Positions 1-64,000 of a stretch of 64,000 nt of DNA are shown here, piece after piece (the stretch's first letter is position 1; the number at the start of each line of letters is the position of its first letter). The notes beneath the pieces are model-generated. The model ran no database searches, was not told where the DNA came from, and saw only the letters and a list, made by a program, of their open reading frames with translations. Both the position numbers and the translations under genes were made by a program. Source of the stretch: Deltaproteobacteria bacterium UBA4427 (GTDB lineage Bacteria; Myxococcota_A; UBA9160; UBA4427); contig DGPZ01000102.1 of assembly GCA_002390675.1 (NCBI GenBank), positions 53,356 through 117,355 of the forward strand. The letters run 5' to 3'.

Positions 1-147
1 AACGGCTCGCGACCCCTTTCTTCGAGATTGCGGCTTGAACAAAGTGTGAGAGCGCGAAACGGCAAAAATACCGGCGGGGCCCGTCTCTTCCTTCTACTCA
101 GATTTCTCGCACATAGGCGGCGAGCCAACTCCTCTACGGGTATCCGC

Positions 148-804
148 TCAGAGTTCCAAACGGAGAATCCGGCGAAGCTCAGGCGACCTGCCGCGGACCT
201 GACGAACGGTCCGGTTTAACCGCGTTTGCAAACGGCCGGCTGTCGAACCGCCGGCGCGCGCGAGTTCGCTGAGCGAACTGCCCTCGGCGTAGGCGATGAG
301 GAGCTGGCGCTCGTCATCATCGAGCACAGCGAGGCTCTCCTCAACACGACGCCAGCGACTTGAACGATCCGCGCGTTCTTCCGGGTCAAGGCCCTCATTC
401 CCCAAGTTCTCGCTGATTGATCGCCCCCCGGCAATCGCCCAATCCTCGAGATCGTAGGAGCCCCACTCGACTTGATGTGCGTGTCTAGACAAGAGGCGCC
501 TCGCTTCATCAAAGACGGAACCTTCGATCCGGCGCGAGACATAGGCGGAGAGTTCTCGTTCATGGGCATCGGCTCGGCGGTTCTGAATCGCCTTTAGAAG
601 TCCCCAGTAACCAGCGGAAGTCAGATCGTCCCGCCACGCCTCGGCCAATCCAAAACGATTCCCGATTCGGCGCACAAAAAATTCAACGCGGTGCGCAAAC
701 TGATTTGCGAGATCGCCAAGTTCTTCGCACTCGGACGTATCGATCCCATTCGCGTGATCAGCGCTCTTCCCCAAATCCACATTCGCATCGACGATATTTG
801 TCAT
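148..804 (-). CDS. RNA polymerase sigma factor, sigma-70 family
   Basis: 218-aa ORF. Region-2-like segment DLTSAGYWGLLKAIQNRR...YVSRRIEGSVFDEARR. Region-4 HTH-like segment LDDDERQLLIAYAEGSSLSELA. Same strand as the kinase gene and 136 bp downstream of it. Confidence 0.65.
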   Translation of the reverse strand: MTNIVDANVDLGKSADHANGIDTSECEELGDLANQFAHRVEFFVRRIGNRFGLAEAWRDDLTSAGYWGLLKAIQNRRADAHERELSAYVSRRIEGSVFDEARRLLSRHAHQVEWGSYDLEDWAIAGGRSISENLGNEGLDPEERADRSSRWRRVEESLAVLDDDERQLLIAYAEGSSLSELARAGGSTAGRLQTRLNRTVRQVRGRSPELRRILRLEL

Positions 805-940
805 CTCGGCGCATCATGAGGGACACGTCGACACCGAACAGTGACGCCACTCACGTCGCCGAGGATGCCACCTAACTAACGGATGATCAGATTTGGTGAT
901 TCCAGTTAAGTGACCGAGAGTTGGCGTTGCGGGATCGTTC

Positions 941-3900
941 CTACACAAAACCTTCTGGTTCGATCACAGTCAGCGCTTGTAAGACGTCAGCCGCCGTCTG
1001 CAGCCGGTCGTCGGGGCTTTTCTCGAGCAACCGAAGGATCAGCTCCGAAAGCGAGTCCGGGATATCTGGCTGAACGGATTGCGGATCGGGCACGGCCGTG
1101 TGGCGGTGATGATAGGCGACCTCGCCTGACCCGAAGGGCACCTCGCCGGTCGCCAGTTCAAAGAGCGTCACTCCAAGTGAGTAGAGATCAGTGCGGTGAT
1201 CCACGTCTTGCCCAAGAACCTGCTCGGGCGACATATAATAAGGCGTCCCGCTCACTAGGGTTGTCGCGCCGCGTACTTCTTCGAGAACCTTCGCCAAACC
1301 GAAGTCCATGATCTTAACCACGCGATCGGTCGTCACGAAAAGATTGGCTGTCTTGATGTCGCGATGGACAATGCCTTGTCCGTGAGCGTAGTCGAGGCCA
1401 CGGCAGGCTTGGCGCGCGATGCCCAAGACGTTCGAAGGCGATAGCTGCCCGCGTTCATACAGAATCGTTTGCAGCGGCTGCCCTTCGAGCAGTTCCATAG
1501 TGATAAAGAACTGTCCGTCCTGCTGATCCGCGTCATAGAGCGTGACGATATTCGGATGATTGAGTCGCGCCGCAGCCTGCGCCTCGCGAAGGAAGAACCG
1601 CAGAGCCCGGGGATGGTGGCGGCGCAACCCTTCAGGAAGTCGCTTCAGCGCTACGATCCGGTCGAGCCGCGTGTCGCGCGCGCTGTACACGATGCCCATG
1701 CCGCCACGACCGATCTCCTCTTGCAGGTCGTACCTAACATCGCCCACGAACGCGGTCGTGCCGGCATCCGACGGACGATTTCCCGAAGAGAAGAGATGCG
1801 CCGTAGCGCTCCTGTGCTTTCGAAGGGCTTCGATGCGTGCGGCGATATTCGGGAAGGTCGGTTCTCGCCTGCGAAGATCTCCGAGAACATCAAGCGAACG
1901 TTCAAAATGCCCCGCTTGCTCCCAGAGTTCCGCAAGCCGCGAGTAAGTTTCCGCCATAGCGGAGGCCGGCCGGAAGGTCGCGATGTGTTCGTCGAGCTTT
2001 CCCGCCGCGAGATCGTAGTGTCCTTCCGTTTCGAAGGCCTCGGCGAGTAGTGCACACGCTTCGCGGAAATCGTCGTCCGTCGGCTCGACCTGCTGCAGGA
2101 GCCGGATCGCCCGCGGACGCTGGTCATGCTCAAGGGCGAGCTTCGCGGCGGGAAAGACCTCTCCGTAGCGCTCAAGAGCCGTCAACCATCGATCGATCGC
2201 ACCGGACTCGCGATAGCACTCTATCGCTCGGCCATAGTCTAGGGCGCGCTCATAACATTCACCGGCGCTGAGAACTTGACCGTTCCGCCTATGCGCATCC
2301 GCAGCTTCGATCCATTCTTCAGCATGCTCAAAGAGCGCCGCCGCACGCCCTAGTTCGCCTTGTTCCAGCCGAAGTCGCGCCGCAGCCCGGGGGTCGCCTG
2401 CTGATTCATAGAAGTCCGCAGCTCGCCCCGCTTCGCCTTCAGCTTGATGCTTAGTCGCGAGTAACCGGAAGCCAAGTTCAGCCTGGCCATCTTGTTCAAG
2501 CGCCCGGGCTACAGCGGGCAGATCGCTTCGCAGATAGGGGTCGACTGCCGGCGGACATCCCTTGAAGACCGCTTCCGCCTCTAGAACATCTACGCCTAAC
2601 GATGACGGCCGGAAGCTATCGACGGAAAGCGCATGATCAAATACCCGATCTCCACATCCAACGAAGAGTCGGTAGTCGCCCTTCGGTAAGAGAATCCGAA
2701 TAGCACCGCCCGAGGCCGCTCTCGGTTTGTCGATAAATCCGGGAACCGTAACCTGCGCTTCCTTGGCGGGCCGATCGCCCCAGACTACACGCAGATCGAT
2801 GGGGCACGTGGAGGGGTGCGCATCGAATTCCATGCGCACCGTTCTGCGATATCGCACGCGAACAATCTTCTCTTCGCGAATCCGTCCTAGTACTTCGTCT
2901 GTCTCGGGATCGAGCAGCACGCCGTCAACGACAAGGTGATAGCGACCCGTAAATAGCCTTTGAAAATGCGTCTCTCTGGACACCATGTGGTGTTGTCGTC
3001 GTGTGGAAGCCCCACCCTCCCGAATCTCCGTTTCGTTCACGGGATCTGGCGCAGAGCGACGACCGCTGCGCATGCGAACCTGGAAGATGCCGCGCAACTC
3101 ATCCGGGTATTCGATGATGACCGCGACGTCGCCACGCTGCCTAAGCAACAACACGACGGCGAGCAGCACTAGAAATCCCGCGGCGCCATATACGCCGAGA
3201 CGCTTCTGCTCCTCTTCCGCGAAACGCTGCGCGAAGGGAAGCAATCGATCCTGCACACTCGGGGGTAGTCGATCGACATACGCCACGACGCGAGGATCGA
3301 AGACTTCCCAGCCGGGCGCCTCCGCCGGCATCGTCGGCCATGCTCTGTACTCGCCAGACGGGCGCATAAAAGCCTGCAGGTCCAAAGAATTCACAACAGC
3401 AGCCCGCGCTTCACGTAGCGAAACCGATTCCGGCACGTGGGGAATCAGCGCATCCAATACGGCTAGGCCGTCGACGAGGCGTCCGTCTCTAATATAGAAA
3501 CCTGCGAGGTCGTAGCGAAATCGAATCTGATCCGAAGCGCGACCTGAGGCATCGAGTCCGCGAAGAAACGCGCGCTCCGCAGCAAGTGAATCCCCCTCGC
3601 GAGCGAGATTCGCGGCCAGGCCATGCCAGATATCCACTAGCACCGCGTCGCCCGACTCGATCACGGCCGCATACGCGGCGGCAGCTGCCGCGGACCGCCC
3701 TGCGGCATCGAGCGCGCGCGCCGATTCGAGCGTCGCTTTTCGAAGAATTGGCGCCCCCGACCCGTGGCCGACATTTCGGCGCGCAATCAGCAGACCGTCC
3801 CGAGCCAACAAATCGGCCTCGAGGCGATCGATCTCTCGAGAACGTCGATCCGAGTCCAAAGTAATCGCGGCTTCGCGCCACGGTCCAACCCGCGAGGTGG

Positions 3901-4213
3901 GTGCCACCTGTAACTCGCCGAGATGCGGCTCGATCCATCGCCAAGGTCCGCGGAGCGCATCTTTCGGCGAAGCACTCGCGGGACCGGCAATCACAACGAG
4001 AGCACCCACGGCAAAGGCACTCACTAAAAAGGCGGCTGCCCAACACGAAGCCCCAGAAACGCCGAATCCCTGGCCGCGCCGCGCGCGAGCCGACCCCCAC
4101 GTCCGAACACCTATGGGCGATTCGGGATGAGTTTCAGAATTGAAGATTCGTTTTTGGGTCTCGTGGGTCGGCCTCACACCGCCTCCACATCCCAGTGCGC
4201 CGGCGAAAGACAT
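941..4213 (-). CDS. Ser/Thr protein kinase (Hanks type) with the kinase domain at the C-terminus; two TM segments, an extracytoplasmic helical-repeat region and cytoplasmic TPR-like repeats
   Basis: The C-terminal ~280 aa carry IGRGGMGIVY (Gly loop), VALK, HRDIKTANLF (catalytic loop), DFGLAK and GTPYYMSPEQ. Hydrophobic segments are AAAFLVSAFAVGALVVIAG and GAAGFLVLLAVVLLL. Ala/Arg/Glu-rich TPR-like repeats precede the kinase. The exact start is uncertain. Confidence 0.85.
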   Translation of the reverse strand: MSFAGALGCGGGVRPTHETQKRIFNSETHPESPIGVRTWGSARARRGQGFGVSGASCWAAAFLVSAFAVGALVVIAGPASASPKDALRGPWRWIEPHLGELQVAPTSRVGPWREAAITLDSDRRSREIDRLEADLLARDGLLIARRNVGHGSGAPILRKATLESARALDAAGRSAAAAAAYAAVIESGDAVLVDIWHGLAANLAREGDSLAAERAFLRGLDASGRASDQIRFRYDLAGFYIRDGRLVDGLAVLDALIPHVPESVSLREARAAVVNSLDLQAFMRPSGEYRAWPTMPAEAPGWEVFDPRVVAYVDRLPPSVQDRLLPFAQRFAEEEQKRLGVYGAAGFLVLLAVVLLLRQRGDVAVIIEYPDELRGIFQVRMRSGRRSAPDPVNETEIREGGASTRRQHHMVSRETHFQRLFTGRYHLVVDGVLLDPETDEVLGRIREEKIVRVRYRRTVRMEFDAHPSTCPIDLRVVWGDRPAKEAQVTVPGFIDKPRAASGGAIRILLPKGDYRLFVGCGDRVFDHALSVDSFRPSSLGVDVLEAEAVFKGCPPAVDPYLRSDLPAVARALEQDGQAELGFRLLATKHQAEGEAGRAADFYESAGDPRAAARLRLEQGELGRAAALFEHAEEWIEAADAHRRNGQVLSAGECYERALDYGRAIECYRESGAIDRWLTALERYGEVFPAAKLALEHDQRPRAIRLLQQVEPTDDDFREACALLAEAFETEGHYDLAAGKLDEHIATFRPASAMAETYSRLAELWEQAGHFERSLDVLGDLRRREPTFPNIAARIEALRKHRSATAHLFSSGNRPSDAGTTAFVGDVRYDLQEEIGRGGMGIVYSARDTRLDRIVALKRLPEGLRRHHPRALRFFLREAQAAARLNHPNIVTLYDADQQDGQFFITMELLEGQPLQTILYERGQLSPSNVLGIARQACRGLDYAHGQGIVHRDIKTANLFVTTDRVVKIMDFGLAKVLEEVRGATTLVSGTPYYMSPEQVLGQDVDHRTDLYSLGVTLFELATGEVPFGSGEVAYHHRHTAVPDPQSVQPDIPDSLSELILRLLEKSPDDRLQTAADVLQALTVIEPEGFV

Positions 4214-4394
4214 CGGACAGTCCTTCGAGGAGGCGCAGCTGGGGGTCTGGATTGGTAAAAAATCATGATAGCGCCTGCCGAGCGTAGGGGCGGTCAGCTC
4301 TGTGCCTTAGGCTCCTTCACGCCCGCAAATCTTCTCTACATGTATCTGAAAACACTGAACATTCTATCAATCCAGTATTCAAAGCACTGATTCC

Positions 4395-6218
4395 ATGGGA
4401 CTTTCGCCTGCATGCCGTTTCAGAAATGTGCAATTATTTACTCGGAACCCAAACCTTGGAAAACACCGATCGATGCATACCCAGCGGCCAGAGCTGAGAA
4501 TCGAAACTCTCCAAGACCCGAACTTAGTCTCGGCGCGTTTTCTGAGCGAGCTCTTTTGCACCTGCGAATCGCAGGGATTTTCTGCGCCGAAGCTGGTGGG
4601 CGATCTCCCCATTTTGTTAGGCGAAGGCGGCGGCGTGATCGCTGCGGTCGAATGGAACGTCTTCTGCGACTTCATGCGCCGCCTCGGCCATGAAGTCGGT
4701 GGCGCGCGTGGACTCGAGCGCTGCGGCGAAACGCTGGGCCAACTGGCTCCGGCCCGCGTGCTTAACAGCCTCGCTGGCATCGCCGCCTCCCCTCACACTC
4801 TCTACCAGGCTGCGTCCGGCTGGGTCCTTCGCCGCGAGATTCCAGGCATCGAAGCGCAGATCACCAAGATCGATGACGGACATTTCGAAATAGAAGCCCG
4901 GATCGCCGAGGGGCTACGCGAATGCCCTGAAATTTTCTATTTCATGGCTGGCGTTGCCCGCGTGCTGCCGCAGGCGATCGGCCTAAAAAATGCGGTCGTC
5001 AGCTGCCTGGTCGAACCTAACGTCGCTCGGTACAAGATCGCCGCTCCTCCGTCCCTAACAATTTTGGCCCGAGCCAAGCGCATCTTCCGAACAATTTTTT
5101 CGGCCGGCTCGGTGCTCAACTACCTCGAAGATCAACGACTTGAACTTCACGCAAAGAACGACGCACTCCAAAGCGCAAACGCTGCCCTCGAAGAGAGCGA
5201 GCGGCGCTACCGCGCAATCACGGACACCGCTGTCGACGTTCTCTGTGAGGTCGATGCAACGGGACGCATTCTTTATGTGAGTGCATCCGTAGGCGACCTC
5301 ATAGGCTACTCACCGGAGCAAGTCACCGGAAGTCACTACCGATTGTGGATTCCGGGAGAATGGCATGACCGAGTCGAAAAAGCCTACGAGTTCCTTGTGA
5401 GCCTGCCGCCTGGCCGCGCGACGCAGGAACTCGTAAAGCTGCACGCCTACGAAGGTCCGCCTGTTCTCGCCGAACTAACGGCACGCAGCTACGACACGCA
5501 TCTAGGCGAACGTCGCGTCGTTGTGATCATTCGAGATCAGAACGATCGCAAAAATACGAAGGGCACTAAGAGAGCGACTACTATTGAAGCTCCCCATGAA
5601 ACGACTACAGAAATGGCGCACATTGTCGAACGGGTGATGATCGGCCACACGGTCAGCTTGGATGAAGCGCCGCAACCTCAATGGCTGGAGACGCAAAAGC
5701 TGCTCCGCGATGTTCGCGATTCATTCAGAGACTTGACTCACGGCTCAAAGCGGGACCGGGCCGGCGCGAATGGCATTCTGCGCGACGTGGAAATTGTGTC
5801 CAACTCGGCCCCCGATGAAATTTTCGCGAACGAAGAGCTCCTCACCTCCGCGCTAGCGGGCCTCCTCGACTGGGCCGCTGCACGGGCCGCAGAGTCCCCC
5901 CTCGATCTCGAGCTTCCCAGGCAGGCGGTGCTCGCAATTCGCGTCAGGCTCTGCGTTAAAGCCCTGCTCCAGTCAGACGGTCAGCCGTCGATGCATTCCG
6001 AATTACAGTCCGAGGCATCTGCGAGTATTGTTTTCGAGGTGGACGCCGGGATCGCTACGGACATGGATCTCGATCCAGCAATGGACTCGCCGGCGTCGCA
6101 GCTCGCCTTCGAAGTCGCGGCCGATGCGGTGCGAGGGATGGACGGACGACTCTCTGGCGAAGCTGGCAAGCGCCGGATCACGCTGCCCCAGCCCACACGT
6201 CCGACCTCATCCCGTTAG
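4395..6218 (+). CDS. PAS-domain sensor protein with a degenerate histidine-kinase-like C-terminus
   Basis: A coiled-coil (LELHAKNDALQSANAALEESERRY) is followed by a PAS core (RAITDTAVDVLCEVDATGRILYVSASVGDLIGYSPEQVTG). The C-terminal ~200 aa resemble a HATPase fold (LLTSALAGLLDWAAA; VFEVDAGIATD; RGMDGRLSGEAGKRRITLP), but the canonical H-box, N-box Asn and G-boxes are not evident. The start may be 4473 (MHTQRPEL). Confidence 0.6.
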   Translation: MGLSPACRFRNVQLFTRNPNLGKHRSMHTQRPELRIETLQDPNLVSARFLSELFCTCESQGFSAPKLVGDLPILLGEGGGVIAAVEWNVFCDFMRRLGHEVGGARGLERCGETLGQLAPARVLNSLAGIAASPHTLYQAASGWVLRREIPGIEAQITKIDDGHFEIEARIAEGLRECPEIFYFMAGVARVLPQAIGLKNAVVSCLVEPNVARYKIAAPPSLTILARAKRIFRTIFSAGSVLNYLEDQRLELHAKNDALQSANAALEESERRYRAITDTAVDVLCEVDATGRILYVSASVGDLIGYSPEQVTGSHYRLWIPGEWHDRVEKAYEFLVSLPPGRATQELVKLHAYEGPPVLAELTARSYDTHLGERRVVVIIRDQNDRKNTKGTKRATTIEAPHETTTEMAHIVERVMIGHTVSLDEAPQPQWLETQKLLRDVRDSFRDLTHGSKRDRAGANGILRDVEIVSNSAPDEIFANEELLTSALAGLLDWAAARAAESPLDLELPRQAVLAIRVRLCVKALLQSDGQPSMHSELQSEASASIVFEVDAGIATDMDLDPAMDSPASQLAFEVAADAVRGMDGRLSGEAGKRRITLPQPTRPTSSR

Positions 6219-6259
6219 GCGACCCACAGGCTCTTCTCGAAAGGTCCGCTTCGAGCGGT

Positions 6260-7570
6260 TCAATCGGCTTCGCGCACGATGTCTGCGCCGAGAGACCGTA
6301 ACTTTTCTTCGACGCGTTCGTATCCGCGATCCACTATCTCTGCGTTTTGCACAACGCAGGGCCGGGAAGTCGCGCAGAGTGCCGCGATGATCATGGCCAT
6401 GCCAGCGCGGATATCCGGACTGCGCACAGTTTGCCCCCGCAGCGGTGATCGACCAGAGATGATCACTCTATGCGGATCACAGATGATTGCGTTCGCGCCC
6501 ATCTGAATCAGCGGATCCACGAAGTACATACGCCCCTCGAACATCTTCTCGAAGAAGAGGATCGTACCTTCGCTCTGCGTCGCGAGGACAAGAAACGGAC
6601 TCATCATGTCAGTCGGAAATTGCGGCCAGGGGCCGTCATCGACCGAAGGAACGGCGCCGCCCGCGTCCGGTTGGATTTTTGGCGTCTGTCCGGATGGCAG
6701 TACTATGCGGTCGCTCTTGATCTCGAGTTGGATACCGAACCGCTCGAAGACACGATTCATCATCCAATAATGACCGCGCACGGTGTCGTGAATCGTGATG
6801 CCGCCGCCGGTCGCGGCGGCGAGCGCGAGATAAGAACCGACTTCAATATGATCGGAGACAACGCGATGGGTCGCGCCGTGCAGTCGCTCGACGCCTGTCA
6901 CTCTCAGCGTATTTGTGTAGAGGCCCTCGATATCCGCGCCCATGCCGATGAGAAGTAAGGCGAGGTCCATCACATGGGGCTCGCTCGCGGCGTTCAAAAT
7001 CGTGGTCGTACCCTTCGCCAGGCTTGCGGCCATCAGGATATGTTCGGTCGCCGTCACACTCGCCTCATCAAAGAAGATCAGCGCCCCTTCCATTCGCTCC
7101 TGTGCTGTGAATTCAAACTCGACTTCGTCCACCGTCACGCCTAGCTGACGCAATCCGTAGAAGTGCGTGTCGAGCCGTCGTCGACCGATTCCGTCTCCTC
7201 CTGGAGGATGCAGCTTCGCACGCCCAAGACGATGGAGCAGTGGCGCGACAAAGAGCACGGAGGTCCGCACCTTCTCACAGAGCTCCGAGGGCAGCGGCGC
7301 ATCCGTCAGGTTCGCGCCCTTTATTGTCACGCGATCATCGAGGCGCGAGACCTCCGCCCCGATTTGACCAGCGATCTCAAGCATCACATCTACGTCGCGA
7401 ATGGAGGGCACATTCTCAAGAACGACCTCTTCCTCAGTCAAAAGCGCCGCGGCTATCATCGGCAATACCGCGTTCTTGCTACCGCTCGCACGGATTTCGC
7501 CCTGCAGCGGCCGCCCGCCATGAATCACGAAACGACTCAAATTGATCTCTCCCCTCAACCCCATGCTCAA
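6260..7570 (-). CDS. murA: UDP-N-acetylglucosamine 1-carboxyvinyltransferase
   Basis: 436 aa. The N-terminus FVIHGGRPLQGEIRASGSKNAVLPMIAAALLTEEEVVLENVPSIRDVD aligns with MurA. The active-site loop is KLHPPGGDGIGRRRLDTH, with Asp where E. coli has Cys115. Confidence 0.95.
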   Translation of the reverse strand: MSMGLRGEINLSRFVIHGGRPLQGEIRASGSKNAVLPMIAAALLTEEEVVLENVPSIRDVDVMLEIAGQIGAEVSRLDDRVTIKGANLTDAPLPSELCEKVRTSVLFVAPLLHRLGRAKLHPPGGDGIGRRRLDTHFYGLRQLGVTVDEVEFEFTAQERMEGALIFFDEASVTATEHILMAASLAKGTTTILNAASEPHVMDLALLLIGMGADIEGLYTNTLRVTGVERLHGATHRVVSDHIEVGSYLALAAATGGGITIHDTVRGHYWMMNRVFERFGIQLEIKSDRIVLPSGQTPKIQPDAGGAVPSVDDGPWPQFPTDMMSPFLVLATQSEGTILFFEKMFEGRMYFVDPLIQMGANAIICDPHRVIISGRSPLRGQTVRSPDIRAGMAMIIAALCATSRPCVVQNAEIVDRGYERVEEKLRSLGADIVREAD

Positions 7571-7704
7571 ATCAAAAAAGCGGGCCTATGATCGCCGAAC
7601 CTGAAGAATTGAGCCACGCGTTGACTCTGTGAGTTGATTCCACCACGGTCGTTAGGCAGCCTCTAGCCTGAGCTCTCTCTTATCGGCTCATAAGAGGCTC
7701 TATC

Positions 7705-7720
7705 TGTGAATTGGTTCACA
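7705..7720. promoter_or_regulatory. CRP-type palindrome TGTGA-N6-TCACA
   Basis: Exact sequence TGTGAattggtTCACA, in the 536-bp lower-GC intergenic region about 135 bp upstream of the murA start codon. Confidence 0.3.
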
Positions 7721-8106
7721 CTTGGGCGCATAAATTGGTCCAAAGTCACGCCATCCCAGAGCTTTCCGAATCACAACGCTGGCGAGAAGTCGCCGATGAT
7801 CCTCACTCGGCCTCACTCATCCTGCCAGCCGCGCTCACCGTCACCGGCTGCAGTGATGGAAGCTCCATAAGCAGCTCTCATGGCCGTAGCCTTGGGAATG
7901 CTAGGTCAAGAGTCCGTTACTGCGAATGAGCTGGGGAGTGCCTATCGGCGCTACGAAAATGCAAAGTTCCTCTCGCAACTCTTGCTCGATCGCGAACCGA
8001 ATCTCCCCGGACATAAAGACTTTCGTCGAGAGACTAGACAAGCTCTACGAAAGAGCCGTCGGCGATGCGATCACTCGAATGGAGTCCGCGTCGTAGCCCG
8101 GTCAGG

Positions 8107-8619
8107 CTATTTGTTCGCCGTCTCCGCCACCGTAAAGGTAATCTGCTCGGACACGACCGGCGGGTCATGAGGCATATGAAGATGATCCCCCAGCACCAAC
8201 TGAAGAGTATGTGTTCCCGGAGCGAGGTCGAGAGAGACTTCCGTCTGCCCCTTTCCGAAATGTTTGTAGTGATCGCTCTTCGGAATTGGGAGATTCGATG
8301 CGGGCAAATCAGCATCTATGACTAGGTGATGATGCCCCGTTCCGTGCTTCTCCACGCCCGCAGGGGCAACGCCCATTCCACCGAGCCCGAAACGAACAAC
8401 GACCGGCGAAGTCAGCGTCTCGCCATTGCCCGGCGAAATAAAATAGACGCGCGCGTCATCCGGGCTTTCGCTGCGCGGGATCCCGCCCTCAGCGCTCACG
8501 GACAGAGCGCTGAATCCGAGAATGAGAATCGCCAGGACAAGCGAGACCGCCGCGGCGGGCGCCGCAGACAGCTTGGGTCGAAGCCACGTGGCTACCGAGG
8601 AAGTGTGCAATCTGGACAT
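8107..8619 (-). CDS. secreted DUF4399-family protein
   Basis: N-terminal signal peptide (AAVSLVLAILILGFSALSVSA). Characteristic GTGHHHLVIDADLP and His-rich C-terminal half (HYKHF, GDHLHMPHD). Confidence 0.75.
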   Translation of the reverse strand: MSRLHTSSVATWLRPKLSAAPAAAVSLVLAILILGFSALSVSAEGGIPRSESPDDARVYFISPGNGETLTSPVVVRFGLGGMGVAPAGVEKHGTGHHHLVIDADLPASNLPIPKSDHYKHFGKGQTEVSLDLAPGTHTLQLVLGDHLHMPHDPPVVSEQITFTVAETANK

Positions 8620-8845
8620 GGATCCAAAACCTCATTTTCACGATTGGGGGGCTCACCGACTCTACCGCGCAGCGCATCCCACGACACCTGCGACTCCCGG
8701 TCGGCCCTTTGGTCTTGTCTATTTGGTCGGCGATTACTCATCCGACCCTCCGGGACGATCCGAGGGGACGGGTTAACATGACACGCACAGTCTCGCGCCG
8801 GGGGTGTGGCGCGTTTGGAATCACGGATGGGGGAGCCGAATCAAA

Positions 8846-10249
8846 ATGAAGCGATCGACGCAGAATCGGGGACACGTAGAACCGGCAGCGCCCCGCGCCG
8901 CCCTCACGCTCGTCCTTCTCTTCCTCGCAGGACTCGCGCTCTACGCCACCCAGAGTTTTGCCGAGACGCCGGTCATTCCCCAATACGGCCCCGACAAACA
9001 TGAAGGCGTCTCGAGTTGCGATGGCAGCACTTGTCACGGCTCCGCCGCCCCGCGCAACGATCGCAACGTTCGCCAAGACGAGTACCTGATCTGGACCGAA
9101 GAGGATCGACACAGCCAGCGAGCCTACAAAGTCCTGTTGAATCGCGACTCGATCCGGATCTCCAAAAACCTCGGTCGCGAGAAGAAACCGCACCAAGACA
9201 ATCTCTGCCTCGATTGCCACTCGGACAATCCTCCCCCGGATAAGCGACGCTCGGAAAATAACGCCTTCACAGTCACGGACGGCGTCGGATGCGAAGGCTG
9301 CCACGGCGGGGCTGAGCGCTATTTGCGGCCCCACGATTCAGGCAGCACGCATAAGAAGAATATCGAGTTAGGCATGTTCCCGACGGATGATCCCGTCGCG
9401 CGCACGCGCTTATGCTTGTCGTGTCATCTCGGCGACCGACAAAAATTCGTCGACCATCGCCTGATGGGCGCAGGCCACCCGCGGCAGAGCTTCGAAGTCG
9501 CGCTCTTCTCGATCCTTCAACCCTATCACTGGGAACCTGACGACGACTACATCTCCCGCGGCAAGCAGGCCCCGAACGACGTCAAGCTCTGGGCTATCGG
9601 TCAGGCCGTCGCGGTCGACGAGATCATGGACGCCATGCTCGACCCAAACCGAAATACGTTAGGCCTCTTCCCTGAACTCGTGCTCTACGACTGCCAGGCC
9701 TGCCATCATGGCATCGACAAGATGCGAAGGTGGCGACCGCGCAAGAGCACCGGCCTCGGGCCAGGCGTCGTTCGCTTGAACGACTCGAATTTCCTGATGC
9801 TGATCCAAGCGCTCCAGATCGTTGATCCCGCTACCGCCAAACTATTGCGCGCCGACCTGCGTGAACTTCATCAGGCGGCCAGCGAGGGACGCGGCAACTC
9901 AAACACGATCGCCAATAAAATTCGCGGCCGGATCAAAACGGTGCTGCCCAAGCTGCAAGCTTGGAAGATCGATGCCAAGGTCCTTCGAACGCTCTCGAAA
10001 AACATCCTGCGTGAAGCGCTGACAGGAGAATTCGCCGACTACGCCGGGTCAGAGCAGGCCGCGATGGCACTACAGACGATCGTATTCGGCTACTACGACC
10101 AGCAATTATTGGACGATGCCGCGTATGACGCGCTCGAACGGGGTGAACTGACAAAGCTTCTGGCCTCGGTCGACGACCCAGATACATTCAATCCAGATAA
10201 GGCCAAAAAGGCGTTTAAGGCGCTCCAAGGCAAGCTCAACGGGAAGTAG
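8846..10249 (+). CDS. periplasmic multihaem cytochrome c (4 CxxCH + 1 CxxxxCH)
   Basis: Signal peptide ALTLVLLFLAGLALYATQSFA after the ATG at 8846 (GGGGGAG lies 10 nt upstream). Haem motifs are CDGSTCH, CLDCH, CEGCH, CLSCH and CQACH. The longer ORF from 8804 has no better start signal. Confidence 0.8.
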   Translation: MKRSTQNRGHVEPAAPRAALTLVLLFLAGLALYATQSFAETPVIPQYGPDKHEGVSSCDGSTCHGSAAPRNDRNVRQDEYLIWTEEDRHSQRAYKVLLNRDSIRISKNLGREKKPHQDNLCLDCHSDNPPPDKRRSENNAFTVTDGVGCEGCHGGAERYLRPHDSGSTHKKNIELGMFPTDDPVARTRLCLSCHLGDRQKFVDHRLMGAGHPRQSFEVALFSILQPYHWEPDDDYISRGKQAPNDVKLWAIGQAVAVDEIMDAMLDPNRNTLGLFPELVLYDCQACHHGIDKMRRWRPRKSTGLGPGVVRLNDSNFLMLIQALQIVDPATAKLLRADLRELHQAASEGRGNSNTIANKIRGRIKTVLPKLQAWKIDAKVLRTLSKNILREALTGEFADYAGSEQAAMALQTIVFGYYDQQLLDDAAYDALERGELTKLLASVDDPDTFNPDKAKKAFKALQGKLNGK

Positions 10250-10541
10250 GCGCTTCTTCGCCAGTATTTTCCGCTCGGTGTGCGCTCGACTGCCCACGAC
10301 CGTTCTGCTCGGCGGAGGGGCCTGCTATCGTCCGCGCCGCTCCGCCCTGTCCGGGGCCTGAGCCCTCGTCGACCCGTCGGCGGTGCTGCGCAACCCAACA
10401 CGAGCCGCAACGCGTCGGTTGTTTGCGATGGCGACTCTAATGAATGCGGCCACGGCACCTGCCACGGCCACCCTGACTGTCCAAACCTTGGGCAAAGCTT
10501 CGCGCCCGGCCACCACGCCAGCGACGATGCGGAGAACGAAG

Positions 10542-11789
10542 ATGCAAATAGGTGACCTCACTGGAGAAAAGATCGGGATCTGCGTATCCGGCGGGCTCGA
10601 CAGCAAGTCCGTTACGGCGCGCTTGATCGAAGCCGGCCTCGATGTTGTCGGGTTCACAGCCGACCTCGCCCAGCCCGATGAAGACGACATCCAGGACATT
10701 CCGCGCCGCATGGCCCCGACGGGCTCCGAGACGCGCGTCGTCGACCTTAAACAATCGATGGCCAAGGCAGCCATGCTCGTCGTCAAGGCGCAGGCCCGAT
10801 ACGACGGCGGCTACTGGAACACAACAGGCATCGCCCGCGCCGTCACAGTGCACGGCCTGCTAGGCGCGATGCAATCCGAAGGCTGCACGGTTCTCGCCCA
10901 TGGCGCGACAGGCCGCGGCAACGACCAGCTACGCTTCGAGCGGTACACGAACGTCCTTGCCCCCAGCATGAAGTGTTATGCGGCGTGGCGCGACCCCCAC
11001 CTTCTTGAGCAATTTCCCGGCCGCAAGGAGATGTCCGCCTATCTCCAGACCAAGGGCATCGAAGCCGCGGTCGGAGAGGCGAAGCGCTATTCAACAGACG
11101 CGAATATCGCCGGCCTCTCGCACGAAGCCGAAGACCTGGAGAGCCTCGAAACCCCCATGACCATCGTCGACCCCACAATGGGCGTGTGGCCGCAGGATGC
11201 GCCGGACAAGGTGGAGGCCGTCACGCTTCGATTCGAAAAGGGCGTCTGCGTCGAACTCAACGGGAAGCAGCTCGGGCAATTCGACATGCTCTGCGAGGCA
11301 AATGACGTCGCTGGCCGAAACGGCATCGGCATCTCGAATGCCCTCGAAAACCGCATTATCGGCACCAAGAGCCGAGGGGTCTACGAAGCCCCCGGCATGG
11401 AACTGCTAGGAACGGGCCTAGCAGCCGTCTACCAGGCGGTTTTGGATCGACGCGCAACCGCGCTCTTCCGCCAGATGTCGACCCTCGTTTCCGATCACAT
11501 CTACGATGGGCGCCTCTTCGACCCGGCGCCACGCGCGGCGCTTGCTGCGATCGACGTGATGGCTGCGCACGCGAGTGGCACCGTCGAGCTCGGCCTCTAC
11601 CGAGGCAACCTGTTCTTCCACAAGTTGACGGATGTCGCAGCTTCGCTTTACAACCCGGCGGACGCCTCGATGGAAGCCAGCGACGGGCTCAACCCCGTCA
11701 GCTCCCAAGGTTATGTCGAAGTGCAGAGCGCGGAAGCACTCTCGATGGCCGGAGCCGGACAGATCGAAGCACCGGCCTGGGAAGAGTAA
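10542..11789 (+). CDS. argG: argininosuccinate synthase (E. coli-type long form)
   Basis: EKIGICVSGGLDSKSVTARL is an N-type ATP pyrophosphatase motif. The length and HGATGRGNDQLRFE match ArgG. ATG at 10542 is preceded by GGAG. The upstream ORF extension is Ala/Thr/Arg-rich and probably non-coding. Confidence 0.9.
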   Translation: MQIGDLTGEKIGICVSGGLDSKSVTARLIEAGLDVVGFTADLAQPDEDDIQDIPRRMAPTGSETRVVDLKQSMAKAAMLVVKAQARYDGGYWNTTGIARAVTVHGLLGAMQSEGCTVLAHGATGRGNDQLRFERYTNVLAPSMKCYAAWRDPHLLEQFPGRKEMSAYLQTKGIEAAVGEAKRYSTDANIAGLSHEAEDLESLETPMTIVDPTMGVWPQDAPDKVEAVTLRFEKGVCVELNGKQLGQFDMLCEANDVAGRNGIGISNALENRIIGTKSRGVYEAPGMELLGTGLAAVYQAVLDRRATALFRQMSTLVSDHIYDGRLFDPAPRAALAAIDVMAAHASGTVELGLYRGNLFFHKLTDVAASLYNPADASMEASDGLNPVSSQGYVEVQSAEALSMAGAGQIEAPAWEE

Positions 11790-11894
11790 GCGGCGGCCTG
11801 GCCCCTCGAACACCTCGGCGCCGCAGCGCTAGATCGGTGCGGCCACACCGTGTGGGCATACCCCGATATCAAATCGGTCAAGTAGCGCCTAACG

Positions 11895-13715
<1,821 letters not shown>

Positions 13716-14415
13716 AGCCTGGGCTCCAAGCAGAAAACGGCCCCTGGTGGGGCCGAACATTGCCGACGATATCGCGAGGTAAGAGAGGCTGTCGACCGAA
13801 ATCAGTGCCACACGCAAATATCGTACATCTAGTAGTTCCCGCGCTCGCCCTCAGCGTGACTCGTTTTCCATCTCGCGAACCTCATCGGCCCTGAGAATTG
13901 CCTCTGCGATGCGTATTCTCCCGTCGATCGCCGCCGTGTGTCGGGGCGAGCCAGGGGCGTGCTGCTGGAGCGAAGCGAAGTGCCCAGCCAACGCGCGCTG
14001 TCTCCTGCGTCGAGAGTGACTTTTACTTAGAGATCCCCTGTGAGGTCGATGACATCGCGCCTCGCATGCGAGCGCCGAGAGAGTAAACCCGCGTGGTAGC
14101 GACCGCGCCCAACGAGCAGGAAGGCGAGATTGGCGTTCTTAGCCGGACCATAACGAGCCACACGACCGCCGAGAGGTCGATTTACGACAGACAGCTCCGC
14201 CAAGCGGCCGGCCCCAATCAACCCAGGACTCCGCCGACCGCTCGTCCTAGAACGCTTCCAGCCAGGAACGATGCTCCACCCAGAGCCAAGTCTAAGACGC
14301 TGCCGGTAGCTGTCCCGCCGATCGCCACAACCTCGACGAGGTCCCGGCTTTGGAGCCCGAGCAGAGCCCGGCGCCTAGGAATCCCCATCGCATCGATAGA
14401 GCGTACCGGCTGGCG

Positions 14416-17400
14416 CTAGTCCTTCACCGTCCAGATCGTTTCCTGGTTCGTCATGTAGAGCTTCCGCATCTCTTCGAGATTGAAGGGACGCGAGCCCAAT
14501 CGGCCGAGGACTGAGATCTGATGTCCCGTTTCGTCCACTGCGCGATCGCGTTCGAGAGGGCGCGAAACCGCGAGGGCTTCCGACTTCGTCTGGCGCATTG
14601 CGATCAGCTTCGGGTTAGGAACCGGGCTGAAGCCGTAGAACTTCGGGTTCAGCTCGGGCGAAGTCAGCTGCACGATCTTGAGGCCGTTCTTCCCATCCGC
14701 CACGTAGGCGAAGAGCGAAGCGTTCGTCGTCGCAATCGCGACATCGTGGGCATCGTTCAGCTGGCCCTCCGCTGTGAACTTCATGAACACCTTCGGACTT
14801 TCGGGCTGCTCCACATCCACGATCACGAGGCCTTCCGAACCCGACGCGACATAGGCGTAGGTCCGTGAGACAGAGACGCGACGCGCTCCGGCGAGGGGGA
14901 TCGTTGCCCCTTCGACCAGACGCGGGGCCTCGGGCTTCGTCACATCAACGACCTTCAAGCCGTCATCATCCGTCACGAAGAGATACCGGAACTGCAGCAT
15001 CGAGCCACGCGGATTATTCAGCGGGATCCTCGCCAGCATCTTCGGATTCAGCGGATCATCGAGATCGACGATCACGACGCCCTTGGCCGCTGACACGTAG
15101 AGCAGATGTCCTGCGAAATGCGCGTGGTTCGCGCCATCGAGAATGCCGTTCGGGTTCCATGTCACAGCGCGCTCAAAGAAGTTGTTGCGCGGTTCGAAAT
15201 CCGTGAGCGTCTCGTTATTCACGAGGATGAGTCCCTCTTCCGAATCCGTCACAGCCACGTAGCTGTAGATCGGATGCATCGCCTGCTCGAGGTTCACCTT
15301 CTGGATCAGATCGCTGCGGTTTAGCTCCGGGCGAAGCAGCTGCGTCGTCGGTAATGCAACACAGGTCGCGTTCTTGCTCTTGACCCGAACGTTCTGACCG
15401 AGCGGCGAGAAGGGTGCTGTAATGATGCGCTCCGAGAAGCCCTTCGTACCGATCGTCGAGACGTCAAAGGCCTGCATGCCCTTGCTACCTTCCGCGGCAT
15501 AAAGGTATTCACCGCGCAGTTGGATGCATTCGACGCGACCAGAATGATGCGTGTACTCGCCGTCGTAAAGTGCGTCACGAGGCTCCATCCAATCAGGCAG
15601 CCAGGTCAGTCGCTTCGACAGCGTCTCTCGCAGGCTCTTAATCCATCCAGCGTCCATGTCCTGATAGCCCGGCGTCACTTCAGTGAGCTCGAGATCACGA
15701 TCGACATGCTCTTGGTAGTAGTCGGGGTAGGCGTACTCGTGGAGGTAGCTACCTATGACCGCCTGGGGTTCATCCCATTCGGTCACCTGGATCGCGACGA
15801 CTTCTTCGTCGGTGCCGACCCAAGCATTGAAGCCCATGAAGTTCACGAAGTTAGTTCCCAGCAGAAGTAGCTGAGCCATGATCGCGTTGTTGTCGTTCGC
15901 TTCCGAGAGATGGCAATCCTCGCAACCCTTGGTCTCCGTCTTACGGACGGTGTGCGGGAAGTGTGGCGCGAAGGCCTGCGCGGAATAACCACTCGCCGAG
16001 ACCGGCTGCTGTTGGATGTAGATGCGGTTTCGATTGATGTCCTGGGAGGACAAGACGAGCGCCGAGCTGGAGCGGATCGGAGCGATGATCCCGTCCTTAA
16101 CCGTGCCGTGCTTGCCGAGCTGGAACATCTGATCCCGTGCGACCTGCGGGTTGTAGGTCGCAAAGTTTCGAGCAGTTTTACCCTCGTGCTTGTGGGTCTC
16201 GGTCTTCCAGTTAGCTTGGATCGTGAGATGGCAGCCGCCACACGACGTCACCCAAGAACTGTGACAAGAGAAGCAGGCAATCTCTTCATCGCCGTGGGCG
16301 CGGTTTTCCTTGCTGACGCCGGTGCCCCAACTCTGGTCGGTGCCCTTCGACATCATCTTCGCGCGGGCGGCCTTCTCGTTGTACTCCGGGTTGCCCGGCG
16401 TGACCGAGTCCTTCACCTGGCTCACCGCAAATTCGTTATGCGGGGGCAGACTCAGGCGCTGGTAAAGCTTGCCGCCGCGCCATTCGAAGCGTTTGCGGTT
16501 GTCTTGGTTGCGGAGGCGAGAGAGGTCGCGGCCTTCGACCGGCGAGGCCGGGCCGGAAGTCTTGAGCGTCGCGTATTTGTCTGCGGTGCCGTGGCAATCG
16601 CGGCAGCGGATATTCACTTCCGCGGCAACTTCGCCGTGCAGCTCTCCATTGCCATGTGAATCATCCGCAAAGTGACAGTCCGCGCACTGCATGCCGATCT
16701 CGGCATGGATATCGCGCATATGAACCGCGCGATCAAACTTCTCCTTGTCGGAGAGTCCGTCGGGAATCGCGTTGCCGCCAGCGTCAAGAAGCGTGCCGTC
16801 TCGCGAGCGCTTAAAGATGGCGCGGAAGTTCCAGCCATGACCATGATAGTCGGCGAACTTCGTGTCCTTAGTCTTGGGATTGATGTCCTTCCAGACTTCC
16901 GCCAAGAAGTTTACGTCCGCCCACTTACCCTTGTAGGAAGCTTCTTCCGGGTTTCGCTTCAGCACCTTAAGCTGCTCTTCGAAGTCCGGGTACTGCTGTT
17001 CCTCAGGCCACATGAGCGGCGCATCGGATTCGTAATCCCACATCGTGTAACCGAGATACGAGTTGAGGAACATGTTCGGCTGATGCATGTGGCAGTTCAT
17101 GCACTGCGAGGTCGGGATCGCGCGGGAGAAGGCATGCTTGATCGGATGCCCCCATTCCTTCTCGCCCGCCTCATTCGTGAGATTGGCAATCATCGGATCG
17201 TCCGTCGCGGTCTGCCCCTTATTGCCGTACTTCGAGTAGGAACCCGAGCTGTACCATTCACGATCGTTTGCATAAACGACGTGGCAACTCGCGCAGCCCG
17301 AGCTTCGGAAGTCGCCGGGCTGATCCTTCGTGCCCATGAACCACATGTTCGGATCGTTGAGGCGCGTCTTGTGGATATTAAGGACGGGGATCGATACACG

Positions 17401-18288
17401 GTTGCCAGTACCCGGCCCACGGAAGGATGCGCGCACATCGGGCTTGCCCGGTTCTTCTTCCGGATTCGGAATGCCCGTCTCGGGGAAGAAGCTGTTTACG
17501 TTTCGGCCACCGCGCTCGAAGATGCGGAAGACGTCTGCCGGTGGCACCGTTTCCCAAGCCGGAAGCGGAAGCGCCATCTGCATCACGCCCATATCCGACT
17601 GCGCGCGAGAGACCTTGAACTTGGCCTTGATCGCGGCGGGCAGGCCTTCGCGGGTATAGGCCTCGCCGAGGATGTACCGCTTAAAGGGCACGATGCCGTT
17701 GTTGTAGGAAGCGCCGCCGTAGAGCATGGCGCCGGTGGCCATAATCGAGCGCTTCGCCTTTTCGACGATCGTCGAGTGGCAAGCGCCGCAGGCTTCGTCG
17801 GCTACTCGATAGTCCGAAGGGTTGATGAAGCGGACGTACTCGGGGCTTTCCAAGTTCAGCAGTGCGTAGGTTCGCACTTCGTTGTTCTTCTTTTCCCACG
17901 TCTCGGGCATCGCGGGCTGAACATGCGCCTGCGCCTGCGCTGCAACAAATCCTTCTGATCCCGGTTCGTAGCTTCCCGAGGTCGCGGTCGCGTCGCCGCC
18001 ATGGCAATCGGTACAGCCGAGGACGACGGACCGCTGGGGATGCATCGTCGCTTCATCGGACTTCGTATGGCACGAGACACAGCCCGCGCTCTTCACGGCC
18101 GCTTCCGCCTCGGATTGATCGAGAGGCGCCGGAGGATAAATGGGATAGTCGATTTCGAGCGCGTGCTCGCCTTCCGAAGCGTTAGAGACGCCGCCTGTAA
18201 AGGTCACGGCGAAAACCGTGAGACCGATCACGAGGGTCGCAGTAAGGACCGCTGTTAGGAGCGATTGAGTACGGGATGCAGCTTTCAT
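14416..18288 (-). CDS. decahaem cytochrome c fused to a C-terminal LVIVD-repeat beta-propeller
   Basis: Signal/anchor LLTAVLTATLVIGLTVFAV. Ten CxxCH motifs: CVSCH, CTDCH, CGACH, CASCH, CMNCH, CADCH, CRDCH, CFSCH, CGGCH, CEDCH. The last ~375 aa carry repeats KGVVIVDLDDPLNPK, DGLKVVDVTKPEAPR, EGLVIVDVEQPESPK, NGLKIVQLTSPELNPK and EGLILVNN. Confidence 0.85.
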   Translation of the reverse strand: MKAASRTQSLLTAVLTATLVIGLTVFAVTFTGGVSNASEGEHALEIDYPIYPPAPLDQSEAEAAVKSAGCVSCHTKSDEATMHPQRSVVLGCTDCHGGDATATSGSYEPGSEGFVAAQAQAHVQPAMPETWEKKNNEVRTYALLNLESPEYVRFINPSDYRVADEACGACHSTIVEKAKRSIMATGAMLYGGASYNNGIVPFKRYILGEAYTREGLPAAIKAKFKVSRAQSDMGVMQMALPLPAWETVPPADVFRIFERGGRNVNSFFPETGIPNPEEEPGKPDVRASFRGPGTGNRVSIPVLNIHKTRLNDPNMWFMGTKDQPGDFRSSGCASCHVVYANDREWYSSGSYSKYGNKGQTATDDPMIANLTNEAGEKEWGHPIKHAFSRAIPTSQCMNCHMHQPNMFLNSYLGYTMWDYESDAPLMWPEEQQYPDFEEQLKVLKRNPEEASYKGKWADVNFLAEVWKDINPKTKDTKFADYHGHGWNFRAIFKRSRDGTLLDAGGNAIPDGLSDKEKFDRAVHMRDIHAEIGMQCADCHFADDSHGNGELHGEVAAEVNIRCRDCHGTADKYATLKTSGPASPVEGRDLSRLRNQDNRKRFEWRGGKLYQRLSLPPHNEFAVSQVKDSVTPGNPEYNEKAARAKMMSKGTDQSWGTGVSKENRAHGDEEIACFSCHSSWVTSCGGCHLTIQANWKTETHKHEGKTARNFATYNPQVARDQMFQLGKHGTVKDGIIAPIRSSSALVLSSQDINRNRIYIQQQPVSASGYSAQAFAPHFPHTVRKTETKGCEDCHLSEANDNNAIMAQLLLLGTNFVNFMGFNAWVGTDEEVVAIQVTEWDEPQAVIGSYLHEYAYPDYYQEHVDRDLELTEVTPGYQDMDAGWIKSLRETLSKRLTWLPDWMEPRDALYDGEYTHHSGRVECIQLRGEYLYAAEGSKGMQAFDVSTIGTKGFSERIITAPFSPLGQNVRVKSKNATCVALPTTQLLRPELNRSDLIQKVNLEQAMHPIYSYVAVTDSEEGLILVNNETLTDFEPRNNFFERAVTWNPNGILDGANHAHFAGHLLYVSAAKGVVIVDLDDPLNPKMLARIPLNNPRGSMLQFRYLFVTDDDGLKVVDVTKPEAPRLVEGATIPLAGARRVSVSRTYAYVASGSEGLVIVDVEQPESPKVFMKFTAEGQLNDAHDVAIATTNASLFAYVADGKNGLKIVQLTSPELNPKFYGFSPVPNPKLIAMRQTKSEALAVSRPLERDRAVDETGHQISVLGRLGSRPFNLEEMRKLYMTNQETIWTVKD

Positions 18289-18380
18289 TTACTGGGGCTC
18301 TCGCTCGTTGGCACGCTTGGACTGCTCGAAAGTTTAGGCATGACGTAGTCCGATTCGCAGATCGCTAATAAGGGCTCTAG

Positions 18381-20654
18381 CTAGAAAGTAAAAGTGACGT
18401 TTACGAGGGCCGAATACGGCGGCTCATCAGAGCGTTCATCAAAGAGTTCCTCGTAACCGCTGCCCGGGATCAACACCGAGCCGGAGGCGCGCAGCACGAC
18501 GTTATTCGTGAAGAACGGTCGATAGATCACGCCGGCGCTGATGTCCCAGCCGATTTCGCGACTGAGGCGATCCTGCTGACGTAGTGTCTCAAGCACCTGC
18601 ACTGAATCCCACTGCAACCAAGAAATATTGGTCAGGATACGGAGTTCAGGCAGCACATCGAAGTCCGCGCCCACGCCCGCCTGCCAAAGGCCGGGGTTCA
18701 CGAAGTTGCTCTGGCCTTCGCCCTTCGAACTGCGGAGTGAGGGCACGATGCTGTTCTTACCCGAGAGCGCGACGCTGCCACCGAACACAAAAGGAATCTG
18801 CTGACGCATCCAAAAGGAGGTCGTGCCGCCCGCGAAGTTCGGGTTGTCGAGGATTGTGTCGAAGCCCTGTGCCTTGTCGTCATAGGGGTCGTCATCGCCC
18901 ATCGAATACAAGAAGAAGGCCTTGTATCGCATCCAGTCGAGATCGTAAGACGCTTCGAATGCGGCGAAGAACGACTCTATATCCTGGCTGCGCTGGGCGA
19001 TTGGGTTGTAGTCGTCGTGACCGAATGCCCCGTAGAGCTGGAACGTTAGGTTCAAACGCTCGATATGACCGTCGCCACCCAAGCCTACGTAGTAGACCTC
19101 GTAATCGTGGCCACCAATCAGACCGACCGGGGACGGGATGACTAGGTTCTTGTTGTTGTCGAAGTCTTTTTCATCGCCTTCGCGGTTGATATTCGCCGCA
19201 AAGATCGCTTCCACGTTAAAGCCAAGGACCGGAAAATCCTGATAGTAGAAGTTGGCAATGATCGTGTGGTCATCGCGCCAGGACTCAAGATTATTGAGCC
19301 CGGAGTTCGTGTCTTTATTAAGGCGACCGAACCAGGCCAGGTTGTACTGCCCACGGTTATTGAAGAAGTTGCCGAAGAGGCGAACGCCCGGCTCGGAGCT
19401 CTCGAAGAGGAAGCCACGGAAGTCAGCGTTAAAGGGCTGAATGCCGACGCGCAGACTGTCGAAATCGAAGCGATCCGTGCGGTTCCAAAGATGCTTGTCG
19501 ATGAACGCTTCTTGAAGCGTGAAGTGATAGTCGAGACGATCATCGCCTTCGCGCGGGTCAAGCTTTACAGCGCCTAGCTGATTCACCCAAACCTTATTCA
19601 CGTTCAGCGCCGGCGTGATGCGAATCTCCCAGTCCGGCGGACGGAAGGTCGTGTCGCCCTGCACCAAAGAGATCGACGGCAACAGGGTCGTCTGGGTTTC
19701 CCAGGCGACGCCGTCACCAAAGAGATCTACTTCCGAGCCGCGGTCGCCCGCTGCGCCGGTCGGAATTGGAATCCGACGTGCTTCAAGGACATGATCGAAG
19801 ACGATATTGACGTTGATGAACCAGTCCTTCGTGCCGGGGATCGGACGGTCACCCTTCAAAGTGTTCTGGTTATAGGGGTCGTACCACTTTTCGTTGACAC
19901 CGAGATTCTCGATGATGCGCCAACGGTCAGGGACCGCGACAAACTCGTAATCTGGGAGATCGTTCTCGTAGGTCGGAACGTTTTGGCGCGTCGGTCGTTC
20001 ACCGGGCCGTCGCTGAGAGCGCGGCACTATCGGATTGGGCGCTGGCGCACCCGAAGACTCGCCATCACCTTCGTTGTCGCCCCCATCAGCCGGCCGAACT
20101 GGAGTCGGGATTCGCGGGGGCTGCGCGCGTCGCGGAGTCGGCGCCCAGGTGCCCTCGTCGATCGGCGGCGACGCCGTAGGTGACACGGGAACGGGAGCTG
20201 GCACGGGAACAATCACGCCGCCAGCAGAACCGTCAGATGCGTCATTGGTCGGCGCGGGCGTCGTAGGCACGGGCGGAGCAACCGGGACCGGGGCCTGTTC
20301 AGCGCCCGCATCGCCCTCACGACTTCCGCCGGGTCGCTGAAAGCTCGGTCGGCGGCGGCGACGTGCCCGTGCGCCGTCACTATCCGCTTGAGCGAGCAGT
20401 AATTCAGTGAAGCTCGGAACTCGAAGCTGATCTTCAATCTGCTCGAGAGTTTCCGACGTTTCGGCGGTCACTAAGAACGGAGAAGGTGCAACCGGAGCCG
20501 GCCGTGCGGCCCAGCTGGTATCGGCACCTAACAGAAGTAACCCCGACAGCAGAGCTACACTGTGTCTGCACGCTTGCGTCGCTAACCGCTTCCCTGCGAA
20601 ATCAGTTGCAGCCTCAGGGCCATTCGTGAGCGCGCGTTCAATAATCATGCTCAT
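18381..20654 (-). CDS. putative outer-membrane beta-barrel protein with a Pro-rich N-terminal extension
   Basis: Signal-like segment VALLSGLLLLGADTSWA. About 130 aa of Pro/Ala/Arg low complexity follow. The remainder is a ~520-aa region of alternating hydrophobic/aromatic strands ending ...SALVNVTFTF, a C-terminal Phe typical of BAM substrates. Its ATG overlaps the upstream stop codon (ATGA). Confidence 0.55.
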   Translation of the reverse strand: MSMIIERALTNGPEAATDFAGKRLATQACRHSVALLSGLLLLGADTSWAARPAPVAPSPFLVTAETSETLEQIEDQLRVPSFTELLLAQADSDGARARRRRRPSFQRPGGSREGDAGAEQAPVPVAPPVPTTPAPTNDASDGSAGGVIVPVPAPVPVSPTASPPIDEGTWAPTPRRAQPPRIPTPVRPADGGDNEGDGESSGAPAPNPIVPRSQRRPGERPTRQNVPTYENDLPDYEFVAVPDRWRIIENLGVNEKWYDPYNQNTLKGDRPIPGTKDWFINVNIVFDHVLEARRIPIPTGAAGDRGSEVDLFGDGVAWETQTTLLPSISLVQGDTTFRPPDWEIRITPALNVNKVWVNQLGAVKLDPREGDDRLDYHFTLQEAFIDKHLWNRTDRFDFDSLRVGIQPFNADFRGFLFESSEPGVRLFGNFFNNRGQYNLAWFGRLNKDTNSGLNNLESWRDDHTIIANFYYQDFPVLGFNVEAIFAANINREGDEKDFDNNKNLVIPSPVGLIGGHDYEVYYVGLGGDGHIERLNLTFQLYGAFGHDDYNPIAQRSQDIESFFAAFEASYDLDWMRYKAFFLYSMGDDDPYDDKAQGFDTILDNPNFAGGTTSFWMRQQIPFVFGGSVALSGKNSIVPSLRSSKGEGQSNFVNPGLWQAGVGADFDVLPELRILTNISWLQWDSVQVLETLRQQDRLSREIGWDISAGVIYRPFFTNNVVLRASGSVLIPGSGYEELFDERSDEPPYSALVNVTFTF

Positions 20655-23212
20655 CGTCCCCCACAGCCATTCTGTTCATTGCTGTTCAAGAAGGGGGCGG
20701 GCGGGCAAACGACGTACCGGAGGTTCACGTTCTCGACCGAAATGTTGTCTGCGCGAAGTCCAAAGGGCGCATTGCCAATCGGGTTCGCGATGCCACGAGC
20801 GGCTTGCGCTTTCCCGATTTCGTCCAGGGCAACAAAGGGGACGAAGTCATCCTGCTCCGCGCCATCACCCGAGACACCGTAGCCGCCAACTAAAGTGCTG
20901 TTGCCGGCGCTATCGCTTCGATAGATCGGAACCGCACCTTGGAAGATGTGGAAGCCGTTCTGGAGGCCGGTGATCAGGCCGGCATTGCCGTCCTGAATGC
21001 CCTGCATGCAGTCAAGTTGGGCACCCGCGTCGGGCGAGAGGATCAATGCGGTTCGTGCAGCATCGCAATACAGGTTTCGCTGAACCGCATTCGTAAAGAG
21101 CTCCGGTCGCGTCACCGCCGCAAGCGAACCCGTCGTATCGAAGAGCGCAGCAGCCAAGTCCGGCACCTCTTCGCAGAGCGCAACGGCAATCGCTGGAAGA
21201 ACAATCTCAGTCTGAATCCCGGTACTGAAGATGCTCCACTCTCCGTTATTAGTCGGCGCCGGCGGAACACTCGCGGTCGTCGCGTCGGGATTTCGGGAAA
21301 GCGGACCGTTGTTACCCGAAGCGACACCCGGCGGGAAATCGGGGTTTGCGATTCCGCCGAGTGAAATCGAAGACCAAGCAAATTCGCCGTCAAATATGGG
21401 ATCCGCTCCACTGAGCCCCAAGAACACCCGAGAGTCGGTGACGTACTGAGAAAAGGGCTTCGTATTTAGAACGCCGGCATTTCCGAGCGGGTCACGCGCA
21501 GCTTCCAACTGAGCCCGCGCATTCGCCTTCGACCAGAACGCCGCTTGCCGCGTCTTCGAGATCGTCACGTCGACACCGTCGAGCAACGCGTCCTGCGACC
21601 GCGCAAAGCCGAGTACGTTTCCGTCGAGGTCCACAACCGCGACATCAATTCGCGCCTGACCGCCTATGGGTCGGCGGGTCTGCGCGCGGGTGTTTTCGGC
21701 GAGCTTAAGGGCTTGGATCAGCAGTTCCTGAACGTCCGCAGCCGAGAGACCATCGGCCAATGCCGGTGCGGCGACAGCTACTGCGTTCGCCGGTGGGGCG
21801 GGATTCACACTCGGGCTGGCGGGGTAGCGCCGAGCTGTCGCTTGGTCGACGAGTTCTTCACCGTTCGCGGTCCCCGCAAAGCCATTCGTCGACTGAGGGA
21901 ACAAGCCAGTCAGTCCATTGAAGGTCGTCTCAATCACCCCTGATGTCGGGTCGAGAAAGAATACGCCGCCGCGGGGCGCGGTAAACGGGAAGAAGAACTG
22001 ATCGAAGACAAAGGTGCCAGTACCGCTGCCGAGCGTGATGAGTCCGTTCAGCCGGGCCGTGATCGCTCCGATATTGTCAGCGTCGTCCGTCGAAATTACA
22101 GGCGCACTCGCTCGCGAGCCTCGCAGCCCTGTGTCGTCGACCCAGCGAAGCGCTCGTCCAGCGACCGTTATGCGGTCCGCCCGTCGCTCAACATCTGCGT
22201 CGTAGCTCGTCGCTGCGTTTCGTCCCTTCGTGGCACCAAAAGCAATCCGCTCTTCGATATTCCGGTCGCTGTTTGTTGCGTCCTTGTCGAGACTGTAGAC
22301 GCCGTTGTATTCGATGCCGACGGCGCCGACGACGACCTTGCCTGTCAGGCCGGTCGGAGCTCCGCCCAGGTTCCGTGGCGCACTAAGCTCCGCGATATTG
22401 TCCTTATAGAGGGAGATGCCGCCGGGGTCGGCCGCGAAGCCAACCGGCAAGCGGCGTGGGCCGATCAAATCCGTCGCTAACGGCGCGACGTCCGTCGTGT
22501 CCGTGATCTGGTCGACGCCTTGGCGCGTATTGATGTCGCTGCACGCAAGCTGTGCGATCTGAACCGCGAAGAGAGGGCCGCCCGGGCGATCGGTTTCGCC
22601 AGGAAAGAAGTTCTGCTGGATCAGCGTGCTCGCAGTTCGCGAAGTGAAGGCGTTGCCCTGGGTCGAGAAGTAGTTGGACGTACCTGCCTTGCTGATCGCG
22701 GCGTAGCCGGCCGGAATAAAGACTCCGTCGAGAGCGGTCTGCAGAGAGGTCAGGCCTGCATTCGTCGCGATGGCTGTGAAGTTTGCGGAGCCGCCGTTGT
22801 TCTCCACAATAAAGGGCGTGTTTGCCGTTCGGTTAGGGCTCTCCACGGAGGTAATGAGCGAGTAGTTTGTCGTTGCCGCATCCGTGTCATAGACCGCGAG
22901 CACGTTGCTCAAGTGGTCCAGCACCACGATTGTGATATCCGGAATGCCGTTCGCTTCGGCTTCGAAAATCGCGTTCGCGATCACCTGCACGACGTCCTGA
23001 ACCGTTAAACGCGCTTCGACGCCTACAGTAGCCGCCGGATAGCCGGGCTCAGTACCACGCTGCTGGTAGTCACATTGGAATTGGCAGACTTGGGTCCGCG
23101 AAACTTCGCCGTCTTGGCAGGCGGGAAGCGAGAACGACACGACCACCGATGCCGCTAGTGCAATCACGGTTCGTAGCTGCCGTCGACCGACACTCATAAA
23201 ACGGGCGATCAT
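20651..23212 (-). CDS. lipoprotein with two GlcG/HbpS-like (DUF336, haem-binding-like) domains
   Basis: The signal has an RRQLR n-region and lipobox SFSLPAC. Domain 1 is LTVQDVVQVIANAIFEAEANGIPDITIVVLDHLSNVLAVYD. Domain 2 is LSAADVQELLIQALKLAENTRA...ARIDVAVVDLDGNVLGFARSQDALLDGVDVTISKTRQAAFW. ATG at 23212 has GGAGG 6 nt upstream; the TTG at 23215 is the alternative start. Confidence 0.65.
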   Translation of the reverse strand: MIARFMSVGRRQLRTVIALAASVVVSFSLPACQDGEVSRTQVCQFQCDYQQRGTEPGYPAATVGVEARLTVQDVVQVIANAIFEAEANGIPDITIVVLDHLSNVLAVYDTDAATTNYSLITSVESPNRTANTPFIVENNGGSANFTAIATNAGLTSLQTALDGVFIPAGYAAISKAGTSNYFSTQGNAFTSRTASTLIQQNFFPGETDRPGGPLFAVQIAQLACSDINTRQGVDQITDTTDVAPLATDLIGPRRLPVGFAADPGGISLYKDNIAELSAPRNLGGAPTGLTGKVVVGAVGIEYNGVYSLDKDATNSDRNIEERIAFGATKGRNAATSYDADVERRADRITVAGRALRWVDDTGLRGSRASAPVISTDDADNIGAITARLNGLITLGSGTGTFVFDQFFFPFTAPRGGVFFLDPTSGVIETTFNGLTGLFPQSTNGFAGTANGEELVDQATARRYPASPSVNPAPPANAVAVAAPALADGLSAADVQELLIQALKLAENTRAQTRRPIGGQARIDVAVVDLDGNVLGFARSQDALLDGVDVTISKTRQAAFWSKANARAQLEAARDPLGNAGVLNTKPFSQYVTDSRVFLGLSGADPIFDGEFAWSSISLGGIANPDFPPGVASGNNGPLSRNPDATTASVPPAPTNNGEWSIFSTGIQTEIVLPAIAVALCEEVPDLAAALFDTTGSLAAVTRPELFTNAVQRNLYCDAARTALILSPDAGAQLDCMQGIQDGNAGLITGLQNGFHIFQGAVPIYRSDSAGNSTLVGGYGVSGDGAEQDDFVPFVALDEIGKAQAARGIANPIGNAPFGLRADNISVENVNLRYVVCPPAPFLNSNEQNGCGGR

Positions 23213-23253
23213 CAAAAGCCTCCGGCTTCGACACGATCCTTCGCGATTTAGAT

Positions 23254-23273
23254 GGAACTCTTACCCGAGTTCC
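23254..23273. promoter_or_regulatory. inverted repeat GGAACTC-N6-GAGTTCC in the leader of the lipoprotein/barrel/cytochrome operon
   Basis: Perfect 7-bp arms, 42-61 nt upstream of the 23212 start codon, in the 307-bp gap between the two cytochrome operons. Function is unknown; it could be an operator or an RNA hairpin. Confidence 0.25.
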
Positions 23274-23519
23274 TACATCTATCTCGCGATCGACCGCGTG
23301 CGCCGTTTTAATCTCAGCAACAACACGCCGGCTCTTCCTTCACCTAGTTCAGCTAAAAGCTGGAAGAACGAACGCAACGAGCGTGGGCGAGTCGATTCGG
23401 CGACGACTTCAAAGTTCCGAAAACGACACCTAAGCCGTTGCCGAAATACGAAATCAAACCGGTCAGCGCGCCCCCACGCGTCCGCTCGATTCTACATCCC
23501 TGGAACGGAATTGCCGTGC

Positions 23520-25481
23520 CTAATTTAGGCGAACGAAGAGGTCCGTATGGGGGTTCCGCGGCAAGTCGGCATCAGCGCGACCGATCCCCACATAACCATC
23601 GCGCGAGACGCCGAGATGATTCGCCGGCATCGCCGCGTGATCCGAATGCGCCTCATGAATCGACGGGGCGTCGCCCTCGGCCGTGGGCTCAGCATCAGCC
23701 GCAGGCTCGCCCGACCTTTCGGGCGGTGATGTCGCCGCGGCCGACCCAGACGTCACGCTCGGCCCCATCGGGCCGTTCCCGCGCACATGAAATGGATGAC
23801 ACATAGAGCAAGGCGATGGCACCGTTTCGCCGCCCCAAGCATCCGCGCCCGCGTGACACTCGCGACAAACCGTAATGTCCGGGATCAAGATATCCCCGGC
23901 CTCATTGCTGACCCGAGTTGTCGGCTCCCTTAGAATCAACTCATAAGGAATCGAGTCCTTCATGGACCATTCGGGTCGCGGAAGCGCGCTGTCCGGCTCG
24001 GGATCGAAGACCGCTGCACCCGGGTGGCATTTTACACAGGCGAAGGGGGCGTGGGATCCGTGACTGAACACCGAGCCCGGCACCCAGATATCTTGGACTT
24101 GGACCGGAGCCACGCCCATCCCTCCGTCACTCGCTCCTCCCGGATCGAGTTCGTGACAGAGGTCGCAGGTTCCAGGACGTTCGTAGAAGCGCCGTTCCGC
24201 ACGCTCGACTTTGCTCTCGACCCATCGCCGAGAGAGTTCAGCCTCTTCCGAACTGAGTCGCGCACCTGGGCGCCGCATCCGGAGCCTACGCGGGGCCTCG
24301 GCATCCTTCACTTCGCCACTCAGCACGCGTGTAGCGTAAAACCCTCGAATCTTCGCCCTGATGTCGGCCGGATCCCCGTGCGGGGTGAAGCCCGGAGGAG
24401 CCGTGGCGTCGAAGTCGAGCCGATGGCAGTCCTGACAATGCTCCTCGAACACGACGGGCTTCATGTAGAGGCCACCCGCATCCGGCTCATGGCACGCGCC
24501 GCACTGGAGATATTGCTTCGAATCGCCGCGGCCGGTGACTGCCTTTCCGACATGACGAAGGTGACTAAATTCGAGGCCGGAGATCTCGACGAGATCGTCT
24601 GTGACATCGACTGAGACCGCCTCGAGAAGAGGGTTTGTCACGAGTGCGAGCTGGAAGGGCGGGTGGTCTTCACCGAAATCGCTCGCGTCCCGGAGCGAAG
24701 TCTCGGCGAGCTTGCCGCCGAGATCAGAATGGCAGTCCGAGCAAAAGCCAGAGCCGAGATCCGCTAGGTCGACCTGCCGGCCGCGATGTTCTAGATGGCA
24801 GGTCCCACAGTCGGCATTATCGAGCTCAGCCATCCTCATTTCCAGCGGCGAGTGCCGGCCAATATCGTGATGGCAGGTCATACAGTCATCATTCTGCACG
24901 GCCTGGAAGAACCCCGAATGACATTTCTGACAATCGCTCTCGACGTAGGCATGACCGCGGCTCACATCGCCCGTATTCCAAGGCGACTGAGCTGGCGACC
25001 AAAAGAGCGGAACTAACAGGAATCCGATCAAGATCGTGCCGATCGCGATCCAAGCCAGAGGGCGACGTGCAAAAATGCCGGATTCAAGGCCTAGCGTCGT
25101 TCGCTCTTCCAGTGAAGCACGTTCACTTTGACCTCGATCCGTCTCCTCGTATTCGAGCGCAACATCAACCTCAGCACCCTCTTCGGGTTGCAGTACCCGA
25201 AGTTCCCAAGATCCGAGCTTCAAGACATCGCCCGGGCCGATCCGCTCACCACCCGTCACCAGGCCATTGACGTTGACCTCTTGCCCAGCAGCGGCCTCAA
25301 CGTACAAGCGACCATCCGCCATGCGGAATGTCGCCTGATGCAGCGAGATCGTCAGCCCCTTGAGCGAGAGGTCGTTATCCGGCCCCCGTCCAACAAAGAG
25401 GGACTCGACTTCGATGTCGCGGTCAAGGCGGACTTTCTTGCCCGTTGGCCGCAACCGAACTTCTGTTAGGCGAACTTTCAT
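23520..25481 (-). CDS. FHA domain - single TM - periplasmic decahaem cytochrome c fusion
   Basis: The N-terminus has FHA signatures: FVGRGPDNDLSL, TISLHQA, VNVNG. TM segment LAWIAIGTILIGFLLVPLFW. Ten CxxCH motifs: CQKCH, CMTCH, CGTCH, CSDCH, CGACH, CQDCH, CDLCH, CVKCH, CRECH, CSMCH. The ATG lies 1 nt after the upstream TAA. Confidence 0.85.
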   Translation of the reverse strand: MKVRLTEVRLRPTGKKVRLDRDIEVESLFVGRGPDNDLSLKGLTISLHQATFRMADGRLYVEAAAGQEVNVNGLVTGGERIGPGDVLKLGSWELRVLQPEEGAEVDVALEYEETDRGQSERASLEERTTLGLESGIFARRPLAWIAIGTILIGFLLVPLFWSPAQSPWNTGDVSRGHAYVESDCQKCHSGFFQAVQNDDCMTCHHDIGRHSPLEMRMAELDNADCGTCHLEHRGRQVDLADLGSGFCSDCHSDLGGKLAETSLRDASDFGEDHPPFQLALVTNPLLEAVSVDVTDDLVEISGLEFSHLRHVGKAVTGRGDSKQYLQCGACHEPDAGGLYMKPVVFEEHCQDCHRLDFDATAPPGFTPHGDPADIRAKIRGFYATRVLSGEVKDAEAPRRLRMRRPGARLSSEEAELSRRWVESKVERAERRFYERPGTCDLCHELDPGGASDGGMGVAPVQVQDIWVPGSVFSHGSHAPFACVKCHPGAAVFDPEPDSALPRPEWSMKDSIPYELILREPTTRVSNEAGDILIPDITVCRECHAGADAWGGETVPSPCSMCHPFHVRGNGPMGPSVTSGSAAATSPPERSGEPAADAEPTAEGDAPSIHEAHSDHAAMPANHLGVSRDGYVGIGRADADLPRNPHTDLFVRLN

Positions 25482-25482
25482 T

Positions 25483-26319
25483 TTAGTGATACCAAAAAAC
25501 GACGAAAATGTGAACGATCAGCGCCGCGCAGGTCGCGAACGCAAAAGGAACATGAACGATCAGCCAGAGGTCAAGAAGCCCCTTAAATCGAACGTCGCGC
25601 CGAATCTGCTTCAGAAGTAGTTCCTTGCGCGCAATCAACTCAATCAGCTTCCGCTCTTGCTCTTTGGCCTCGTCGTCCAGATCAACCTCCGACGTTCGCA
25701 AGCTGCGAAGCGCGCGCGACGTCCCGCAATCAGCATCTTTCCCGGAGAGCTGGGACCGAAACGTGCCACCGATTCGCGTGTCATCTATAGAGGTCACGAC
25801 GGCATGCGCGTAGTAGTCGGGCAAGCCATCTGCGGCCATCCGACACTCAGAATCGATCTCGGCGATTCTCTCAAGCATGGCATCGAGTGTGATGTTATTC
25901 CGGTTCCGCGTCATGGAGGTCGGAACGAGTGCGTAGAACGCCACGCCAAGAATCCCGCTGATGCAAACAACGCACATCAGGGCATAAGCGAGCGTGTGAA
26001 CATTCCAGCCAAATTCGAAGGCCGAATGCAAAGGCACGAGGAAGAGCAGCCCCGTCCCTAAATAGACATGCGCCGAGACCCAGCCCTTAAGCGACGCGCC
26101 CGTCGCGGAGTAGCTCCGCTTGCGAATTCCTAGCCACATCAGCCAGAAGATCGTCGCCGCCGCGATCGTCCCAAGGCCGTAGCCAGTCCAAGAACTACCA
26201 CTCCGGCCACCCGGCGGATCGTCCACGACATAAACCACGATCGACAGAAATAGCGTACTAAGCGCCACCTTGAGATAGCGATAGTTCTGGTATTCAAGGA
26301 ATGTACGCGGCCCGATCAC
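25483..26319 (-). CDS. integral membrane protein, putative di-haem b-type cytochrome
   Basis: Five predicted TM helices. Two helices each carry His-x13-His: SAHVYLGTGLLFLVPLHS and IVHVPFAFATCAALIVHI. A ~110-aa charged loop lies between TM4 and TM5. The longest ORF starts at 26406 but would overlap the upstream gene by 83 nt. The GTG at 26319 lies 4 nt after that gene's stop codon. Confidence 0.6.
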   Translation of the reverse strand: MIGPRTFLEYQNYRYLKVALSTLFLSIVVYVVDDPPGGRSGSSWTGYGLGTIAAATIFWLMWLGIRKRSYSATGASLKGWVSAHVYLGTGLLFLVPLHSAFEFGWNVHTLAYALMCVVCISGILGVAFYALVPTSMTRNRNNITLDAMLERIAEIDSECRMAADGLPDYYAHAVVTSIDDTRIGGTFRSQLSGKDADCGTSRALRSLRTSEVDLDDEAKEQERKLIELIARKELLLKQIRRDVRFKGLLDLWLIVHVPFAFATCAALIVHIFVVFWYH

Positions 26320-26323
26320 GCGA

Positions 26324-29300
26324 CTAGCCCTGCCTTTCGTAAATTTCGTCGACGTATTCGCCGGGATCAATTCGCACAATCGCGCCGGTCGGACACGACG
26401 CAACACAAGCCGCGCGTGGCGCGCCGCTCTTTTTGGCGGGCAACTCCCGGCAGAGATCGCACTTCACGGCCTTCTTCACAGTCGCCGCTCCGCCTTCCGC
26501 CGGCTTCGCATCGCTCGCGGCCTTCTTCTTCGCACGCGAGGGGAAGAGCAGTCGCATCAAGAGCCCTGGCCCGGGCTCGTCGTCGACCTTGGCCATCTTG
26601 ATCACGTCGTAAGGACAGTAGGCCTCGCAGTTGCCGCACCCGATACACGTCTCGTCATTGATCCAGACTTCGCCGTTCGGATCGCGATTAAGCGCATCCG
26701 GTGGGCAGTCGGTCATGCACTTTGGATTTTCGCAGTGCTGACACGCGGTCGGGAGATGAAGCGCACTGCCCGCGCTCGTCATATACGTCGCGCCGGCTTC
26801 GCGATTCAAGCGAGAAACGCCGCCATGAGTCTCGCCGCAGGCTTTCTCACAATTGTCACAACGGACGCATAACGTCTCGTCGATCATCAGCAGATCCGTG
26901 GCTTCCTTACCGCCAGCCTTCTGCAGCCACATCATCGTGCCGCGACCATGCTGACGGCGCGCATCCGCAATGATGAATTCCTGCTCCTTCAGCTCAAGAT
27001 ATTCGCGAATCTCTCGCGAGCTTTCGACGTACTGAAGGATTATCTCGGTCGGGAAGAGCACCGTCTCGCAGTCGACGCCCGCTTTCGCGGTCGCCGTTCG
27101 AGTACGCCCGGGATGCAGCACTGCGAGTTCGCCGATCGTAGAGCCGGCGCGAACCGAGTCGATCTGTTCTTCAGAACCCTCGTGCTTTTTGTAGATCTCC
27201 GCGGTCCCGCGACGAATCAGATGTAGACCATCCGGCTCATCCCCCTCACCGAAGATCACTTCTCCAGCGCGATGCATCAAAGTTTCCGCGCGATCGGCGA
27301 GTCGATCGCGCGCAGCCGATTCAAGAGACGGGAAGAGTGTCGCGAGCGCGGTATTTACGTAGGCCGCGTCGATTACCTTCTTCACGTCTTCGACCGAACG
27401 CGTCAACTTGGTCATCGTGTTGCGCGGCGTCTCGATCACGATGCATTGCTGCGTCGTCGTCACCGTCTCGCCGCGGCGACGCCCCGAGATCAAACCATCC
27501 TCACCAAAGAACTGCCCCGCCAGACGCTTGGTTCGGCGCTCTGTGCGCAGGTCGTCAGGAATCGTCGGATCAGAGTTATCTAGATACGCGAGTTCGACTT
27601 CGCCTTCGATGATCGAGAAGAAGGTGTTGTCAAAGTCGGCGCGGCTATAGATGACCACCCCAGGCTTCTCTATGCGCACTTTCGACTCGAATAATAACTG
27701 CCGCAGCTGAACCATGGTGAGCGGCGCGAGCGTAGGCACCGCCTCCTGAATCCTCGCGAGATTTTCGCTGACGCTTCCGCCCACTTCTACGAATTTATTC
27801 GCGAGCACAGGCTCATCCGCGGGCTTCACGGATTCGCCGAGCACATGCTCTATGACCTCAAACCCCTGATTCATGCAGTTCTTGATCAGTGGGTATCCGA
27901 CCAGGGCACCCACCATATAAATGCCGGGAACATTCGATTCATACCGATCCGAAACGTCTGGAATCGCTTCCTTGTCCTTGCTCGGGAATGAGACACCTAG
28001 AGACTCAAGGAAGGAACGCGGCGGCGTAGCGCCCAGACGGCCTATGACGAGATCCGTATCGAGCCGTACTTCTTCGCCGGCCTTCGTCTTGAAGACAGCG
28101 GCATCGGATTCAAAGCGATCCGCGCTCGCGTGCGTGAGGTAAGCGATTTCGCCGGTTTTGATCTTCGCCTCGATGGCAGCCTTGTTCATTGGCTTTGCGC
28201 GATCGATCTCGTCGCGACGATTTACGATCGTAACTTCGTTGCCGTTTTCTGCGAGGGCGATCGCATTCTCGATGCCCGCATCGCCAACGCCAACGACAAT
28301 CACTCGCTTGTCTTCATACGCGCCGGGATCGTCGAGCTGATAGGTCACCCAGGGCTGGTCATCCCCGGGCACACCGAACTTCCGAAGATCGCCCTGCACA
28401 CCGATGGACAGAACGATATGCGTCGCGTCGACGGTCTTTGCGCCCCCCGGCCCACGCATCTCGATCTTGAACGCGCCCTTCTCGCCTTGGATCGAAAGCA
28501 CTTCCGTGGCCTCGACCAAATTCGTGCCCGCATTCGTCGCCGCTTCGCTCCACCAAGCAAGGACCTGTTCGCGAACAGCCTCTTCGAAGACCATCTTAAG
28601 GTCGCCCTGAAGCGGCAACTGCGGCGGCTCGGCCATAACGAGCTTGCCCTTCTGGTACTTCACAATCGTGTCGGCCAACACCGATCGCTCAAAGAGCGTG
28701 TGCTTCAGTCCACGCTCTGCTGCGCGCACGCCTGCGGCGATCCCTGCCGGGCCCGCACCGATGATCGCGATATTGATGCTAGACGGATCCGGCGGCGGCT
28801 CGTCGACAGACACAGGCCGCAAATGATGTGCGGTCGTCGGCTCAGCAACGCTCCCCTCGGCTGCGGCAGCCGGAGGCGAAGCGGGAGCGGCCGGGGATGC
28901 CAATTCAGAAGCCGGTGCCGGCTCGGCGGGCTCTGCAACCGGCGGGGCCGGTCCCGAATCTGCAATCGGAACGGCAGACGCTTCGACGGATCCTAGTTGG
29001 GTCGCGTCTACTTCGGGATCGGGGGTCGCCGAAGCCGCTTCGGCCGCGACTGCCTCAACCTCGAGCTTCAATCGAAGCACGACGCGATCTGCCAGCTGGA
29101 TCTCTTCGCCTCCGGCAAGCGGCGTGCGCTCCAAAATCTGGTTGCCATTCACCAGCGTGCGATTGACCTGACTCCTGTGGATCAGAACCAAGGTCTCGCC
29201 TTCCCAGACGACTTCCGCGTGCAGGCGCGAAATGCTCCGGTCGGCGAGTCGGATGCCGCAATTCAGACCGCGTCCGAGAGTGGTTGACCCAGCACCCACC

Positions 29301-29365
29301 TCGAAAACTTGCCCCGCTTGATCGGGAAGACCGCCCATCACAGTCAACGTGGCTCGGATCGACAA
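26324..29365 (-). CDS. FHA - FAD/NAD(P) pyridine-nucleotide-disulfide-type oxidoreductase - 2x cyclic-nucleotide-binding - four-cluster 4Fe-4S ferredoxin fusion protein
   Basis: FHA signatures: TLGRGLNCGIRL, SISRLHA, LVNG. A Pro/Ala linker follows. Dinucleotide fold IAIIGAGPAGIAAGVRAAERGL and a second VIVVGVGDAGIENA. cNMP signatures FFGEDGLISGRRRGETVTT and TIGELAVLHPGRTRTATAKA. Cys motifs CVRCDNCEKAC, CQHCENPKCMTDCP, CIGCGNCEAYCP and CDLC...CVASCP. The start is TTG, with GGAGG 11 nt upstream. Confidence 0.85.
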   Translation of the reverse strand: MSIRATLTVMGGLPDQAGQVFEVGAGSTTLGRGLNCGIRLADRSISRLHAEVVWEGETLVLIHRSQVNRTLVNGNQILERTPLAGGEEIQLADRVVLRLKLEVEAVAAEAASATPDPEVDATQLGSVEASAVPIADSGPAPPVAEPAEPAPASELASPAAPASPPAAAAEGSVAEPTTAHHLRPVSVDEPPPDPSSINIAIIGAGPAGIAAGVRAAERGLKHTLFERSVLADTIVKYQKGKLVMAEPPQLPLQGDLKMVFEEAVREQVLAWWSEAATNAGTNLVEATEVLSIQGEKGAFKIEMRGPGGAKTVDATHIVLSIGVQGDLRKFGVPGDDQPWVTYQLDDPGAYEDKRVIVVGVGDAGIENAIALAENGNEVTIVNRRDEIDRAKPMNKAAIEAKIKTGEIAYLTHASADRFESDAAVFKTKAGEEVRLDTDLVIGRLGATPPRSFLESLGVSFPSKDKEAIPDVSDRYESNVPGIYMVGALVGYPLIKNCMNQGFEVIEHVLGESVKPADEPVLANKFVEVGGSVSENLARIQEAVPTLAPLTMVQLRQLLFESKVRIEKPGVVIYSRADFDNTFFSIIEGEVELAYLDNSDPTIPDDLRTERRTKRLAGQFFGEDGLISGRRRGETVTTTQQCIVIETPRNTMTKLTRSVEDVKKVIDAAYVNTALATLFPSLESAARDRLADRAETLMHRAGEVIFGEGDEPDGLHLIRRGTAEIYKKHEGSEEQIDSVRAGSTIGELAVLHPGRTRTATAKAGVDCETVLFPTEIILQYVESSREIREYLELKEQEFIIADARRQHGRGTMMWLQKAGGKEATDLLMIDETLCVRCDNCEKACGETHGGVSRLNREAGATYMTSAGSALHLPTACQHCENPKCMTDCPPDALNRDPNGEVWINDETCIGCGNCEAYCPYDVIKMAKVDDEPGPGLLMRLLFPSRAKKKAASDAKPAEGGAATVKKAVKCDLCRELPAKKSGAPRAACVASCPTGAIVRIDPGEYVDEIYERQG

Positions 29366-29717
29366 CCTGATTTACCCCTCCGGCGTTCCCCAGAGCGGAT
29401 CGCTCGGATAACGATATGGCGATTCTATGCGGGCGCGCATCGGAAGCAAAGAGATCCACGTCTATGAGCAACGCTTAAGCGCTCATTTAGAAGGAAGCTT
29501 TCGTCACTTAATCGCCGGTCTTTTATGGGCCGAGGAGCCAAAGAGGGTTCCGAGCCCGCGTTTTCTGCGCGGCGAATCAGGGAAGAACACGTAAGCAGAA
29601 CTACGCCGAAGTAATTATTCCATGAACTTTGACAGTCATCAGGTCCACTCGAAAAACTCAAGCGAACTCTCCGAAACGCCGATTTCTCATGCAAACCCGG
29701 AAACTTACCGCCTGTAG

Positions 29718-30872
29718 ACTGGAGTTCCCCTGTCCGCGCACCTCAAGTTCCTCGACTCCAAATGCTCTCCCTCCGACGCGAAGGCTCAAGCTCATCTTGT
29801 CCTCGGGACGCGAGCGATCAGTGACGCCTTCGCCGCAATTGAATCGGAAATCGCAGAGGGCGCTTCAAGGGTCTGTACGTACGGTTGCCCAGCAATGGGC
29901 AAAACTAGTCTCGCGCGTGCGCTTCCCAAATTGCTCGGCGACAAAGCGCGCATTGCACTCGTTCCAGATCCAGCCCTATCCGGGGAATCCTCGCGAACGA
30001 CCCTCCCCCTCGTAACCGTGATCGACCCAGCTCAAAAGGCCGACGAAAATTCCCTCGATCACTTGGATGGGATTCTCAGTTACCGAAGCGATCTGCCACC
30101 CCCGTGGTCCAGAGCGTGCCCCTCGCACGACTCGGCATCAAAACTGAAAGCGACGCGCTTAACGAAGGTGATCAACTTCTCATCTGGCGGCTCGATCGAA
30201 TCTAAACACTCCAACTTAAATTCGCCCCGCTTCCGCGAGACTGCGCTCCGCCATACACCCACAAGTATCTCAAGCGCACGAGATGCTAAGCGCCGGAACT
30301 CTTCAGCGCCCATGCAGCTTTGGCCATTCACACGTATACGGGTGGCGTACCTAGTGAAAGCTCTGCGTCCTGCGAAAGCATGTTACTCGAGGCAGCCGCT
30401 CAAAAATTGTCCGAACTCGACGCGGGTTTTATGCGAGGCCTTTCCGAACTTGGGCCGAGATCCAGAGCTTCGGCGCTTCACCATTAATGCGGCCCCTGGC
30501 CGTCGCCCTGGCAGCATTATGTTAGTTGGCTTCGGCATCGTGCATTTCTTGTCCGACGACGCTTTGACTTCGAATTCAAAGGCGGAGCTGAGCCGAAGGA
30601 CCCATGCCCCACGACGCAACGGCAAAGCAGCAGCGTCCAGAACAACGTCAGCCGGCACCATCTCAATTCCTGACCTGGAACCGCAGCCCGGCGAGGGCAC
30701 TCCCCAGTTGGTGCTCTTTGAACCCGCCGGGGGTTTCCTTTCCGCAAATTCGCTTCCCGACTTGGAGTCGGCTGTGAGCGGTCTAGCATATTCTATTCTT
30801 CGTACGCCGCGCCTCGCATCTCTCACCTCGCATCCCGCGCACTTCCGCGCGAGCCAAGGAACTCAATCATGA
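29718..30872 (+). pseudogene. decayed ExeA/MshM (GspA)-like AAA ATPase gene (frameshifts, in-frame stops)
   Basis: Frame of 29895: ...RVCTYGCPAMGKTSLARAL (Walker A GxxxxGKT) then LVTVIDPAQ (Walker B-like, DEAQ->DPAQ). From about 30090 the homology continues in the -1 frame: PVVQSVPLARL..LIWRLDRI*TLQLKFAPLPRD..YTHKYLKRTRC*APELFSAHAALAIHTYTGGVP..LLEAAAQ. In-frame TAA codons lie at 30203 and 30287. There is no ATG/GTG/TTG upstream of the Walker A in the open frame from 29718. A TM-like segment GSIMLVGFGIVHFL follows back in the first frame. Confidence 0.45.
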
Positions 30873-32608
30873 GCGCATATATGGGCGACGCCGTCCTCCT
30901 CTATCTCAACGAGCTGATCGATTGGGAATCGTATTTCAATTGGCGCAAGGGCGAGACGAGTGACCTTGAACTCGACCGAGCTGCATTGCAGGAAGTGCTC
31001 GAAACGGCCGCCGCCATTTGCGAAGAGCAGGAGCCTAAACTGCGAGCGGGCTGGGATGACTGCGCCCAACTCGTTAACGACGAAGTCATTTACCCGCCGC
31101 ATATCAAAGAGACCCTCGAAAAGCTTCGGGAAGCTGGCTTGGTCAGTTTTGGCGTCGAGGAACAATACGATGGGTTCGAACTCCCTTCCTTTGTTGCAAA
31201 CGTGATCTTGCAAATGGTTTCCCGTGCCGATGCGGGCCTGATGACCATTCTCGGCCTTCAAGCGGGCGTCGCAGAAGACATTCAAACATTCGGATCCGAG
31301 GAGCTCAAACGAGAGTTTCTTCCGCGCTTCGCTTCCGGCGAAGTGATGGGTGCCATGGACCTAACAGAGCCCCAAGCCGGCTCGGACCTCGGCGCAATTC
31401 AGACAAAGGCTACGACCGAAGGCGATCGTCACTTCATAGATGGAGATAAGATCTTCATCACGAACGGCGGATGCGAAATCCATCTCGTGCTAGCCCGTGA
31501 TGCAGCTAACTACGACGAGAGCAAGGGCACGACTAAGGGTCTATCCCTTTACCTGGTCCCTCGCACGTACTCCTCGGGCAAGAAGAATGGCGTACACGTC
31601 ACGCGCCTCGAAGAGAAGCTCGGCATCCATGGCTCCCCGACCGCCGCAATTCACTTTAATCACGCTGAAGGCTTCCTTGTTGGCGAGCAGGGCGAAGGCT
31701 TCAAGGCGATGCTGTCGCTCATGAACAACGCTCGGCTCGGTGTTGCGGCTCAGGGCATCGGCATCGCAGAAGCTTCACTCCGCACCGCACTCCAGTACGC
31801 GCGGGATCGCGTGCAGTTCGGTGTCCCGATTGCGGATCAGCCGCTCATGAAGGACCGCCTCGCACGCATGACCCTCGAACTCGAAGGCAGCCGTGCCTTG
31901 CTCTACCGCGCCTGTTCGTTAGTCGACCAGAACCACGCCATCAGCAAAGCGCTAAAGCGGACAAATGATGGTGGAACGGAATTCTCGGCCGGTGAACGAG
32001 TCGAAATGGAGGCGCTCTTCGAGCGCAATGCGACACGCATCCGCTTGCTCACGCCACTTGCCAAGTACATGGGCACCGAGGCCGCAGACTCGATCTCCCG
32101 GGATGCAATTCAGATCCACGGCGGACTCGGCTTCATGGCGGAATCCGTAGTCGGCAAGCTGCATGCAGACGCAATTATCACAACCATCTATGAAGGCACC
32201 TCAGAAATCCAGGTATCCTTCGCACTTAAGGAGATCGGCAAAGGTGCACTGGCCGTCGTCTTTGAGTCCCTTGAGAAGGAACTCAAAACATTCGATGAGC
32301 CCAAGCTCAAGGAACAGGCCGACAAGGTCCTTGAGGGCATGAACCTCATCCTTGGCGCTGCTGGCGCGCTCTTGGCGGACTTCAACTACGCCATGATGTC
32401 AGCCCAGTCGCTTGCCGAAGTCGTCGCAAGTGTGATCGCGGGCGCCGAGCTCCTCAAACAGGCGAAGGCGGATCCCCGGCGATTCGACTTGGCCGCTTCG
32501 TGGATTAGTCGCCGGATGAACGATCTCGAGGGACGCTGCAAGCGCATCAAGGAAGGCTCGACCGACCGCCTGGACCGCGCTCAAGCGATCATCTCGCTCA
32601 ACGACTAG
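30869..32608 (+). CDS. acyl-CoA dehydrogenase (long form with C-terminal extension)
   Basis: LTEPQAGSDLGAIQTKA, DGDKIFITNGG, QIHGGLGFMAE and TIYEGTSEIQ (catalytic Glu block). AAGGAA SD sits upstream of the ATG. Confidence 0.9.
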   Translation: MSAYMGDAVLLYLNELIDWESYFNWRKGETSDLELDRAALQEVLETAAAICEEQEPKLRAGWDDCAQLVNDEVIYPPHIKETLEKLREAGLVSFGVEEQYDGFELPSFVANVILQMVSRADAGLMTILGLQAGVAEDIQTFGSEELKREFLPRFASGEVMGAMDLTEPQAGSDLGAIQTKATTEGDRHFIDGDKIFITNGGCEIHLVLARDAANYDESKGTTKGLSLYLVPRTYSSGKKNGVHVTRLEEKLGIHGSPTAAIHFNHAEGFLVGEQGEGFKAMLSLMNNARLGVAAQGIGIAEASLRTALQYARDRVQFGVPIADQPLMKDRLARMTLELEGSRALLYRACSLVDQNHAISKALKRTNDGGTEFSAGERVEMEALFERNATRIRLLTPLAKYMGTEAADSISRDAIQIHGGLGFMAESVVGKLHADAIITTIYEGTSEIQVSFALKEIGKGALAVVFESLEKELKTFDEPKLKEQADKVLEGMNLILGAAGALLADFNYAMMSAQSLAEVVASVIAGAELLKQAKADPRRFDLAASWISRRMNDLEGRCKRIKEGSTDRLDRAQAIISLND

Positions 32609-32625
32609 CCAACCCGAGCCCAGGC

Positions 32626-33354
32626 TCAATACCTAGCGTTCGTCGTCTGGCGTAGGTACTCGCCTAGCATCATGCTCGTCGCAGCTTGCACATTGTAGCT
32701 CGGGATAAACCCTCGAGTCGGGACGCGGACGGTCACGTCCGCCGTCTCGAGCACCGCGACGGGAAGCCCTTCCGTTTCGCTGCCTAAAAAGAGACAAGCT
32801 GGACTCGCGAAATCCGTGGTCCACGGGAGCGCATCGCCACTCGTTTCGACGGCGATGATTCGGCGCCCTGCATCACGCGCCGAGATCGCCGCTTGCTCTG
32901 CCGACGCATCCAACACCGCAAGAAACCGGTCCGCACGAATGGAGACTCGTAGCGCCTCCTCGCGCTCATCCGCCTTCCAAGCCGTCTCGAGTACGACCCC
33001 CGCAGCCCCCGACACTTCCGCCGCGCGAAGAATGAAGCCGACATTCGACGGATAACGAAGCCCCGCTAGAACGAGCACAAGGCCCGGACTCTCCATCAGC
33101 TCGTCGAGGGTCGAAGGGAGGACTGGCCCGGCCACCGCGAGCGCGGCTTCCGGCTCATCCGACTCCGACATGCGACGCATTTCACGTGCGGATTCTCTCG
33201 AAACCGGAATCCCGGACGCCTCTGCCGCAGCCACGAGCGCACTCACATCAACTGATCGGTCATCCTCGCCGACGAGTACCCGCGCAAGGCTCACGCCCTC
33301 ATCGAGTGCCTTTAGAATCGAGTCGACACCGACAATACGAGCGCGACCGGCCAA
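32626..33354 (-). CDS. TrmH/SpoU-family RNA 2'-O-methyltransferase
   Basis: An N-terminal substrate-binding-like segment followed by SpoU motifs LVLVLAGLRYPSNVGFILRAAEVSGAAGVVL, CLFLGSETEGLP and IPSYNVQAATSMML. Confidence 0.85.
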   Translation of the reverse strand: MAGRARIVGVDSILKALDEGVSLARVLVGEDDRSVDVSALVAAAEASGIPVSRESAREMRRMSESDEPEAALAVAGPVLPSTLDELMESPGLVLVLAGLRYPSNVGFILRAAEVSGAAGVVLETAWKADEREEALRVSIRADRFLAVLDASAEQAAISARDAGRRIIAVETSGDALPWTTDFASPACLFLGSETEGLPVAVLETADVTVRVPTRGFIPSYNVQAATSMMLGEYLRQTTNARY

Positions 33355-33359
33355 AGGGG

Positions 33360-34052
33360 TCAGTACCGAGCCTGCGCTCGTCGCGGAATCATATCGAGGA
33401 TCGCCTGAACGCTGGCCCGACGGCTTTCCATCGAGCGGGGCGACTCGTCGAAGTATGACAAGAAGACGCCGCCATCGAGCATCACGAGAATGCCCATCGC
33501 GATCGCGTGCGGATCGTGATTAGGCGGCACGATCTCCGAGATCGTCTCGGTCAGTGCTCCCCCGAAACGATTGTGAAGATCGAGCAAAGTGCGCGTCAGC
33601 CAGTCGCGAAAGTTAGGATGCTCCATGGCCCAACGAATAAAGCCGTCGACATCGCCCCGATGGGCCAGGACGAAGGTCTGATAAAGTTCGACTTGTTCCG
33701 TGAGCCGCTTCTCAGCAGGCAGCCCCGATTGATCCCGCGCCAGCGATACACGGAAGGGCTCGCAAAGACGGTTGAAGCATTCCCGAAAGAGCGACTCTTT
33801 ATCGCTGAAATGCCAGAAGACCGTTGCTCTGGAAACTTCGGCGTGGGTCGCCACCTGCGCGATCGTCGTATTGTCGTAGCCGCGAGCGAGAAAAAGCTCA
33901 GACGCAGCGGCCAGAATGCGCTCCTGGGTCGCAGCTTTGCCGGTCAGCGGCTCCGGAACCGGTTCTGTCGTGGCTTCGCTAACCGACGCTAATCGGCCGG
34001 GCCCTTGATCTTCGCGTCGCTCTGTGGACTCCAAATCGCACCTCTCTCGCAC
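33360..34052 (-). CDS. TetR/AcrR-family transcriptional regulator
   Basis: HTH block ILAAASELFLARGYDNTTIAQVATHAEVSRATVFWHFSDKESLF. The GTG start at 34052 is uncertain, and the first ~40 aa are acidic and low-complexity. Confidence 0.85.
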   Translation of the reverse strand: MRERCDLESTERREDQGPGRLASVSEATTEPVPEPLTGKAATQERILAAASELFLARGYDNTTIAQVATHAEVSRATVFWHFSDKESLFRECFNRLCEPFRVSLARDQSGLPAEKRLTEQVELYQTFVLAHRGDVDGFIRWAMEHPNFRDWLTRTLLDLHNRFGGALTETISEIVPPNHDPHAIAMGILVMLDGGVFLSYFDESPRSMESRRASVQAILDMIPRRAQARY

Positions 34053-34191
34053 CTCGCCCAGTGCTTAGTCTACATCCCCGCTTGCTCCGTGCTCGACCCC
34101 GTTCGGGGGTTCCACGGAACCTTTATGAGGCCGCCCACCACGCGCGAGCGTCCGCAGAATTTATGTACTTTCGCACTCGCTTGCGCGCCTC

Positions 34192-34210
34192 TTTTTTTTT
34201 TGGGGGGGGG
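34192..34210. repeat. abutting homopolymers T10 G9
   Basis: c-TTTTTTTTTT-GGGGGGGGG-a, read directly. Intergenic: upstream of the TetR gene and downstream of the SDR gene, both on the minus strand. Confidence 0.95.
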
Positions 34211-34375
34211 ACGATTCAGGCTGCGGAAACCAGCTTCTGCTCATTTCAGAAATCTGTCCCGAGCCTTTGTCCGCAGACAACTAGTCTGCGGTAACCAAGG
34301 CAAAACGGACGGACGACCTAAGTCATCCGCCCGAATTACGATGCATGTCTGATGGGTCCATGTATTCAGGGCGAC

Positions 34376-35182
34376 TTACGCCATGTACATGCCACCGTTC
34401 GCGGCAAAAACCTGGCCCGTTGTGTATCCAGAAATCATCGGACAAACCATCCCAACGACAGTTGCGGCGAGTTCCGAGGGCTCCGCAACCTTGCCCAGCA
34501 GAGTCGAGCGTTTCATGGCCTCGATGCCCTGCTCCGGCACGCCCGCGAGCATTGGCGTGTTCACAGGGCCCGGCGCGATCGCGTTGACGCGCACGCGGTA
34601 GCCCGAGAATTCGCGAGCGGTCGTGCGGGTAACGGACTCGATCGCGCCCTTGGCGGCGGTGTAGTCGACCTGCCCGACGTTGCCATTGCGGGCGGAGACT
34701 GAGGAAAAATTAACGATGAACCGGTTTACGCCGTCATCGAGGGGCTCGTTTCCATTTGCCTTGAAGAGCGGATGCCAATGCTGGCTCGCGATCTCTCGCG
34801 TAAACAGGAACGTGCCACCGAGATGAACCGACATCACGAGATTGAAATCGTCGTAGCTCTTCTTCGTGATTCGTGCGTCGCGGGTGATGCCTGCGACGTT
34901 CACGACTCCGTTGATACAGTCGCTCACCTCGAGAACCTGAGAAACGGCGCGCACGACGTCTTCTTCTTTGGAGACGTTCGCGGGTACGATGATCGGGGAA
35001 ACCGCAGCGTCTTCGATTTTTGCTTTCGCTTCTTCGAGGCGGCCGGCGTCGAGATCGACCATCGCTACCTGCGCGCCGTGGCGTGCGAGCGCTTCGACGA
35101 CAGCAAATCCGATGCCTTGGGCGGCGCCGGTCACAATATGAGTTTCGCCGAGAAATGCGTTTTCACGCAGGATCAGATCCAT
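34376..35182 (-). CDS. SDR-family oxidoreductase (FabG-like)
   Basis: TGAAQGIGFAVVEALARHG (TGxxxGIG), NVAG and a catalytic region with NFSSVSARNGNVGQVDYTAAKGA (YxxxK). ATG at 35182 has AGGTAGGAAA upstream. Confidence 0.9.
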   Translation of the reverse strand: MDLILRENAFLGETHIVTGAAQGIGFAVVEALARHGAQVAMVDLDAGRLEEAKAKIEDAAVSPIIVPANVSKEEDVVRAVSQVLEVSDCINGVVNVAGITRDARITKKSYDDFNLVMSVHLGGTFLFTREIASQHWHPLFKANGNEPLDDGVNRFIVNFSSVSARNGNVGQVDYTAAKGAIESVTRTTAREFSGYRVRVNAIAPGPVNTPMLAGVPEQGIEAMKRSTLLGKVAEPSELAATVVGMVCPMISGYTTGQVFAANGGMYMA

Positions 35183-35335
35183 TTTCCTACCTTGAGTTTC
35201 GTCGTACGCGGCGTTCTTCGACGCCGCCCAACTGAGTAAAAAGAGATGCCCACACACAAGCGAGTCGCTGCCGACCACTGGCACCAAATAAAAAGGACTG
35301 AGACCAGAAGGAATCAGGCACCGGGCTGAACCCGT

Positions 35336-35992
35336 TCAGTCCGTTGCTAGGCCGATCGGACAGCTCACGCCGGTTCCCGCTAAGCTGCAGTAGCCGTTCG
35401 GGTTTTTGGCAAGATATTGCTGATGATATTCCTCGGCGAAATAGTATTCGGGCACCTCGCAGATCTCCGTCGTGATCTCACCGAAACCCGCCGCCGTCAG
35501 TTTTTTCTGGTACGCGTCGCGGGACGCAAGCACGAGGTTCTTCTGCTTGTCGTCGTAGTAGTAGAGGCCAGAGCGATACTGGGTGCCGGCGTCATTCCCC
35601 TGGCGCATCCCCTGCGTCGGATCATGGTTTTCCCAGAACAGCGTCAACATCGCTTCATAGTTTGTAACCGAGAGATCGAAGATCGCACGCACCGCTTCGG
35701 TATGTCCCGTGCGGCCGGTGCAGACTTCTTCGTAGGTCGGATTCGGGGTGATACCGTTTACGTATCCCACGGACGTACTGATCACGCCGGGCGCTTCCCA
35801 GAACTTTCGTTCAACGCCCCAGAAGCAACCCATCGCAACCATGATTTGTCCGAAGCCCGTGAAATCCGCTTCGAGCGGTTCTCCCGTGATGACGTGCGTC
35901 GTGGGAATGGGCATCCGCGCGAGGCGACCCGGCAGGGCGTCATCCGCGCTCACAATTTCGAGCTTCTTTCCAAGACTTCCGAACAGCGCCAT
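35336..35992 (-). CDS. msrA: peptide-methionine (S)-S-oxide reductase
   Basis: Active-site block [11 protein letters not shown]. Also [25 protein letters not shown] and [14 protein letters not shown] at 35992 is preceded by GGAGG. Confidence 0.9.
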
Positions 35993-36160
35993 GTCGCCTC
36001 CAACCGCCCAATTGCGGCGACGGGAGAATAAGGCTTCACGGCCCTCGCCGCCGCCCAGGCGGGGTGACTGCATGATACGCTCCTCCTCCCGGCAAATTTT
36101 CGGGGGTCCTAGACCCGCGGCCGGCGCGCAAATTCCGAGGCAAAAGAAGGAGAACTGGCT

Positions 36161-36952
36161 GTGCAGATCGCGACCTGGAATATCAACGGACTCCGAGCAC
36201 GGATGGATTACATCAAGCTGTGGCTCGAAGAGCGGCAGCCCGACGTCGTAGGCCTCCAGGAACTAAAGATGGAGGACGGAAAAGTTCCCCTCGCCGAATT
36301 TGAGGCTCTCGGATATCGGTGCGTGACTCATGGCCAGAAGAGCTGGAACGGCGTGGCGATCCTCTCCCGACTGCCGATCGAGCATTTGGAGTCCGGTCTC
36401 CCGGGCCAGGAGGAATTCGGTTCGCGCCTGATTCGCGCGCGGGTCGGTGAGGGCGACGCCGCGGTCGACTTCACGACGCTCTACTGCCCGAATGGGAAAA
36501 ATCTCGAGCACGGCGACTACGGACGAAAACTCACCTGGTTCGACTCGCTCAGGGAGTGGGCGGCATCATTCGTTGCGAAAGATCAGAGCGTCGTTCTATG
36601 CGGCGACTTCAACATCGTCCCCACCAGTCTCGACACATGGGATGAGTCTTCACACGCGGGCGGCATCTTTCATACGGATGAAGAGCGCGCGCGCATGTCC
36701 GCCATCATCGACCTGGGACTTACGGACCTCTACCGCGAGCGAGAGCCCGACACGCAGGCATTCAGCTGGTGGGACTACCGCGGTGGCTCGTTCCATCGTA
36801 AACACGGCCTCCGAATCGACTTCCTGCTCGGAACACCAGCGGTCGTCAAACGACTTCGCAAGGTCGAAATCGACCGCGACTTTCGCAAAAAGAAAGATGG
36901 CCTAACAGCATCTGATCACGCGCCTGTGATCGCGCACCTGGATGTCGGCTAA
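36161..36952 (+). CDS. xthA: exodeoxyribonuclease III
   Basis: [50 protein letters not shown] and the C-terminal SDHAPV. GTG start. Confidence 0.9.
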
Positions 36953-37224
36953 AGCACGACGAAGCCCTACTTACACCACGATAAGGGCCACGCGAAGCGA
37001 AGGGCCCTAACATGCGAGGCTCTAGGAGCCGCCGAGCCTGCGGAATACTTCGCAGAAGGATTCCGCGACACCGCCTAAATTAACGGAACCCATACGAGTC
37101 GGTAGGCGCAAATAAATCTTCTCAGCACCCGCGACACCACGAGCTGAGAGTTCGCCGGGAAGAACGCCTCCGATGACGACGCGACCTGCTCAGGCAACAC
37201 GCTCGCCGACCAGCCAAGCCGCGC

Positions 37225-38910
37225 CTACTCTCGACGTGCGACTAGCACGTCACGAATATCCTTCTTCAGGATTTTCCCGGACGCGTTTCGCGGCAGCGGT
37301 TCATCCGACAACTCCACGATCGTCGGGATCTTGAACTTCGCGAGCTTGGCCGCGACATGCTCGAGCAGCGCATCAACATCGAGGGGATGCCCTTTCTTCG
37401 GCATAATCGCGACGGCCACCTCTTCGCCAAGCCGGTTATGGGGCATCCCGAAAACCGCTGCTTCGTGAACAGCTTCGAATTCGTAGATCACCGCTTCGAC
37501 TTCGGCGCAGTAGATGTTCTCGCCAGCACGAAGAACCATATCCTTCGCGCGATCCTCGACGAAGACAAAACCTTCCTCGTCAATGCGCCCGAGATCCCCG
37601 CTCTTTAGCCAGCCTCCGACGATCGTATCCGCCGTCGCGCTAGCCTTGTTCCAATAGCCGCGTATCAGGTTCGGCCCGCGGAAGCAGATCTCACCTACTT
37701 CGCCGGGTCCGAGGGGATTCATATCTTCGTCGAAACATTTCACTTCGAGAATCGGCACCGCGCGCCCAGAACTGCGCGGCTTCCGAATATAGTCATCGCC
37801 ACTATTCTGCGGACCGTAGGCGTTAGTTTCGGTCATGCCATAACCAAGGCCCGGGCGAGCACGCTTGAAGCTTTTATCGACGCGGCTCACTATCTCCGGA
37901 GGGGCAGGAGCGCCGCCGCCGCCGACCGAAGCAAGGCTCGAAGTATCCCGAGACTCGAAGTCCGGAGATTCTAAGAGATCGATGGTCATAGTGGGCACGC
38001 CCACGAATTGCGTGACGCGTTCGCGTTCGACTAACTCGAGCGCGCGCTCCGGCGTCCACTTGTACATGATCACCAGCTTAATGCCGTTGACGAAGCAGGA
38101 CATCATGACAGGGACAAGTCCGGTCACGTGGAAGAGCGGGACCGCAAGAATAAAGCACGCCTCGAAGGGATTAGGCTCCTTCGGCGGCTGCGTCATGACG
38201 CCGACGATCGCTCGACATGCGAAGGCCCGAAGCGCATTCAGAACCGCGTAGTGCGACGAAACCGCACCTTTCGGAAACCCCGTCGTGCCACTCGTGTAGA
38301 GTATCGTCGCGTCATCTTCCTCGTTCACTTCGACGTCGGGCATCGAGGCCCCAGCCGTCAGCACGTCTTCAAAACGATCGACGCCCGCCGGAAGTTCACC
38401 CTCATGACGAACACAAATCGCCTTTACACCGAACTTTTCAAGCGAAGCCTCGGCCGTTCGTGCGCGTTCGATGTCAGCCATCAACACCTTAGCGCCACTG
38501 TCCTCGAGGCCGTAGGCCATCTCCTCCGCTGTCCACCAAGCATTCATGCAGACTGCGATTCCTCCGACGGAAGTCACCGCGGCGAACGTAAAAATCCACT
38601 CGGGGTAGTTCCGCATGGCGATCGCAACGCGGTCACCCTTCGCCACGCCGTACCGATTCACGAGCGCGTCGGCTATTTCATCAACCCGCGCCATCACCTG
38701 CGAAAAGGTCCAGGTCTCGTCTTCATAAACGAGGAAGGTCTTGTCGCCGTGCAGCCGCGATTCATCAAAGGCCTGGCGCAGAGAGCTCTGAATATTCTTG
38801 AAGACCTTGAGTGTCTGACCGTCGATCTCTCGTTCGGCGATCTCAAAGGGCGAACCCTCCGCAGTCGTTAGGGCCGCGATCGCTTGGTCAAAATTCGGTA
38901 CTTCGGACAT
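37225..38910 (-). CDS. AMP-dependent acyl-CoA synthetase/ligase
   Basis: Adenylate-forming motifs ILYTSGTTGFPKGAV, GYGMTET, WLKSGDLGRIDEEGFVFVEDRAKD and PRNASGKILK. Confidence 0.9.
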   Translation of the reverse strand: MSEVPNFDQAIAALTTAEGSPFEIAEREIDGQTLKVFKNIQSSLRQAFDESRLHGDKTFLVYEDETWTFSQVMARVDEIADALVNRYGVAKGDRVAIAMRNYPEWIFTFAAVTSVGGIAVCMNAWWTAEEMAYGLEDSGAKVLMADIERARTAEASLEKFGVKAICVRHEGELPAGVDRFEDVLTAGASMPDVEVNEEDDATILYTSGTTGFPKGAVSSHYAVLNALRAFACRAIVGVMTQPPKEPNPFEACFILAVPLFHVTGLVPVMMSCFVNGIKLVIMYKWTPERALELVERERVTQFVGVPTMTIDLLESPDFESRDTSSLASVGGGGAPAPPEIVSRVDKSFKRARPGLGYGMTETNAYGPQNSGDDYIRKPRSSGRAVPILEVKCFDEDMNPLGPGEVGEICFRGPNLIRGYWNKASATADTIVGGWLKSGDLGRIDEEGFVFVEDRAKDMVLRAGENIYCAEVEAVIYEFEAVHEAAVFGMPHNRLGEEVAVAIMPKKGHPLDVDALLEHVAAKLAKFKIPTIVELSDEPLPRNASGKILKKDIRDVLVARRE

Positions 38911-38997
38911 CTCGCTTCTAACCTCTTTTACTGATATTTATTAAGAAACCATCGCACCCAGCGCCCCGTCCGCACCCGATGTTCTTAGGACCGGCGG

Positions 38998-39822
38998 TCA
39001 GACGCCGAACCCGAGCCAAAGACCGATCGAGATCGAGCCCGCTGCACTCGCCAAGCGCATCCCGGTGAACGCATTTTGGCGCCTAGAACGGCTCAGCGAT
39101 CCCGCGACATAGGCCATAGCACCACTCGCAACCGCCATAGCGACCGCGACGCCCAGCCCAAATAAGAGTAGATAGGTAAAACCCCGCGCGGGCGACTCAG
39201 CGCTGGCTGGCAAGAGGGCCAATATGGGCCCCGAACCCGCGAGTCCGTGAAGCGCGCCGATAAGAGAAGGTCCATGTGTCGCTGGCACATGCTCATGCTG
39301 GTGGCGATCTCGCCCGGGGTGCGCCAATTCACCTTGATGGGAATGCCAATGCGCGTGAGACCGCAAGCCATCGTGCTGATGAAAATGGAGGTGGCTGCGC
39401 TGTCTATAAAGTCGAATCAGCGCACTGATTCCCAAGAAAACCATCACACCGCCCACCAGGTGCTCGGCAATCTGACTCCAAGCCTCGGGCATCGACTGGC
39501 CTAGGGCCACAAAAACTGCGCCGACCAACATCAAGACAACGCCATGCCCGAAAGCCCACCGGAGCCCAATGCGAAGGCCCCGTGGAACATCTCTATTCAT
39601 GCCTCTGCTGACGCCGATTCTGGGGGGTGAGTGAATCGCCTCATCGGCCCGCGGCTCTTCTGAGGGCGCCTCCGTAGCAAAAACGGAGAGTGCCATGACA
39701 TGATCGGCGTCTAAGGCGTGTAACAGGCCCACCCCAAATGAAATCAGAAACCAGCCCTCAACGGCCAGCGGGACTTTGAGAGCTTCGATCATCCTTGCGA
39801 ATTCGGGCAGCGATTCCAACAC
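38998..39822 (-). CDS. nickel/cobalt efflux transporter, RcnA/NicO family
   Basis: NicO signature GLLHALDADH. His-rich loop HLHFHQHDGLRSHAHWHSHQGELAHPGRDRHQHEH. Second-half motif GALHGLAGSGP. GTG at 39822 has GAGGAG 4 nt upstream; the ATG at 39792 is the alternative start. Confidence 0.75.
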   Translation of the reverse strand: MLESLPEFARMIEALKVPLAVEGWFLISFGVGLLHALDADHVMALSVFATEAPSEEPRADEAIHSPPRIGVSRGMNRDVPRGLRIGLRWAFGHGVVLMLVGAVFVALGQSMPEAWSQIAEHLVGGVMVFLGISALIRLYRQRSHLHFHQHDGLRSHAHWHSHQGELAHPGRDRHQHEHVPATHGPSLIGALHGLAGSGPILALLPASAESPARGFTYLLLFGLGVAVAMAVASGAMAYVAGSLSRSRRQNAFTGMRLASAAGSISIGLWLGFGV

Positions 39823-40107
39823 GAAACTCCTCGGATCGAGCGCACGACCACGGGTAGTTGAGACGGCCGACGATAGCCCTTTCGGCTCTCCGGCCACGCG
39901 AAACCCCGTTTCCAAAACGAAAGAATGAGACCACAAGACGATTGACGCCTCGGCTCGACCTTTCCATCATGGAGAACTTCGGTTTAGTGACATTGGCCTG
40001 GATGAATTCAGACCCCTCGAGGGTCTGCGCCCTGCACATCTCATCTCGACTGAAGTCATCGCGGATCCCGCTTACGTTCAGGAACCAATCAAAAGGAGAC
40101 CGTCACC

Positions 40108-41835
40108 ATGGGTGATCAGCTAATTCGAGTCGACATGACGAACCTAACGGCAACCGTCGAGGACTTCCCCGACAAGTGGAAAATGCTCGGAGGCCGTTCG
40201 CTTTCCGCGCGGATCCTCGTGGAAGAATGCGAACCGACCTGCGACCCCCTCGGTCCCGAAAACTTGCTTGTCCTAGCCCCCGGCGTACTTTCCGGCACGG
40301 CAGCCCCGACTTCAGGCCGCATGTCCGTCGGCGGCAAGAGCCCCCTCACGGGCGGCATCAAAGAAGCCAATGCCGGCGGCAACCCCGCGCAGGACATGAT
40401 GAAGCTCGGCTTCCGCGTGATCATTGTTTCCGGACAGCCAGCTGATCGCGAAGCACGTTATGCACTCGACGTATTAGGCGACGACGTTTCAATCAAGGAA
40501 GTCCCCGACTGCAAGGGCATGTGGAATTACGCGCTCATAGAGCATCTCGCGAAGAGCTATACCGCGAACGCATCCTTTGTCTCGATCGGACCAGCGGGTG
40601 AGCGAATGATGCGCGGCGCTTCGGTCTGCTGCACGGACCAAGATGACGAAAGGCGCCCGGCACGGCACGCAGCCCGCGGTGGACTCGGCGCCGTCATGGG
40701 CGCAAAGGGACTCAAGTACGTCGCTGTCGACGCCGGCAAGACGGGCGTTCGGCACGGCGCGGACAAGAAGGCCTTCATGGCGCTCTGCAAGGGGATGTCG
40801 AAGACCTATCTCGGTGGCCCGCAGCCCATGCAATACGGCACGAGTCCTTCGGTCGACATGGCCCAGATGCTGCACACCTTCCCCTACAAAAACCGTGTCG
40901 AGGGCCAGAGCCCCGATGCTGCAACCCTCACGGGAACAGGAATCATCGAGAGCTTCGAGGAACGCGGCGGCGGCATGCATAACTGCATGACGGGCTGCAT
41001 CGTCTCGTGCTCAAACGTCGTGCACGACGTCGACGGCAACTATAAGACCTCCGCCCTCGAGTTTGAAACGCTGACGCTTCTTGGGGCTAACTGCGCGGTT
41101 GATACTTGGGACAAGGTCGCTTCCCTTGACCGCCTTTGCGACGAGGTTGGACTCGACACGATCGAGACAGGAGCTGCGATCGGAATCCTGATGGATTCCG
41201 GCGGCATGGAATGGGGCGACAACGAGGCAATGGAGAAGCTGATCGCGGAAGTCGCGTCGGGCAGCGACCGCGCCGATATGATCGGGCACGGCGCAGACGC
41301 GACCGGCAAAGCCACCGGCCATCACCGGATCCCGACGGTCCACGGACAAGCGATTCCTGCTTGGGACCCCCGGCCGCTCAAGGCAACGGGTGTCACCTAC
41401 GTGACGAGTGCCATGGGCGCGGATCACACGGCCGGCCTCGTCGTCAACCCTGGAGCCACTCCCGACCAGCTCGCACGACTATCCCAGGAGCAGCAGCATA
41501 TCAACGCTTCGATCGATGCCTCGGGATTCTGCATGTTCTTGATGCCTAACATGGAGCAGATTCGCGAGTTCTACTCCGCGTTCTTCGGCGAGGAGATCAC
41601 CCGCGAGCGCTTCCTCGACCTCACCTGGCAATGCCTCGCAGACGAATGGGAATTCAACAAGCGCGCCGGCTGGACAAAAGCCGACGACAAGATGCCCCAG
41701 TGTATGCAGGAAGATGCTGTTGGCCCCGAAGGCGCCAAGGTCGTATTCGACGTTGACGACGATGTCATTCAGGCGACCTACGAGCGCATGATCGAACCCA
41801 CCGAAGAAGTCTTCGCCAAGATGGGAGCTGCATAA
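40108..41835 (+). CDS. aldehyde:ferredoxin oxidoreductase family (tungstopterin-type)
   Basis: AOR N-domain LGGRSLSARILVEE...LLVLAPGVLSGTAAPTSGRMSVGGKSPLTGGIKEANAGG. The C-domain has a Cys cluster NCMTGCIVSC and IDASGFCMF. AAGGAG SD. Confidence 0.9.
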   Translation: MGDQLIRVDMTNLTATVEDFPDKWKMLGGRSLSARILVEECEPTCDPLGPENLLVLAPGVLSGTAAPTSGRMSVGGKSPLTGGIKEANAGGNPAQDMMKLGFRVIIVSGQPADREARYALDVLGDDVSIKEVPDCKGMWNYALIEHLAKSYTANASFVSIGPAGERMMRGASVCCTDQDDERRPARHAARGGLGAVMGAKGLKYVAVDAGKTGVRHGADKKAFMALCKGMSKTYLGGPQPMQYGTSPSVDMAQMLHTFPYKNRVEGQSPDAATLTGTGIIESFEERGGGMHNCMTGCIVSCSNVVHDVDGNYKTSALEFETLTLLGANCAVDTWDKVASLDRLCDEVGLDTIETGAAIGILMDSGGMEWGDNEAMEKLIAEVASGSDRADMIGHGADATGKATGHHRIPTVHGQAIPAWDPRPLKATGVTYVTSAMGADHTAGLVVNPGATPDQLARLSQEQQHINASIDASGFCMFLMPNMEQIREFYSAFFGEEITRERFLDLTWQCLADEWEFNKRAGWTKADDKMPQCMQEDAVGPEGAKVVFDVDDDVIQATYERMIEPTEEVFAKMGAA

Positions 41836-41839
41836 CATC

Positions 41840-43111
41840 ATGTCGGCAAGTGCGGCTCCTGAAACAATTCGGATCCAGGATTTTCTCCAACCGAAGCATT
41901 CGGAGGCCGCAACCGCCGCCTTTTCGATGATCGAGCACGTCCCCTTCGACCTCACGGTCGAAGGGGTCGTCCAGGCGGCCCGTGCTGAATCCGATGTCCC
42001 CGTCTTTGAGGACGAGGATTGGAACAAGCGGCTCGGCCACTATATTGAGCACGTTCTAGCCGATTCGAACTACACGAGGATGGGACAGTTCGGCACCTTC
42101 AATAGCCTCAAGCGCTATCTCATTCAGCGCTCTCGCTTGGAAGCGCTTTACAAAGCCCATCCCGAAATCGACGAGATTGAAATCGAGCGCCCCCTGATCA
42201 TCGCGGGGCTTCCGAGATCCGGTACCTCCCACATGCTCAACCTGATCGGCGCGGATTCGCAGCTACGCGCGCTGCGCAGGTGGGAATCGCAGGAACCCAT
42301 CCCGAGCGTTGCGGCGCGGACCGGCGCGGACCCCGACGACAGAATCGCTAACGGCCAGGTGGGAATGGACCAACTTGAGCTGTTGATCCCGCTCATGACG
42401 AACATGTATGACGTTCCGAATGATGGCATCCACGAGGAGGTCGAGCTTCAGAACATGTGTCTATCGACACTCTTGCTCGCGACGCCCCAGCCGATCACCC
42501 AATGGATGGAAGGCTATTTCGCGGAGGATCAACGCCCGCATTATGCGTTCCTGAAGCGCGCCCTAAAGGCACTGCAATTCCTCGAGCCCAAGGATCGATG
42601 GGTCCTGAAGAGCCCGCAGCATCTCGGCTTCATCCCAGCGCTTATGGATGTCTTCCCCGACGCCACCCTCGTCTGCACCCATCGAGATCCCGTTTCGGTT
42701 TTCACTTCTTGGATCAGCATGACCGTCTATGCCGCGCGCCTGTCGCGTCAGCCCATAAAACTCGACGAGGTCGTTCCACACGCTCAGCTCCTTCAGAAGT
42801 TGCTCCTCGACGGCATTGTTCGCGACAAAGACTGGCTGCCCGACGGCCGGACCGAGCACGTCTATTTTCACGAGTTCATGGCGAATGACCGCGCGACCCT
42901 CGAGCGCATCTACGAACGCGCCGACTTGCCGATGACGCCTAAAACCCGTGCCGAAATCGATCACTACATCGAAACCCATCCGCGCGGCCGCCACGGCAAG
43001 ATCGTCTACGACCTCGAAGGAGATTTCGGAATCAGCCGCGACAAGATGTACGACTATTTCGGCAACTACATGGACGCCTTCCCGATCCAGCGCGAAGAGC
43101 CCAACTCGTAG
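41840..43111 (+). CDS. sulfotransferase-family protein
   Basis: PAPS 5'-phosphosulfate-binding loop IIAGLPRSGTSHMLNL. Also WVLKSPQHLGFIPALMDVFPDATLVCTHRDP. It starts 4 nt after the AOR stop codon. Confidence 0.8.
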   Translation: MSASAAPETIRIQDFLQPKHSEAATAAFSMIEHVPFDLTVEGVVQAARAESDVPVFEDEDWNKRLGHYIEHVLADSNYTRMGQFGTFNSLKRYLIQRSRLEALYKAHPEIDEIEIERPLIIAGLPRSGTSHMLNLIGADSQLRALRRWESQEPIPSVAARTGADPDDRIANGQVGMDQLELLIPLMTNMYDVPNDGIHEEVELQNMCLSTLLLATPQPITQWMEGYFAEDQRPHYAFLKRALKALQFLEPKDRWVLKSPQHLGFIPALMDVFPDATLVCTHRDPVSVFTSWISMTVYAARLSRQPIKLDEVVPHAQLLQKLLLDGIVRDKDWLPDGRTEHVYFHEFMANDRATLERIYERADLPMTPKTRAEIDHYIETHPRGRHGKIVYDLEGDFGISRDKMYDYFGNYMDAFPIQREEPNS

Positions 43112-43238
43112 ACACACCCTCCGCCACCGAAGCAGTCACATCGCCAAAGATGGCGATAGGCGCAGGGCTCAGGATGCAGGCGCCTCTCGGCGCGGCGACC
43201 GCCCAGAGAGAGTTATTCAGCTAAGGAGCTTGATTCAA

Positions 43239-43625
43239 ATGAGCAAAGAAGAAGACAACAAGGCCCTCATGCGGCGGTGGTATGACGAGATGTGGTCAAA
43301 CCTGGCTTTCGAAAAAATCCCAGAGCTAGCCGGGCCGAACTACAAGCGGCACGACGTTCGTGGGACAAGAGTCGTCACTGCCGAGGAGTATCGCGACGAA
43401 CTCCTCCCGATCGCGGGCCAGTGGGAAATCTCTGACTTCTCATATTTCCTGATGGCCGAAGGCGATTTCGTAACGGCGATCGGATCCTGGAAAATAAACA
43501 GCTCTATGCAATGGGATTGGGTTCAGACCTTCCGCGTCGAGAACGGAAAGCTCGTAGAGACGTGGCTGCCCGCAATGGCGACGGAAGGTAAGTGGAAGTC
43601 CGAAGAAATTCCGTCACAGACTTAG
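43239..43625 (+). CDS. SnoaL-like/ester-cyclase (NTF2-fold) protein
   Basis: 128 aa. N-terminus NKALMRRWYDEMWSN is typical of the ester cyclase family. AAGGAG sits 10 nt upstream of the ATG. The upstream part of the 42948 ORF is non-coding-like. Confidence 0.75.
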   Translation: MSKEEDNKALMRRWYDEMWSNLAFEKIPELAGPNYKRHDVRGTRVVTAEEYRDELLPIAGQWEISDFSYFLMAEGDFVTAIGSWKINSSMQWDWVQTFRVENGKLVETWLPAMATEGKWKSEEIPSQT

Positions 43626-43749
43626 CCGTCCAAGTCATCCATCAAAAGAGGCCTCACACACACCCCCTGCGTGCCTCACGGCCTGGGGCTAGGCAGCCGC
43701 GATCGGAACCATTGAGGCACTGAGCGTCCTCTCCCGTGCATGCTGGATC

Positions 43750-43801
43750 TGTGAATCAGACGAATCGGCCATTCGCGAAACGACAGCCAACCTGATTCAC
43801 A
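43750..43801. repeat. 10-bp perfect inverted repeat (TGTGAATCAG ... CTGATTCACA) enclosing a smaller hairpin (CGAAT-cggcc-ATTCG)
   Basis: Read directly. It lies in the 222-bp gap between the convergent genes ending at 43625 (+) and 43848 (-). Confidence 0.6.
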
Positions 43802-43847
43802 CCCTTCCAGAATCGCTCGGACGGCCCCGTCAATAAGGCCTACGAAT

Positions 43848-44714
43848 TCAGCTCATCTTCGTGATCACGTCATCTGCAAAGCGCTTGATGCCATCGATCT
43901 TCTTGTCCAGATCCTCGGTCAGTCCGTGATAGAAGGCCCATGGCATAGTGAGAATGTGGTTCACTCCGGCGTCGCCCAGCTTTTGGTAGCCGTCCACACC
44001 GTGGGCATCACTTGCGCTCGCCATAACGTCGAAAGTGTCGCTCCGGCCAAGGTCTTTGCGATAGGCGCGAACTTTGTCGATGCACTCGATGATCTCGGCA
44101 CTCGTCTGCAAGTCGGAGAGCCAGCCGTCATTACGCGCTGCACGACGAAGTGCGAAATCTGAAATCCCGCCGACCCAAACGGGAATCGGCGCCGTCGGAA
44201 TCGGCGGCGTCAGCTTCAAACGATCGAAATCATAGAACTCTCCGTGATGTTCGAACCACTCTCCCGTAAGCGCTTTTTGAATCACTTCAAGCATCTCATC
44301 GGTTCGCGCGCCGCGGCGTTTGAATTCCTGCCCCACAAGCTTGAATTCGAGGTTCGACCAACCCACCCCGATCGTAAGCGTGACACGATCATTCGAAAGC
44401 GCCGCCGCTGTCGCAATCTGCTTAGCGGCCATGAACGGATTGCGCATAGGTAGTACGTAGACGTTAGTTGTGAATCGAAGGCGTTTCGTCACGCTCGAGA
44501 GCGCGCCTGCCAAAACCCACGGATCCGGAAAATGTGAAGTCTCGTCGTAGCGACGCACGCCGTCTTCCGTGTAGGGATACGGCGTATCGAGCGTCTCCGG
44601 ATAGACCGCATGATCAGAGGAAGCGATCGCCTCATAACCGGCTTCATCAGCCGCGATCGCGATCGGAACAAGGTGCTCCGGCGGTTGAAAGGCTGCCGAA
44701 ATCACGAACTTCAT
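43848..44714 (-). CDS. LLM-class (luciferase-like) flavin/F420-dependent oxidoreductase
   Basis: 288 aa. MKFVISAAFQPPEHLVPIAIAADEAGYEAIASSDH and the overall TIM-barrel LLM pattern (RLRFTTNVYVLPMRNP). Confidence 0.8.
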   Translation of the reverse strand: MKFVISAAFQPPEHLVPIAIAADEAGYEAIASSDHAVYPETLDTPYPYTEDGVRRYDETSHFPDPWVLAGALSSVTKRLRFTTNVYVLPMRNPFMAAKQIATAAALSNDRVTLTIGVGWSNLEFKLVGQEFKRRGARTDEMLEVIQKALTGEWFEHHGEFYDFDRLKLTPPIPTAPIPVWVGGISDFALRRAARNDGWLSDLQTSAEIIECIDKVRAYRKDLGRSDTFDVMASASDAHGVDGYQKLGDAGVNHILTMPWAFYHGLTEDLDKKIDGIKRFADDVITKMS

Positions 44715-44738
44715 GTCGTCTCCTGAAAATTCTGGCGA

Positions 44739-45161
44739 TTAGGCCGAAGGCTTGAAATGGATAAGAGTTTCGCGCCCAAGATCCTCAAAGGTCGCATGGA
44801 CGGGCATTCCCACGAAAACGGCGCCGGCTTCACAATCGACAATATTCGTCGTGAGGCGCGGTCCTTCTTCGAGTTCGACGATCGCTACCACGTAAGGCAC
44901 GCGCGGGCGCTGTGCCGGGTCGAGACCGATGCGATCTATCGTGTACGAATAAATTTCCGCGCGACCGCTCACGTCTTTCCAGGACCAATCATCCGAGAGA
45001 CAGTTCGGGCACCGGCTTCGGGGATAAAAGAAGAAGCCGTCGCGAGGACATTCCTGAAGCCGAAGCTTACCTTCTCGTGCGGCATCGAAGTAGGGGGCGC
45101 TCGTCGGCGTACGCCGAGGAATAGGCCGGCCGTTTTCTGCGAAGGGTTGCTCAACACGCAT
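44739..45161 (-). CDS. Zn-ribbon/OB-fold protein (DUF35 family)
   Basis: LRLQECPRDGFFFYPRSRCPNCLS zinc ribbon followed by an OB segment. It lies immediately downstream of the thiolase-like gene, the usual partner arrangement. Confidence 0.85.
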   Translation of the reverse strand: MRVEQPFAENGRPIPRRTPTSAPYFDAAREGKLRLQECPRDGFFFYPRSRCPNCLSDDWSWKDVSGRAEIYSYTIDRIGLDPAQRPRVPYVVAIVELEEGPRLTTNIVDCEAGAVFVGMPVHATFEDLGRETLIHFKPSA

Positions 45162-45165
45162 AATA

Positions 45166-46359
45166 CTAGGCGCCCTCCATCACGAGGCCGACGTTCGAAG
45201 CCATCAGACCGCCAACGCCCGTCACGTATGCGGCGTCCGCCTTTGCCAGCTGCCGGTCTTCGGCGCGACCCTGAATTTGCGTAAGCGCATCAATCACGTG
45301 GGATAGCCCACCTGCGGCCCCGCCTTGCCCCATACCGAGCTGGCCGCCGTGGGTGTTGATCGGGAAGTCGCCGGAGAAGCTCAGGTCGTGTTCTTCGACA
45401 AAAGCACCCCCCTGCCCTTTCTTAACGAAGCCAGCATCTTCGAGCGTCATTAATACAGTGATCGTGAAGCAATCGTAGAAAGAGCAGAAGTCGATCGCCG
45501 AGCGATCGATGCCCGCCATTCCAAAAGCTTTGTCCGCGGAAGGCTTCGCGGGGGTCACAGTCAAATCATCCATGTAGCTCACGGTCTTGTGACTAATGCG
45601 CTCGCCGTAGCCGGTCAAGAAGACGGGGCGATGCTTTGCTTTCTTTGCCCGCTCAGCACTTGTTAGAACCACCGCGCCTCCACCGAAGCAAGGCATCACC
45701 ATTTCCAGAAGGTGAACGGGATCGCTGACCATAGGCGATGCGAGGACATCATCGATAGTAATCGGCTTGTCCTTAAAGACGGCCTTCGGATTTTTGAGCG
45801 CGCTATTGCGTTCATCCACCGCGATCTTCGCCAAGGTTTCCGGCGCAACGCCGTATTGGCTCATGTACCGCTGGGCAACCATCGCGAAGGAGGGAGCCGC
45901 AGCCACTAAGCCATAGGGAATATCGAACTGCCCCTGCGGCGAGCCCCAAGCGTCTCCCATCAGATAGGGCGGCATGATCATCTTCGCCGCATCACCGCCG
46001 GCTTCGACCGGAGCCGGAGTCGAGTGCACTAGAACGAGGACCGTCTCGCACAATCCGATTTCGATCGCAGCCGCCGCACGCCAAATCATTCCTGCAGAAC
46101 TTGCGCCACCTATGTCTACGACTTCACCGAAATTCGCCTGGATCTGCAGATATTCAGCGAGTGCCAATGGTGGAAAGAGGGGCGACTCCTGAAGGCCCCC
46201 AATCACGAGGCCGTCGACCTCACCCTTGTCGATTCCAGCGTCGGAGAGCGCTTCCGCGGCGAGCTTTGCGCAGGCCTCCATACTGAACATGGGTTGGTCC
46301 CATTTCCGTTGCGGGGCCCACTCGGTGAATCCGACGAGGGCGGCGGATCGTTTGCCCAT
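45166..46359 (-). CDS. thiolase-like lipid-transfer protein (SCP-x type)
   Basis: 397 aa with thiolase-fold blocks GGASSAGMIWRAAAAIEIG, INTHGGQLGMGQ and GVGGLM. Paired with DUF35. Confidence 0.85.
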   Translation of the reverse strand: MGKRSAALVGFTEWAPQRKWDQPMFSMEACAKLAAEALSDAGIDKGEVDGLVIGGLQESPLFPPLALAEYLQIQANFGEVVDIGGASSAGMIWRAAAAIEIGLCETVLVLVHSTPAPVEAGGDAAKMIMPPYLMGDAWGSPQGQFDIPYGLVAAAPSFAMVAQRYMSQYGVAPETLAKIAVDERNSALKNPKAVFKDKPITIDDVLASPMVSDPVHLLEMVMPCFGGGAVVLTSAERAKKAKHRPVFLTGYGERISHKTVSYMDDLTVTPAKPSADKAFGMAGIDRSAIDFCSFYDCFTITVLMTLEDAGFVKKGQGGAFVEEHDLSFSGDFPINTHGGQLGMGQGGAAGGLSHVIDALTQIQGRAEDRQLAKADAAYVTGVGGLMASNVGLVMEGA

Positions 46360-46448
46360 TCTATTTCCTTTCGTGCGCCGGATGCGTAGTACTATCGCGG
46401 CCTATTACTTGGCAACCTAGAGTTGACGAAAAACTCCCGGACGATCTG

Positions 46449-47636
46449 TTATTCGGGGCGGATACGGACTGGCAGCGTTCGCAGCCCGCATGCAAAAGCG
46501 GGAGCGTTCTTAGGCGGCATGCCTTCCGTCGTTCGCTCGAGATTCGGCAACCGATTCAAGATCGCTTCGAAGGTACAGCGAAGTTCGAGCCGAGCAATAT
46601 TGGCTCCCATGCAGAAATGCGTGCCTATCCCGAACGAGACGTGAGGGTTCGGGTGTCGCGTGATATCGAATTTCTGCGGATTCGGAAAGACAGCCTCATC
46701 GCGATTTGCGCTGGCGTACATCAAGAGCACCTGGTCTCCAGACTTGATCGTCTGTCCGTGCATTTCCACGTCACAGGTGGCCGTTCGGCTCATGTTAAGG
46801 AGTGGACTGACCCAGCGGATCATCTCTTCAATCGCATCAGGCATGCGCTCCGGTTCATTTCGAAGCAGGGCCAATTGGTCTGGGTTTTCGAGCAGAGCGA
46901 GCGTCCCGCCTGCGATCACGTGCCGCGTCGTATCACTGCCACCATTCAGGAGCAGAAGAGACTCGGAAGCGATCAAAACGTCATCGCGCTTCGTATCACC
47001 TTCTTCGGACTTTGCGACGATCTTCGAAAACCAATCTTCGCCGAGGCCATTCTTACGTCGATCCGCGGCAACACCCATAGCCTCCCCGAAATAACCCTGC
47101 GCCATGGCCATCAATTCGTCGGAGGCGTAACGAGGCCCGCCCCCGCCGGCCATCGTCGTCTCTGCAATGTTTGCATAACGTGGCCAGTCCTCATCTTTTA
47201 GTCCAAGCGCTTCAATGATGACTCGAACTGGAAGCGGAATCGCGATTTCCTTAACAAGATCAAACTCCGTGCGCCCTTCGAGACCATCAAAGATGTCATC
47301 GACGATCCGCTGGATTCGCGGCACGAATTGCTTCGCGCCTCGCGGCGTAATGTCTTTTTGGAAGATGCGACGGAAAGCGAGATGCTTAGGATCGTCATTA
47401 TCGATCATCGAACCGGAGCCCGGCGTATTCGGACGGGAGCCCTCCGCACTCGAGAAGCGTTTCGGGTCGCGAGAGATCGATACGATATCAGCGTGATGAG
47501 AGATGCCCCAAATCTCGTTGATCTCGTCCCAATAGACCGGCGCATTCGCCCGAAGCCAGGCGTAAGTCGGCTCTGGGTCTCCCTCGTACAGGTCGCGATC
47601 GAGCAGATCAATTTTCATTTCTTCAGCTGCAGACAT
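46449..47636 (-). CDS. cytochrome P450
   Basis: Haem-thiolate loop FGIGTHFCMGANIARLE, I-helix LLLLNGGSDTTRH and ExxR (EEMIRW). Confidence 0.9.
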   Translation of the reverse strand: MSAAEEMKIDLLDRDLYEGDPEPTYAWLRANAPVYWDEINEIWGISHHADIVSISRDPKRFSSAEGSRPNTPGSGSMIDNDDPKHLAFRRIFQKDITPRGAKQFVPRIQRIVDDIFDGLEGRTEFDLVKEIAIPLPVRVIIEALGLKDEDWPRYANIAETTMAGGGGPRYASDELMAMAQGYFGEAMGVAADRRKNGLGEDWFSKIVAKSEEGDTKRDDVLIASESLLLLNGGSDTTRHVIAGGTLALLENPDQLALLRNEPERMPDAIEEMIRWVSPLLNMSRTATCDVEMHGQTIKSGDQVLLMYASANRDEAVFPNPQKFDITRHPNPHVSFGIGTHFCMGANIARLELRCTFEAILNRLPNLERTTEGMPPKNAPAFACGLRTLPVRIRPE

Positions 47637-47756
47637 CGTTCTCGTTCCTTGGATAGGTTTAGTTACCGCACATGAGCGGCCCCCATCCTAGATCGCAGAA
47701 GCGGCTTTCGCCGCAGCCTAAAACCGATCTCTGCGCGAAGAATTGGCCCCTCGGAC

Positions 47757-48899
47757 CTACTCGTCTTCTTCGGATTCCGCGTCTTCCTGACCTTCCGGCA
47801 GCGGCATTTCGAAAATCTCGCGACGACGGGCGTCCAGCTGCGGAGCCGCCTCTTCGGCGATCTCGTTGAGGCGATCGATCAAGCCACGAAGTAGTCCGAC
47901 CTTCTTTCGATTGAAGTGCAATCGCAGCCGCGGCAAATGATCGACCTCGCCCTCTTCTTCGGGCAAGGCATCTGTACACTCGATCACCCCAGACGTCAGC
48001 AGCGGAGCAAACTCTTTGCTCAACCCCAAGAGCTGTTCATCGGAAGGCGCGAAATGCAGCCGCATCACGAGATGGTCGCCTACGAAACGACTCGAATGAT
48101 AGTTGCGGTAGAAGCCTTCGATCTCGGCCACTGCTTCGTCGATCGAGTCAGTGACGCGAATTAGATTCATGTCCTCGACGTCGATCAAGCCTCGCTCGCG
48201 AAGGTGAGTGTCGACGTACTCCAGCCAGTCCTTCCAATAACGGCCGCCCGGTTCATCGATGAAGACGATGGGCACGATCTCGCTCTTTCCTGTCTGAATA
48301 AGGGTGAGCGACTCGAAGCCTTCGTCGTGGGTACCGAAGCCGCCGGGGAAAAGCGCGATCGCATGCGCTTCCTTCACGAAGACAACCTTGCGCGTGAAGA
48401 AATATCGGAAGTTGATCAACTTCGGATCGTCGGCAATGGTCTCATTCGCAGACTGTTCAAAGGGAAGCCTAATATTGACGCCAAAGGAGGCATCTCGGCC
48501 CGCCCCGCCTTGCGCTGCACCCATGATTCCGTCGCCCGCGCCGGTGATTACCATCCACCCGGAACGCACGAGTCGCTCTGAAAATTCGAAGGCGTTGCCC
48601 CAATCGGGATGCTTCGGATCTGTGCGCGCGCTCCCGAAGACCGCGATCTTGCGATTCTCCGAATGTGGGCTGAATACGCGAAAAGCGTGCCGCAATTCCT
48701 TCAGCGCGCTGTTCACGAGCTTCAACTCGGCCCGGGAAGTCCCGTCGCGGAGAAGATGAATACTCGTCGTCAGCAGCTGCCGGACGAGCTCGATATCTTC
48801 GGGAGAAGATGACTCCCGCGAAGCGGCGTCGATCAGCTCCTCGATCCGATCATTAAGGTCGTTCCGACGGAGTTCGTAGCGGCGGCGAGGAGGCGACAT
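47757..48899 (-). CDS. LOG-family/PpnN-like nucleotide 5'-monophosphate nucleosidase
   Basis: IAVFGSARTDPKHP, WMVITGAGDGIMGAAQGGA and FPGGFGTHDEGFESLTLIQTGK (PGGxGTxxE), with N- and C-terminal extensions. Confidence 0.8.
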   Translation of the reverse strand: MSPPRRRYELRRNDLNDRIEELIDAASRESSSPEDIELVRQLLTTSIHLLRDGTSRAELKLVNSALKELRHAFRVFSPHSENRKIAVFGSARTDPKHPDWGNAFEFSERLVRSGWMVITGAGDGIMGAAQGGAGRDASFGVNIRLPFEQSANETIADDPKLINFRYFFTRKVVFVKEAHAIALFPGGFGTHDEGFESLTLIQTGKSEIVPIVFIDEPGGRYWKDWLEYVDTHLRERGLIDVEDMNLIRVTDSIDEAVAEIEGFYRNYHSSRFVGDHLVMRLHFAPSDEQLLGLSKEFAPLLTSGVIECTDALPEEEGEVDHLPRLRLHFNRKKVGLLRGLIDRLNEIAEEAAPQLDARRREIFEMPLPEGQEDAESEEDE

Positions 48900-48976
48900 C
48901 GGTCGCGATCATAGCCGTAGACGAGCCCAATGCCTCTATCGCTGTTTTTTCGGCTCTAAAAACCGCATGCGACGCC

Positions 48977-49414
48977 CTACTTCTTCATAGCCTTGAGCAT
49001 GGCACCCATCTGCGCGTGCACCTTCTGGATCGCCTTGAGCGGGCGGATCATCACCTTGAAGTCGATGATCTTCCCATCATCATTCCATTTGATCATGTCC
49101 ACGCCATTGACCTTAATGCCATCTATTTCGGTCGTGAACTCGAGTACGGCGTCATGATCTCCCACGACTTCGCGAACATATTGGAACTTCGACTCGTCAC
49201 TCTTTTTTTCACCGCCGTCCTTCTTTTCGCCGGGAAAGACGTTGAAAGCCGCAAGGAGGTATAGCTTTGTGATGTCGCGACCTACTTGGGGCGTATGCAC
49301 GACCGGAGACTGGAACACGACATCGTCCGCAAGCAATTTATCGAGGGCTTCGCCGCTCACGTTTCGGACATAGTTATGCCAGGCTTTGACACCTTCGGTC
49401 GCGGGGGAACTCAT
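48977..49414 (-). CDS. NTF2-fold (SnoaL-like) protein
   Basis: 145 aa from the ATG at 49414 (GAGGAAAG upstream). WHNYVRNVSGEALDKLLADDVVFQSPVVHTPQVG is typical of NTF2-like small proteins. Confidence 0.6.
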   Translation of the reverse strand: MSSPATEGVKAWHNYVRNVSGEALDKLLADDVVFQSPVVHTPQVGRDITKLYLLAAFNVFPGEKKDGGEKKSDESKFQYVREVVGDHDAVLEFTTEIDGIKVNGVDMIKWNDDGKIIDFKVMIRPLKAIQKVHAQMGAMLKAMKK

Positions 49415-49503
49415 TCTTCTTTCCTCTATGTATCTCGTGTCGCGCGCAGGCGAGTGCCGGGCAATCGTCGACCGCGAAACTGGTCTATGTAGGCGATATG
49501 CGA

Positions 49504-49758
49504 CTACAGAAATTTCTGGGGAACGCTGCTGATCGCGGCGTAGATTCCGAAGCAAAGTCCGCCGACCGCAGCGGCAGCGGGTGGAGCATCGGGGAAGATC
49601 ATTATGGCCAAGACCGGGCCTGCTACGAGCCCGACTGCAACAACCGAGTAGCCAAAGGGATGCGTGCGCACTTCATGCACCAGCTTCTCTCTGAACGTCT
49701 TAAGCTTCGCCTGCCCATCGGAATCTTCGGTCATGAATCCCTCCATCGCCGGCATCAA
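49504..49758 (-). CDS. hypothetical small membrane protein
   Basis: 84-aa ORF with two hydrophobic segments (YSVVAVGLVAGPVLAIMIF, AAAVGGLCFGIYAAI). No recognised family. Confidence 0.35.
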   Translation of the reverse strand: MMPAMEGFMTEDSDGQAKLKTFREKLVHEVRTHPFGYSVVAVGLVAGPVLAIMIFPDAPPAAAAVGGLCFGIYAAISSVPQKFL

Positions 49759-49913
49759 GCGCGGGCTCGCACGGAATTCCGGAATGAATCCAGCCTAGCC
49801 CCCATCAACCATGCGCGTCATGCAGCCGCCGGTTGCGAGGTAATACGTTCAGTCAGCCGCAGTACAACCGGCTGCGACCAGCAGCTCCACCGGCATAGCT
49901 AAGCCAAAGCGGA

Positions 49914-50555
49914 CTAACGCTCGATCGCCGCGACAATTCGCCCCGCAAGATCCGCGAGCACGGCATCGTGCGCCGCAACCACTGCTTCATTCGAGTCACT
50001 CGCGAGGGCAATCGACTCGTCCATCGCATAGAGCTCCGCGGGAGTATCGCTGCCCATTCGAACGATCGCCCAACGAATCCTGACCCGAAGCGTCTGGCCA
50101 TCTACGACGATCAGATCGTCGACATGAAGCCGCACCTTCACATCAAAGGGGAACGGTGCCTTCGCAGGATAAGTGCTCACGCGAGCCGAGCCCGTCTGTC
50201 GCGCGACTTCGAGTCCGAGTCCGCGCAGGAAATTCTTCTCGAATCCGCCTAGCCACCTCGTGAACTCATCAAGTTCGATCCGGCCACCGGCCCGGAGGCG
50301 CGCATGCTGCGGGCGATCGAGATAGGCGGGAAGCCGTACTGGACCGATCAAAATAGAAACAGCGCTGCCCGAATCGAGAGACGTGTCCGGCACGGCTCCG
50401 GAACCAAGAATAAAATGTTCAACTGTTGGACTTCGGCCGATACATCCGACGGAGGATAAGGCGGTCAGCGCAACAACAAAAACTAACATTAAAGTTCGAA
50501 ATTCGAGACCCAACGAGCCTATGCTTGCAGGACGCGTTTTAAGTTGGCGAATCAT
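49914..50555 (-). CDS. pqiC: PqiC-like (DUF330/ABC-type transport auxiliary) lipoprotein
   Basis: Lipobox ALSSVGC. Its ATG overlaps the pqiB stop codon (ATGA). The size and position are typical. Confidence 0.8.
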   Translation of the reverse strand: MIRQLKTRPASIGSLGLEFRTLMLVFVVALTALSSVGCIGRSPTVEHFILGSGAVPDTSLDSGSAVSILIGPVRLPAYLDRPQHARLRAGGRIELDEFTRWLGGFEKNFLRGLGLEVARQTGSARVSTYPAKAPFPFDVKVRLHVDDLIVVDGQTLRVRIRWAIVRMGSDTPAELYAMDESIALASDSNEAVVAAHDAVLADLAGRIVAAIER

Positions 50556-52159
50556 TCGGCCTTCCCCCTGAGCAGCTCTTCGGGATATTCTTCGAGCCGC
50601 TCCGCAAGCAACCGCAGAGACTCGGCTGCGCCCGCGAGATCAACGACCAGTGTTTCCAGTTCCTGCGCCATTGCAGAATCCGGTGCGATCAGTGCATCGG
50701 CCGAGGCCAACGTCGACTCGAGCTTCTCAAGGGAAGCCGTCATAGTCGGCAACAGATCCGTATTCGCCGAGGCGGTGAGGGCCTCAACCGAAACCAAGGT
50801 TTCCGCAAGACTCGCGAAGACACGGTCGAGATTCTCTCCGATCGATTCGATCGGAAGTTTATCGATGCGATCAACAATCCCCGTCACGCGCTCCGTGATA
50901 GCATCAAGCCCACCCGAGACCGTCGGCAGCACCGGGTAGCCGCGACCGAATTGAATTTCCGCAGGCTTTGCACCCTCAATGAAGTCGAAAGCGACTGCCT
51001 TCTGACCCGTGATGATGTTATTCGTCGCTAGTTGCGCACGGAAGCCTCGCGCGACCATGCTCTTAAGCACGCTCGCCTGATTGACTTTGATGTCACGGCC
51101 CGCCAGGCCGAGCCGCTCCGGCTCGATTTCAATGACCACCGGAATACGAAACTCATTCGTATCGAGATCGAGTTCGATGTCGACATCCAGGACCTCTCCC
51201 AACTTGATTCCTCGAAACTCGACCGGCGAACCGTGTACCAGGCCAGATACGGAGTCCTCGAAAAAGAGCATATAGCGGGTCTTACGCGAATAACGTGGCC
51301 GCCGCGTGGCCTGCTTGTTCGGATAGAGTTCGAAGACCATGTTCTCAGGAACATCTTGCGCGACAGTGACCGTGGCCGGCGTTTCAAAAGCAATACCGCC
51401 GACCAACATGGACATCAGCGAAGGCGTGTCGACTTGGACACCCTCTGCAGTGACCACGGCATCTAGGCCGGAGGCATTCCAGAAGCGGGTCGTCGAGCGA
51501 ACCCGATCATCATGCGGCGCTTCGACGAAAACCTGGACGTTGACCGATTCTCCCGCTTCGTCGAGTTCGTAACCCGCGATCTGTCCGACATTTAACCATC
51601 GGTAATAGACCGGCGAGCCGACGTCTACGGATCCCAATTCCTGAGCGCGCAGATGAAAAAGCGTGCCGGGTTTGTCCGACCGGACGACCGGCACTTTCTC
51701 AAGCCCTTCGAAAACCCGAGCCCGCTCCCCCTCACTCGAAGGATCGACAGCCAGGTACGCGCCGGAGAGCAGCGTATCGACGCCCGAAATTTCGGCGGCG
51801 GAGACCTCGGCACGAACGACCCAAAAGCGCGTCTTCTCCGTAAGAAAGCCCGAGAGTTCCTTTGCCATGCTCGCTGTGACCTTAACCCGCGAAAGGTCCT
51901 CGTTCAGCTCAACCGTCTCGACGACGCCGACATCAACTTCTTTGTACTTCAGCTTTGTTTGGCCAGCGACGATGCCCTCGGCGCTCTCGAACACGATCGT
52001 AATTTGCGGGCCCTGTTCCGACCAAGCCCAGTAGGCGAGGTAGAGACCGACCAACGCTGCGATCAGCGGAATCAGCCAAACGATTGAAGGGCGTGCTTTC
52101 GCTCGAACAATCGCGCGAGGCGCCGCGCCCCCGTCCTGGCCCACTTCATCATTCGCCAT
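50552..52159 (-). CDS. pqiB: intermembrane transport protein PqiB (multi-MCE)
   Basis: N-terminal anchor SIVWLIPLIAALVGLYLAYWAW. Repeated MCE domains (GQTKLKYKEVDVGVVETVEL, GSPVYYRWLNVGQI, GSPVEFRGIKLGEV). C-terminal helical needle region. Confidence 0.9.
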   Translation of the reverse strand: MANDEVGQDGGAAPRAIVRAKARPSIVWLIPLIAALVGLYLAYWAWSEQGPQITIVFESAEGIVAGQTKLKYKEVDVGVVETVELNEDLSRVKVTASMAKELSGFLTEKTRFWVVRAEVSAAEISGVDTLLSGAYLAVDPSSEGERARVFEGLEKVPVVRSDKPGTLFHLRAQELGSVDVGSPVYYRWLNVGQIAGYELDEAGESVNVQVFVEAPHDDRVRSTTRFWNASGLDAVVTAEGVQVDTPSLMSMLVGGIAFETPATVTVAQDVPENMVFELYPNKQATRRPRYSRKTRYMLFFEDSVSGLVHGSPVEFRGIKLGEVLDVDIELDLDTNEFRIPVVIEIEPERLGLAGRDIKVNQASVLKSMVARGFRAQLATNNIITGQKAVAFDFIEGAKPAEIQFGRGYPVLPTVSGGLDAITERVTGIVDRIDKLPIESIGENLDRVFASLAETLVSVEALTASANTDLLPTMTASLEKLESTLASADALIAPDSAMAQELETLVVDLAGAAESLRLLAERLEEYPEELLRGKAE

Positions 52160-52832
52160 CTGCGTCTCCTACTCCTTCGTCCGCGTCGGTCATCATCTGA
52201 TCCCAGATCAGACGAGGATCGAAACTCTCTGCAGCGAACATGGTCAATACCACGACCGCACCAAAGAATAAGGCCCCCAGCTTCGCTTCAACCGACGCCA
52301 ACGACCCCAGGTTAACCAGCGCGACCAGGATCGTCACCACATAGACATCGACCATCGACCATCGACCCACCGCTTCAACGACCCGATAGAGTCGCGCACG
52401 ATCATGAGGGCGCCACTGGCTGCCTCGCTGAACCGACAACGCTAAAGACCCGAGGGCTATGATTTTTAGCACCGGCACGATCACGCTGGCTACGAAGACG
52501 ATCAACGAAAGTGGCCACATTCCGTGCGCGAAGAGGTAGACCACGCCTGAAAGGATCGTATCGGCTTGCGGTCGCCCGAGCGTCGTCACTTCCATGACGG
52601 GATAAATATTCGCCGGCACATAACAAATGACCGCAGCGATCAGCAACGACCACGTACGGGCGAGACTATTCGGCTTACGGCGATGAATCGCAGTGCGACA
52701 TCGTGGGCATCCCAGTCCATGAATCGGCCCCAAAGGTACGGAAACAACTAACTCGCAGGTATGACACTGCGCATAGGGGCCTGCAGGGTCTGTCGTTGCA
52801 GCGCTCATTTGAGGTCCCCGATTCTGCGCCAA
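52149..52832 (-). CDS. pqiA: PqiA-family membrane protein (second half-size paralogue)
   Basis: CHTCELVVSVP...CPRCRTAIHRRKPNSLARTWSLLIAAVICYVPANIYPVM. One PqiA repeat only. Confidence 0.8.
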   Translation of the reverse strand: MAQNRGPQMSAATTDPAGPYAQCHTCELVVSVPLGPIHGLGCPRCRTAIHRRKPNSLARTWSLLIAAVICYVPANIYPVMEVTTLGRPQADTILSGVVYLFAHGMWPLSLIVFVASVIVPVLKIIALGSLALSVQRGSQWRPHDRARLYRVVEAVGRWSMVDVYVVTILVALVNLGSLASVEAKLGALFFGAVVVLTMFAAESFDPRLIWDQMMTDADEGVGDADGE

Positions 52833-53407
52833 ACGATTTCAGCATCCAAGAACGATGCCGCGCCAGCGAGGGTGGGGATCAAGAGGCCGAACGCCCAAAG
52901 CGCAATTCCCGGGACGATGTCGGCCATGTCAGCCAATTTCACGACCGCAACGAAAATCCCGATCAAGAACACTTCCATCATGCTCCACGGACGGAATCGC
53001 TCGACCTCTCTAAACGCGATAACCGCGCCAGGAAGAGCACGGCCGAAATGCAGCGGCGCAAGCACGTACAAAAGGAGGCCGATCTCAAGCGCCGGGGCGA
53101 CGATCGTCGTCATGAAAACGAGTGCGGCGACCGCGAAACGTCCCTGTTCCCAAAGCGCAACCGAGCCGGAAATGAGCGTCGTCTGGGTGATCTGTCCCTG
53201 CATCTCAAATGAAAGAAAGGGGTAGGCGTTTGCTACAACAAAAAGAATCGCGGCGGCGGTGATGAGCGCGAGAGTGTATTCGACGGTCTGTCGTTGGCGA
53301 CGGAAGATCGTCCCACCACACCGCATACAGATAGCCGCTCCCCCATCCGGGATGTCGGGTTCATCGCAAATCGCATCACAATGGTGGCATCCGATTACCG
53401 ACACCAA
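52805..53407 (-). CDS. pqiA: PqiA-family membrane protein (first half-size paralogue)
   Basis: CHHCDAICDEP...CMRCGGTIFRRQRQTVEYTLALITAAAILFVVANAYPF. One PqiA repeat only. Overlaps the next gene by 28 nt. Confidence 0.8.
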   Translation of the reverse strand: MVSVIGCHHCDAICDEPDIPDGGAAICMRCGGTIFRRQRQTVEYTLALITAAAILFVVANAYPFLSFEMQGQITQTTLISGSVALWEQGRFAVAALVFMTTIVAPALEIGLLLYVLAPLHFGRALPGAVIAFREVERFRPWSMMEVFLIGIFVAVVKLADMADIVPGIALWAFGLLIPTLAGAASFLDAEIVWRRIGDLK

Positions 53408-53733
53408 CGCTTCCTTCTCTTCGTGCTCTTCATAAGCGTGACGGGGCTTCTGTTCGGCTCATAGGTGAGCGCAATCATACTGAACTCAGCTCAAGGCGTA
53501 GGGGCCTGGCGCGACAGAGGGGCTCTAACCTCGATTTAAAGCTGAATTTCCTGCGAGACAAACTCGAAGCCTCTATTTGACATGCGCCGAGCTCGGCACA
53601 ATGGCGGGCGGGACAGGAGATGCTCAAAGCAGCAGATACTTAGCGCGGAGTTTGATTCCACGGTCGCAAGGGATGAGGGCCGGATGGCGGCACTCTATCT
53701 CCTGACATAATCCAATCACGCCCCTCGGGGAAA

Positions 53734-54585
53734 TTAGCGAGTTACCCCGCGAACCATCTCGATCCGGGCAGCCTTGCGCTGCCACCGATCGCTGAGCCAA
53801 GGAATTAGGCCTTCTCGCGAAGAAGGCACCTTATCAAGAGGGATACGATCAATCACAACGCCGACCGTCTTTAAGCGCCCGGACAGGAACAGCCAAAACG
53901 AAACCTCTTCTGGGTAAGCGAGCGTCACGTCCAACAAAACATCCGCGTCCTCCGCGAGGGCTTCGCGAATCGATGCCAAGCCGCCAACCCGAGGCGGCAG
54001 GAGCGTTCGGTACGGAGACGACATGGACTCACGCTTCTCTTCACTAAAGCGGGTCCCCTCCGCAAAGACCATCATCGCGGCCGGATGTTCTCGCACCGCG
54101 TCGCAGGCAGCATCCAGCGCCTCGGCATCCATGCGCCTTCGAGTCGTTTCATCCACAGCGCCTTTCGCACCTCGCCTAAGGGCCGGGAAGTCGAATGCCC
54201 AAAAGATGACTCCGAAGATCGGGATAAAGACGAGCTCTCGTTTGCTCAGAAACTTAAGCAAGGGCCCATCTAGTGAGATCACGCTCTGCAGAATCAGAAT
54301 GTCGGACCAGGACGCATGGTTCGACAGAACGATGCAAACGTCATCCTTCGCAACGCCTGCCTCCGGACGGTCCCAAGAAATCCCCATCACACCCCGAAGC
54401 CACAGATCATTGATCCTAACCGCCGCGCGATAGACGAGGGCGAGTAACGAATCGATCCCTCCGCGAAACGGCGGCAACAGAAATTTTACCGATCCAAGCA
54501 CAACGAGAAGCAGCACCCAGATCGCAAGATTCAGAGTAATCACGGTGATCGACACCGCGCTTTTGAGGTGATCCAGGGGAGACAT
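53734..54585 (-). CDS. lysophospholipid/1-acyl-glycerol-3-phosphate acyltransferase family
   Basis: HxxxxD acyltransferase motif VLSNHASWSDILIL. Also FAEGTRFS. N-terminal TM. Confidence 0.85.
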   Translation of the reverse strand: MSPLDHLKSAVSITVITLNLAIWVLLLVVLGSVKFLLPPFRGGIDSLLALVYRAAVRINDLWLRGVMGISWDRPEAGVAKDDVCIVLSNHASWSDILILQSVISLDGPLLKFLSKRELVFIPIFGVIFWAFDFPALRRGAKGAVDETTRRRMDAEALDAACDAVREHPAAMMVFAEGTRFSEEKRESMSSPYRTLLPPRVGGLASIREALAEDADVLLDVTLAYPEEVSFWLFLSGRLKTVGVVIDRIPLDKVPSSREGLIPWLSDRWQRKAARIEMVRGVTR

Positions 54586-54756
54586 ATCCGAGGAGATTCT
54601 AACGGTGTTTTTAGGGTTGCGGCTGTCTTGGCCGAACGCTTTTCCTTCGCTGCGGATTTCTTTGATGCGTTTTTCACCTCGCCTCGCCTCTCCTCGCTTT
54701 CAGAACCTCGTAAATCTCTTCAGCGCGCGACCGCAGATCCCCGGTAGACTGAGGAC

Positions 54757-57189
54757 ATGGCCTTCGATTCCCTCCCCCCGGTTACATCGAGTCCGCCTGA
54801 GACAGGCTGGATTGGAGACGCTCCCGAGTGGCCGGTTATCCCGAATAATGGCCGCGTCGTATTCCTTGCGGAGAGCGCAAGCCGCCTGGAGCGACGGCTC
54901 ATCAAACGGTGGGTTGAAAGCCGGCGACCGGCAGACGTGAGCGCAGACCGTGCTGAGCTTGTCATGCTCCCGCCCTCGCGCAGACGGGGCCGAAGACGGC
55001 TCGGCCCTGAACTTGAAGCGACCCTGGCGGGGGGAGGCGACCCCTTGATGGCTCCGCTGCGAGTCATTTGGCAAGGACCTTTGCATGAGAGCAGACGATC
55101 TTCAAGCGCGCTCAGCCTACTCACGTTAGGCGACCCGCGGGATCCAAATTGGTTGAGGCAAGCCTGGGTACTCAAGCGAGATCCCAACCGGTGTCTGATT
55201 GTGGCCGGCGAGCCCGCAACCGCATCAGATCTTCGCGCGCGATGGACAGAAGCGGCAGGGGCTGAACCGAGTGAGACGTTAGGCTTCGCGGATTTCGTGG
55301 CACAGACGGCCACTCTCGCTCTTGAGCGAGCGGAGCGAAAGATTCGCGGCGCGCGGTACAAAGTTCCCCGGCTGGTCCACGAACAAATTCTTGGGCGCCC
55401 AAGTTTTCGCGGCGGCCTAGCACGCCTTGTCAGTGAGCAGCGCGCCGAAGGCAAGAGCGATGCCTCGATCCAAGCGCTCTCTTCCGAGGCGCTGAGCCAT
55501 CTTAAAGAAATCGCGGCGACGCATAGCCCTCTCGTAATCGATCTCGTAATCGGATTGATCCGGTGGTTTTATACGCGGGGCTATGACGAAGAACTCGTGT
55601 ATAACCCCGAACGTATGAAGGGCATCGCAGCTCTCGAAGAACGACATCCCGTCGTCTTCCTGCCAACCCATAAACACAATCTCGATCATCTCGTGCTGCA
55701 ATACATCCTGCACGAGCGAGGTCTCCCCCCGAATCACACGGCTGGCGGCATCAACATGAACTTCTTCCCGCTCGGGCAACTCGTCCGTCGAGCGGGCGTA
55801 TTCTTTATCCGTCGCACTTTCCGCAATGACCCGGTCTACAAACACGTTCTCGCTCATTACATCGACTACTTGATCGAGAAACGCTTCCCCCTTGAGTGGT
55901 ACATCGAAGGCGGACGATCGCGCTCAGGAAAGCTCCTTCCCCCCCGTTACGGCCTACTCGCCAACGTCGTAGACGCCTATCGCCGCGGCAAGAGTGACGA
56001 CGTCTATCTTGTGCCCGTGTCCATTGCCTACGACCAAATTCAGGGCCTCGGCAGCTACGTAAAAGAGCAGCGTGGCGGCGAAAAGCAGACCGAGAGCTTC
56101 GGCTGGCTAGTCGGCGTGATTCGTCAGATGAAGCGCCGATACGGAAAAATTCACATCGCTTTCGGCGAACCGCTCTCACTTAAGGAACAGCTTGGCGACG
56201 CTGCACGCCAACCCGAGCACGACGCCAGCTTCGATCTCGAGAAGCTCGCCTTCGAAGTCTGTGTACGGATCAATCATGTGACGCCGATTACTCCGATTTC
56301 TCTCGTCACACTTGCACTGCTAGGCACGACGGGCCAGGCACTGACCGTGCTCGAGACTCGAAGGTCGCTCTCTAATTTGCTCGAGAATGTACGCGTGCGA
56401 AATTTGCCAACGACCGCGGACCTCGATCATCTTTCAGGCGACGAGGGCGTGCGGTTCACCCTCGAAGCCCTAGTCGAGAACGATGTCGTCACCCGCTTCG
56501 ACGAAGGGCGAGAGCCCGTTTACGGAATCGCCGACGACCAGCAACTCTCCGCCGCCTACTATCGAAATACGGTCGTGCACTTCTTTGTCACGGGCGCGAT
56601 CGCTGAACTCTCACTGATCCATGCCACGGAAGGCAACAGAAACGAATTCCTTCCGCGCTTCTGGGACGAAGTCATGCGCATGCGTGATCTCTTCAAGTTC
56701 GAATTCTTCTTCCCTGAAAAGGAAGCCTTCCGAGAGGAAGTGCGCGAATCCCTAGATCTGAATCATCGCAATTGGGAACAGCGAATCGAGAATTACGAAC
56801 TCGACCCCGACGAAATGATTCGACGATCGCGCCCCTATCTCTCACATCGTGTCCTACGCCCCTTCCTCGAGAGCTACCGCGTAGTCGCTGATCAGCTCGC
56901 CACCCTGCCGCCTTCCGAGCCCTTCGAGGAAAAGCGCTTCCTCAAAGACTGTCTCGGGCTGGGACGGCAATACGAACTGCAAAAGCGAATTCACGCCTCT
57001 GATTCCGTATCAAAAGCACTTTTTCAAACTGCACTCAAACTCGCAAAGAATCGTGACCTGCTCGGTGAAGGGGACGAATCTCTGGCACAGGCCAGACTCG
57101 CCTTCGCCGACGAGATCGTGGATGCCGTGCGGCGCGCCGATGTCATCGTCGCGCTTGCGGCGGGTCGCCGCGCACGACTGCTCACCTAA
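54757..57189 (+). CDS. plsB: glycerol-3-phosphate 1-O-acyltransferase
   Basis: 810 aa. FLPTHKHNLDHLVL (HxxxxD), GGINMNFFPLGQLVRRAGVFFIRRTF and YIEGGRSRSGKLLPPRYGLL align with the PlsB blocks. Confidence 0.9.
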   Translation: MAFDSLPPVTSSPPETGWIGDAPEWPVIPNNGRVVFLAESASRLERRLIKRWVESRRPADVSADRAELVMLPPSRRRGRRRLGPELEATLAGGGDPLMAPLRVIWQGPLHESRRSSSALSLLTLGDPRDPNWLRQAWVLKRDPNRCLIVAGEPATASDLRARWTEAAGAEPSETLGFADFVAQTATLALERAERKIRGARYKVPRLVHEQILGRPSFRGGLARLVSEQRAEGKSDASIQALSSEALSHLKEIAATHSPLVIDLVIGLIRWFYTRGYDEELVYNPERMKGIAALEERHPVVFLPTHKHNLDHLVLQYILHERGLPPNHTAGGINMNFFPLGQLVRRAGVFFIRRTFRNDPVYKHVLAHYIDYLIEKRFPLEWYIEGGRSRSGKLLPPRYGLLANVVDAYRRGKSDDVYLVPVSIAYDQIQGLGSYVKEQRGGEKQTESFGWLVGVIRQMKRRYGKIHIAFGEPLSLKEQLGDAARQPEHDASFDLEKLAFEVCVRINHVTPITPISLVTLALLGTTGQALTVLETRRSLSNLLENVRVRNLPTTADLDHLSGDEGVRFTLEALVENDVVTRFDEGREPVYGIADDQQLSAAYYRNTVVHFFVTGAIAELSLIHATEGNRNEFLPRFWDEVMRMRDLFKFEFFFPEKEAFREEVRESLDLNHRNWEQRIENYELDPDEMIRRSRPYLSHRVLRPFLESYRVVADQLATLPPSEPFEEKRFLKDCLGLGRQYELQKRIHASDSVSKALFQTALKLAKNRDLLGEGDESLAQARLAFADEIVDAVRRADVIVALAAGRRARLLT

Positions 57190-57216
57190 CTCCAGCCAAT
57201 TATGTAGGAGAACATC

Positions 57217-57675
57217 ATGTCCGACCAAACCCTTCAGCTCATCCAGGATCGCATCGAGATCGAAGAACTAATGCATCTCTACGCCGAAATGGTCGATCAG
57301 CGCGAGTGGGCGCAAATGGATCGCATCTTCGCCCTCGAAGCAACGATCGACTACGCCTCGACCGGTGGCCAAAGCGGACCCTTCCGTGAAACACTGGCCT
57401 GGCTCGATCGAGCCCTCGAGAGCTGGCCGATCAACCTGCACTTTATCACCAATCTGGTCATTGAGGTCGATGGCGACACCGCTCGATCCAGATGTTATTT
57501 CCATGCGCCTATGGGGCGAAACGCACCGGACGGTGGCCAGTACATCATTACCAACGCGGGTCGCTACCTCGACAAGCTCGTCCGTACAGCGGACGGCTGG
57601 CGAATTGTCGAACGCTTCTGCGACCAAACGATCATGCAGGGCAACTTGCCCGAAGGCTACGAAATCCCCAGTTAG
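57217..57675 (+). CDS. NTF2-fold SnoaL_4-like protein
   Basis: 152 aa. DRIEIEELMHLYAEMVDQREWAQMDRIF is typical of the SnoaL-like/ring-hydroxylating-beta-like family. AGGAG SD. Confidence 0.7.
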   Translation: MSDQTLQLIQDRIEIEELMHLYAEMVDQREWAQMDRIFALEATIDYASTGGQSGPFRETLAWLDRALESWPINLHFITNLVIEVDGDTARSRCYFHAPMGRNAPDGGQYIITNAGRYLDKLVRTADGWRIVERFCDQTIMQGNLPEGYEIPS

Positions 57676-57717
57676 GACGGGGGGGTAGGCGTAGGTGTAG
57701 GCGCGGACCGAGACGAC

Positions 57718-58899
57718 TTAGTCGATAAAGGCCGCGCGGTACTCTTTGAAAGCCTCTTTGATGCCCTCTTCCGTGAGCCCATACTGCGCGAGCGTATACT
57801 CGTGCGGGGGGCGCTTATCCCGAGGATTATCTGCTCGCCACTGTTCCATACCCGCGCGCGCGGCATCAGACATTTCGATGCCGAAGGTGCTGTAAGCCCG
57901 CTCGAGTTCGGCGATCGGGTCCTTCATGGCATTTCTAAAATCGATGTCCACGAATCGGCCCGCAGCATTGGTCCCACGCGAAGCCATCGCCCGCTTCGTG
58001 CCCCAAGCTAGGCGCTCCTGCCATTGCTGTCCCGCCGCAGTAGCCTCGTCTTCATCACTATAAAGCGACCACATCGCGTTATTCATAGACGCGGCGGACG
58101 GAACGGTATCCACGGGATCGCGATGCGTCTGAATTACGCAGGCGCCGGGGAAGACCTTGAAGACCGTGTCTATATAGCCGAGGTGATTCGGCGTCTTAAG
58201 GACCCACCGTTCGCGCACATTGCCCCGCTGGCGCTTCTGCCACTGCAGCGACTGCAGCAACTTCCGAAGGTATTCATAGGCCGGCGTCCAGTCCTGTTCA
58301 TTCAACCAGCTTCGGTAGCTCGGAATATTTGTGAAGGCCTCGGGCACATGAGACATAAAGGTGTGTTCGAGGAGCATGATCTCTTCGTCAGGGGCCTGGG
58401 CATCCCAAGGATGAATCGAGGCTTGCCTTGGATCGGCTTCGAGGATCGCCGCGACTTCGGCTTCGGCGATCGGGATGCGCGGGTCCGGAACGTTCCAATC
58501 GGTCTTCGAATGGGGCGCGGGGAAACGCGTCTCCCACCACATGCACGCATGGTTGCGTGGATCGCTGGCGATGATCCGCTGCAACATAGTCGTCCCAGTT
58601 CGCATCTGCCCGATCACTACCAGAGGAGCGACGATCTCTTCTTCAAGGATCTCCGGATGACGCGAGATCTCGTCCTGAATCCGCAGTCTCGTCTCGAGAC
58701 TCTCGAGGACTCGGGCGCGCATAATGGTGCGGCCTAGATCGTTTAGCGGCGCTTCTTCGCGGAGGGACGCTAGCAGCGCACCAAGCGCGGGTCGGAATTC
58801 ATCAGGCCCAAAATCTGAGAGCCCCGAGTTCGACTGTGCATCTGCGAGTAACTGAGCCTCTTCAAATGCCGCCTGATTCTCCGCCGAACCTCTACTCAT
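57718..58899 (-). CDS. sulfotransferase-family protein (paralogue of 41840..43111)
   Basis: LVVIGQMRTGTTMLQRII and WVLKTPNHLGYIDTVFKVFPGACVIQTHRDP. ATG at 58899 has GAGGG upstream. The longer ORF to 59157 is Gly/Arg/Ala-rich and unlikely to be coding. Confidence 0.8.
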   Translation of the reverse strand: MSRGSAENQAAFEEAQLLADAQSNSGLSDFGPDEFRPALGALLASLREEAPLNDLGRTIMRARVLESLETRLRIQDEISRHPEILEEEIVAPLVVIGQMRTGTTMLQRIIASDPRNHACMWWETRFPAPHSKTDWNVPDPRIPIAEAEVAAILEADPRQASIHPWDAQAPDEEIMLLEHTFMSHVPEAFTNIPSYRSWLNEQDWTPAYEYLRKLLQSLQWQKRQRGNVRERWVLKTPNHLGYIDTVFKVFPGACVIQTHRDPVDTVPSAASMNNAMWSLYSDEDEATAAGQQWQERLAWGTKRAMASRGTNAAGRFVDIDFRNAMKDPIAELERAYSTFGIEMSDAARAGMEQWRADNPRDKRPPHEYTLAQYGLTEEGIKEAFKEYRAAFID

Positions 58900-59209
58900 C
58901 ACACCCTCTTTTCGCGCTTGGCCTGTGGAAGACCGACCCGCCAGCGAATGAATCGCCGGCGATCGATCGGGGTCGCGAGCGTAGGCAGTCCCGGCGGCCG
59001 CTTCAATCTTACCCGAAGAAGGATTCCACCCGGTAAAAGCTCGACCGGCATACCCCGCAACCCGGCACCACTTATGCCAGACTAAACATCCGGACCTCGT
59101 CTCCTCGCGCGGCAAGTCCGCAGGAGCACCGATGTCGCCCTCCAGCCCCCAGGACACAAATCAGAACTTACCTTCCACCGCAGATACTGCGGGGGCGGAA
59201 GGCGAATCG

Positions 59210-60556
59210 ATGACACTTCGAACCGAGAAGGTCGTGCGATGGGTCGAGGAGAACATGGGCGGACGGGTCACTCACGTCGACCCCCAGGCACGCTGGCGCC
59301 CCGTCTGGTTTCTCGAAGTCGAACGCGAGGGACCGGACGGAGTTGAGAAGCTCGAACTCTGTGTTCGCGGCGACCGACTCGATTGCCGCCACGGCTTCTC
59401 CCTCGAAAACGAAATGAAGCTGCAGACTCTCCTGCACGAGCACGGTATCCCCGTCGCTAAGGTCTATGGCTGGTGCGACGATCCGCGCGCTTACGTTATG
59501 GACCGCATCGACGGCGTCGAACATTTCCAGCAAACCGACGACGCAACCCGCGACCAAGTCATGCAGCACTACATGGAAATCCTCGCGGACATCCATCGTC
59601 TAGACCCCGCGCCGTTCATCGCCGCAGGGCTGCTTCGCGCGGACTCGCCTGCCGAGTCGGGGCGAATCGGAATCGATACCTACGAAGCCGCCTATCGCGA
59701 CGTTAAGAAACGCCCGGACCCCTTCCTCGAATTCTGCCTCGGTTGGATCAAGCGAAACCCGGTCGGCGGGGACGTCCGCGAAACCGTGATCGTGTGGGAC
59801 TCGGGTCAGCTGATGCACAAGAACGGACGCATCGAAGCCGTCATCGATTTGGAGATCGGTCATATCGGCGATCCAATGATGGATCTCGCCGGCTTCCGCA
59901 TGCGAACGAGCGTGCTTGGGTTTGGCGACTTCGAAAAGCTCTACGAACATTACGCAGCACACGGGGGCCAGGCTGTTGACCGCCGCGCCATCCAGTACCA
60001 CCACTTCTGTTTCACGCTGAGCAATCAGCTCGCATTTCACGACGCGCTTGCTGAGCCGCCCCCCGGATCCGACTACATGACGAATATGCAGTGGTGCGCG
60101 GAAACAAATATTTACGCCATGGAAGCGCTTGGCGAGATCCTCGAAATTGATCTCGAGGAGGTCCCTACCCCGCAATCTAGAGTTTCCACCGGCGCCGTGG
60201 CTCAGGGTCACCTCGTCAATTGGCTGCGCAATTTCGACGCGCCTGACGACTACACCCAGCATCAGTTCCGCATATTCTTTCGGGTCGCGCGACATCTCGC
60301 GCGCACGGACGAAATCGGCGCGGCGGTCGACGAAGCAAACCTGGACGATCTCGAAGATCTGTTAGGCATGCGACCGGCGACATGGCAAGAAGGTGACGCG
60401 GCCCTCGAACGTTTTGTGCTTAAAGATGAGGGACAGCATGATGTCGAACTCGTCCGACTTTTCCACAAGCGCTGCACTCGCTATCTAATGCTCTGCGGCC
60501 CCTACGGCTCAGCCATCGCCCGCCACAACCCGATCCCCGATTTCCGCGTCGACTGA
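59210..60556 (+). CDS. phosphotransferase (APH/choline-kinase-like) family protein
   Basis: Brenner-type region IVWDSGQLMHKNGRIEAVIDLEIGHIGDPMMDLA. ATG at 59210 is preceded by GGAAGG. Confidence 0.8.
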   Translation: MTLRTEKVVRWVEENMGGRVTHVDPQARWRPVWFLEVEREGPDGVEKLELCVRGDRLDCRHGFSLENEMKLQTLLHEHGIPVAKVYGWCDDPRAYVMDRIDGVEHFQQTDDATRDQVMQHYMEILADIHRLDPAPFIAAGLLRADSPAESGRIGIDTYEAAYRDVKKRPDPFLEFCLGWIKRNPVGGDVRETVIVWDSGQLMHKNGRIEAVIDLEIGHIGDPMMDLAGFRMRTSVLGFGDFEKLYEHYAAHGGQAVDRRAIQYHHFCFTLSNQLAFHDALAEPPPGSDYMTNMQWCAETNIYAMEALGEILEIDLEEVPTPQSRVSTGAVAQGHLVNWLRNFDAPDDYTQHQFRIFFRVARHLARTDEIGAAVDEANLDDLEDLLGMRPATWQEGDAALERFVLKDEGQHDVELVRLFHKRCTRYLMLCGPYGSAIARHNPIPDFRVD

Positions 60557-60575
60557 CGCGCTAGGAGTTTCCCTT

Positions 60576-61385
60576 TTGTCTGATGCGTCTGCCTTGCCCG
60601 ACCTGAAGTCCTACGAGCACATCACCGTCGAGAGCGACGGACACGTCGCGGTGCTAACCCTCGATGAGCCTAAGAAGCTGAACGCGATGGATACGGCCAT
60701 GCTCGACGACATGCTCGAGGCGATCTGCTCGCTCAACAAAAATCCGGAAATCCGCGTCGGTATCCTCGCCGCAAACGGTAAGAGCTTCTGCGCCGGCGCC
60801 GACCTCCGCTCCGAACTCGGCGAAGGCCGCACGACCGCAGATCATCTTCAGCAGGACCATCGCCCGGTGCTCATGGCGATCGCCAATGCCCCAATGCCCT
60901 GGATCAGCGCCGTCCAAGGCGCCGCCGCCGGCATCGGCAGCGCGTATGCCATGAACTGCGACCTCACGATCATGGCAGAAGACGCCTACATCTATCAGGC
61001 CTTCGCCGCGATCGGCCTCGTGCCCGACGGCGGTGCGACGTGGCATCTCGTAAACACGATCGGCCGCAAGCGGGCCTACGAAATCATCGCTACCGGCGAG
61101 AAACTCTCTGCCGAGCGCTGCCTCGAATGGGGCCTCTGCAATCGTGTCGTCGCGTCGGAACGGCTTATGGACGAGGCACGCGAATGGGCCAAGACCCTCG
61201 CCGGCCGAGCCCCCCTCGCCCTCCGCTATGCCAAAGACGCCGTCCGAACCGCGGCGACGAGCGATCTTGGTGGCACGATCGATCGGGAAACCGAGCTGCA
61301 GATGCTCTGCACCGAGAGCGAAGACGCGCTGGAAGGGATCAAGGCCTTCATCCACCGCCGAGATCCGGTCTTCAAGGGGCGATAG
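60576..61385 (+). CDS. enoyl-CoA hydratase/isomerase (crotonase) family
   Basis: VAVLTLDEPKKLNAM, SFCAGADL and ISAVQGAAAGIGSAYAMNCDL. TTG start with AGGAG 8 nt upstream. Confidence 0.9.
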   Translation: MSDASALPDLKSYEHITVESDGHVAVLTLDEPKKLNAMDTAMLDDMLEAICSLNKNPEIRVGILAANGKSFCAGADLRSELGEGRTTADHLQQDHRPVLMAIANAPMPWISAVQGAAAGIGSAYAMNCDLTIMAEDAYIYQAFAAIGLVPDGGATWHLVNTIGRKRAYEIIATGEKLSAERCLEWGLCNRVVASERLMDEAREWAKTLAGRAPLALRYAKDAVRTAATSDLGGTIDRETELQMLCTESEDALEGIKAFIHRRDPVFKGR

Positions 61386-61630
61386 TCGGGCAGCTCTTTA
61401 GCGAACGTGTTCCCAAATAGATAAACCACTGTTTTTAATGGCTTATTATAGCCTTTCGACTTTCCGGGCCACGCTGGCTCTGGCGATCTATTCGAGCCCC
61501 AGCCCCTTCAAAAACGAGCCGAAGACAGATCGGCCGTAGGCTCAGCAAGGATCCTGAGGCCTCTACTTCCTAGGGGCAGCCAACAACATCACGGACCGCT
61601 TCCTGCTTTGGACGCTCTGGATCGCAGGGG

Positions 61631-63415
61631 TCACTTTGCTTCCGGCGGGGTGTACCAAATGGGCGAGGTGTAAGCGCGCTCCTGGTGCAGAACCGTCATA
61701 CCAGTAATCGACTTCCCGTAGCGCACAGCATCGATCGCATTCCAGCGCGGGGTCGGCACTTCGAGCACACGCAAGTAGTAGAACGCGAGCGCCTTTGGAT
61801 CGAATTCGGGATCGCTCCAAACAACGGCGATTTCTGATTGTCCGACGACACCATCCTCTGCCACGTGCGCGTCAAAGACCTTCTCCTGCGCTTCGCCGTT
61901 TGCGTCAACCCAGCCCTTCACGACCTGCGCACGCTGAAGCGGCGCTGTCTCCGGATCCCGCGAAGCCAATATTAAGAAGCGCGGCATCTGTTTTTCGTCA
62001 GGGCGAGGGGAGGCTCGAAGCGGCAGATCCGCCCCCATAGGCACTCCCTTCCCGTAGCCTGCGCGCGCGGGATGACTCGACCGCGCATCGACTCCCGCAA
62101 AGCTCCAGCCGCCGAAGAAGCGAACGCCGATTCTTGGACCAGTAGTCGAATAGACCTCGCCCCGACGCATCGCATCGAAGATCGCTTCCCGACTATTCTC
62201 CTTGGCCCAGACTCCGGCATAACCCGCCGCTGCCTGTTCCCAATTCATGGTCGGATTGGCATCGTTCCCAATCGGTCGAATAAAGGGCCCTTCCGCGCGA
62301 TTACTCCCGGGCGGCATATTCGCAGTCTTGCCCCAGTAGTTGTCCTCGTCCGCGGTCGCGAGGGAGGTATGCGAGTCGGTGCTCCCGATCATCGCGAAGC
62401 GAAACGGGTTCACCCCGATCTGCGCTTGCAGCAGGAGTCCGTTCTTGAGGGCTGCCCGCGCGTAACTTCCCGCGTGCATCGCAGAATTCGTCTTCTCAAG
62501 CCCAAAAATATTAGTCTCGTCCCATCGCTCGTAGTCCGCAAATTCATCATCTGGCGACAAGAATGGGTGCGTTTCGCTGTCCCCCTTGATCTGCGTCACC
62601 TCCACGACAGGCTCATAACGCGCACGCGCCGTCGCGTGCGCTGCATCGATCGGGCTCCCGTCCGAATCCTCGACGGCGAACATGCGTCCGTTACTCAGAT
62701 TCGAGTTATGCGGAATCGCAAATGCTTCGCCGCCCGTCTTTGCCTCATATTCTGCAAGAAAGTCCCAAAGCCTTTCCGGCATATCACTATGTACCGAAGA
62801 GAAGGGAAGAATTTGCTTAGTCTTGTTAGGCCCGTCTCGAAAGAGGACATTGCGATGAAGATTATTGCCGCCCGGTGTAGAGCCCCATTCGTAGCCCACG
62901 ATCGTCGTAAAACGACCCGGCTCGTTCATCCGTTCAGCGATATCGATCACTTCATCCCAAACGAGCCTTTGCAGGTTTTCATCCTCGGCCATGGGATCGC
63001 CGTTCAAGAGCCGGTTCAGCGCATTGATATCCTCCGGTCCGAAGATCGGGTTCTCGACCATCAACTGCTTGACCCGACGCGCCGTCTCCGAGCCGGAGAC
63101 CGCCGGATGCTCCTCCCTAATCATCTTGAATATGCCCATGTACTCGGCGTGATCAGAAACAACAAGAAAGTCGAGAGGGCGAGATAACTTCGCAAACGCT
63201 CCCGCATCTGTTCGTATCTCTTCGCCCTTCGCAAAACGGTATGCGACTTCCGGCCCAAGACTAAAGTTGTTGAATAGATTCGCGTCGAGGGAGTAAGCGG
63301 AATGGACGTGGGTATCACCCCAATAGAGTTCCGGCAGTTCATCGGCCGCCAACGAGCGAGACGCCGTAGCCAGAACGGTGATAAACAAACAAATTGAGCG
63401 GAGGGGATACTGCAT
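61631..63415 (-). CDS. secreted DUF3604-family (PHP-like metal-dependent) protein
   Basis: Signal peptide ICLFITVLATASRSLAA. YWGDTHVHSAYSLDA N-terminal metal motif. Also VVSDHAEYMG and IGSTDSHTS. Confidence 0.85.
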   Translation of the reverse strand: MQYPLRSICLFITVLATASRSLAADELPELYWGDTHVHSAYSLDANLFNNFSLGPEVAYRFAKGEEIRTDAGAFAKLSRPLDFLVVSDHAEYMGIFKMIREEHPAVSGSETARRVKQLMVENPIFGPEDINALNRLLNGDPMAEDENLQRLVWDEVIDIAERMNEPGRFTTIVGYEWGSTPGGNNLHRNVLFRDGPNKTKQILPFSSVHSDMPERLWDFLAEYEAKTGGEAFAIPHNSNLSNGRMFAVEDSDGSPIDAAHATARARYEPVVEVTQIKGDSETHPFLSPDDEFADYERWDETNIFGLEKTNSAMHAGSYARAALKNGLLLQAQIGVNPFRFAMIGSTDSHTSLATADEDNYWGKTANMPPGSNRAEGPFIRPIGNDANPTMNWEQAAAGYAGVWAKENSREAIFDAMRRGEVYSTTGPRIGVRFFGGWSFAGVDARSSHPARAGYGKGVPMGADLPLRASPRPDEKQMPRFLILASRDPETAPLQRAQVVKGWVDANGEAQEKVFDAHVAEDGVVGQSEIAVVWSDPEFDPKALAFYYLRVLEVPTPRWNAIDAVRYGKSITGMTVLHQERAYTSPIWYTPPEAK

Positions 63416-63575
63416 CGGATTCTCCTGCCGCCTGGGTGGGTAGAGGTCGCGGGCGGAATCCGGAGGCTAGGAAGTTTCCCTCCGAATGCGCAAGCGCGAG
63501 ATTCTCTGGGCGATGGCCTAAACTCGACGTCCATATCGATCCACACACCAGCAGCGACATGCGAGAGGACAAGCG

Positions 63576-63986
63576 ATGACTATCCATAATGGTGTGGGCT
63601 TCAAGACGTTACTGGCAGAGGCAAACGCAGACGTCGAGACGATCACGATCGAGACGCTGCAAAAAACGATCGACGATGACACAATCGTCGTGATCGATCT
63701 CCGCGACATCCGCGAACTACAGCGCGAAGGACAGCTCCCGGGCGCTCTTCACATGCCCCGTGGCATGCTCGAATTCTGGGTCGATCCCGATAGTCCCTAC
63801 GCGCGACCGATTTTCCAGGAAGATAAACGCTTCGTCTTCTATTGCGCCTCTGCCTGGCGCTCAGCCCTAGCTTGCCAAGTCGCAGGACGCCTCGGGCTTC
63901 AAAACGCAAGCCACCTCGAAGGCGGCTTCACTGGCTGGAAAGAAGCTGGTGGCAAAGTCGTGGCGTACAAAAAGAGGCCGAAATAG
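63576..63986 (+). CDS. rhodanese-domain sulfurtransferase
   Basis: VVIDLRD...GQLPGALHMPRG and the active-site loop FYCASAWRS, followed by LEGGFTGWKEAGG. Confidence 0.85.
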   Translation: MTIHNGVGFKTLLAEANADVETITIETLQKTIDDDTIVVIDLRDIRELQREGQLPGALHMPRGMLEFWVDPDSPYARPIFQEDKRFVFYCASAWRSALACQVAGRLGLQNASHLEGGFTGWKEAGGKVVAYKKRPK

Positions 63987-64000
63987 GCCCACGCGCCAAA

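Follow-up and report, generated by a model that had tools for sequence, protein, structure and literature searches.

A GlcG-like lipoprotein, an outer-membrane barrel and a large multihaem cytochrome are encoded side by side within a 64,000-nucleotide stretch of DNA from Deltaproteobacteria bacterium UBA4427 (the window, in what follows), directly downstream of a second operon on the same strand, raising the question of whether the two operons, here A and B, form a single electron pathway across the envelope and, if so, of what kind. Judged from their sequences and surroundings, the three genes make up the outer half of a seven-gene cluster, widespread and uncharacterised, whose probable role is to conduct electrons from cytoplasm to outer membrane. 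Its members in the window, and the spacer between the operons, are:

14416..18288, minus strand: cyt1290, decahaem-propeller cytochrome of 1290 aa (from the ORF list)
18381..20654, minus strand: p757, outer-membrane barrel protein of 757 aa (from the ORF list)
20651..23215, minus strand: p854, lipoprotein of 854 aa, with a TTG start at 23215 (the original prediction used the ATG at 23212)
23216..23519, minus strand: spacer between operons A and B, intergenic, with p854 counted from the TTG
23520..25481, minus strand: A653, with an FHA domain in the cytoplasm, a single TM helix (139-164) and a decahaem domain in the periplasm
25483..26319, minus strand: A307, five-helix inner-membrane protein with two haems b predicted
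26324..29365, minus strand: A1013, cytoplasmic, with an FHA domain, an FAD/NAD(P)H domain, two cNMP domains and four [4Fe-4S] motifs
8846..10249, plus strand: p481 ("pentahaem"), Sec-exported c554-family cytochrome

Checks of the ORFs and the sequence agree with the original prediction of three co-directional genes: p854 and p757 are translationally coupled through an ATGA start/stop overlap at 20651-20654, a gap of 92 bp (18289-18380) lies between p757 and cyt1290, and 307 bp (23213-23519, counted from the ATG at 23212) separate operon A from p854. For A307 the GTG at 26319 is the probable start, rather than 26406. A sequence scan found no promoter-like or terminator-like site in the spacer at 23216-23519, and the counts of such sites across 13.8-30.0 kb were not above those of shuffled sequence, so that the operon structure has to be read from synteny only. 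The gap matching the spacer measures 70 bp in locus L002, and L001 has an overlap of the genes instead. In Usitatibacter each of the seven genes abuts or overlaps its neighbour; abutting or overlapping genes are present in L001 and L076.

The order A307, A653, p854, p757, cyt1290 is kept in 59 of the 61 related loci with enough flanking sequence, across four bacterial classes, which bears out the proposal that operons A and B belong together. The outer three genes keep the order p854-p757-cyt1290 in 77 of 80 loci, homologues of A1013 lie on either side of the core in 56 of 80 and those of p481 inside the cluster in 48 of 80, and all seven genes fall within ±10 kb in 36 loci; p481, which in this genome is displaced by ~4 kb from the cluster and inverted, is thus a conserved seventh member. 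Carriers belong to the Myxococcota and to the Alpha-, Beta- and Gammaproteobacteria, cultured aerobes included (the cultivable aerobic carriers Limnobacter humi, Parahaliea maris, Sediminihaliea albiluteola and Sinimarinibacterium flocculans), and loci L062, L071 and L077 come from Limnobacter genomes. In Burkholderiales loci the Ccm cytochrome-maturation operon adjoins the cluster. Homologues of cyt1290 form over 7000 protein clusters at the 90 % identity level, and relatives of p757 occur in at least 594 species-level genomes. Across databases the cluster proteins are all unnamed or labelled hypothetical: a look-up of database names for the cluster returned "hypothetical protein" only, and among the more than 3854 homologues of p757, all unnamed or hypothetical, a single one has a precomputed Pfam domain.

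The large cytochrome proved, as predicted, to be a decahaem protein with a propeller. Its haem domain (residues ~60-830) is followed by a C-terminal LVIVD-repeat beta-propeller (~920-1250), which scores 61.4 bits against PF08309 (LVIVD, cut-off 20.2) and has at least 6 LVIVD-like repeats between residues 932 and 1210. There are exactly 10 CXXCH motifs, taking up 20 of the 22 Cys (the mean in shuffled sequences is 0.01), and exactly 10 are found in all 115 full-length homologues listed, at 58-99 % identity; 12 non-motif His are invariant in the family, and the large cytochromes of Myxococcota and Proteobacteria are 55-60 % identical. Neither the cyt1290 sequence itself nor a profile built from 50 sequences found a useful match in PDB sequence searches, and the AF2 model covering residues 39-900 was of poor quality (pLDDT 52.7), its Foldseek matches being meaningless. 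Two known cytochromes were considered and rejected. ExtM (NF040943), the cytochrome of a Geobacter selenite/tellurite-reduction operon, matches at 82.8 bits against an equivalog score of at least 800, the match (E 1.6e-23) covering three short stretches and indicating distant haem-domain similarity only; against PF22113, for decahaem lipoproteins of the MtrC/OmcA family, cyt1290 reaches 23.2 bits where the cut-off is 30, and it carries no lipobox. Literature searches for decahaem cytochromes with a propeller found no relevant precedent, and those for LVIVD with multihaem found only an unrelated LVIVD protein of Tenderiales.

cyt1290 had been described as secreted, which stands as far as Sec export is concerned. 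It has a type-I signal peptide, cleaved between VSNA and SEGE, and because this is a plain Sec signal its default location is the periplasm, where support for the description stops. Ordinary type-I signal peptides are also the rule among its homologues. A surface location would fit its matches to LVIVD and choice-of-anchor-B domains, families typical of cell-surface proteins, and also the few homologues that are lipoproteins. The same features favour a classical porin-cytochrome conduit, in which barrel, lipoprotein and cyt1290 would make up a trans-outer-membrane wire to Fe/Mn oxides, electrodes or another cell, with the propeller outside. The invariable adjacency of the barrel gene and the large multihaem gene, the origin of one carrier MAG from a biocathode (L079) and the filing as PCC, in a 2026 paper, of a cluster type that is very likely this one (PMC13264449) speak for such a wire. 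The plain Sec signal of cyt1290 speaks against it, as do the many carriers that are cultured aerobic heterotrophs and the absence of type II secretion genes from the gene families that recur beside the related loci. Taken with the properties of the barrel and the lipoprotein described below, these points make the conduit unlikely in our view.

p757 is made up of a signal peptide, a Pro/Ala-rich extension of ~200 aa specific to Myxococcota and a conserved barrel with a C-terminal Phe (...TFTF); the conserved part comprises the C-terminal ~538 aa only and holds a 71-aa conserved loop. The earlier description of a beta-barrel-like protein ending in Phe was thus apt, AF2 folding this part as a barrel of 18 strands (pLDDT 75.9, pTM 0.78; the strand count comes from one model with some loops of low confidence). 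The best Foldseek match of the model is AlgE (E 2e-16, TMt 0.70, 12-13 % identity), followed by OccD/OprD and chitoporin, and MtrB is absent from the best 50. By sequence, p757 has no Pfam match at E ≤ 0.01 (PF13372 and PF03573 included), a weak match to NF033939 (27 bits) and no match in the PDB. By standard barrel geometry the backbone of an 18-strand AlgE-like barrel is ~35 Å in diameter, and the conserved loops probably fold into its lumen; MtrB has 26 strands. The possibility that p757 might sheath a cytochrome was therefore not upheld: as modelled, an 18-strand AlgE/OprD-like barrel is too narrow for a multihaem cytochrome, which makes a porin-cytochrome complex in the MtrAB sense unlikely. 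Cyc2, in which a CXXCH domain is fused to a 16-strand barrel in one polypeptide, was rejected as a model for p757, which has one Cys and no CXXCH.

An outer-membrane barrel gene beside decahaem genes, and a redox logic that spans the envelope, are common to the cluster and to MtrCAB, MtoAB and PioAB. Barrels of the MtrB type, with 24-32 strands, sheathe the ~330-aa decahaem MtrA, whereas the window has an 18-strand AlgE-like barrel, no ORF of the MtrA/DmsE family (A653 scores 15.6 bits against TIGR03508 for DmsE, cut-off 192) and a large cytochrome that is not an MtrC-family lipoprotein. A composition unlike that of Mtr or Geobacter Pcc, which the original prediction had proposed, is supported. 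Its further statement that no small periplasmic MtrA-like insert is present needs dividing: there is no such ORF, which counts against a conduit, but the system does have a small periplasmic cytochrome in p481. The resemblance to AlgE covers the 18-strand, monomer-type barrel as modelled, with probable lumen loops, and the pairing with an outer-membrane lipoprotein, p854-p757 recalling AlgK-AlgE; it does not extend to the PF13372 and PF03573 families of AlgE and OprD, to the lipoprotein, which has a GlcG/HbpS fold and not TPRs, or to the context, which is redox rather than polysaccharide export.

The lipoprotein had been called GlcG-like, and the assignment is well supported. p854 contains two domains of the GlcG/HbpS/DUF336 fold, each with large insertions, and scores 57.6 bits against PF03928 in two stretches (cut-off 25); its family profile matches EfgA (6bws) at 4e-11, aligned over "...PIYr..lvGaiGVSGDGvdqDD", with further matches to 2a2l, the PduO C-domain, NahX and HbpS. 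The lipobox LPAC, with the lipid Cys at position 33 counted from the TTG and a CxxxC motif after it, is that of an outer-membrane-type lipoprotein; this Cys is kept in the Myxococcota clade and in most homologues from Beta- and Gammaproteobacteria, and the alphaproteobacterial forms are soluble. p854 has no haem-c motif and its family no invariant His, both of which weigh against the conduit. A role as a haem-b relay through the barrel was rejected as the leading model for want of such a His, the window protein having only 2 His in all. A literature search for GlcG/HbpS with multihaem found no relevant precedent.

The members encoded by operon A, together with p481, provide the inner part of the route. 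A653 has FHA (PF00498), PF14522 and PF14537 domains, and its 10 CXXCH motifs take up 20 of 20 Cys; the same number is present in 62 of 63 homologues. A307 carries WX3HX13H on TM3 (W109x3H113x13H127) and TM5 (W281x3H285x13H299) and SGXXG on TM4 (S151GxxG), at least 90 % conserved in 53 sequences; di-haem-b binding has been assigned to motifs of this type in the inner-membrane protein of PCC3/PCC4 (He et al. 2017, PMC5566968). A1013 combines a TrxR-type Pyr_redox FAD/NAD(P)H domain that lacks CxxC and is FNR-like (Pfam, NCBIfam) with PF13247, 16 Cys in four [4Fe-4S] cluster motifs, FHA and two cNMP-binding domains; since its Fe-S module lacks a Tat signal and forms one polypeptide with the cytoplasmic FHA, FAD and cNMP domains, it faces the cytoplasm. 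PADLOC similarity to the cNMP domain is generic only, and a defence system was rejected. p481 matches PF13435 and, as a profile, cytochrome c554 (1bvb, 2e-4) and T. tepidum c552 (5ze8, 0.03). Of the 25 haem-c motifs counted originally the total is correct, although 24 are canonical CXXCH and one is a conserved non-canonical CX4CH, because p481 has 4 CXXCH and one CX4CH (CDGSTCH), the latter kept in 41 of 44 homologues.

As far as motifs and domains can tell, a route from cytoplasm to periplasm is well grounded in the FNR-like FAD domain, the four 4Fe-4S motifs, the five-TM protein with two WX3HX13H and the anchored decahaem. We infer that the FNR-like flavoprotein of A1013 would accept electrons from NAD(P)H and relay them through its own four [4Fe-4S] clusters to A307, whose two haems b would hand them to the membrane-anchored periplasmic decahaem A653, from which they would pass to the soluble p481 and to cyt1290 as terminal reductase. 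p757 and p854 would then be not a sleeve of the MtrB type but a specific outer-membrane channel or docking site, admitting to cyt1290 a substrate or shuttle that is soluble, chelated or polymer-bound. Flux may be gated post-translationally, by cyclic nucleotide through the two cNMP domains and by phospho-Thr through FHA and the kinase and PP2C neighbours. To a gated chain of this kind (NAD(P)H/FAD, four [4Fe-4S], two haem b, 25 haem c) that ends at a periplasmic cyt1290 and uses the barrel as a channel, we give about an even chance. Of the single trans-envelope pathway proposed from operons A and B, the shared cluster and the inner electron route are thereby retained, and an MtrAB-type conduit is unlikely given the 18-strand barrel and the plain Sec signal.

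The inner-membrane steps have parallels in known enzymes. In FdnH-FdnI (formate dehydrogenase-N beta/gamma) a four-cluster ferredoxin module docks on a di-haem-b membrane protein, in Geobacter CbcL a di-haem-b domain feeds a multihaem c domain, and NOX/FRE and Fre-MsrQ drive electron export from NAD(P)H/FAD through two b haems. By analogy A1013-A307 may resemble an FdnH-FdnI pair turned toward the cytoplasm, or follow NOX/MsrQ logic; the b and c parts in the window are on separate proteins, and the only family cut-off passed in this comparison is that of PF01292, marginally and by one homologue, the A307 homologues otherwise scoring near it. Because members of PF01292 are usually quinone-reactive, the direct donor may be one other than NAD(P)H, and quinol would be an alternative entry into A307.

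A quinone-reactive A307 could also serve a flow in the opposite direction, with cyt1290 oxidising Fe(II), Mn(II), reduced sulfur or humics as a donor from outside the cell or from the periplasm, electrons passing via A307 to quinone and A1013 acting as a side branch or regulator. PCC4 is present in Fe(II) oxidisers, for which inward flow from an extracellular donor has been proposed (He et al. 2017, PMC5566968), the Limnobacter carriers are lithoheterotrophs, and a Cyc2-like logic of small barrel and soluble donor is geometrically possible. We nevertheless regard inward uptake as improbable: the fusion of a four-cluster ferredoxin domain to an NAD(P)H flavoprotein, conserved in 56 of 80 loci, points to a redox partner in the cytoplasm beyond quinone, reduction of NAD(P)+ by Fe(II) or Mn(II) is uphill, and most carriers are not known metal oxidisers. 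Equally improbable, in our estimate, is the specific form of the outward chain in which the cluster is a NOX-like envelope electron exporter of aerobic heterotrophs, gated by cNMP and phospho-Thr, that sends electrons from NAD(P)H via 2 b and 25 c haems and is linked to the outside by the AlgE-like barrel and the GlcG lipoprotein.

The abundance of signalling domains suggests a further possibility, that the haem chain is an envelope sensor of redox or haem stress, reporting redox or haem/iron status to FHA/cNMP signalling partners. FHA is present on two components alongside the cNMP domains, and signalling genes lie close by: in four Halieaceae loci the cluster is immediately followed by those of a PP2C and a double-FHA protein, L013 has an inserted Ser/Thr kinase gene, and L052 contains a kinase and PP2C. 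The nearest solved relatives of p854, HbpS and EfgA, are sensors. As a sensor, however, an assembly of 25 c-type and two b-type haems with four Fe-S clusters and FAD would be very costly, the cluster conserves no DNA-binding or output domain, and the strict haem-motif counts across homologues (10 in cyt1290, 10 in A653, 4+1 in p481) better suit a wire or enzyme; we consider a sensor very improbable.

Compared by described gene content, the closest known system would be PCC4/ptdABCDEFG, of which the window cluster can be seen as a variant. PCC4 was described by He et al. (2017, PMC5566968) as a putative porin-cytochrome cluster, and ptdABCDEFG was named by Elbon et al. (bioRxiv 10.1101/2023.11.21.568154); the two appear to be the same from their described content of 4-, 5- and 10-haem cytochromes, a porin, an Fe-S protein and a 5-TM protein. 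Shared with the window cluster, again by description, are a five-helix protein with SGXXG and two WX3HX13H, a definition that fits A307, a periplasmic decahaem, a PF13247 Fe-S protein, redox protein(s) with FAD/NAD(P) and cNMP domains, a pentahaem of the c552/c554 kind and a porin gene, and both occur in Proteobacteria and other phyla. Unlike PCC4/Ptd, the window cluster lacks a tetrahaem cytochrome, none being found in the window, nor in any family conserved across the 80 loci. The decahaem-LVIVD propeller protein of 1290 aa stands in the cluster instead and is, with the two-domain GlcG/HbpS-fold lipoprotein, an addition; the FAD, cNMP and Fe-S parts are fused in A1013, and the gene order differs.

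The "Group 1 PCC" of Sterkfontein groundwater and ghost-rock MAGs, a large decahaem beside a ~20-strand porin, often with a ferredoxin-NADP+ reductase nearby (FEMS Microbiol Ecol 2026, PMC13264449), is very likely the same cluster type, as judged from the description rather than sequences, and a dominant PCC-containing MAG at that site is a Limnobacter. It is only listed there, with no domain analysis and no mention of a GlcG lipoprotein, propeller, di-haem-b or FHA/cNMP. In Ferrigenium straubiae an FHA-nonahaem/5-TM/4Fe-4S trio was expressed under all conditions tested (bioRxiv 10.64898/2026.01.22.701106); it has the same three-part inner-membrane module, with a cytoplasmic FHA on the multihaem cytochrome, but nine haems, and its immediate neighbourhood as described, with nirK and the gene of an SHP-like protein, includes no porin, lipoprotein or propeller cytochrome.

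The seven-gene architecture is therefore not unprecedented, since PCC4/Ptd has its inner-membrane module and Group 1 PCC was listed in 2026 (PMC13264449), and PCC4/Ptd, the Ferrigenium trio and the window cluster have one inner-membrane cassette in common. As the barrel has only 18 strands, the metagenome rule that a porin plus a decahaem equals EET needs care for this cluster group. The cultivable aerobic carriers make the function directly testable by genetics. Extracellular superoxide and reductive Fe/Mn mobilisation are reported for many heterotrophic bacteria, their source still unidentified, and if the cluster is an exporter it would be a candidate source of either. If cytoplasmic reducing power is exported under cNMP and Ser/Thr-kinase control, the cluster would represent an outer-membrane solution distinct from MtrAB, Pcc and Cyc2, and environmental electron exchange would reach well beyond metal-respiring specialists.

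Operon B consists of three co-directional open reading frames (ORFs), encoding a lipoprotein (p854), a barrel protein (p757) and a decahaem-propeller cytochrome (cyt1290):

20651-23215, minus strand: p854, 854 aa, start TTG, with the ATG at 23212 as codon 2
18381-20654, minus strand: p757, 757 aa
14416-18288, minus strand: cyt1290, 1290 aa

The ORF check recovered the arrangement described in the original prediction, with a p854/p757 start/stop overlap (ATGA at 20651-20654), the cyt1290 gene 92 bp after that of p757, and operon A upstream, ending 307 bp from the p854 ATG. Cyt1290 contains exactly ten CXXCH motifs using 20 of its 22 Cys, far above chance (mean 0.01 in composition-preserving shuffles), while the ten motifs of A653, the anchored cytochrome of operon A, use all 20 of its Cys. 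The pentahaem cytochrome p481 starts at the predicted ATG at 8846 and has four CXXCH and one CX4CH, the latter kept in 41 of 44 homologues, so that the predicted 25 haem motifs are correct as 24 canonical and one conserved non-canonical (10 + 10 + 4 + CX4CH).

Scanning one genome per GTDB species identified barrel homologues in at least 594 species. Among 80 non-redundant fetched loci, lipoprotein, barrel and cytochrome kept order and strand in 77, contig ends accounting for two of the three exceptions, and the order A307-A653-p854-p757-cyt1290, A307 being a predicted di-haem-b five-helix protein, was found in 59 of the 61 loci whose upstream flank was long enough. Operons A and B are thus one conserved unit, as had been proposed. 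Homologues of the flavo-Fe-S protein A1013 (56/80) and of p481 (48/80) occur on either flank of these core genes, and all seven genes are together in 36 of the 80 loci; judged from sequence, p481 is part of the same unit. Cluster hosts comprise Myxococcota and Alpha-, Beta- and Gammaproteobacteria, including the cultured aerobes Limnobacter humi, Parahaliea maris, Sediminihaliea albiluteola and Sinimarinibacterium flocculans, and the genes abut or overlap in Usitatibacter and Parahaliea. Three MAGs labelled Spirochaetaceae (L005, L007, L009) carry clusters 80-86% identical to that of the window; L007 and L009 have a PEPCK neighbour as in Myxococcota MAGs, a point on which the L005 sequence is too short to judge, and 'MYXO' appears in the name of one isolate. 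These labels are probably wrong.

A1013 combines an FHA domain, two cNMP-binding domains, a FAD/NAD(P)H domain of the thioredoxin-reductase type and 16 Cys forming four [4Fe-4S] motifs. Its FAD/NAD(P)H domain has no CxxC disulfide motif and is therefore ferredoxin-NADP-reductase-like. The longest A307 ORF (25483-26406, minus strand) shares 83 nt with the upstream gene; its start is probably the GTG at 26319, which lies 4 nt past the TAG of that gene and gives 278 aa, like the homologue in L002. Several A307 homologues reach or approach the PF01292 cut-off (cytochrome b561/FdnI), and A653 carries an FHA domain and one TM helix alongside its ten CXXCH. Beside these observed domains and motifs, the synteny and the barrel fold, we infer an electron path, the likely role of the cluster. 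FAD would be reduced by NAD(P)H and electrons would pass along the four [4Fe-4S] clusters of A1013 at the cytoplasmic face, cross the membrane via two b-haems of A307 and enter A653, then p481 and cyt1290. FdnH docks on FdnI, a cluster-to-membrane transfer that A1013 and A307 would mirror, but on the cytoplasmic face. Quinol input via A307 may also occur. Inward electron uptake, as drawn for PCC4 by He et al. (PMC5566968), is improbable on thermodynamic grounds and because the NAD(P)H/ferredoxin module is conserved.

Post-translational gating of the electron flux is suggested by the cNMP and FHA domains together with the kinase and PP2C genes nearby. A redox or haem sensor is very improbable, since so many cofactors would be costly and the cluster has no conserved output domain. 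Ser/Thr-signalling genes recur beside the cluster: PP2C phosphatase and double-FHA protein genes directly follow the pentahaem gene in four Halieaceae loci (L043, L067, L076, L079; ~16.6-18.8 kb), with an overlapping start in L076, a Ser/Thr kinase gene is inserted between the anchored decahaem and lipoprotein genes in L013 (4662-7055, minus strand), and kinase and PP2C lie nearby in L052 (~20.0-21.5 kb). The window has a kinase and a PAS protein ~10 kb from the cluster; because other genomes have kinase and PP2C genes in or beside theirs, these two could be the phospho-Thr source for both FHA domains. In many Betaproteobacteria (Burkholderiales loci) a Ccm cytochrome-maturation System I operon (ccmA, B, C, E ... 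CcmH/CycH) divergently adjoins the cluster. The window also holds a gene for a tungsten-type aldehyde:ferredoxin oxidoreductase with oxygen-dependent enzymes (cytochrome P450, luciferase-like monooxygenase) encoded around it, an unusual mix, as well as a protein that matches DUF3604 very strongly (689 bits) and a PqiA/MlaD/auxiliary-lipoprotein envelope lipid-transport operon.

941-4213, minus strand: 1090-aa protein with C-terminal Ser/Thr kinase domain
4395-6218, plus strand: PAS-domain protein, kinase neighbour
~500-4970 in L029 and 1560-4949 in L062, minus strand: Ccm operon, Burkholderiales examples
40108-41835 (plus), 46449-47636 (minus) and 43848-44714 (minus): aldehyde:ferredoxin oxidoreductase neighbourhood
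61631-63415 (minus) and 49914-52832 (minus): DUF3604 protein and PqiABC-like operon

The barrel protein p757 comprises a signal peptide, a ~200-aa Pro/Ala-rich extension peculiar to Myxococcota forms and missing from proteobacterial homologues (~580 aa), and a conserved 538-aa C-terminal domain. Its N-terminal region (19968-20654, minus strand; residues 1-229) is Arg-punctuated, and the homologue P0027 has an AMIN domain in place of the extension. Sequence features suggest a variable periplasm-spanning or peptidoglycan-contacting arm. The AlphaFold2 model of the conserved domain (38-sequence alignment; pLDDT 75.9, pTM 0.78) is an 18-strand β-barrel, in agreement with the proposed outer-membrane barrel, for which structure prediction had been suggested as a check. 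A highly conserved 71-residue loop joins strands 13 and 14 and probably folds inside the lumen. In a Foldseek search of the PDB the best match was AlgE, the alginate exporter (E 2e-16, target TM 0.70), followed by OccD/OprD channels and chitoporins, with MtrB absent from the 50 best matches; a Pfam search gave no match, and the sole named family to give any signal was a Desulfovibrio porin family, and that only faintly. For 18 strands, the usual geometric relation for barrels, R = b/(2 sin(pi/n) cos(alpha)) with b = 4.4 Å and alpha ~43 degrees, gives a backbone diameter of ~35 Å, and MtrB requires 26 strands to hold MtrA. With the loop probably in the lumen, p757 is therefore not read as a sleeve round a cytochrome; p757 and p854 are taken to form a specific channel or a docking site, by which a substrate or shuttle, whether soluble, chelated or polymer-bound, would reach the cytochrome-propeller at the periplasmic face. 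Of the predicted trans-envelope electron pathway, the conserved unit and a likely electron pathway stand, and a porin-cytochrome sheath of the Mtr kind is unlikely.

Cyt1290 has a type-I signal peptide (VSNA/SEGE), a haem domain and a propeller of at least six LVIVD repeats (PF08309, 61.4 bits). It has more than 7000 relatives; all 115 listed full-length ones contain exactly ten CXXCH, nearly all with ordinary signal peptides and a few as lipoproteins, and 12 invariant non-motif His in the family suffice for bis-His ligation of ten haems. A true trans-outer-membrane conduit would fit the adjacent barrel and cytochrome genes, the surface-type propeller family and these few lipoproteins, but is unlikely given the barrel size, the lack of an insert protein and the plain Sec signal of cyt1290. 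The sole named relative is Geobacter ExtM (83 bits; cut-off 800). Membership tests rejected the Mtr, Cyc2 and ExtM families, in keeping with the predicted composition unlike Mtr.

The p854 lipobox is LPAC in the window, its Cys conserved among Myxococcota relatives; most Beta- and Gammaproteobacterial homologues carry a classical lipobox and, after it, a Gly-rich tether, and alphaproteobacterial forms are soluble periplasmic proteins. GlcG/HbpS/DUF336-fold domains (PF03928, 57.6 bits; cut-off 25) are interrupted by a ~120-residue insertion in the family-profile alignment, and the profile matches EfgA (4e-11), 2a2l, the PduO C-domain, NahX and HbpS. Since the family has no invariant His and the window protein only two among 854 residues, a His-ligated haem-b relay appears unlikely. 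A CxxxC motif (QVCQFQCDY, residues ~40-50) lies 10-25 residues past the lipid-modified Cys in lipoprotein forms (homologues in L019-L075) and is missing from the soluble ones; it may serve as a disulfide staple or metal site, and four more Cys are invariant. One Kiloniellaceae MAG (L024, 7865-11600) has no lipoprotein gene, nor space for one, between anchored decahaem and barrel, the sole such locus with enough flank; p854-type lipoproteins thus look dispensable in at least one lineage.

PCC4, as defined by He et al. (2017, PMC5566968), has a porin, periplasmic cytochromes of 4, 5 and 10 haems, a PF13247 Fe-S protein and other redox proteins, and a membrane protein of five TM helices that carries SGXXG and two WX3HX13H motifs. 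From gene content, it appears to be the same cluster as ptdABCDEFG, whose transcription Elbon et al. (10.1101/2023.11.21.568154) found in an oxygen-deficient zone and whose function they call 'completely unknown'. Both share the inner-membrane cassette and a pentahaem with the window cluster, which lacks the tetrahaem of PCC4 and adds the decahaem-propeller and GlcG-fold lipoprotein. A 2026 Ferrigenium preprint (10.64898/2026.01.22.701106) called the FHA-multihaem/5-TM/4Fe-4S trio novel. The 'group 1 PCC' (FEMS Microbiology Ecology 2026, PMC13264449), in which a large decahaem sits beside a porin of ~20 strands and a gene for ferredoxin-NADP reductase is often present, is by its description very likely of the window type, noted there without analysis; a dominant Limnobacter MAG is among the PCC carriers of that study. 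The cluster is widespread and wholly uncharacterised, and is testable in cultured bacteria.

Follow-up and report, generated by a model that had tools for sequence, protein, structure and literature searches.

Six genes on the minus strand were found side by side in the window, which is the whole 64,000-nucleotide stretch of DNA that was analysed (Table 1). Genes 1 to 3 are separated by gaps of 4 and 1 nt, and this packing, given in the original prediction, was confirmed by the ORFs and the junction sequences. The gene 1/gene 2 junction reads ...GGC TAG tcgc GTG ATC... and the gene 2/gene 3 junction reads ...CAC TAA a ATG AAA..., which places the end of gene 1 at 26324, gene 2 at 26319 to 25483 (278 aa) and gene 3 at 25481 to 23520. 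The mechanical ORF of gene 2 opens farther upstream, at 26406. Since more than 100 gene 2 homologues share the length of 278 aa and begin their alignment at residue 1 of the product read from GTG-26319, this GTG is the correct start. Genes 1 to 3 are real genes and not a chance pattern, each having hundreds to thousands of conserved homologues in an order that is conserved across phyla. The make-up originally described for the three proteins was also recovered: an FHA domain, a flavin oxidoreductase, two cNMP-binding domains and a 16-Cys module in gene 1 (by Pfam and cysteine mapping), five TM helices with two His-x13-His helices in gene 2, and an N-terminal FHA domain, one TM helix and ten CxxCH motifs in gene 3. 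Profile-HMM searches found FHA above threshold in both gene 1 and gene 3.

Table 1. Coordinates of the six genes and of the domains of genes 1 and 3 in the window.
Feature	Position	Strand	Basis
Gene 1, cytoplasmic FHA/flavin/2x cNMP/4x[4Fe-4S] protein, 1013 aa	26324..29365	-	ORF, Pfam, NCBIfam
Gene 1 FHA domain (aa 28-91), canonical	29093..29284	-	Pfam FHA, E 1.6e-10
Gene 1 flavin/NAD(P)H domain (aa 198-501)	27863..28774	-	Pyr_redox_2/3
Gene 1 tandem cNMP-binding domains (about aa 560-790)	26996..27688	-	Pfam cNMP_binding, two stretches
Gene 1 four-cluster ferredoxin module (aa 826-1000)	26366..26890	-	Fer4 dicluster families, four Cys4 groups
Gene 2, 5-TM putative di-haem b protein, 'IMP'/PtdF type, 278 aa	25483..26319	-	ORF, GTG start
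Gene 3, FHA - 1 TM - decahaem cytochrome c, 653 aa	23520..25481	-	ORF, Pfam, motif count
Gene 3 cytoplasmic FHA-fold domain (aa 30-90), divergent	25212..25394	-	Pfam FHA
Gene 3 transmembrane anchor (aa 142-160)	25002..25058	-	single hydrophobic segment LAWIAIGTILIGFLLVPLF
Gene 3 periplasmic ten-haem domain (aa 184-562)	23796..24932	-	10 CxxCH; Cytochrome_C7 and c3 Pfam matches
Gene 4, lipoprotein with two HbpS-like domains, 854 aa	20651..23215	-	lipobox, PF03928
Gene 5, outer-membrane beta-barrel, 757 aa, Pro-rich N-terminal region	18381..20654	-	signal peptide, C-terminal Phe, AF2, Foldseek
Gene 6, secreted decahaem cytochrome with C-terminal LVIVD beta-propeller, 1290 aa	14416..18288	-	Sec signal, CxxCH count, LVIVD

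In gene 1, Pyr_redox_2/3 matched with E-values of 2e-31 and 2.4e-33 and the two cNMP_binding stretches with 1.6e-24, and the PDB relatives were YpdA/TrxR-like FNR, PKA regulatory subunits and HycB/ArrB/PsrB. Neither a TM segment nor a signal peptide was found in a sequence scan. Sixteen of the 20 cysteines form four CxxC...C...C groups (833/836/839/843, 875/878/883/887, 907/910/913/917 and 969/972/987/991) in the ferredoxin module, which matches HycB, ArrB and NrfC/PsrB. The flavin domain carries GAGPAG at 203, GVGDAG at 359 and 'VTIVNRRDE'. All 16 FeS cysteines, both GxGxxG motifs and Asn382-Arg383, part of the TrxR-type 'NRR' NADPH motif, are kept in 51 of 52 orthologues across phyla, in keeping with the NAD(P)H-FAD-FeS-haem b-haem c chain first proposed. 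No conserved redox-active CxxC was found in the flavin domain of the 52 orthologues compared, and by its motifs the domain is TrxR-like, disulfide-less and probably NADPH-specific. cNMP domain B has the phosphate-binding cassette GELAVL...RTAT and domain A is degenerate (FGE...RRGET). One database protein is a fusion of gene 1 and gene 2.

Gene 2 has five helices of TM length, with W80x3H84x13H98 in TM3, S121GILG125 in TM4 and W252x3H256x13H270 in TM5. The four paired histidines were invariant in 35 homologues, as was a fifth, H108, which stands together with an N-x-H-T motif at the periplasmic end of TM4. TM3 and TM5 are parallel and the His pairs lie at matching depths; the AF2 model has a pLDDT of 81.8. 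Going by the His spacing only, the two pairs would suffice to bind two haems b, one close to either face of the membrane. The orientation is N-in by the positive-inside rule, and the cytoplasmic loop has about 115 residues. The Foldseek search of the model returned no solved structural relative and no NOX, STEAP or MsrQ match; in Pfam, Ni_hydr_CYTB stayed below threshold and the ferric-reductase domain (PF01794) was not matched. Nor was any quinone-binding motif or family recognised by Pfam, sequence and structure comparison. The invariant histidines, the twin W-x3-H-x13-H and the SGxxG motif agree with the signature described for 'IMP' by He et al. 2017 (PMC5566968), who likened it to the ferric-reductase domain.

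The FHA domain of gene 3 scored 24.4 bits against a gathering score of 20.7 (range 24.4-27.2 bits). Exactly ten CxxCH motifs take up all 20 cysteines, and ten were likewise counted in 73 of 77 complete orthologues; no solved sequence relative of the ten-haem domain was found. ARRP stands just before the TM segment. Since haem c is attached in the periplasm, this together with the Lys/Arg distribution puts the FHA domain of gene 3 on the cytoplasmic side of the membrane and its haems on the periplasmic side, as had been predicted.

Downstream, gene 4 has the lipobox LPAC and PF03928 in two stretches (E 1.7e-15). The AF2 model of gene 5 (pTM 0.79) gave AlgE as the top Foldseek match (E 5e-17), followed by OprD/Occ and MOMP. 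Gene 5 is an outer-membrane barrel that resembles 18-strand channels and not the 26-strand MtrB; its homologues, at least 7956 clusters, are all unnamed. Gene 6 combines a Sec signal and ten CxxCH motifs with an LVIVD match (E 5e-17). As the barrel is 18-strand-like and not MtrB, a cytochrome need not be threaded through it, and gene 6 might reside in the periplasm. It is conceivable, if improbable, that gene 5 is an AlgE/OprD-type substrate channel and gene 6 a multihaem enzyme of the periplasm whose active site lies in the propeller and to which genes 1 to 3 supply reductant. The likeness of the barrel to channels rather than to MtrB-type sheaths would suit such an enzyme, as would the ordinary Sec signal of gene 6, its propeller, its mere 10 haems in 1290 aa and its partial similarity to the ExtM/N/O cytochromes of the selenite/tellurite-reduction operon. 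However, the ExtM-like match is far under its cutoff (82.8 vs 800 bits), neither gene 4 nor gene 6 showed a recognisable catalytic domain, and the sole literature comment found on LVIVD repeats calls them cell-surface associated. To our knowledge, these repeats have no catalytic role.

The cassette recurs in other genomes, gene 3 coming next after gene 2 in 77 of 79 loci. The conserved unit is, however, six genes and not the three originally proposed: the HbpS-like lipoprotein, the outer-membrane barrel and the decahaem/LVIVD protein follow genes 1 to 3 in the same fixed order across phyla. Gene 4 follows gene 3 in 59/64 loci, gene 5 is present in 53/58 and gene 6 in 50/54, and this order was seen in about 50 of 54 sufficiently long loci. 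The hosts belong to Myxococcota, Alpha-, Beta- and Gammaproteobacteria, Binatia and Acidobacteriota. The inner module was also found with other outer parts, in Ptd-like clusters, in the UWMA-0330 lineage and in the porin-less Gallionellaceae cassette, and FHA domains recur within it in differing fusions. Gene 1 is absent from 22 of 81 clusters (about a quarter), mainly in Betaproteobacteria and Xanthomonadales, where genes 2 to 6 are kept and ccm genes flank instead. It is therefore not an obligatory donor. NADPH cannot serve as donor in every cluster, and some other redox partner has to exist for gene 2, which may exchange electrons with quinones.

Genes 1 to 3 probably form a transmembrane electron wire leading from the flavin/FeS protein through the two-haem membrane protein to the ten-haem cytochrome. 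Our best explanation for the whole cluster, to which we give not quite an even chance, is that the six genes make up a NOX-like, NADPH-driven outward trans-envelope conduit, in which genes 1 to 3 would be the inner-membrane module and the cNMP and FHA domains would serve regulation or assembly. The FeS module of gene 1 would dock on the cytoplasmic loop of gene 2, and electrons would pass from NADPH to FAD, the four [4Fe-4S] clusters, the haem b at the inner face, the haem b at the outer face and the ten haems c, from which the lipoprotein, the barrel and the decahaem/LVIVD protein would receive them. At the end of the chain, a metal, humic material, O2 or something else may be the substrate. 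This would be the logic of an NADPH oxidase or ferric reductase, assembled from separate subunits. Outward flow is favoured because it is the only direction that is downhill in redox and membrane potential with NADP(H) as the cytoplasmic couple. The cNMP domains would most likely tune gene 1. Against the outward reading stand the derivation of the gene 2 haems b from spacing, the clusters lacking gene 1 and the occurrence of the cassette in Fe(II) oxidisers.

A less likely reading, still deserving some weight, is inward uptake, in which the cluster oxidises a donor outside the cell or in the periplasm, such as Fe(II), Mn(II) or reduced humics, and electrons enter via gene 6, gene 4 and gene 3; gene 2 would then be a quinone reductase and gene 1 an accessory or regulatory partner off the main route. 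Models of this kind exist for PCC3/PCC4 (He et al. 2017, PMC5566968) and for the nonahaem cytochrome of Ferrigenium (10.64898/2026.01.22.701106). Gallionella ES-2 and Ferrigenium, both obligate Fe(II) oxidisers, do carry the three-gene cassette; it was expressed there in all conditions tested, and the authors favour inward flow (10.64898/2026.01.22.701106; PMC5566968). The 22 clusters with genes 2 to 6 alone argue in the same direction, and H108 with N-x-H-T in gene 2 could form a quinone or extra haem site, although no quinone-binding motif or family was recognised there. The NADPH/FAD/4x[4Fe-4S] chain, however, is strictly conserved wherever gene 1 is present, which is hard to explain for a bystander, and we reason that reducing NADP+ from donors at the cytochrome c level against the membrane potential is thermodynamically implausible. 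Moreover, many hosts are ordinary aerobic heterotrophs (Oceanibacterium, Arenimonas, Lysobacter, SAR116).

Phosphothreonine readers had been predicted at both ends of the chain. The gene 1 FHA domain retains GR, SRxH and N-x-T-x-VN and its best PDB match was M. tuberculosis FhaA (3po8, E 3.4e-11), but this canonical form was found in 14 of 67 loci, Myxococcota only, and is missing from the other 53. For gene 3, the family profile of the FHA domain matched GarA, OdhI, Rv1747 and FhaA (E 7e-12), yet only G31-R32, the Gly-Arg of the pThr pocket, is invariant family-wide. The pocket Ser is kept only in Myxococcota, with Ala, Pro, Arg and others elsewhere, and the His and the Asn/Thr loop are replaced even in the window protein. 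Pfam Yop-YscD_cpl matched 35 of 35 sampled gene 3 N-termini, the window protein itself scoring 23.2 bits, below the gathering threshold of 33.2. The FHA fold of gene 3 is family-wide, but its sequence looks more like a YscD-type docking domain. At best, the prediction applies to the Myxococcota clade of the window.

We consider it unlikely that both FHA domains are true phosphothreonine readers through which Ser/Thr kinases and cyclic nucleotide jointly control whether the conduit assembles or works. Besides the canonical gene 1 domain and the Arg and Ser retained by gene 3 in Myxococcota, the linker behind the gene 1 FHA domain is rich in Ala/Pro/Ser/Thr, as might suit kinase control. A Pkinase gene lies at 941-4213, about 10 kb from gene 6, with a similar position in loci L001/L002; Myxococcota carry very many kinases, so this distance means little. 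One Ptd-like cluster encodes a separate protein with two FHA domains that score strongly as canonical (E 9e-24). Opposed to gating are the replaced pocket residues, the uniform match of gene 3 to a phospho-independent model and the rarity of the gene 1 domain, and among the loci compared the conserved cluster contained no kinase or phosphatase. Within the outward conduit, the gene 3 FHA domain would most likely be a phospho-independent docking platform holding the soluble flavoprotein, by analogy with T3SS YscD/PrgH; in the Myxococcota clade, the canonical gene 1 domain and the retained Arg and Ser of gene 3 may add Ser/Thr-kinase control. The abundance of regulatory domains (two cNMP and FHA) and a weak match of gene 1 to the Fe-S binding domain of LdpA, a cyanobacterial redox sensor, could also point to a transmembrane sensor whose haems report the periplasmic redox state to the cytoplasmic FeS/FAD/cNMP/FHA protein, for signalling and not metabolic flux. 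This seems very improbable, as twenty c-haems, a dedicated barrel and a lipoprotein would be excessive and domain searches found no output domain (kinase, GGDEF or DNA-binding).

The core has already been reported, as uncharacterised, in PCC3/PCC4 ('IMP'; He et al. 2017, Table S6), the Ptd operon (2024) and the Ferrigenium 'NHC' (2026), and the preprint on the last noted the FHA domain on the cytochrome (10.64898/2026.01.22.701106). The FHA-multihaem fusion, of which the original prediction knew no characterised example, had thus been noticed before, as had the three-gene cassette, although neither is characterised there. The Gallionellaceae 'NHC' cassette consists of three adjacent genes (10.64898/2026.01.22.701106; PMC5566968, Suppl. 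Table 6) which, judged from architecture and sizes only, are homologous to genes 1 to 3: a [4Fe-4S] 'redox protein' (~800 aa), a ~308-aa protein whose five TM helices include two of the HX13H type, and a ~550-aa cytochrome that has its FHA domain in the cytosol, a single TM helix and its haems in the periplasm. All three lack a signal peptide. The cassette is reported with 9 haems and no porin in the cluster, whereas the window has 10 haems, three outer-module genes and an FHA domain on the FeS flavoprotein too.

PCC4 is the ptdABCDEFG operon (bioRxiv 10.1101/2023.11.21.568154), in which PtdC (FAD/NAD(P) oxidoreductase) and PtdE (cNMP and 4Fe-4S) hold the domains fused in gene 1, the ferric-reductase-like membrane protein PtdF corresponds to gene 2 and the decahaem PtdG to gene 3. 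hhalign of the gene 2 profile against the IMP of a Ptd-like Acidobacteriota cluster gave a probability of 99.2% (E 6.5e-20). A porin is present in both, but the Ptd outer module combines a different barrel with penta- and tetra-haem (or octahaem) cytochromes, where the window has the HbpS-like lipoprotein, AlgE-like barrel and LVIVD decahaem. In the Ptd-like locus the decahaem lacks FHA; there, the flavoprotein contains FHA and a separate protein has two copies of it. PCC3 (He et al. 2017) differs in having cytochromes of median 21-34 haems in repetitive sequences, very large porins of up to 42 predicted TM regions, and a description without a cytoplasmic flavo-FeS partner or FHA.

MtrCAB/CymA and the Geobacter CbcL/ImcH-Ppc-porin-cytochrome chains resemble the proposed conduit in overall plan: electrons pass a gate in the inner membrane, a multihaem relay in the periplasm, a barrel in the outer membrane and a decahaem on the outside. 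Their gates are quinol dehydrogenases, whereas that of the window has a cytoplasmic NADPH/FeS subunit; gene 3 scored 15.6 bits against the DmsE/MtrA decahaem family (cutoff 192), and the barrel resembles 18-strand channels, unlike MtrB. The FHA domains of T3SS YscD/PrgH lack pThr-binding residues and dock cytoplasmic components; these proteins are bitopic like gene 3, with an N-terminal cytoplasmic FHA fold, one TM helix and a periplasmic domain, but the periplasmic part and the function are unrelated. In NOX/FRE proteins, cytoplasmic NADPH reduces a flavin and two stacked b haems, held by H-x13-H (H-x12/13-H) on TM3 and TM5, pass electrons to an outer-face acceptor. Genes 1 to 3 would have this working logic in common with the FRD superfamily, with whose domain He 2017 compared the 'IMP'. 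Gene 2 differs in having five and not six TM helices and no PF01794 match, and the window flavoprotein is a separate TrxR-fold subunit instead of an FNR-fold fusion, with four [4Fe-4S] clusters between flavin and haem and a multihaem cytochrome as acceptor.

Three genes on the minus strand were found packed exactly as the original prediction had described them, with TAG-tcgc-GTG joining genes 1 and 2 and TAA-a-ATG joining genes 2 and 3. Every structural detail foreseen for their products, including ORFs, Pfam domains, motifs and TM segments, was confirmed. The mechanical ORF of gene 2 starts upstream, at 26406; over 100 homologues share the 278-aa length of the GTG-26319 product and align with it from its first residue. 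The three genes had been regarded as the whole operon. They do adjoin, but the extent was underestimated, since genes 4 to 6 lie on the same strand and make a six-gene unit. A promoter and terminator scan of positions 14000 to 30900 gave nothing above shuffled expectation, also in the 305-nt gap between genes 3 and 4. No Rfam match and no second copy ("operon B") of any of the six genes was found within the window.

Features of the six-gene cluster and of other genes in the window
Feature	Position	Strand	Description
gene 1	26324-29365	-	ORF, 1013 aa
gene 2	25483-26319	-	GTG start at 26319, 278 aa
gene 3	23520-25481	-	ORF, 653 aa
gene 4	20651-23215	-	854-aa lipoprotein, lipobox LPAC, two HbpS-like domains
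gene 5	18381-20654	-	757 aa, signal peptide, C-terminal Phe
gene 6	14416-18288	-	1290 aa, secreted, ten CxxCH, LVIVD propeller
Pkinase gene	941-4213	-	1090 aa, C-terminal Ser/Thr kinase domain (Pkinase E 1.2e-53), N-terminal part long and unassigned
tetrahaem cytochrome	8804-10249	+	c554-like, 4 CxxCH and one CxxxxCH, signal anchor
P-loop ORF	29895-30872	+	divergent from gene 1, starts 'MGKTSLARAL'
DsbD_2 gene	38998-39936	-	DsbD_2-type cytochrome-c biogenesis membrane protein
AFOR gene	40108-41835	+	aldehyde:ferredoxin oxidoreductase (AFOR_N/AFOR_C)

Gene order was compared in 84 distinct loci, each feature being scored only among loci long enough to judge. The three-gene order recurred in other genomes, as had been anticipated: gene 3 followed gene 2 in 77 of 79 loci and gene 1 preceded gene 2 in 59 of 81. 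Genes 4, 5 and 6 were present in 59/64, 53/58 and 50/54 loci, respectively, and an FHA domain was found on gene 1 in 14/67. All six genes occurred in order in twelve Myxococcota MAGs (58-87% identity), and L003, at only 28-57% identity, kept this order too. A genome scan with a gene 2 alignment detected the gene in at least 583 species. Among the hosts were SAR116, Rhodospirillales, Geminicoccus, Stellaceae, the cultured Oceanibacterium hippocampi CECT 7691, Usitatibacter/Casimicrobiaceae, Burkholderiales, Arenimonas/Lysobacter, Binatia and Acidobacteriota. At 50% identity the gene 2 family counted 3124 clusters (E<=1e-3), 296 of them with E<=1e-30; for gene 5 there were at least 7956 clusters at 90% identity. 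Every member of the cluster proteins that bears a source's name was annotated as hypothetical, those of gene 5 included.

When the gene 1 product was analyzed against Pfam, an FHA domain (residues 28-91, E 1.6e-10), Pyr_redox_2/3 (198-501), two cNMP_binding stretches (E 1.6e-24) and 4Fe-4S dicluster families (826-1000) were identified; a search for a TM segment or a signal peptide found neither. The nearest solved relatives of the flavin domain were YpdA/TrxR-like, the best being 7a76 and 7a7b, and the TIGR04018 score was 156.5 bits against a cutoff of 339.9. The protein thus appears to belong to the TrxR-like FNR/YpdA fold class, outside that family. Sixteen of its 20 Cys fall into four canonical Cys4 groups, and the FeS module matched HycB 7z0s, ArrB 6cz7 and PsrB 2vpw (PsrB/NrfC type). 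This pattern fits the four-cluster [4Fe-4S] ferredoxin subunits of the HycB/NrfC/PsrB/DmsB/ArrB type, with four predicted cubane clusters. Scores against all named NCBIfam equivalogs were far below cutoff, so gene 1 is the orthologue of no named FeS subunit.

Of 52 gene 1 orthologues, 51 retain the 16 FeS cysteines in full, together with the two GxGxxG motifs and Asn382-Arg383. The Asn-Arg pair is part of an NRR motif after the second Rossmann strand, which we take to correspond to the HRR NADPH motif of thioredoxin reductases. The other four Cys vary among the 52 orthologues, indicating that gene 1 has no redox-active disulfide; a thioredoxin- or bacillithiol-disulfide reductase was ruled out, as there is no conserved CxxC or active-site Cys. 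The phosphate-binding cassette of cNMP domain B is intact and reads GELAVLHPGRTRTAT, with the conserved Arg expected of a predicted cNMP-binding domain (PF00027), while domain A is degenerate. Taken together, the motif conservation, the relatives and the cNMP cassette make gene 1 look like an NADPH:FeS oxidoreductase with a regulatory insert. One database protein, P0246 (1110 aa, from the representative library), carries Pyr_redox, two cNMP, 4Fe-4S and the gene 2 membrane domain on a single polypeptide. This may be a true fusion of genes 1 and 2 or an artefact of gene calling or of a frameshift, and it weakly supports physical contact between the two proteins. A similar fused annotation was mentioned for Oceanospirillum beijerinckii (He et al. 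2017, PMC5566968). In both clusters without gene 1 that were examined, L029 and L044, divergent cytochrome-c maturation genes lie upstream of gene 2 (e.g. L044 5187-7846, minus strand), with CcmH/CycH in both and CcmB in L044 only.

Gene 2 has five TM-length helices (AF2 model, pLDDT 81.8), with H84-x13-H98 on TM3 and H256-x13-H270 on TM5. The signature W80..H84..H98, S121GILG125 and W252..H256..H270 matches the inner-membrane protein (IMP) of PCC3/PCC4 porin-cytochrome clusters and its Ptd counterpart PtdF, so that gene 2 can be assigned to this type (about 300 aa, 5 TM, SGxxG on TM4, W-x3-H-x13-H on TM3 and TM5). Alignment of the gene 2 profile by hhalign with the IMP of L017, an Acidobacteriota cluster labelled Ptd-like from its own gene content and not from the Ptd authors' sequences, gave a probability of 99.2% and E 6.5e-20 over 260 columns. 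In gene 2, Lys and Arg cluster at the N-terminus (3), in the TM2-TM3 loop (4) and in the 115-residue TM4-TM5 loop (about 20), with 1, 0 and 0 in the remaining loops and the C-terminus, which argues for an N-in orientation with the large loop cytoplasmic. TM3 and TM5 are accordingly predicted to run parallel, from inside to outside, with H84/H256 near the cytoplasmic and H98/H270 near the periplasmic face, the geometry required for two stacked bis-His haems. Beyond the four His that two such haems require, a fifth is invariant: H108 (~25996-25998), part of an N-x-H-T motif where TM4 reaches the periplasm. This residue might touch the first c-haem of gene 3, serve as a third haem ligand or belong to a quinone site.

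No match of gene 2 to PF01794, the ferric reductase domain of NOX/FRE/MsrQ, was obtained at E<=0.01. The PF01292 (Ni_hydr_CYTB/prokaryotic cytochrome b561) score was 25.8 bits against a threshold of 30.1 and covered TM5 only; the precomputed PF01292 tags on some homologues were equally partial. Gene 2 therefore appears to belong to neither family, and only the His spacing is shared with the ferric reductase domain superfamily. Foldseek of the AF2 model against the PDB gave no hit at E<=0.001, just helical-bundle noise, with no NOX, STEAP or MsrQ among the matches listed, and a PDB profile search gave no relative; these searches thus showed no kinship to NOX, cytochrome b561, FdnI or NarI.

Gene 3 has one TM segment (142-160), and its ten CxxCH motifs take up all 20 Cys. 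It has no signal peptide, ARRP lies ahead of the TM segment, and c-haem attachment is confined to the periplasmic side. These features place the FHA domain in the cytoplasm and the haems in the periplasm, the topology that had been proposed. A PDB sequence search with the haem domain gave no informative relative, and an MtrA/DmsE homologue was ruled out (TIGR03508, 15.6 bits against a cutoff of 192.2). The C-terminal tail (aa 566-653, 23520-23785), of about 90 aa and rich in Ala/Gly/Pro/Ser, occurs only in Myxococcota orthologues, which are 613-693 aa long compared with about 550-620 aa for most others.

The FHA domains (PF00498) foreseen in both gene 1 and gene 3 were recovered above the gathering score of 20.7 bits, at 41.7 and 24.4-27.2 bits, respectively. 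For the gene 1 domain the closest relative was M. tuberculosis FhaA (3po8, E 3.4e-11), with GR, SRLH and NRTLVNG aligned. It is canonical, with the pThr-pocket residues Gly-Arg, Ser-x-x-His and Asn-x-Thr, and is restricted to the Myxococcota clade. An FHA domain is listed for most gene 3 homologues, and a profile of 35 diverse gene 3 N-termini matched GarA, OdhI, Rv1747, FhaA and EmbR with E down to 7e-12. Pfam FHA was found in 27/35 of them and Yop-YscD_cpl in 35/35, pointing to a family-wide FHA fold. Within it only Gly31-Arg32 is invariant. Only the Myxococcota clade retains the Ser that contacts pThr; elsewhere Ala, Pro, Arg or another residue takes its place. In the window copy, Gln stands in place of the pocket His, and Gln/Val in place of Asn/Thr. 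Judged from these residues alone, the gene 3 pThr pocket does not seem to be preserved. The gene 3 FHA resembles in this respect the phospho-independent FHA of the T3SS ring protein YscD/PrgH, a protein of the same bitopic topology.

In L017, an FHA-less decahaem is followed by a protein with two FHA domains (E 9e-24) and a Pyr_redox-FHA-[2Fe-2S] protein. The latter two, of 295 aa and 761 aa, lie at 10482-13656 and also occur in L016 (11341-14761). Thus, FHA is tied to the electron-transfer module in several independent arrangements. Because the gene 3 pocket seems lost, the match is YscD-like and the association with the module recurs, we favour a docking or assembly role for the FHA domains, as suggested by sequence comparison. 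Gating by phosphorylation, as originally proposed, agrees with the canonical gene 1 FHA of Myxococcota, where Ser/Thr kinase control is possible as an extra layer, but for the family as a whole it is weak, given the apparent loss of the gene 3 pocket.

The AF2 model of gene 5 (pTM 0.79) matched AlgE best among outer-membrane barrels (E 5e-17), followed by OprD/Occ and MOMP. MtrB forms a 26-strand sheath, whereas the top matches AlgE and OprD/Occ are 18-strand channels, and the cluster falls outside the MtrA/DmsE decahaem family and the MtrB sheaths. This modelled likeness may be compatible with gene 6 lying either outside the cell or in the periplasm. PDB sequence searches with genes 4 and 6 gave no informative relatives, and no description of an LVIVD-multihaem or HbpS-porin arrangement was found in the literature. 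The tetrahaem c554-like protein is the only other multihaem ORF in the window; since its homologue directly follows gene 6 in L009, it may be a seventh, loosely linked component. In the UWMA-0330 lineage of Myxococcales (L001/L002, L025/L026), gene 1 with its FHA and gene 2 are adjacent, but gene 3 is inverted and about 10 kb distant. Between them lie genes for proteins of 599 aa (an SH3/c554 cytochrome), 1424 aa, 328 aa (multihaem) and 708 aa; here the outer module is swapped. The inner module is evidently portable, being paired with at least four different outer contexts.

Other genes of the window were also noted. The Pkinase gene lies about 10 kb from gene 6, outside the conserved cluster, and in L001/L002 a kinase is similarly placed near EPSP synthase, ArgG and PEPCK genes. 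Conserved DNA at ~29731-29866 accompanies the ORF divergent from gene 1. Its L014 equivalent, a P-loop protein (…GNAGLGKTSLARAL…), has 405 aa, and by comparison the 5' end of the window copy seems to be truncated or to carry a frameshift; the N-terminal ~70 aa of this protein are conserved in Myxococcota loci. The AFOR and DsbD_2 genes suggest that the host has a metabolism based on low-potential ferredoxin and matures its cytochromes by a thiol-reduction route of its own.

The original prediction read genes 1 to 3 as an electron wire across the inner membrane. Its cofactor chain is borne out, but phospho-gating is weak family-wide, the operon had to be extended and the claim of novelty narrowed. 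In such a wire gene 2 would bind haem b, gene 1 would dock on gene 2 and electrons would flow outward. With cytoplasmic NADP(H), outward flow is downhill both in redox and electrically, and inward flow to NADP+ is disfavoured because it is not downhill from cytochrome-c-level donors. We therefore tentatively chose an NADPH-driven, NOX-like outward conduit, to which we give somewhat less than an even chance. The main rival is inward flow to quinone via gene 2, for which the 22 clusters missing gene 1 (mainly Betaproteobacteria and Xanthomonadales) and the presence of the cassette in obligate Fe(II) oxidisers speak. Going beyond the outward conduit, genes 1 to 3 would be the inner-membrane power unit of a widespread bacterial counterpart of NADPH oxidases and ferric reductases. 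FAD, four FeS clusters, two b haems and twenty c haems would link cytoplasmic NADPH with the outside of the cell. The route would bypass the quinone pool and be under the switch of cyclic nucleotide and, in Myxococcota, of Ser/Thr phosphorylation read by two FHA domains. We regard this fuller proposal as unlikely in its entirety.

To our knowledge, bacterial extracellular electron transfer conduits start from the quinone pool; one entered through its own cytoplasmic NADPH/FeS module would follow another design, spending reducing power and membrane potential to export electrons like eukaryotic NOX/FRE enzymes. Since the carriers include aerobic heterotrophs that are common in the sea and in soil (SAR116, Rhodospirillales, Lysobacter/Arenimonas, Usitatibacter), such a power unit could be an enzyme still missing to explain how these bacteria produce extracellular superoxide or reduce metals and humics without respiring them. 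The cluster occurs in lineages that are not known to respire metals, which gives its function a bearing on the chemistry of iron, manganese, humics and reactive oxygen in oceans and soils. The cultured O. hippocampi strain (L038) makes the cluster experimentally approachable, and the recurrence of FHA in varied fusions gives a concrete starting point for learning how membrane cytochromes recruit their soluble redox partners.

PCC3 and PCC4 clusters were defined by He et al. 2017 (PMC5566968), who described their IMP as a protein of ~300 aa with 5 TM, SGxxG and two W-x3-H-x13-H motifs and likened it to ferric-reductase domains; gene 2 bears exactly the same motifs. Supplementary Table 6 of that paper lists porin-less cassettes in Gallionella ES-2 and KS-culture Gallionellaceae, with a 9-haem cytochrome (544-556 aa), a 308-aa IMP and a redox protein (796-805 aa); the text files of its supplements contain no mention of FHA and no domain terms for the PCC4 redox genes. 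A Ferrigenium straubiae preprint (10.64898/2026.01.22.701106) describes the Gallionellaceae cassette with a cytosolic FHA and calls the fusion previously unreported. Architecture and sizes, by which alone the two were compared, agree with genes 1 to 3; a genome scan for a Gallionellaceae orthologue with the most divergent gene 3 (L003) returned only Salinisphaerales, Acidobacteriota and other MAGs. The system treated in a 2026 preprint on multihaem cytochromes from peat is a different one. The supposed novelty of an FHA-multihaem fusion is thus qualified, as the cassette had already been noticed, but no characterised homologous system and no experimental characterisation of any member were found in the literature. 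In the ptdABCDEFG operon (2024; 10.1101/2023.11.21.568154) the same inner parts are encoded one by one (PtdC and PtdE, PtdF, PtdG), and in Ptd/PCC4 they are joined by pentahaem PtdA, tetrahaem PtdD and the porin PtdB. The window, where an HbpS-like lipoprotein, an AlgE-like barrel and an LVIVD decahaem take the place of these three, is not a Ptd/PCC4 gene cluster. What is new compared with the known systems is the second, canonical FHA on the flavoprotein and an outer module of a different type.

Follow-up and report, generated by a model that had tools for sequence, protein, structure and literature searches.

The window, a 64,000-nucleotide stretch of contig DGPZ01000102.1 from Deltaproteobacteria bacterium UBA4427, carries a cluster of six genes, in which g2 to g6 follow g1 on the same strand.

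26324..29365, minus strand: g1, 1013-aa fusion of FHA domain, linker, flavoprotein, two cNMP-binding domains and a ferredoxin for four [4Fe-4S] clusters; stop codon included
29072..29338, minus strand: FHA domain of g1, residues ~10-98 (PF00498)
28781..29071, minus strand: Ala/Pro-rich disordered linker of g1, residues ~99-195 (from sequence and a pLDDT of ~30)
27806..28780, minus strand: two-Rossmann FAD/NAD(P)H flavoprotein of g1, TrxR fold, no CxxC, residues ~196-520 (Pyr_redox_2/3)
26966..27748, minus strand: tandem cyclic-nucleotide-binding domains of g1, residues ~540-800 (PF00027, two stretches)
26327..26890, minus strand: four-cluster ferredoxin domain of g1, HycB/NrfC/DmsB/ArrB type, residues ~826-1013 (Fer4_11 and related models)
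25483..26319, minus strand: g2, 278-aa five-helix membrane protein, putative di-haem cytochrome b (invariant His pairs; sub-threshold family matches)
23520..25481, minus strand: g3, N-terminal FHA, one transmembrane helix and periplasmic decahaem cytochrome c (CxxCH motifs, Pfam)
20651..23215, minus strand: g4, 854-aa predicted lipoprotein with HbpS/GlcG-like domains (PF03928, two stretches)
18381..20654, minus strand: g5, 757-aa secreted protein, probable outer-membrane beta-barrel (signal-like N-terminus, C-terminal VNVTFTF)
14416..18288, minus strand: g6, 1290-aa decahaem cytochrome with a C-terminal LVIVD beta-propeller region (CxxCH motifs, LVIVD)

The ORF of g1 is open for 1013 codons on the minus strand (26324..29365). 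Its TTG start at 29365 has a Shine-Dalgarno-like GGAGGGG 9 nt ahead, and an ATG at 29338 offers an alternative start that would give 1004 residues. The original prediction placed five modules in this single ORF, and all five domains indeed score above the curated Pfam cut-offs. Among 1962 homologues at E ≤ 0.001, 120 are listed, and each of these that is not cut short has the fused core. The full FHA + Pyr_redox + cNMP + Fer4 architecture, whose spread the original prediction proposed to compare, is found in ~61 of the best 120 homologue clusters, down to 45% identity, and the remainder share this core but have no FHA domain; a split into separate genes in close relatives is thus not supported. 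At least 591 GTDB species carry a fused relative. Among the homologues compared, the linker varies in length, and the whole protein has 956-1149 aa. At least 91% of the 31-mers of the ORF are found in 20 marine metagenome runs. Single contigs of 42 kb and 59 kb from two unrelated runs span the ORF in full, differ from it by 3-4 substitutions and show neither an indel nor a joint, and the runs with independent g1-spanning contigs are dated 2014 and 2023. That a frameshift, a read-through or an assembly chimera merged separate genes into one long ORF is refuted by these contigs, the homologue architectures and the species spread, together with the invariance of all cofactor motifs of g1; nothing was found in its favour, and we give it practically no chance. 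The g1 fusion protein is real and common in bacteria.

The FHA domain matches PF00498 over residues 28-91 (41.7 bits against a cut-off of 20.7) and the M. tuberculosis FHA protein 3po8, and its model has a pLDDT of 88-95. It is a beta-sandwich domain with the phospho-Thr-binding residues GRG...SRLH...NGN expected for the predicted GR, SxxH and NG motif, and these are kept in the FHA-bearing relatives; phosphopeptide binding is predicted. The linker that follows, anticipated as ~100 Pro/Ala-rich residues between the FHA domain and the catalytic body, has ~96 residues with ~45% Ala+Pro, counted from the sequence, and is predicted to be disordered (pLDDT ~30, residues 96-171 in the 1004-aa form). 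An N-terminal FHA domain on g1 is confined to part of the family, in Myxococcota- and Gemmatimonadota-labelled MAGs, and most of the 62 g3 homologues listed carry one. The FHA domain of g1 is best read as an add-on in part of the family, and that of g3 as the more widespread input.

The flavoprotein matches Pyr_redox_2/3 over residues 198-501 (Pfam, E 1e-31 to 1e-33). It has the FAD and NADPH Rossmann domains of the TrxR fold, as in TrxB, and its model matches many TrxRs in Foldseek (E 1e-18 to 1e-21). It fits YpdA, the TrxR 'FR' conformation and TrxR-like FNRs (TM 0.84-0.87 for YpdA and TrxR; against 7a76, TM 0.87 and rmsd 2.7). The thioredoxin-reductase-like flavoenzyme of the original prediction is therefore confirmed, with the refinement that both the redox-active disulfide and the YpdA cysteine are missing. 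No CxxC occurs anywhere in residues 196-520, where the sole Cys lies in KNCMNQG. The module carries GAGPAG and VGDAG motifs, with G194, G196, P197 and G199 of GAGPAG invariant. A low-Mr thioredoxin reductase (TrxB) is rejected for want of the redox-active CxxC and for a TIGR01292 score of 76 bits against a cut-off of 343. YpdA/Bdr bacillithiol-disulfide reductase is the best match both by sequence (NCBIfam, 6.9e-46) and by structure, and is rejected as well, since GAGPAG replaces the GGGPCG Cys motif and the score on TIGR04018 (156.5 bits) is far under the threshold of 339.9. Because it has neither the CxxC nor the YpdA cysteine, the g1 module is, by its sequence, a pure electron-transfer flavoprotein and not a disulfide reductase. 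Its closest relatives are YpdA and the TrxR-like ferredoxin-NADP reductases (YumC, Chlorobaculum FNR, B. cereus FNR1/2), which share the two-Rossmann FAD/NAD(P)H fold and also lack a CxxC disulfide. Fold matches to the FNRs 3ab1, 3lzw, 6gas and 6gar have E ~1e-18, but where the FNRs have a flavin-capping C-terminal subdomain, g1 runs on into two cNMP domains and the four-cluster ferredoxin. The HRRDxFRAEK of E. coli TrxR binds the 2'-phosphate of NADPH, and a stretch NRRDExDRAK lies at this position in g1.

The two predicted cNMP pockets are there. PF00027 matches in two stretches (E 1.6e-24, 86 bits against 27.5), and the region aligns over both CNB domains of PKA regulatory subunits, with FGEDGLISGRRRGETV and IGELAVLHPGRTRTAT aligned to the PKA-R phosphate-binding cassettes; each of the two pockets retains its G-E and Arg residues. 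Each domain is thus a beta-roll with a phosphate-binding cassette (G-E ... R); ligand binding is predicted. No cyclase or kinase is consistently adjacent to the cluster.

The ferredoxin domain, matched by Fer4_11 and related Pfam models over residues 826-1000, is DmsB/NrfC-like with the predicted cysteine patterns: CxxCxxCxxxC (CVRCDNCEKAC), CxxCx4CxxxCP (CQHCENPKCMTDCP), CxxCxxCxxxCP (CIGCGNCEAYCP) and CxxCx14CxxxCP (CDLC-x14-CVASCP). These supply the 16 Cys of four clusters, and all 16 are invariant in an alignment of 53 sequences with a lowest identity of 45%. Whole-domain matches in the PDB are 7z0s_B (residues 826-1001) and 6cz7_B (826-998). NCBIfam matches are to NrfC, DmsB, HydN and ArrB; assignment to a named equivalog (NrfC, DmsB, HybA and others) is rejected, with scores of 40-65 bits against cut-offs of 200-380. 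The ferredoxin domain carries neither a Tat nor a signal sequence, and the modules to which it is joined are cytoplasmic.

The GTG start of g2 lies 4 nt past the g1 stop, and g3 starts 1 nt past the g2 stop. In agreement with the original prediction, the membrane partner downstream of g1 is not NrfD-like. Across 45 sequences, down to 51% identity, g2 has invariant His pairs H84/H98 and H256/H270 in the predicted helices TM3 and TM5, with the two His of each helix spaced by 14 residues, as expected of a di-haem cytochrome b. It also has an invariant fifth His and a ~110-residue cytoplasmic insert. Family matches in Pfam are all weak or sub-threshold: PF01292 (Ni_hydr_CYTB, cytochrome b561) in 45 of 45 members, Ferric_reduct in 18 and DUF4405 in 14, with the g2 of the window at 25.8 bits on Ni_hydr_CYTB, under the cut-off of 30.1. 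The model (pLDDT 82) has no Foldseek match at E < 0.1 in the PDB, and a PDB sequence search likewise gave none. Taken together, g2 looks like a divergent di-haem cytochrome b. NarH-NarI and FdnH-FdnI likewise set a four-cluster Fe-S subunit beside a membrane protein in which two helices hold two His pairs, and FdnI belongs to the Ni_hydr_CYTB family. However, g2 lies under the family thresholds, with five helices and a cytoplasmic insert, and the g1 system has no molybdopterin catalytic subunit, its input being a flavoprotein fused to the ferredoxin.

Downstream, g3 has ten CxxCH motifs, a transmembrane helix near residue 139 and Pfam matches to FHA, Cytochrome_C7 and c3. The N-terminus of g4 is lipobox-like (LPAC). 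The putative barrel g5 ends in an OMP-type C-terminal Phe (TFTF) and has a weak porin match in NCBIfam, with no family match in Pfam and none in the PDB. The ten CxxCH motifs of g6 are all invariant; its LVIVD match has E 5e-17, and it is weakly similar to ExtM. One operon here encodes a predicted periplasmic decahaem cytochrome, another large decahaem protein and a large putative outer-membrane barrel, a layout like that of the porin-cytochrome conduits MtrCAB and Geobacter Pcc/Ext. Those conduits are fed by quinol dehydrogenases (CymA, ImcH, CbcL), whereas the operon here would encode a dedicated NAD(P)H-flavin-FeS-haem b input, and g4 and the LVIVD propeller of g6 have no counterpart in them.

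Beyond what the original prediction described, g1 heads a conserved six-gene cytochrome cluster that is predicted to span the envelope. The set of six recurs in genomes ranging from Myxococcota MAGs to Alpha-, Beta- and Gammaproteobacteria and is kept across phyla at 74%, 49-51% and ~44% g1 identity; where g1 is ~44% identical, g6 is 54-62% identical. At least one partner gene flanks g1 in 75 of 86 loci, from several phyla and in two gene orders, and g4 and g5 are conserved in 51 and 50 of the 86, respectively.

From the observed domains, conserved cofactor-binding motifs and gene linkage, we infer cofactor occupancy, docking, direction of flow, acceptor and regulatory logic as follows. NAD(P)H, probably NADPH, would reduce FAD in the TrxR-fold module, and electrons would leave the FAD one at a time, because the flavoprotein has no disulfide or active-site cysteine, into the C-terminal chain of four [4Fe-4S] clusters. 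The ferredoxin domain would dock at the cytoplasmic face of g2, whose two His pairs may hold two stacked haems b over which electrons would cross the inner membrane. The membrane-anchored decahaem g3 would receive them next. From it, with the lipoprotein g4 involved, they would reach the cell surface or its vicinity, where the barrel g5 and the decahaem/propeller protein g6 would lie and an external or periplasmic acceptor would be reduced. This route would bypass the quinone pool and spend both reducing power and membrane potential, which is why it would need to be gated. The two cNMP domains, placed between the flavin and the Fe-S wire, could let cAMP or cGMP switch transfer on or off, and the tethered FHA domains, which g1 carries in this clade and g3 carries widely, could couple the complex to Ser/Thr-kinase signalling. 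We give a probability of about 0.5 to this reading, in which g1 is the cytoplasmic electron-input subunit of the envelope-spanning system. Against it count the sub-threshold family matches of g2, the relatives in which g1 stands without partner genes and the lack of a consistently adjacent cyclase or kinase; many carriers, moreover, belong to taxa usually described as aerobic heterotrophs, which have no obvious need of a respiratory outlet. The flow proposed, from cytoplasm to periplasm, is opposite to that of Nar and lies on the other face from Fdn.

The proposed logic is that of NADPH oxidases and ferric reductases (NOX, FRE, bacterial CsNOX, MsrQ-type FRD domains), which carry electrons from cytoplasmic NAD(P)H through FAD and two haems b on TM3 and TM5 to an acceptor outside. 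Their His pairs are 13-14 residues apart, as in g2, and the weak Ferric_reduct matches of g2 members point the same way. NOX5 and DUOX are gated by signals (Ca2+, phosphorylation), similar to the gating proposed for g1. In contrast to NOX/FRE, the dehydrogenase of g1 has the TrxR and not the FNR fold, lies on a separate polypeptide from the membrane part and has four Fe-S clusters interposed, and the acceptor is a multihaem chain, not O2 or Fe(III) directly. Tentatively, the cluster could be a bacterial counterpart of these enzymes that is lengthened by Fe-S clusters and twenty c-haems: a wire leading from NADPH in the cytoplasm to the surface, independent of quinones and gated by second messengers, in hundreds of marine and soil species, many from taxa usually regarded as aerobic. 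On command of cAMP/cGMP and Ser/Thr phosphorylation, it might reduce external Fe(III), Mn oxides, humics or O2 (to superoxide), with the very strongly conserved g6 as the catalytic end; this wider picture is possible, though we would not bet on it.

An unlikely alternative keeps the quinone pool in the path: g1 and g2 would form another NAD(P)H:quinone oxidoreductase with the quinone site in g2, and g3 would be a CymA/NapC-like quinol dehydrogenase. Four-cluster ferredoxins normally partner quinone-reactive membrane subunits (NarI, FdnI, NrfD, DmsC), and the layout of g3, a single helix plus multihaem domain, is that of NapC/CymA-type proteins. However, the strict adjacency of g1, g2 and g3, with gaps of 1-4 nt between coding sequences, indicates one complex. 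Moreover, no quinone-site motif is recognised in g2, and its fifth His and cytoplasmic insert are unlike known quinol-oxidising b subunits.

We also assign a low probability to g1 being a soluble, free-standing cNMP-regulated NAD(P)H oxidoreductase or redox sensor (e.g. a ferredoxin-/flavodoxin-type reductase or diaphorase), co-regulated with the cytochrome genes and not docked on g2. No partner gene lies within 8-10 kb of g1 in at least three relatives (L003, which is labelled Candidatus Limnocylindrales, L018 and L062), so the core protein may function by itself; ferredoxins of the HycB/HydN type can carry electrons in soluble form. Against this stand the partner genes beside g1 in most loci and the g2 family, which is tied to the g1 context (295 representative clusters, none of them annotated, at E ≤ 1e-30). 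In protein P0379, g1 and g2 read as one polypeptide, a possible fusion that would also speak for docking but may be a sequencing error in a stop codon.

A reversal of the flow seems less probable still: a donor outside the cell or in the periplasm, for example Fe(II), would supply electrons that enter through the multihaem chain, g2 and the Fe-S clusters to FAD, and the NAD(P)H formed or the quinone reduced would serve autotrophic or mixotrophic growth. The cluster is present in Burkholderiales MAGs, and a similar-looking trio in the Fe(II) oxidiser Ferrigenium straubiae has been discussed as a possible inward route, although its genes are expressed under all conditions and not specifically with Fe(II) (bioRxiv 10.64898/2026.01.22.701106). 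Inward transfer to the NAD(P)+ couple would run uphill in redox potential and against the membrane potential, and no coupling device is visible. Most carriers are from heterotrophic taxa (e.g. Alcanivorax, Lysobacterales and Oceanibacterium).

To our knowledge, the known bacterial routes that send electrons outward all begin at the quinone pool. If the proposed outward route is correct, a path from NAD(P)H over two b-haems, switched by cyclic nucleotides and phospho-threonine signalling, is a different design, one that dumps reducing power and conserves no energy. It may affect how common bacteria of ocean and soil acquire iron, produce extracellular superoxide or balance their redox state. 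A literature search found no biochemical study of the g1 system. An inner-membrane trio of unknown function, made up of a cNMP/[4Fe-4S] protein, a membrane protein that is ferric-reductase-like or has five helices, and a deca- or nonahaem cytochrome anchored in the membrane, is noted in the ptdABCDEFG operon (bioRxiv 10.1101/2023.11.21.568154) and in the nonahaem cluster of Ferrigenium straubiae, whose cytochrome carries an FHA domain (bioRxiv 10.64898/2026.01.22.701106). We liken these trios to g1-g3 by description and not by sequence; the proposed route would give both clusters a function. Where the present cluster has g4-g6, Ptd has penta-haem, tetra-haem and separate FAD proteins (bioRxiv 10.1101/2023.11.21.568154). 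Neither preprint mentions an N-terminal FHA domain on its flavo-FeS protein, the arrangement of His residues in the membrane protein or an NAD(P)H module acting as input.

Seawater metatranscriptome contigs cover parts of all six genes at low depth, a signal that could include DNA. The same gene set is present in the cultured strains Alcanivorax sp. 1008, Oceanibacterium hippocampi CECT 7691, Zavarzinia sp. CC-PAN008 and Pseudomarimonas arenosa CAU 1598, which make the system directly testable.

The gene g1 (26324–29365, minus strand) is an uninterrupted reading frame of 1013 codons. Because a GGAGGGG motif lies nine bases upstream, the TTG at 29365 is favoured as the start; the alternative ATG at 29338, as in a public gene call, gives a 1004-aa form. 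The five modules originally predicted to share this single 1013-aa ORF are all detected, each above its curated cut-off in a Pfam search.

Modules of g1 assigned by Pfam (minus strand)
Residues 28–91: FHA
Residues 198–501: Pyr_redox_2/3
Two stretches: cNMP_binding
Residues 826–1000: Fer4_11 group

The FHA domain retains the GR, SxxH, and NG residues. The segment that joins it to the flavoprotein, anticipated as a Pro/Ala-rich linker of ~100 aa, comprises ~96 residues with ~45% Ala+Pro by our own count and is predicted by AlphaFold2 to be disordered (pLDDT near 30; 85–95 in the folded domains). The tandem cNMP region aligns over both CNB domains of PKA regulatory subunits, and the Gly-Glu and the phosphate-binding Arg are retained in both pockets. 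The four Cys groups of the ferredoxin match the predicted patterns exactly, and all 16 Cys residues are invariant in a 53-sequence alignment of the g1 family. The ferredoxin domain aligns over its full length with HycB (7z0s_B) and ArrB (6cz7_B). The lack of an export signal and the fusion to cytoplasmic domains imply that it is cytoplasmic. In an NCBIfam search, no model names the g1 protein, and its relatives carry generic public names such as "NAD(P)-binding domain-containing protein" and "cyclic nucleotide-binding protein".

The flavoprotein module is best matched by YpdA/Bdr in both sequence (NCBIfam model, E 6.9e-46, 156 bits against a cut-off of 340) and structure (Foldseek match of the predicted model to 7a76, TM 0.87, rmsd 2.7 Å). 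The next-best matches are thioredoxin reductases (TrxR) in the flavin-reducing conformation and TrxR-like ferredoxin-NADP reductases. The module contains no CxxC, and the position of the catalytic Cys of YpdA is occupied by GAGPAG, a motif that is invariant in the family, so that neither a TrxR nor a YpdA identity holds. Since the defining features of both enzymes are missing, the most fitting description is that of an electron-transfer flavoprotein with the TrxR/YpdA fold. After the second Rossmann motif comes the stretch NRRDExDRAK. In E. coli TrxR, the Arg residues of the stretch HRRDxFRAEK contact the 2'-phosphate of NADPH. By this likeness, NADPH is the likelier donor to g1.

The analysis supports the observation of the fusion as well as its original interpretation, and widens both to an entire gene system. 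Five genes follow g1 on the same strand.

Genes downstream of g1, with matches from a tblastn survey of 86 loci holding g1 relatives
25483–26319, minus strand: g2, 278 aa, five predicted helices and a ~110-residue predicted cytoplasmic insert; 58/86 loci
23520–25481, minus strand: g3, FHA, one transmembrane helix, and ten CxxCH motifs; 65/86 loci
20651–23215, minus strand: g4, lipoprotein-like, with HbpS/GlcG-like domains; 51/86 loci
18381–20654, minus strand: g5, signal-like N-terminus and C-terminal ...VNVTFTF; 50/86 loci
14416–18288, minus strand: g6, ten CxxCH motifs and an LVIVD beta-propeller region; 52/86 loci

The ending of g5 is of the type that usually marks outer-membrane proteins. 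The spacers are 4 nt (g1–g2) and 1 nt (g2–g3), g4 and g5 overlap by 4 nt, and gaps of ~300 nt and 92 nt separate g3 from g4 and g5 from g6. The order of the six genes is kept around relatives with 74%, 49–51%, and ~44% g1 identity, whether or not g1 carries the FHA domain, and most partner-gene misses in the survey fall at contig ends. Loci labelled Burkholderiales or Betaproteobacteria have g3–g6 upstream of g1, not downstream. Seawater metatranscriptome contigs cover pieces of all six genes at low depth, weak evidence that the cluster is expressed. A promoter and terminator scan of 14–30 kb gave counts at or below the shuffled expectation, and Rfam gave no match over the whole window, which leaves no riboswitch upstream. 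PDB sequence searches with g2, g4, g5, and g6, profiles included, returned nothing useful.

Five His residues are invariant in the g2 family in alignments of six and of 45 sequences. Four of them form two pairs with a spacing of 14 residues, H84/H98 in helix 3 and H256/H270 in helix 5; the fifth is H108. Both helices are predicted by the positive-inside rule to run from cytoplasm to periplasm, so that H84/H256 would hold a haem on the cytoplasmic side and H98/H270 one on the periplasmic side. This putative arrangement is the classic di-haem b layout of cytochrome b, NarI, FdnI, and the ferric-reductase domain. Sub-threshold matches within the family are to Ni_hydr_CYTB (45/45, best 2e-8), Ferric_reduct (18/45), and DUF4405 (14/45); g2 itself scores 25.8 bits against the 30.1-bit Ni_hydr_CYTB cut-off. 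The predicted model of g2 (pLDDT 82) has no significant PDB match by fold or sequence, Foldseek returning noise only. We call g2 a divergent di-haem-b-like protein, below the family threshold. At E <= 1e-30 its family comprises 295 representative clusters, a number that grows to 1164 at E <= 1e-10; none of them is annotated. In P0379, a library protein of 1110 aa, the g1 core (flavoprotein–cNMP–ferredoxin) and g2 are read as one polypeptide, with a g2-type Met still visible at the junction. P0379 is either a natural fusion or the product of a lost stop codon; unless it is a stop-codon error, it would provide a Rosetta-stone link between g1 and g2.

By an insensitive test, an FHA domain is detected at the N-terminus of g1 in 5/86 loci and on g3 in 20/86 loci; most of the 62 closer g3 homologues carry it. 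In the window, the g3 domain (residues ~30–90) has S-L-H in place of the canonical S-x-x-H, and the two domains are only 27% identical (E 0.59), which rules out close paralogy or duplication and indicates that they were acquired separately. They may bind different ligands. No cyclase, kinase, or phosphatase was found consistently by the cluster among the window ORFs tested and the upstream regions of L024 and L025. A 1090-aa protein (941–4213, minus strand) with a C-terminal Ser/Thr protein kinase domain, ~22 kb from the FHA-bearing genes, is a candidate writer of their phospho-Thr ligands; its position is not conserved in other loci. At one locus (L005, 1–3566), two CHASE2-guanylate-cyclase genes lie a few kb upstream of the cluster, possibly hinting at a cNMP source; this is a single case, and the position is not conserved.

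At the other end of the cluster, g6 has a mean column identity of 69% across phyla (window g6 with L012, L021, L025, L031, L033, L041, L043, L067, and L080), and it is 54–62% identical where g1 is ~44% and g3 ~30% identical. HGHGWNFR and CMxCHMHQPN are invariant. No PDB relative of g6 was found, and it weakly matches ExtM, a cytochrome of the Geobacter selenite/tellurite operon. Conservation far above that of its operon partners suggests that g6 acts as an enzyme at the catalytic end and does not merely conduct electrons.

What the sequences show is the set of invariant cofactor motifs, the cytoplasmic placement of the ferredoxin that the fusion implies, and the conserved linkage of g1, g2, and g3 and of g4–g6; we infer an electron path from NAD(P)H through g1, g2, and g3 to g5/g6. 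NAD(P)H would reduce the FAD of g1, and the electrons would pass to its four [4Fe-4S] clusters, cross the inner membrane on the two putative haems b of g2, enter the ten haems of g3, and be delivered by way of g5/g6 at the outer membrane to an acceptor. The cNMP pair, located exactly between the flavin and the Fe–S wire, would serve as a control point, and the FHA domains tethered to g1 and g3, both facing the cytoplasm, as a second. Outward flow is favoured because NAD(P)H is the most reducing component of the chain and electron exit runs with the membrane potential. Because such a path would consume reducing power as well as membrane potential, tight control of it would make sense.

Alternatively, the electrons could pass through the quinone pool, with g1–g2 reducing quinone from NAD(P)H and g3 oxidising quinol in the manner of CymA, an arrangement we consider unlikely. 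We give the same low weight to g1 acting as a free-standing soluble protein, the reading to which three orphan loci point: L003 (labelled Candidatus Limnocylindrales) and two MAGs, L018 (Proteobacteria) and L062 (Betaproteobacteria), have no g2–g6 within 8–10 kb of the g1 relative, despite long flanks. However, at least one partner gene accompanies g1 in 75/86 loci. The L018 orphan is listed as a 904-aa ORF, and the g1 match stops ~250 nt before the stop codon; the unmatched end could reflect either a C-terminal extension or an artefact of the ORF listing. A 280-aa ORF downstream of it was rejected as a g2 relative by profile comparison. Less probable still is inward electron uptake through the cytochrome chain, as discussed for a look-alike trio in Ferrigenium straubiae (bioRxiv 10.64898/2026.01.22.701106): it would be doubly uphill energetically, and the carriers are mostly taxa regarded as heterotrophs.

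In the Ferrigenium cluster, a [4Fe-4S] protein is encoded together with a five-helix protein and a nonahaem cytochrome that carries FHA, and the authors state that FHA was previously unreported with multihaem cytochromes (bioRxiv 10.64898/2026.01.22.701106). The ptd operon of marine bacteria encodes the cNMP protein PtdE, which has 4Fe-4S clusters, together with a membrane protein resembling ferric reductases (PtdF) and a decahaem protein (PtdG) (bioRxiv 10.1101/2023.11.21.568154). By their descriptions, both trios appear to be the same inner-membrane trio as g1–g3, and both preprints label its function unknown (bioRxiv 10.1101/2023.11.21.568154; 10.64898/2026.01.22.701106). Full-text literature searches found no biochemical or genetic study of any family member; a Tenderiales LVIVD protein and the clusters of He et al. 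2017 proved unrelated. The g1–g2 junction resembles the Fe–S/haem-b junction of NarH/NarI, the logic of its input resembles NADPH oxidase, and the outer part of the proposed system resembles a porin–cytochrome conduit. The g1–g6 system would work like a hybrid of these designs, and by our tests it is assigned to none of them. We regard g1 as a widespread but uncharacterised module that would feed electrons from NAD(P)H, under signal control, into a cytochrome system spanning the envelope. Family members already have database entries and have been mentioned briefly before; what is new is the proposed mechanism with its regulation.

That the long ORF stems from a frameshift or assembly chimera, the concern attached to the original prediction, is practically excluded by two contigs (42 kb and 59 kb, from unrelated runs), each of which covers the whole gene with three or four substitutions and neither indel nor joint, and by fused relatives down to 45% identity. 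At least 91% of the g1 31-mers are present in 20 marine metagenome runs (~10 studies, 2014–2025). Relatives at E <= 0.001 number 1962 in a protein search, and every untruncated one of the best 120 clusters keeps the core fused: ~61 have the complete five-module architecture, reaching down to 45% identity, and the rest have the same flavoprotein–cNMP–cNMP–ferredoxin core without FHA (~810 aa). The closest named relatives among the matches listed are Myxococcota MAGs, and one FHA-bearing cluster includes a member of Gemmatimonadota. In a scan of one genome per GTDB species, relatives occur in at least 591 species. Cultured carriers, in which the proposed mechanism is directly testable, include Oceanibacterium hippocampi, Zavarzinia sp., Alcanivorax sp. 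1008, and Pseudomarimonas arenosa.

Several neighbouring genes are recorded here. A divergent 325-aa ORF upstream of g1 (29895–30872, plus strand) has no Pfam match; a 679-aa AAA_22 protein occupies the same position in L001, and the window ORF may be truncated or mis-delimited. The tungsten-type aldehyde:ferredoxin oxidoreductase homologue (40108–41835, plus strand) and the DUF3604 protein (61631–63415, minus strand) seem unrelated to the cluster. A few kb beyond the cluster, on the opposite strand, lies another multihaem cytochrome c (8804–10249, plus strand), with weak Pfam matches to Cytochrome_C554, c7, and MtrC-like families. In a single case (L006, 5806–7833), a cytochrome c–FTR1 iron-permease fusion immediately upstream of the cluster hints at a possible link to iron.
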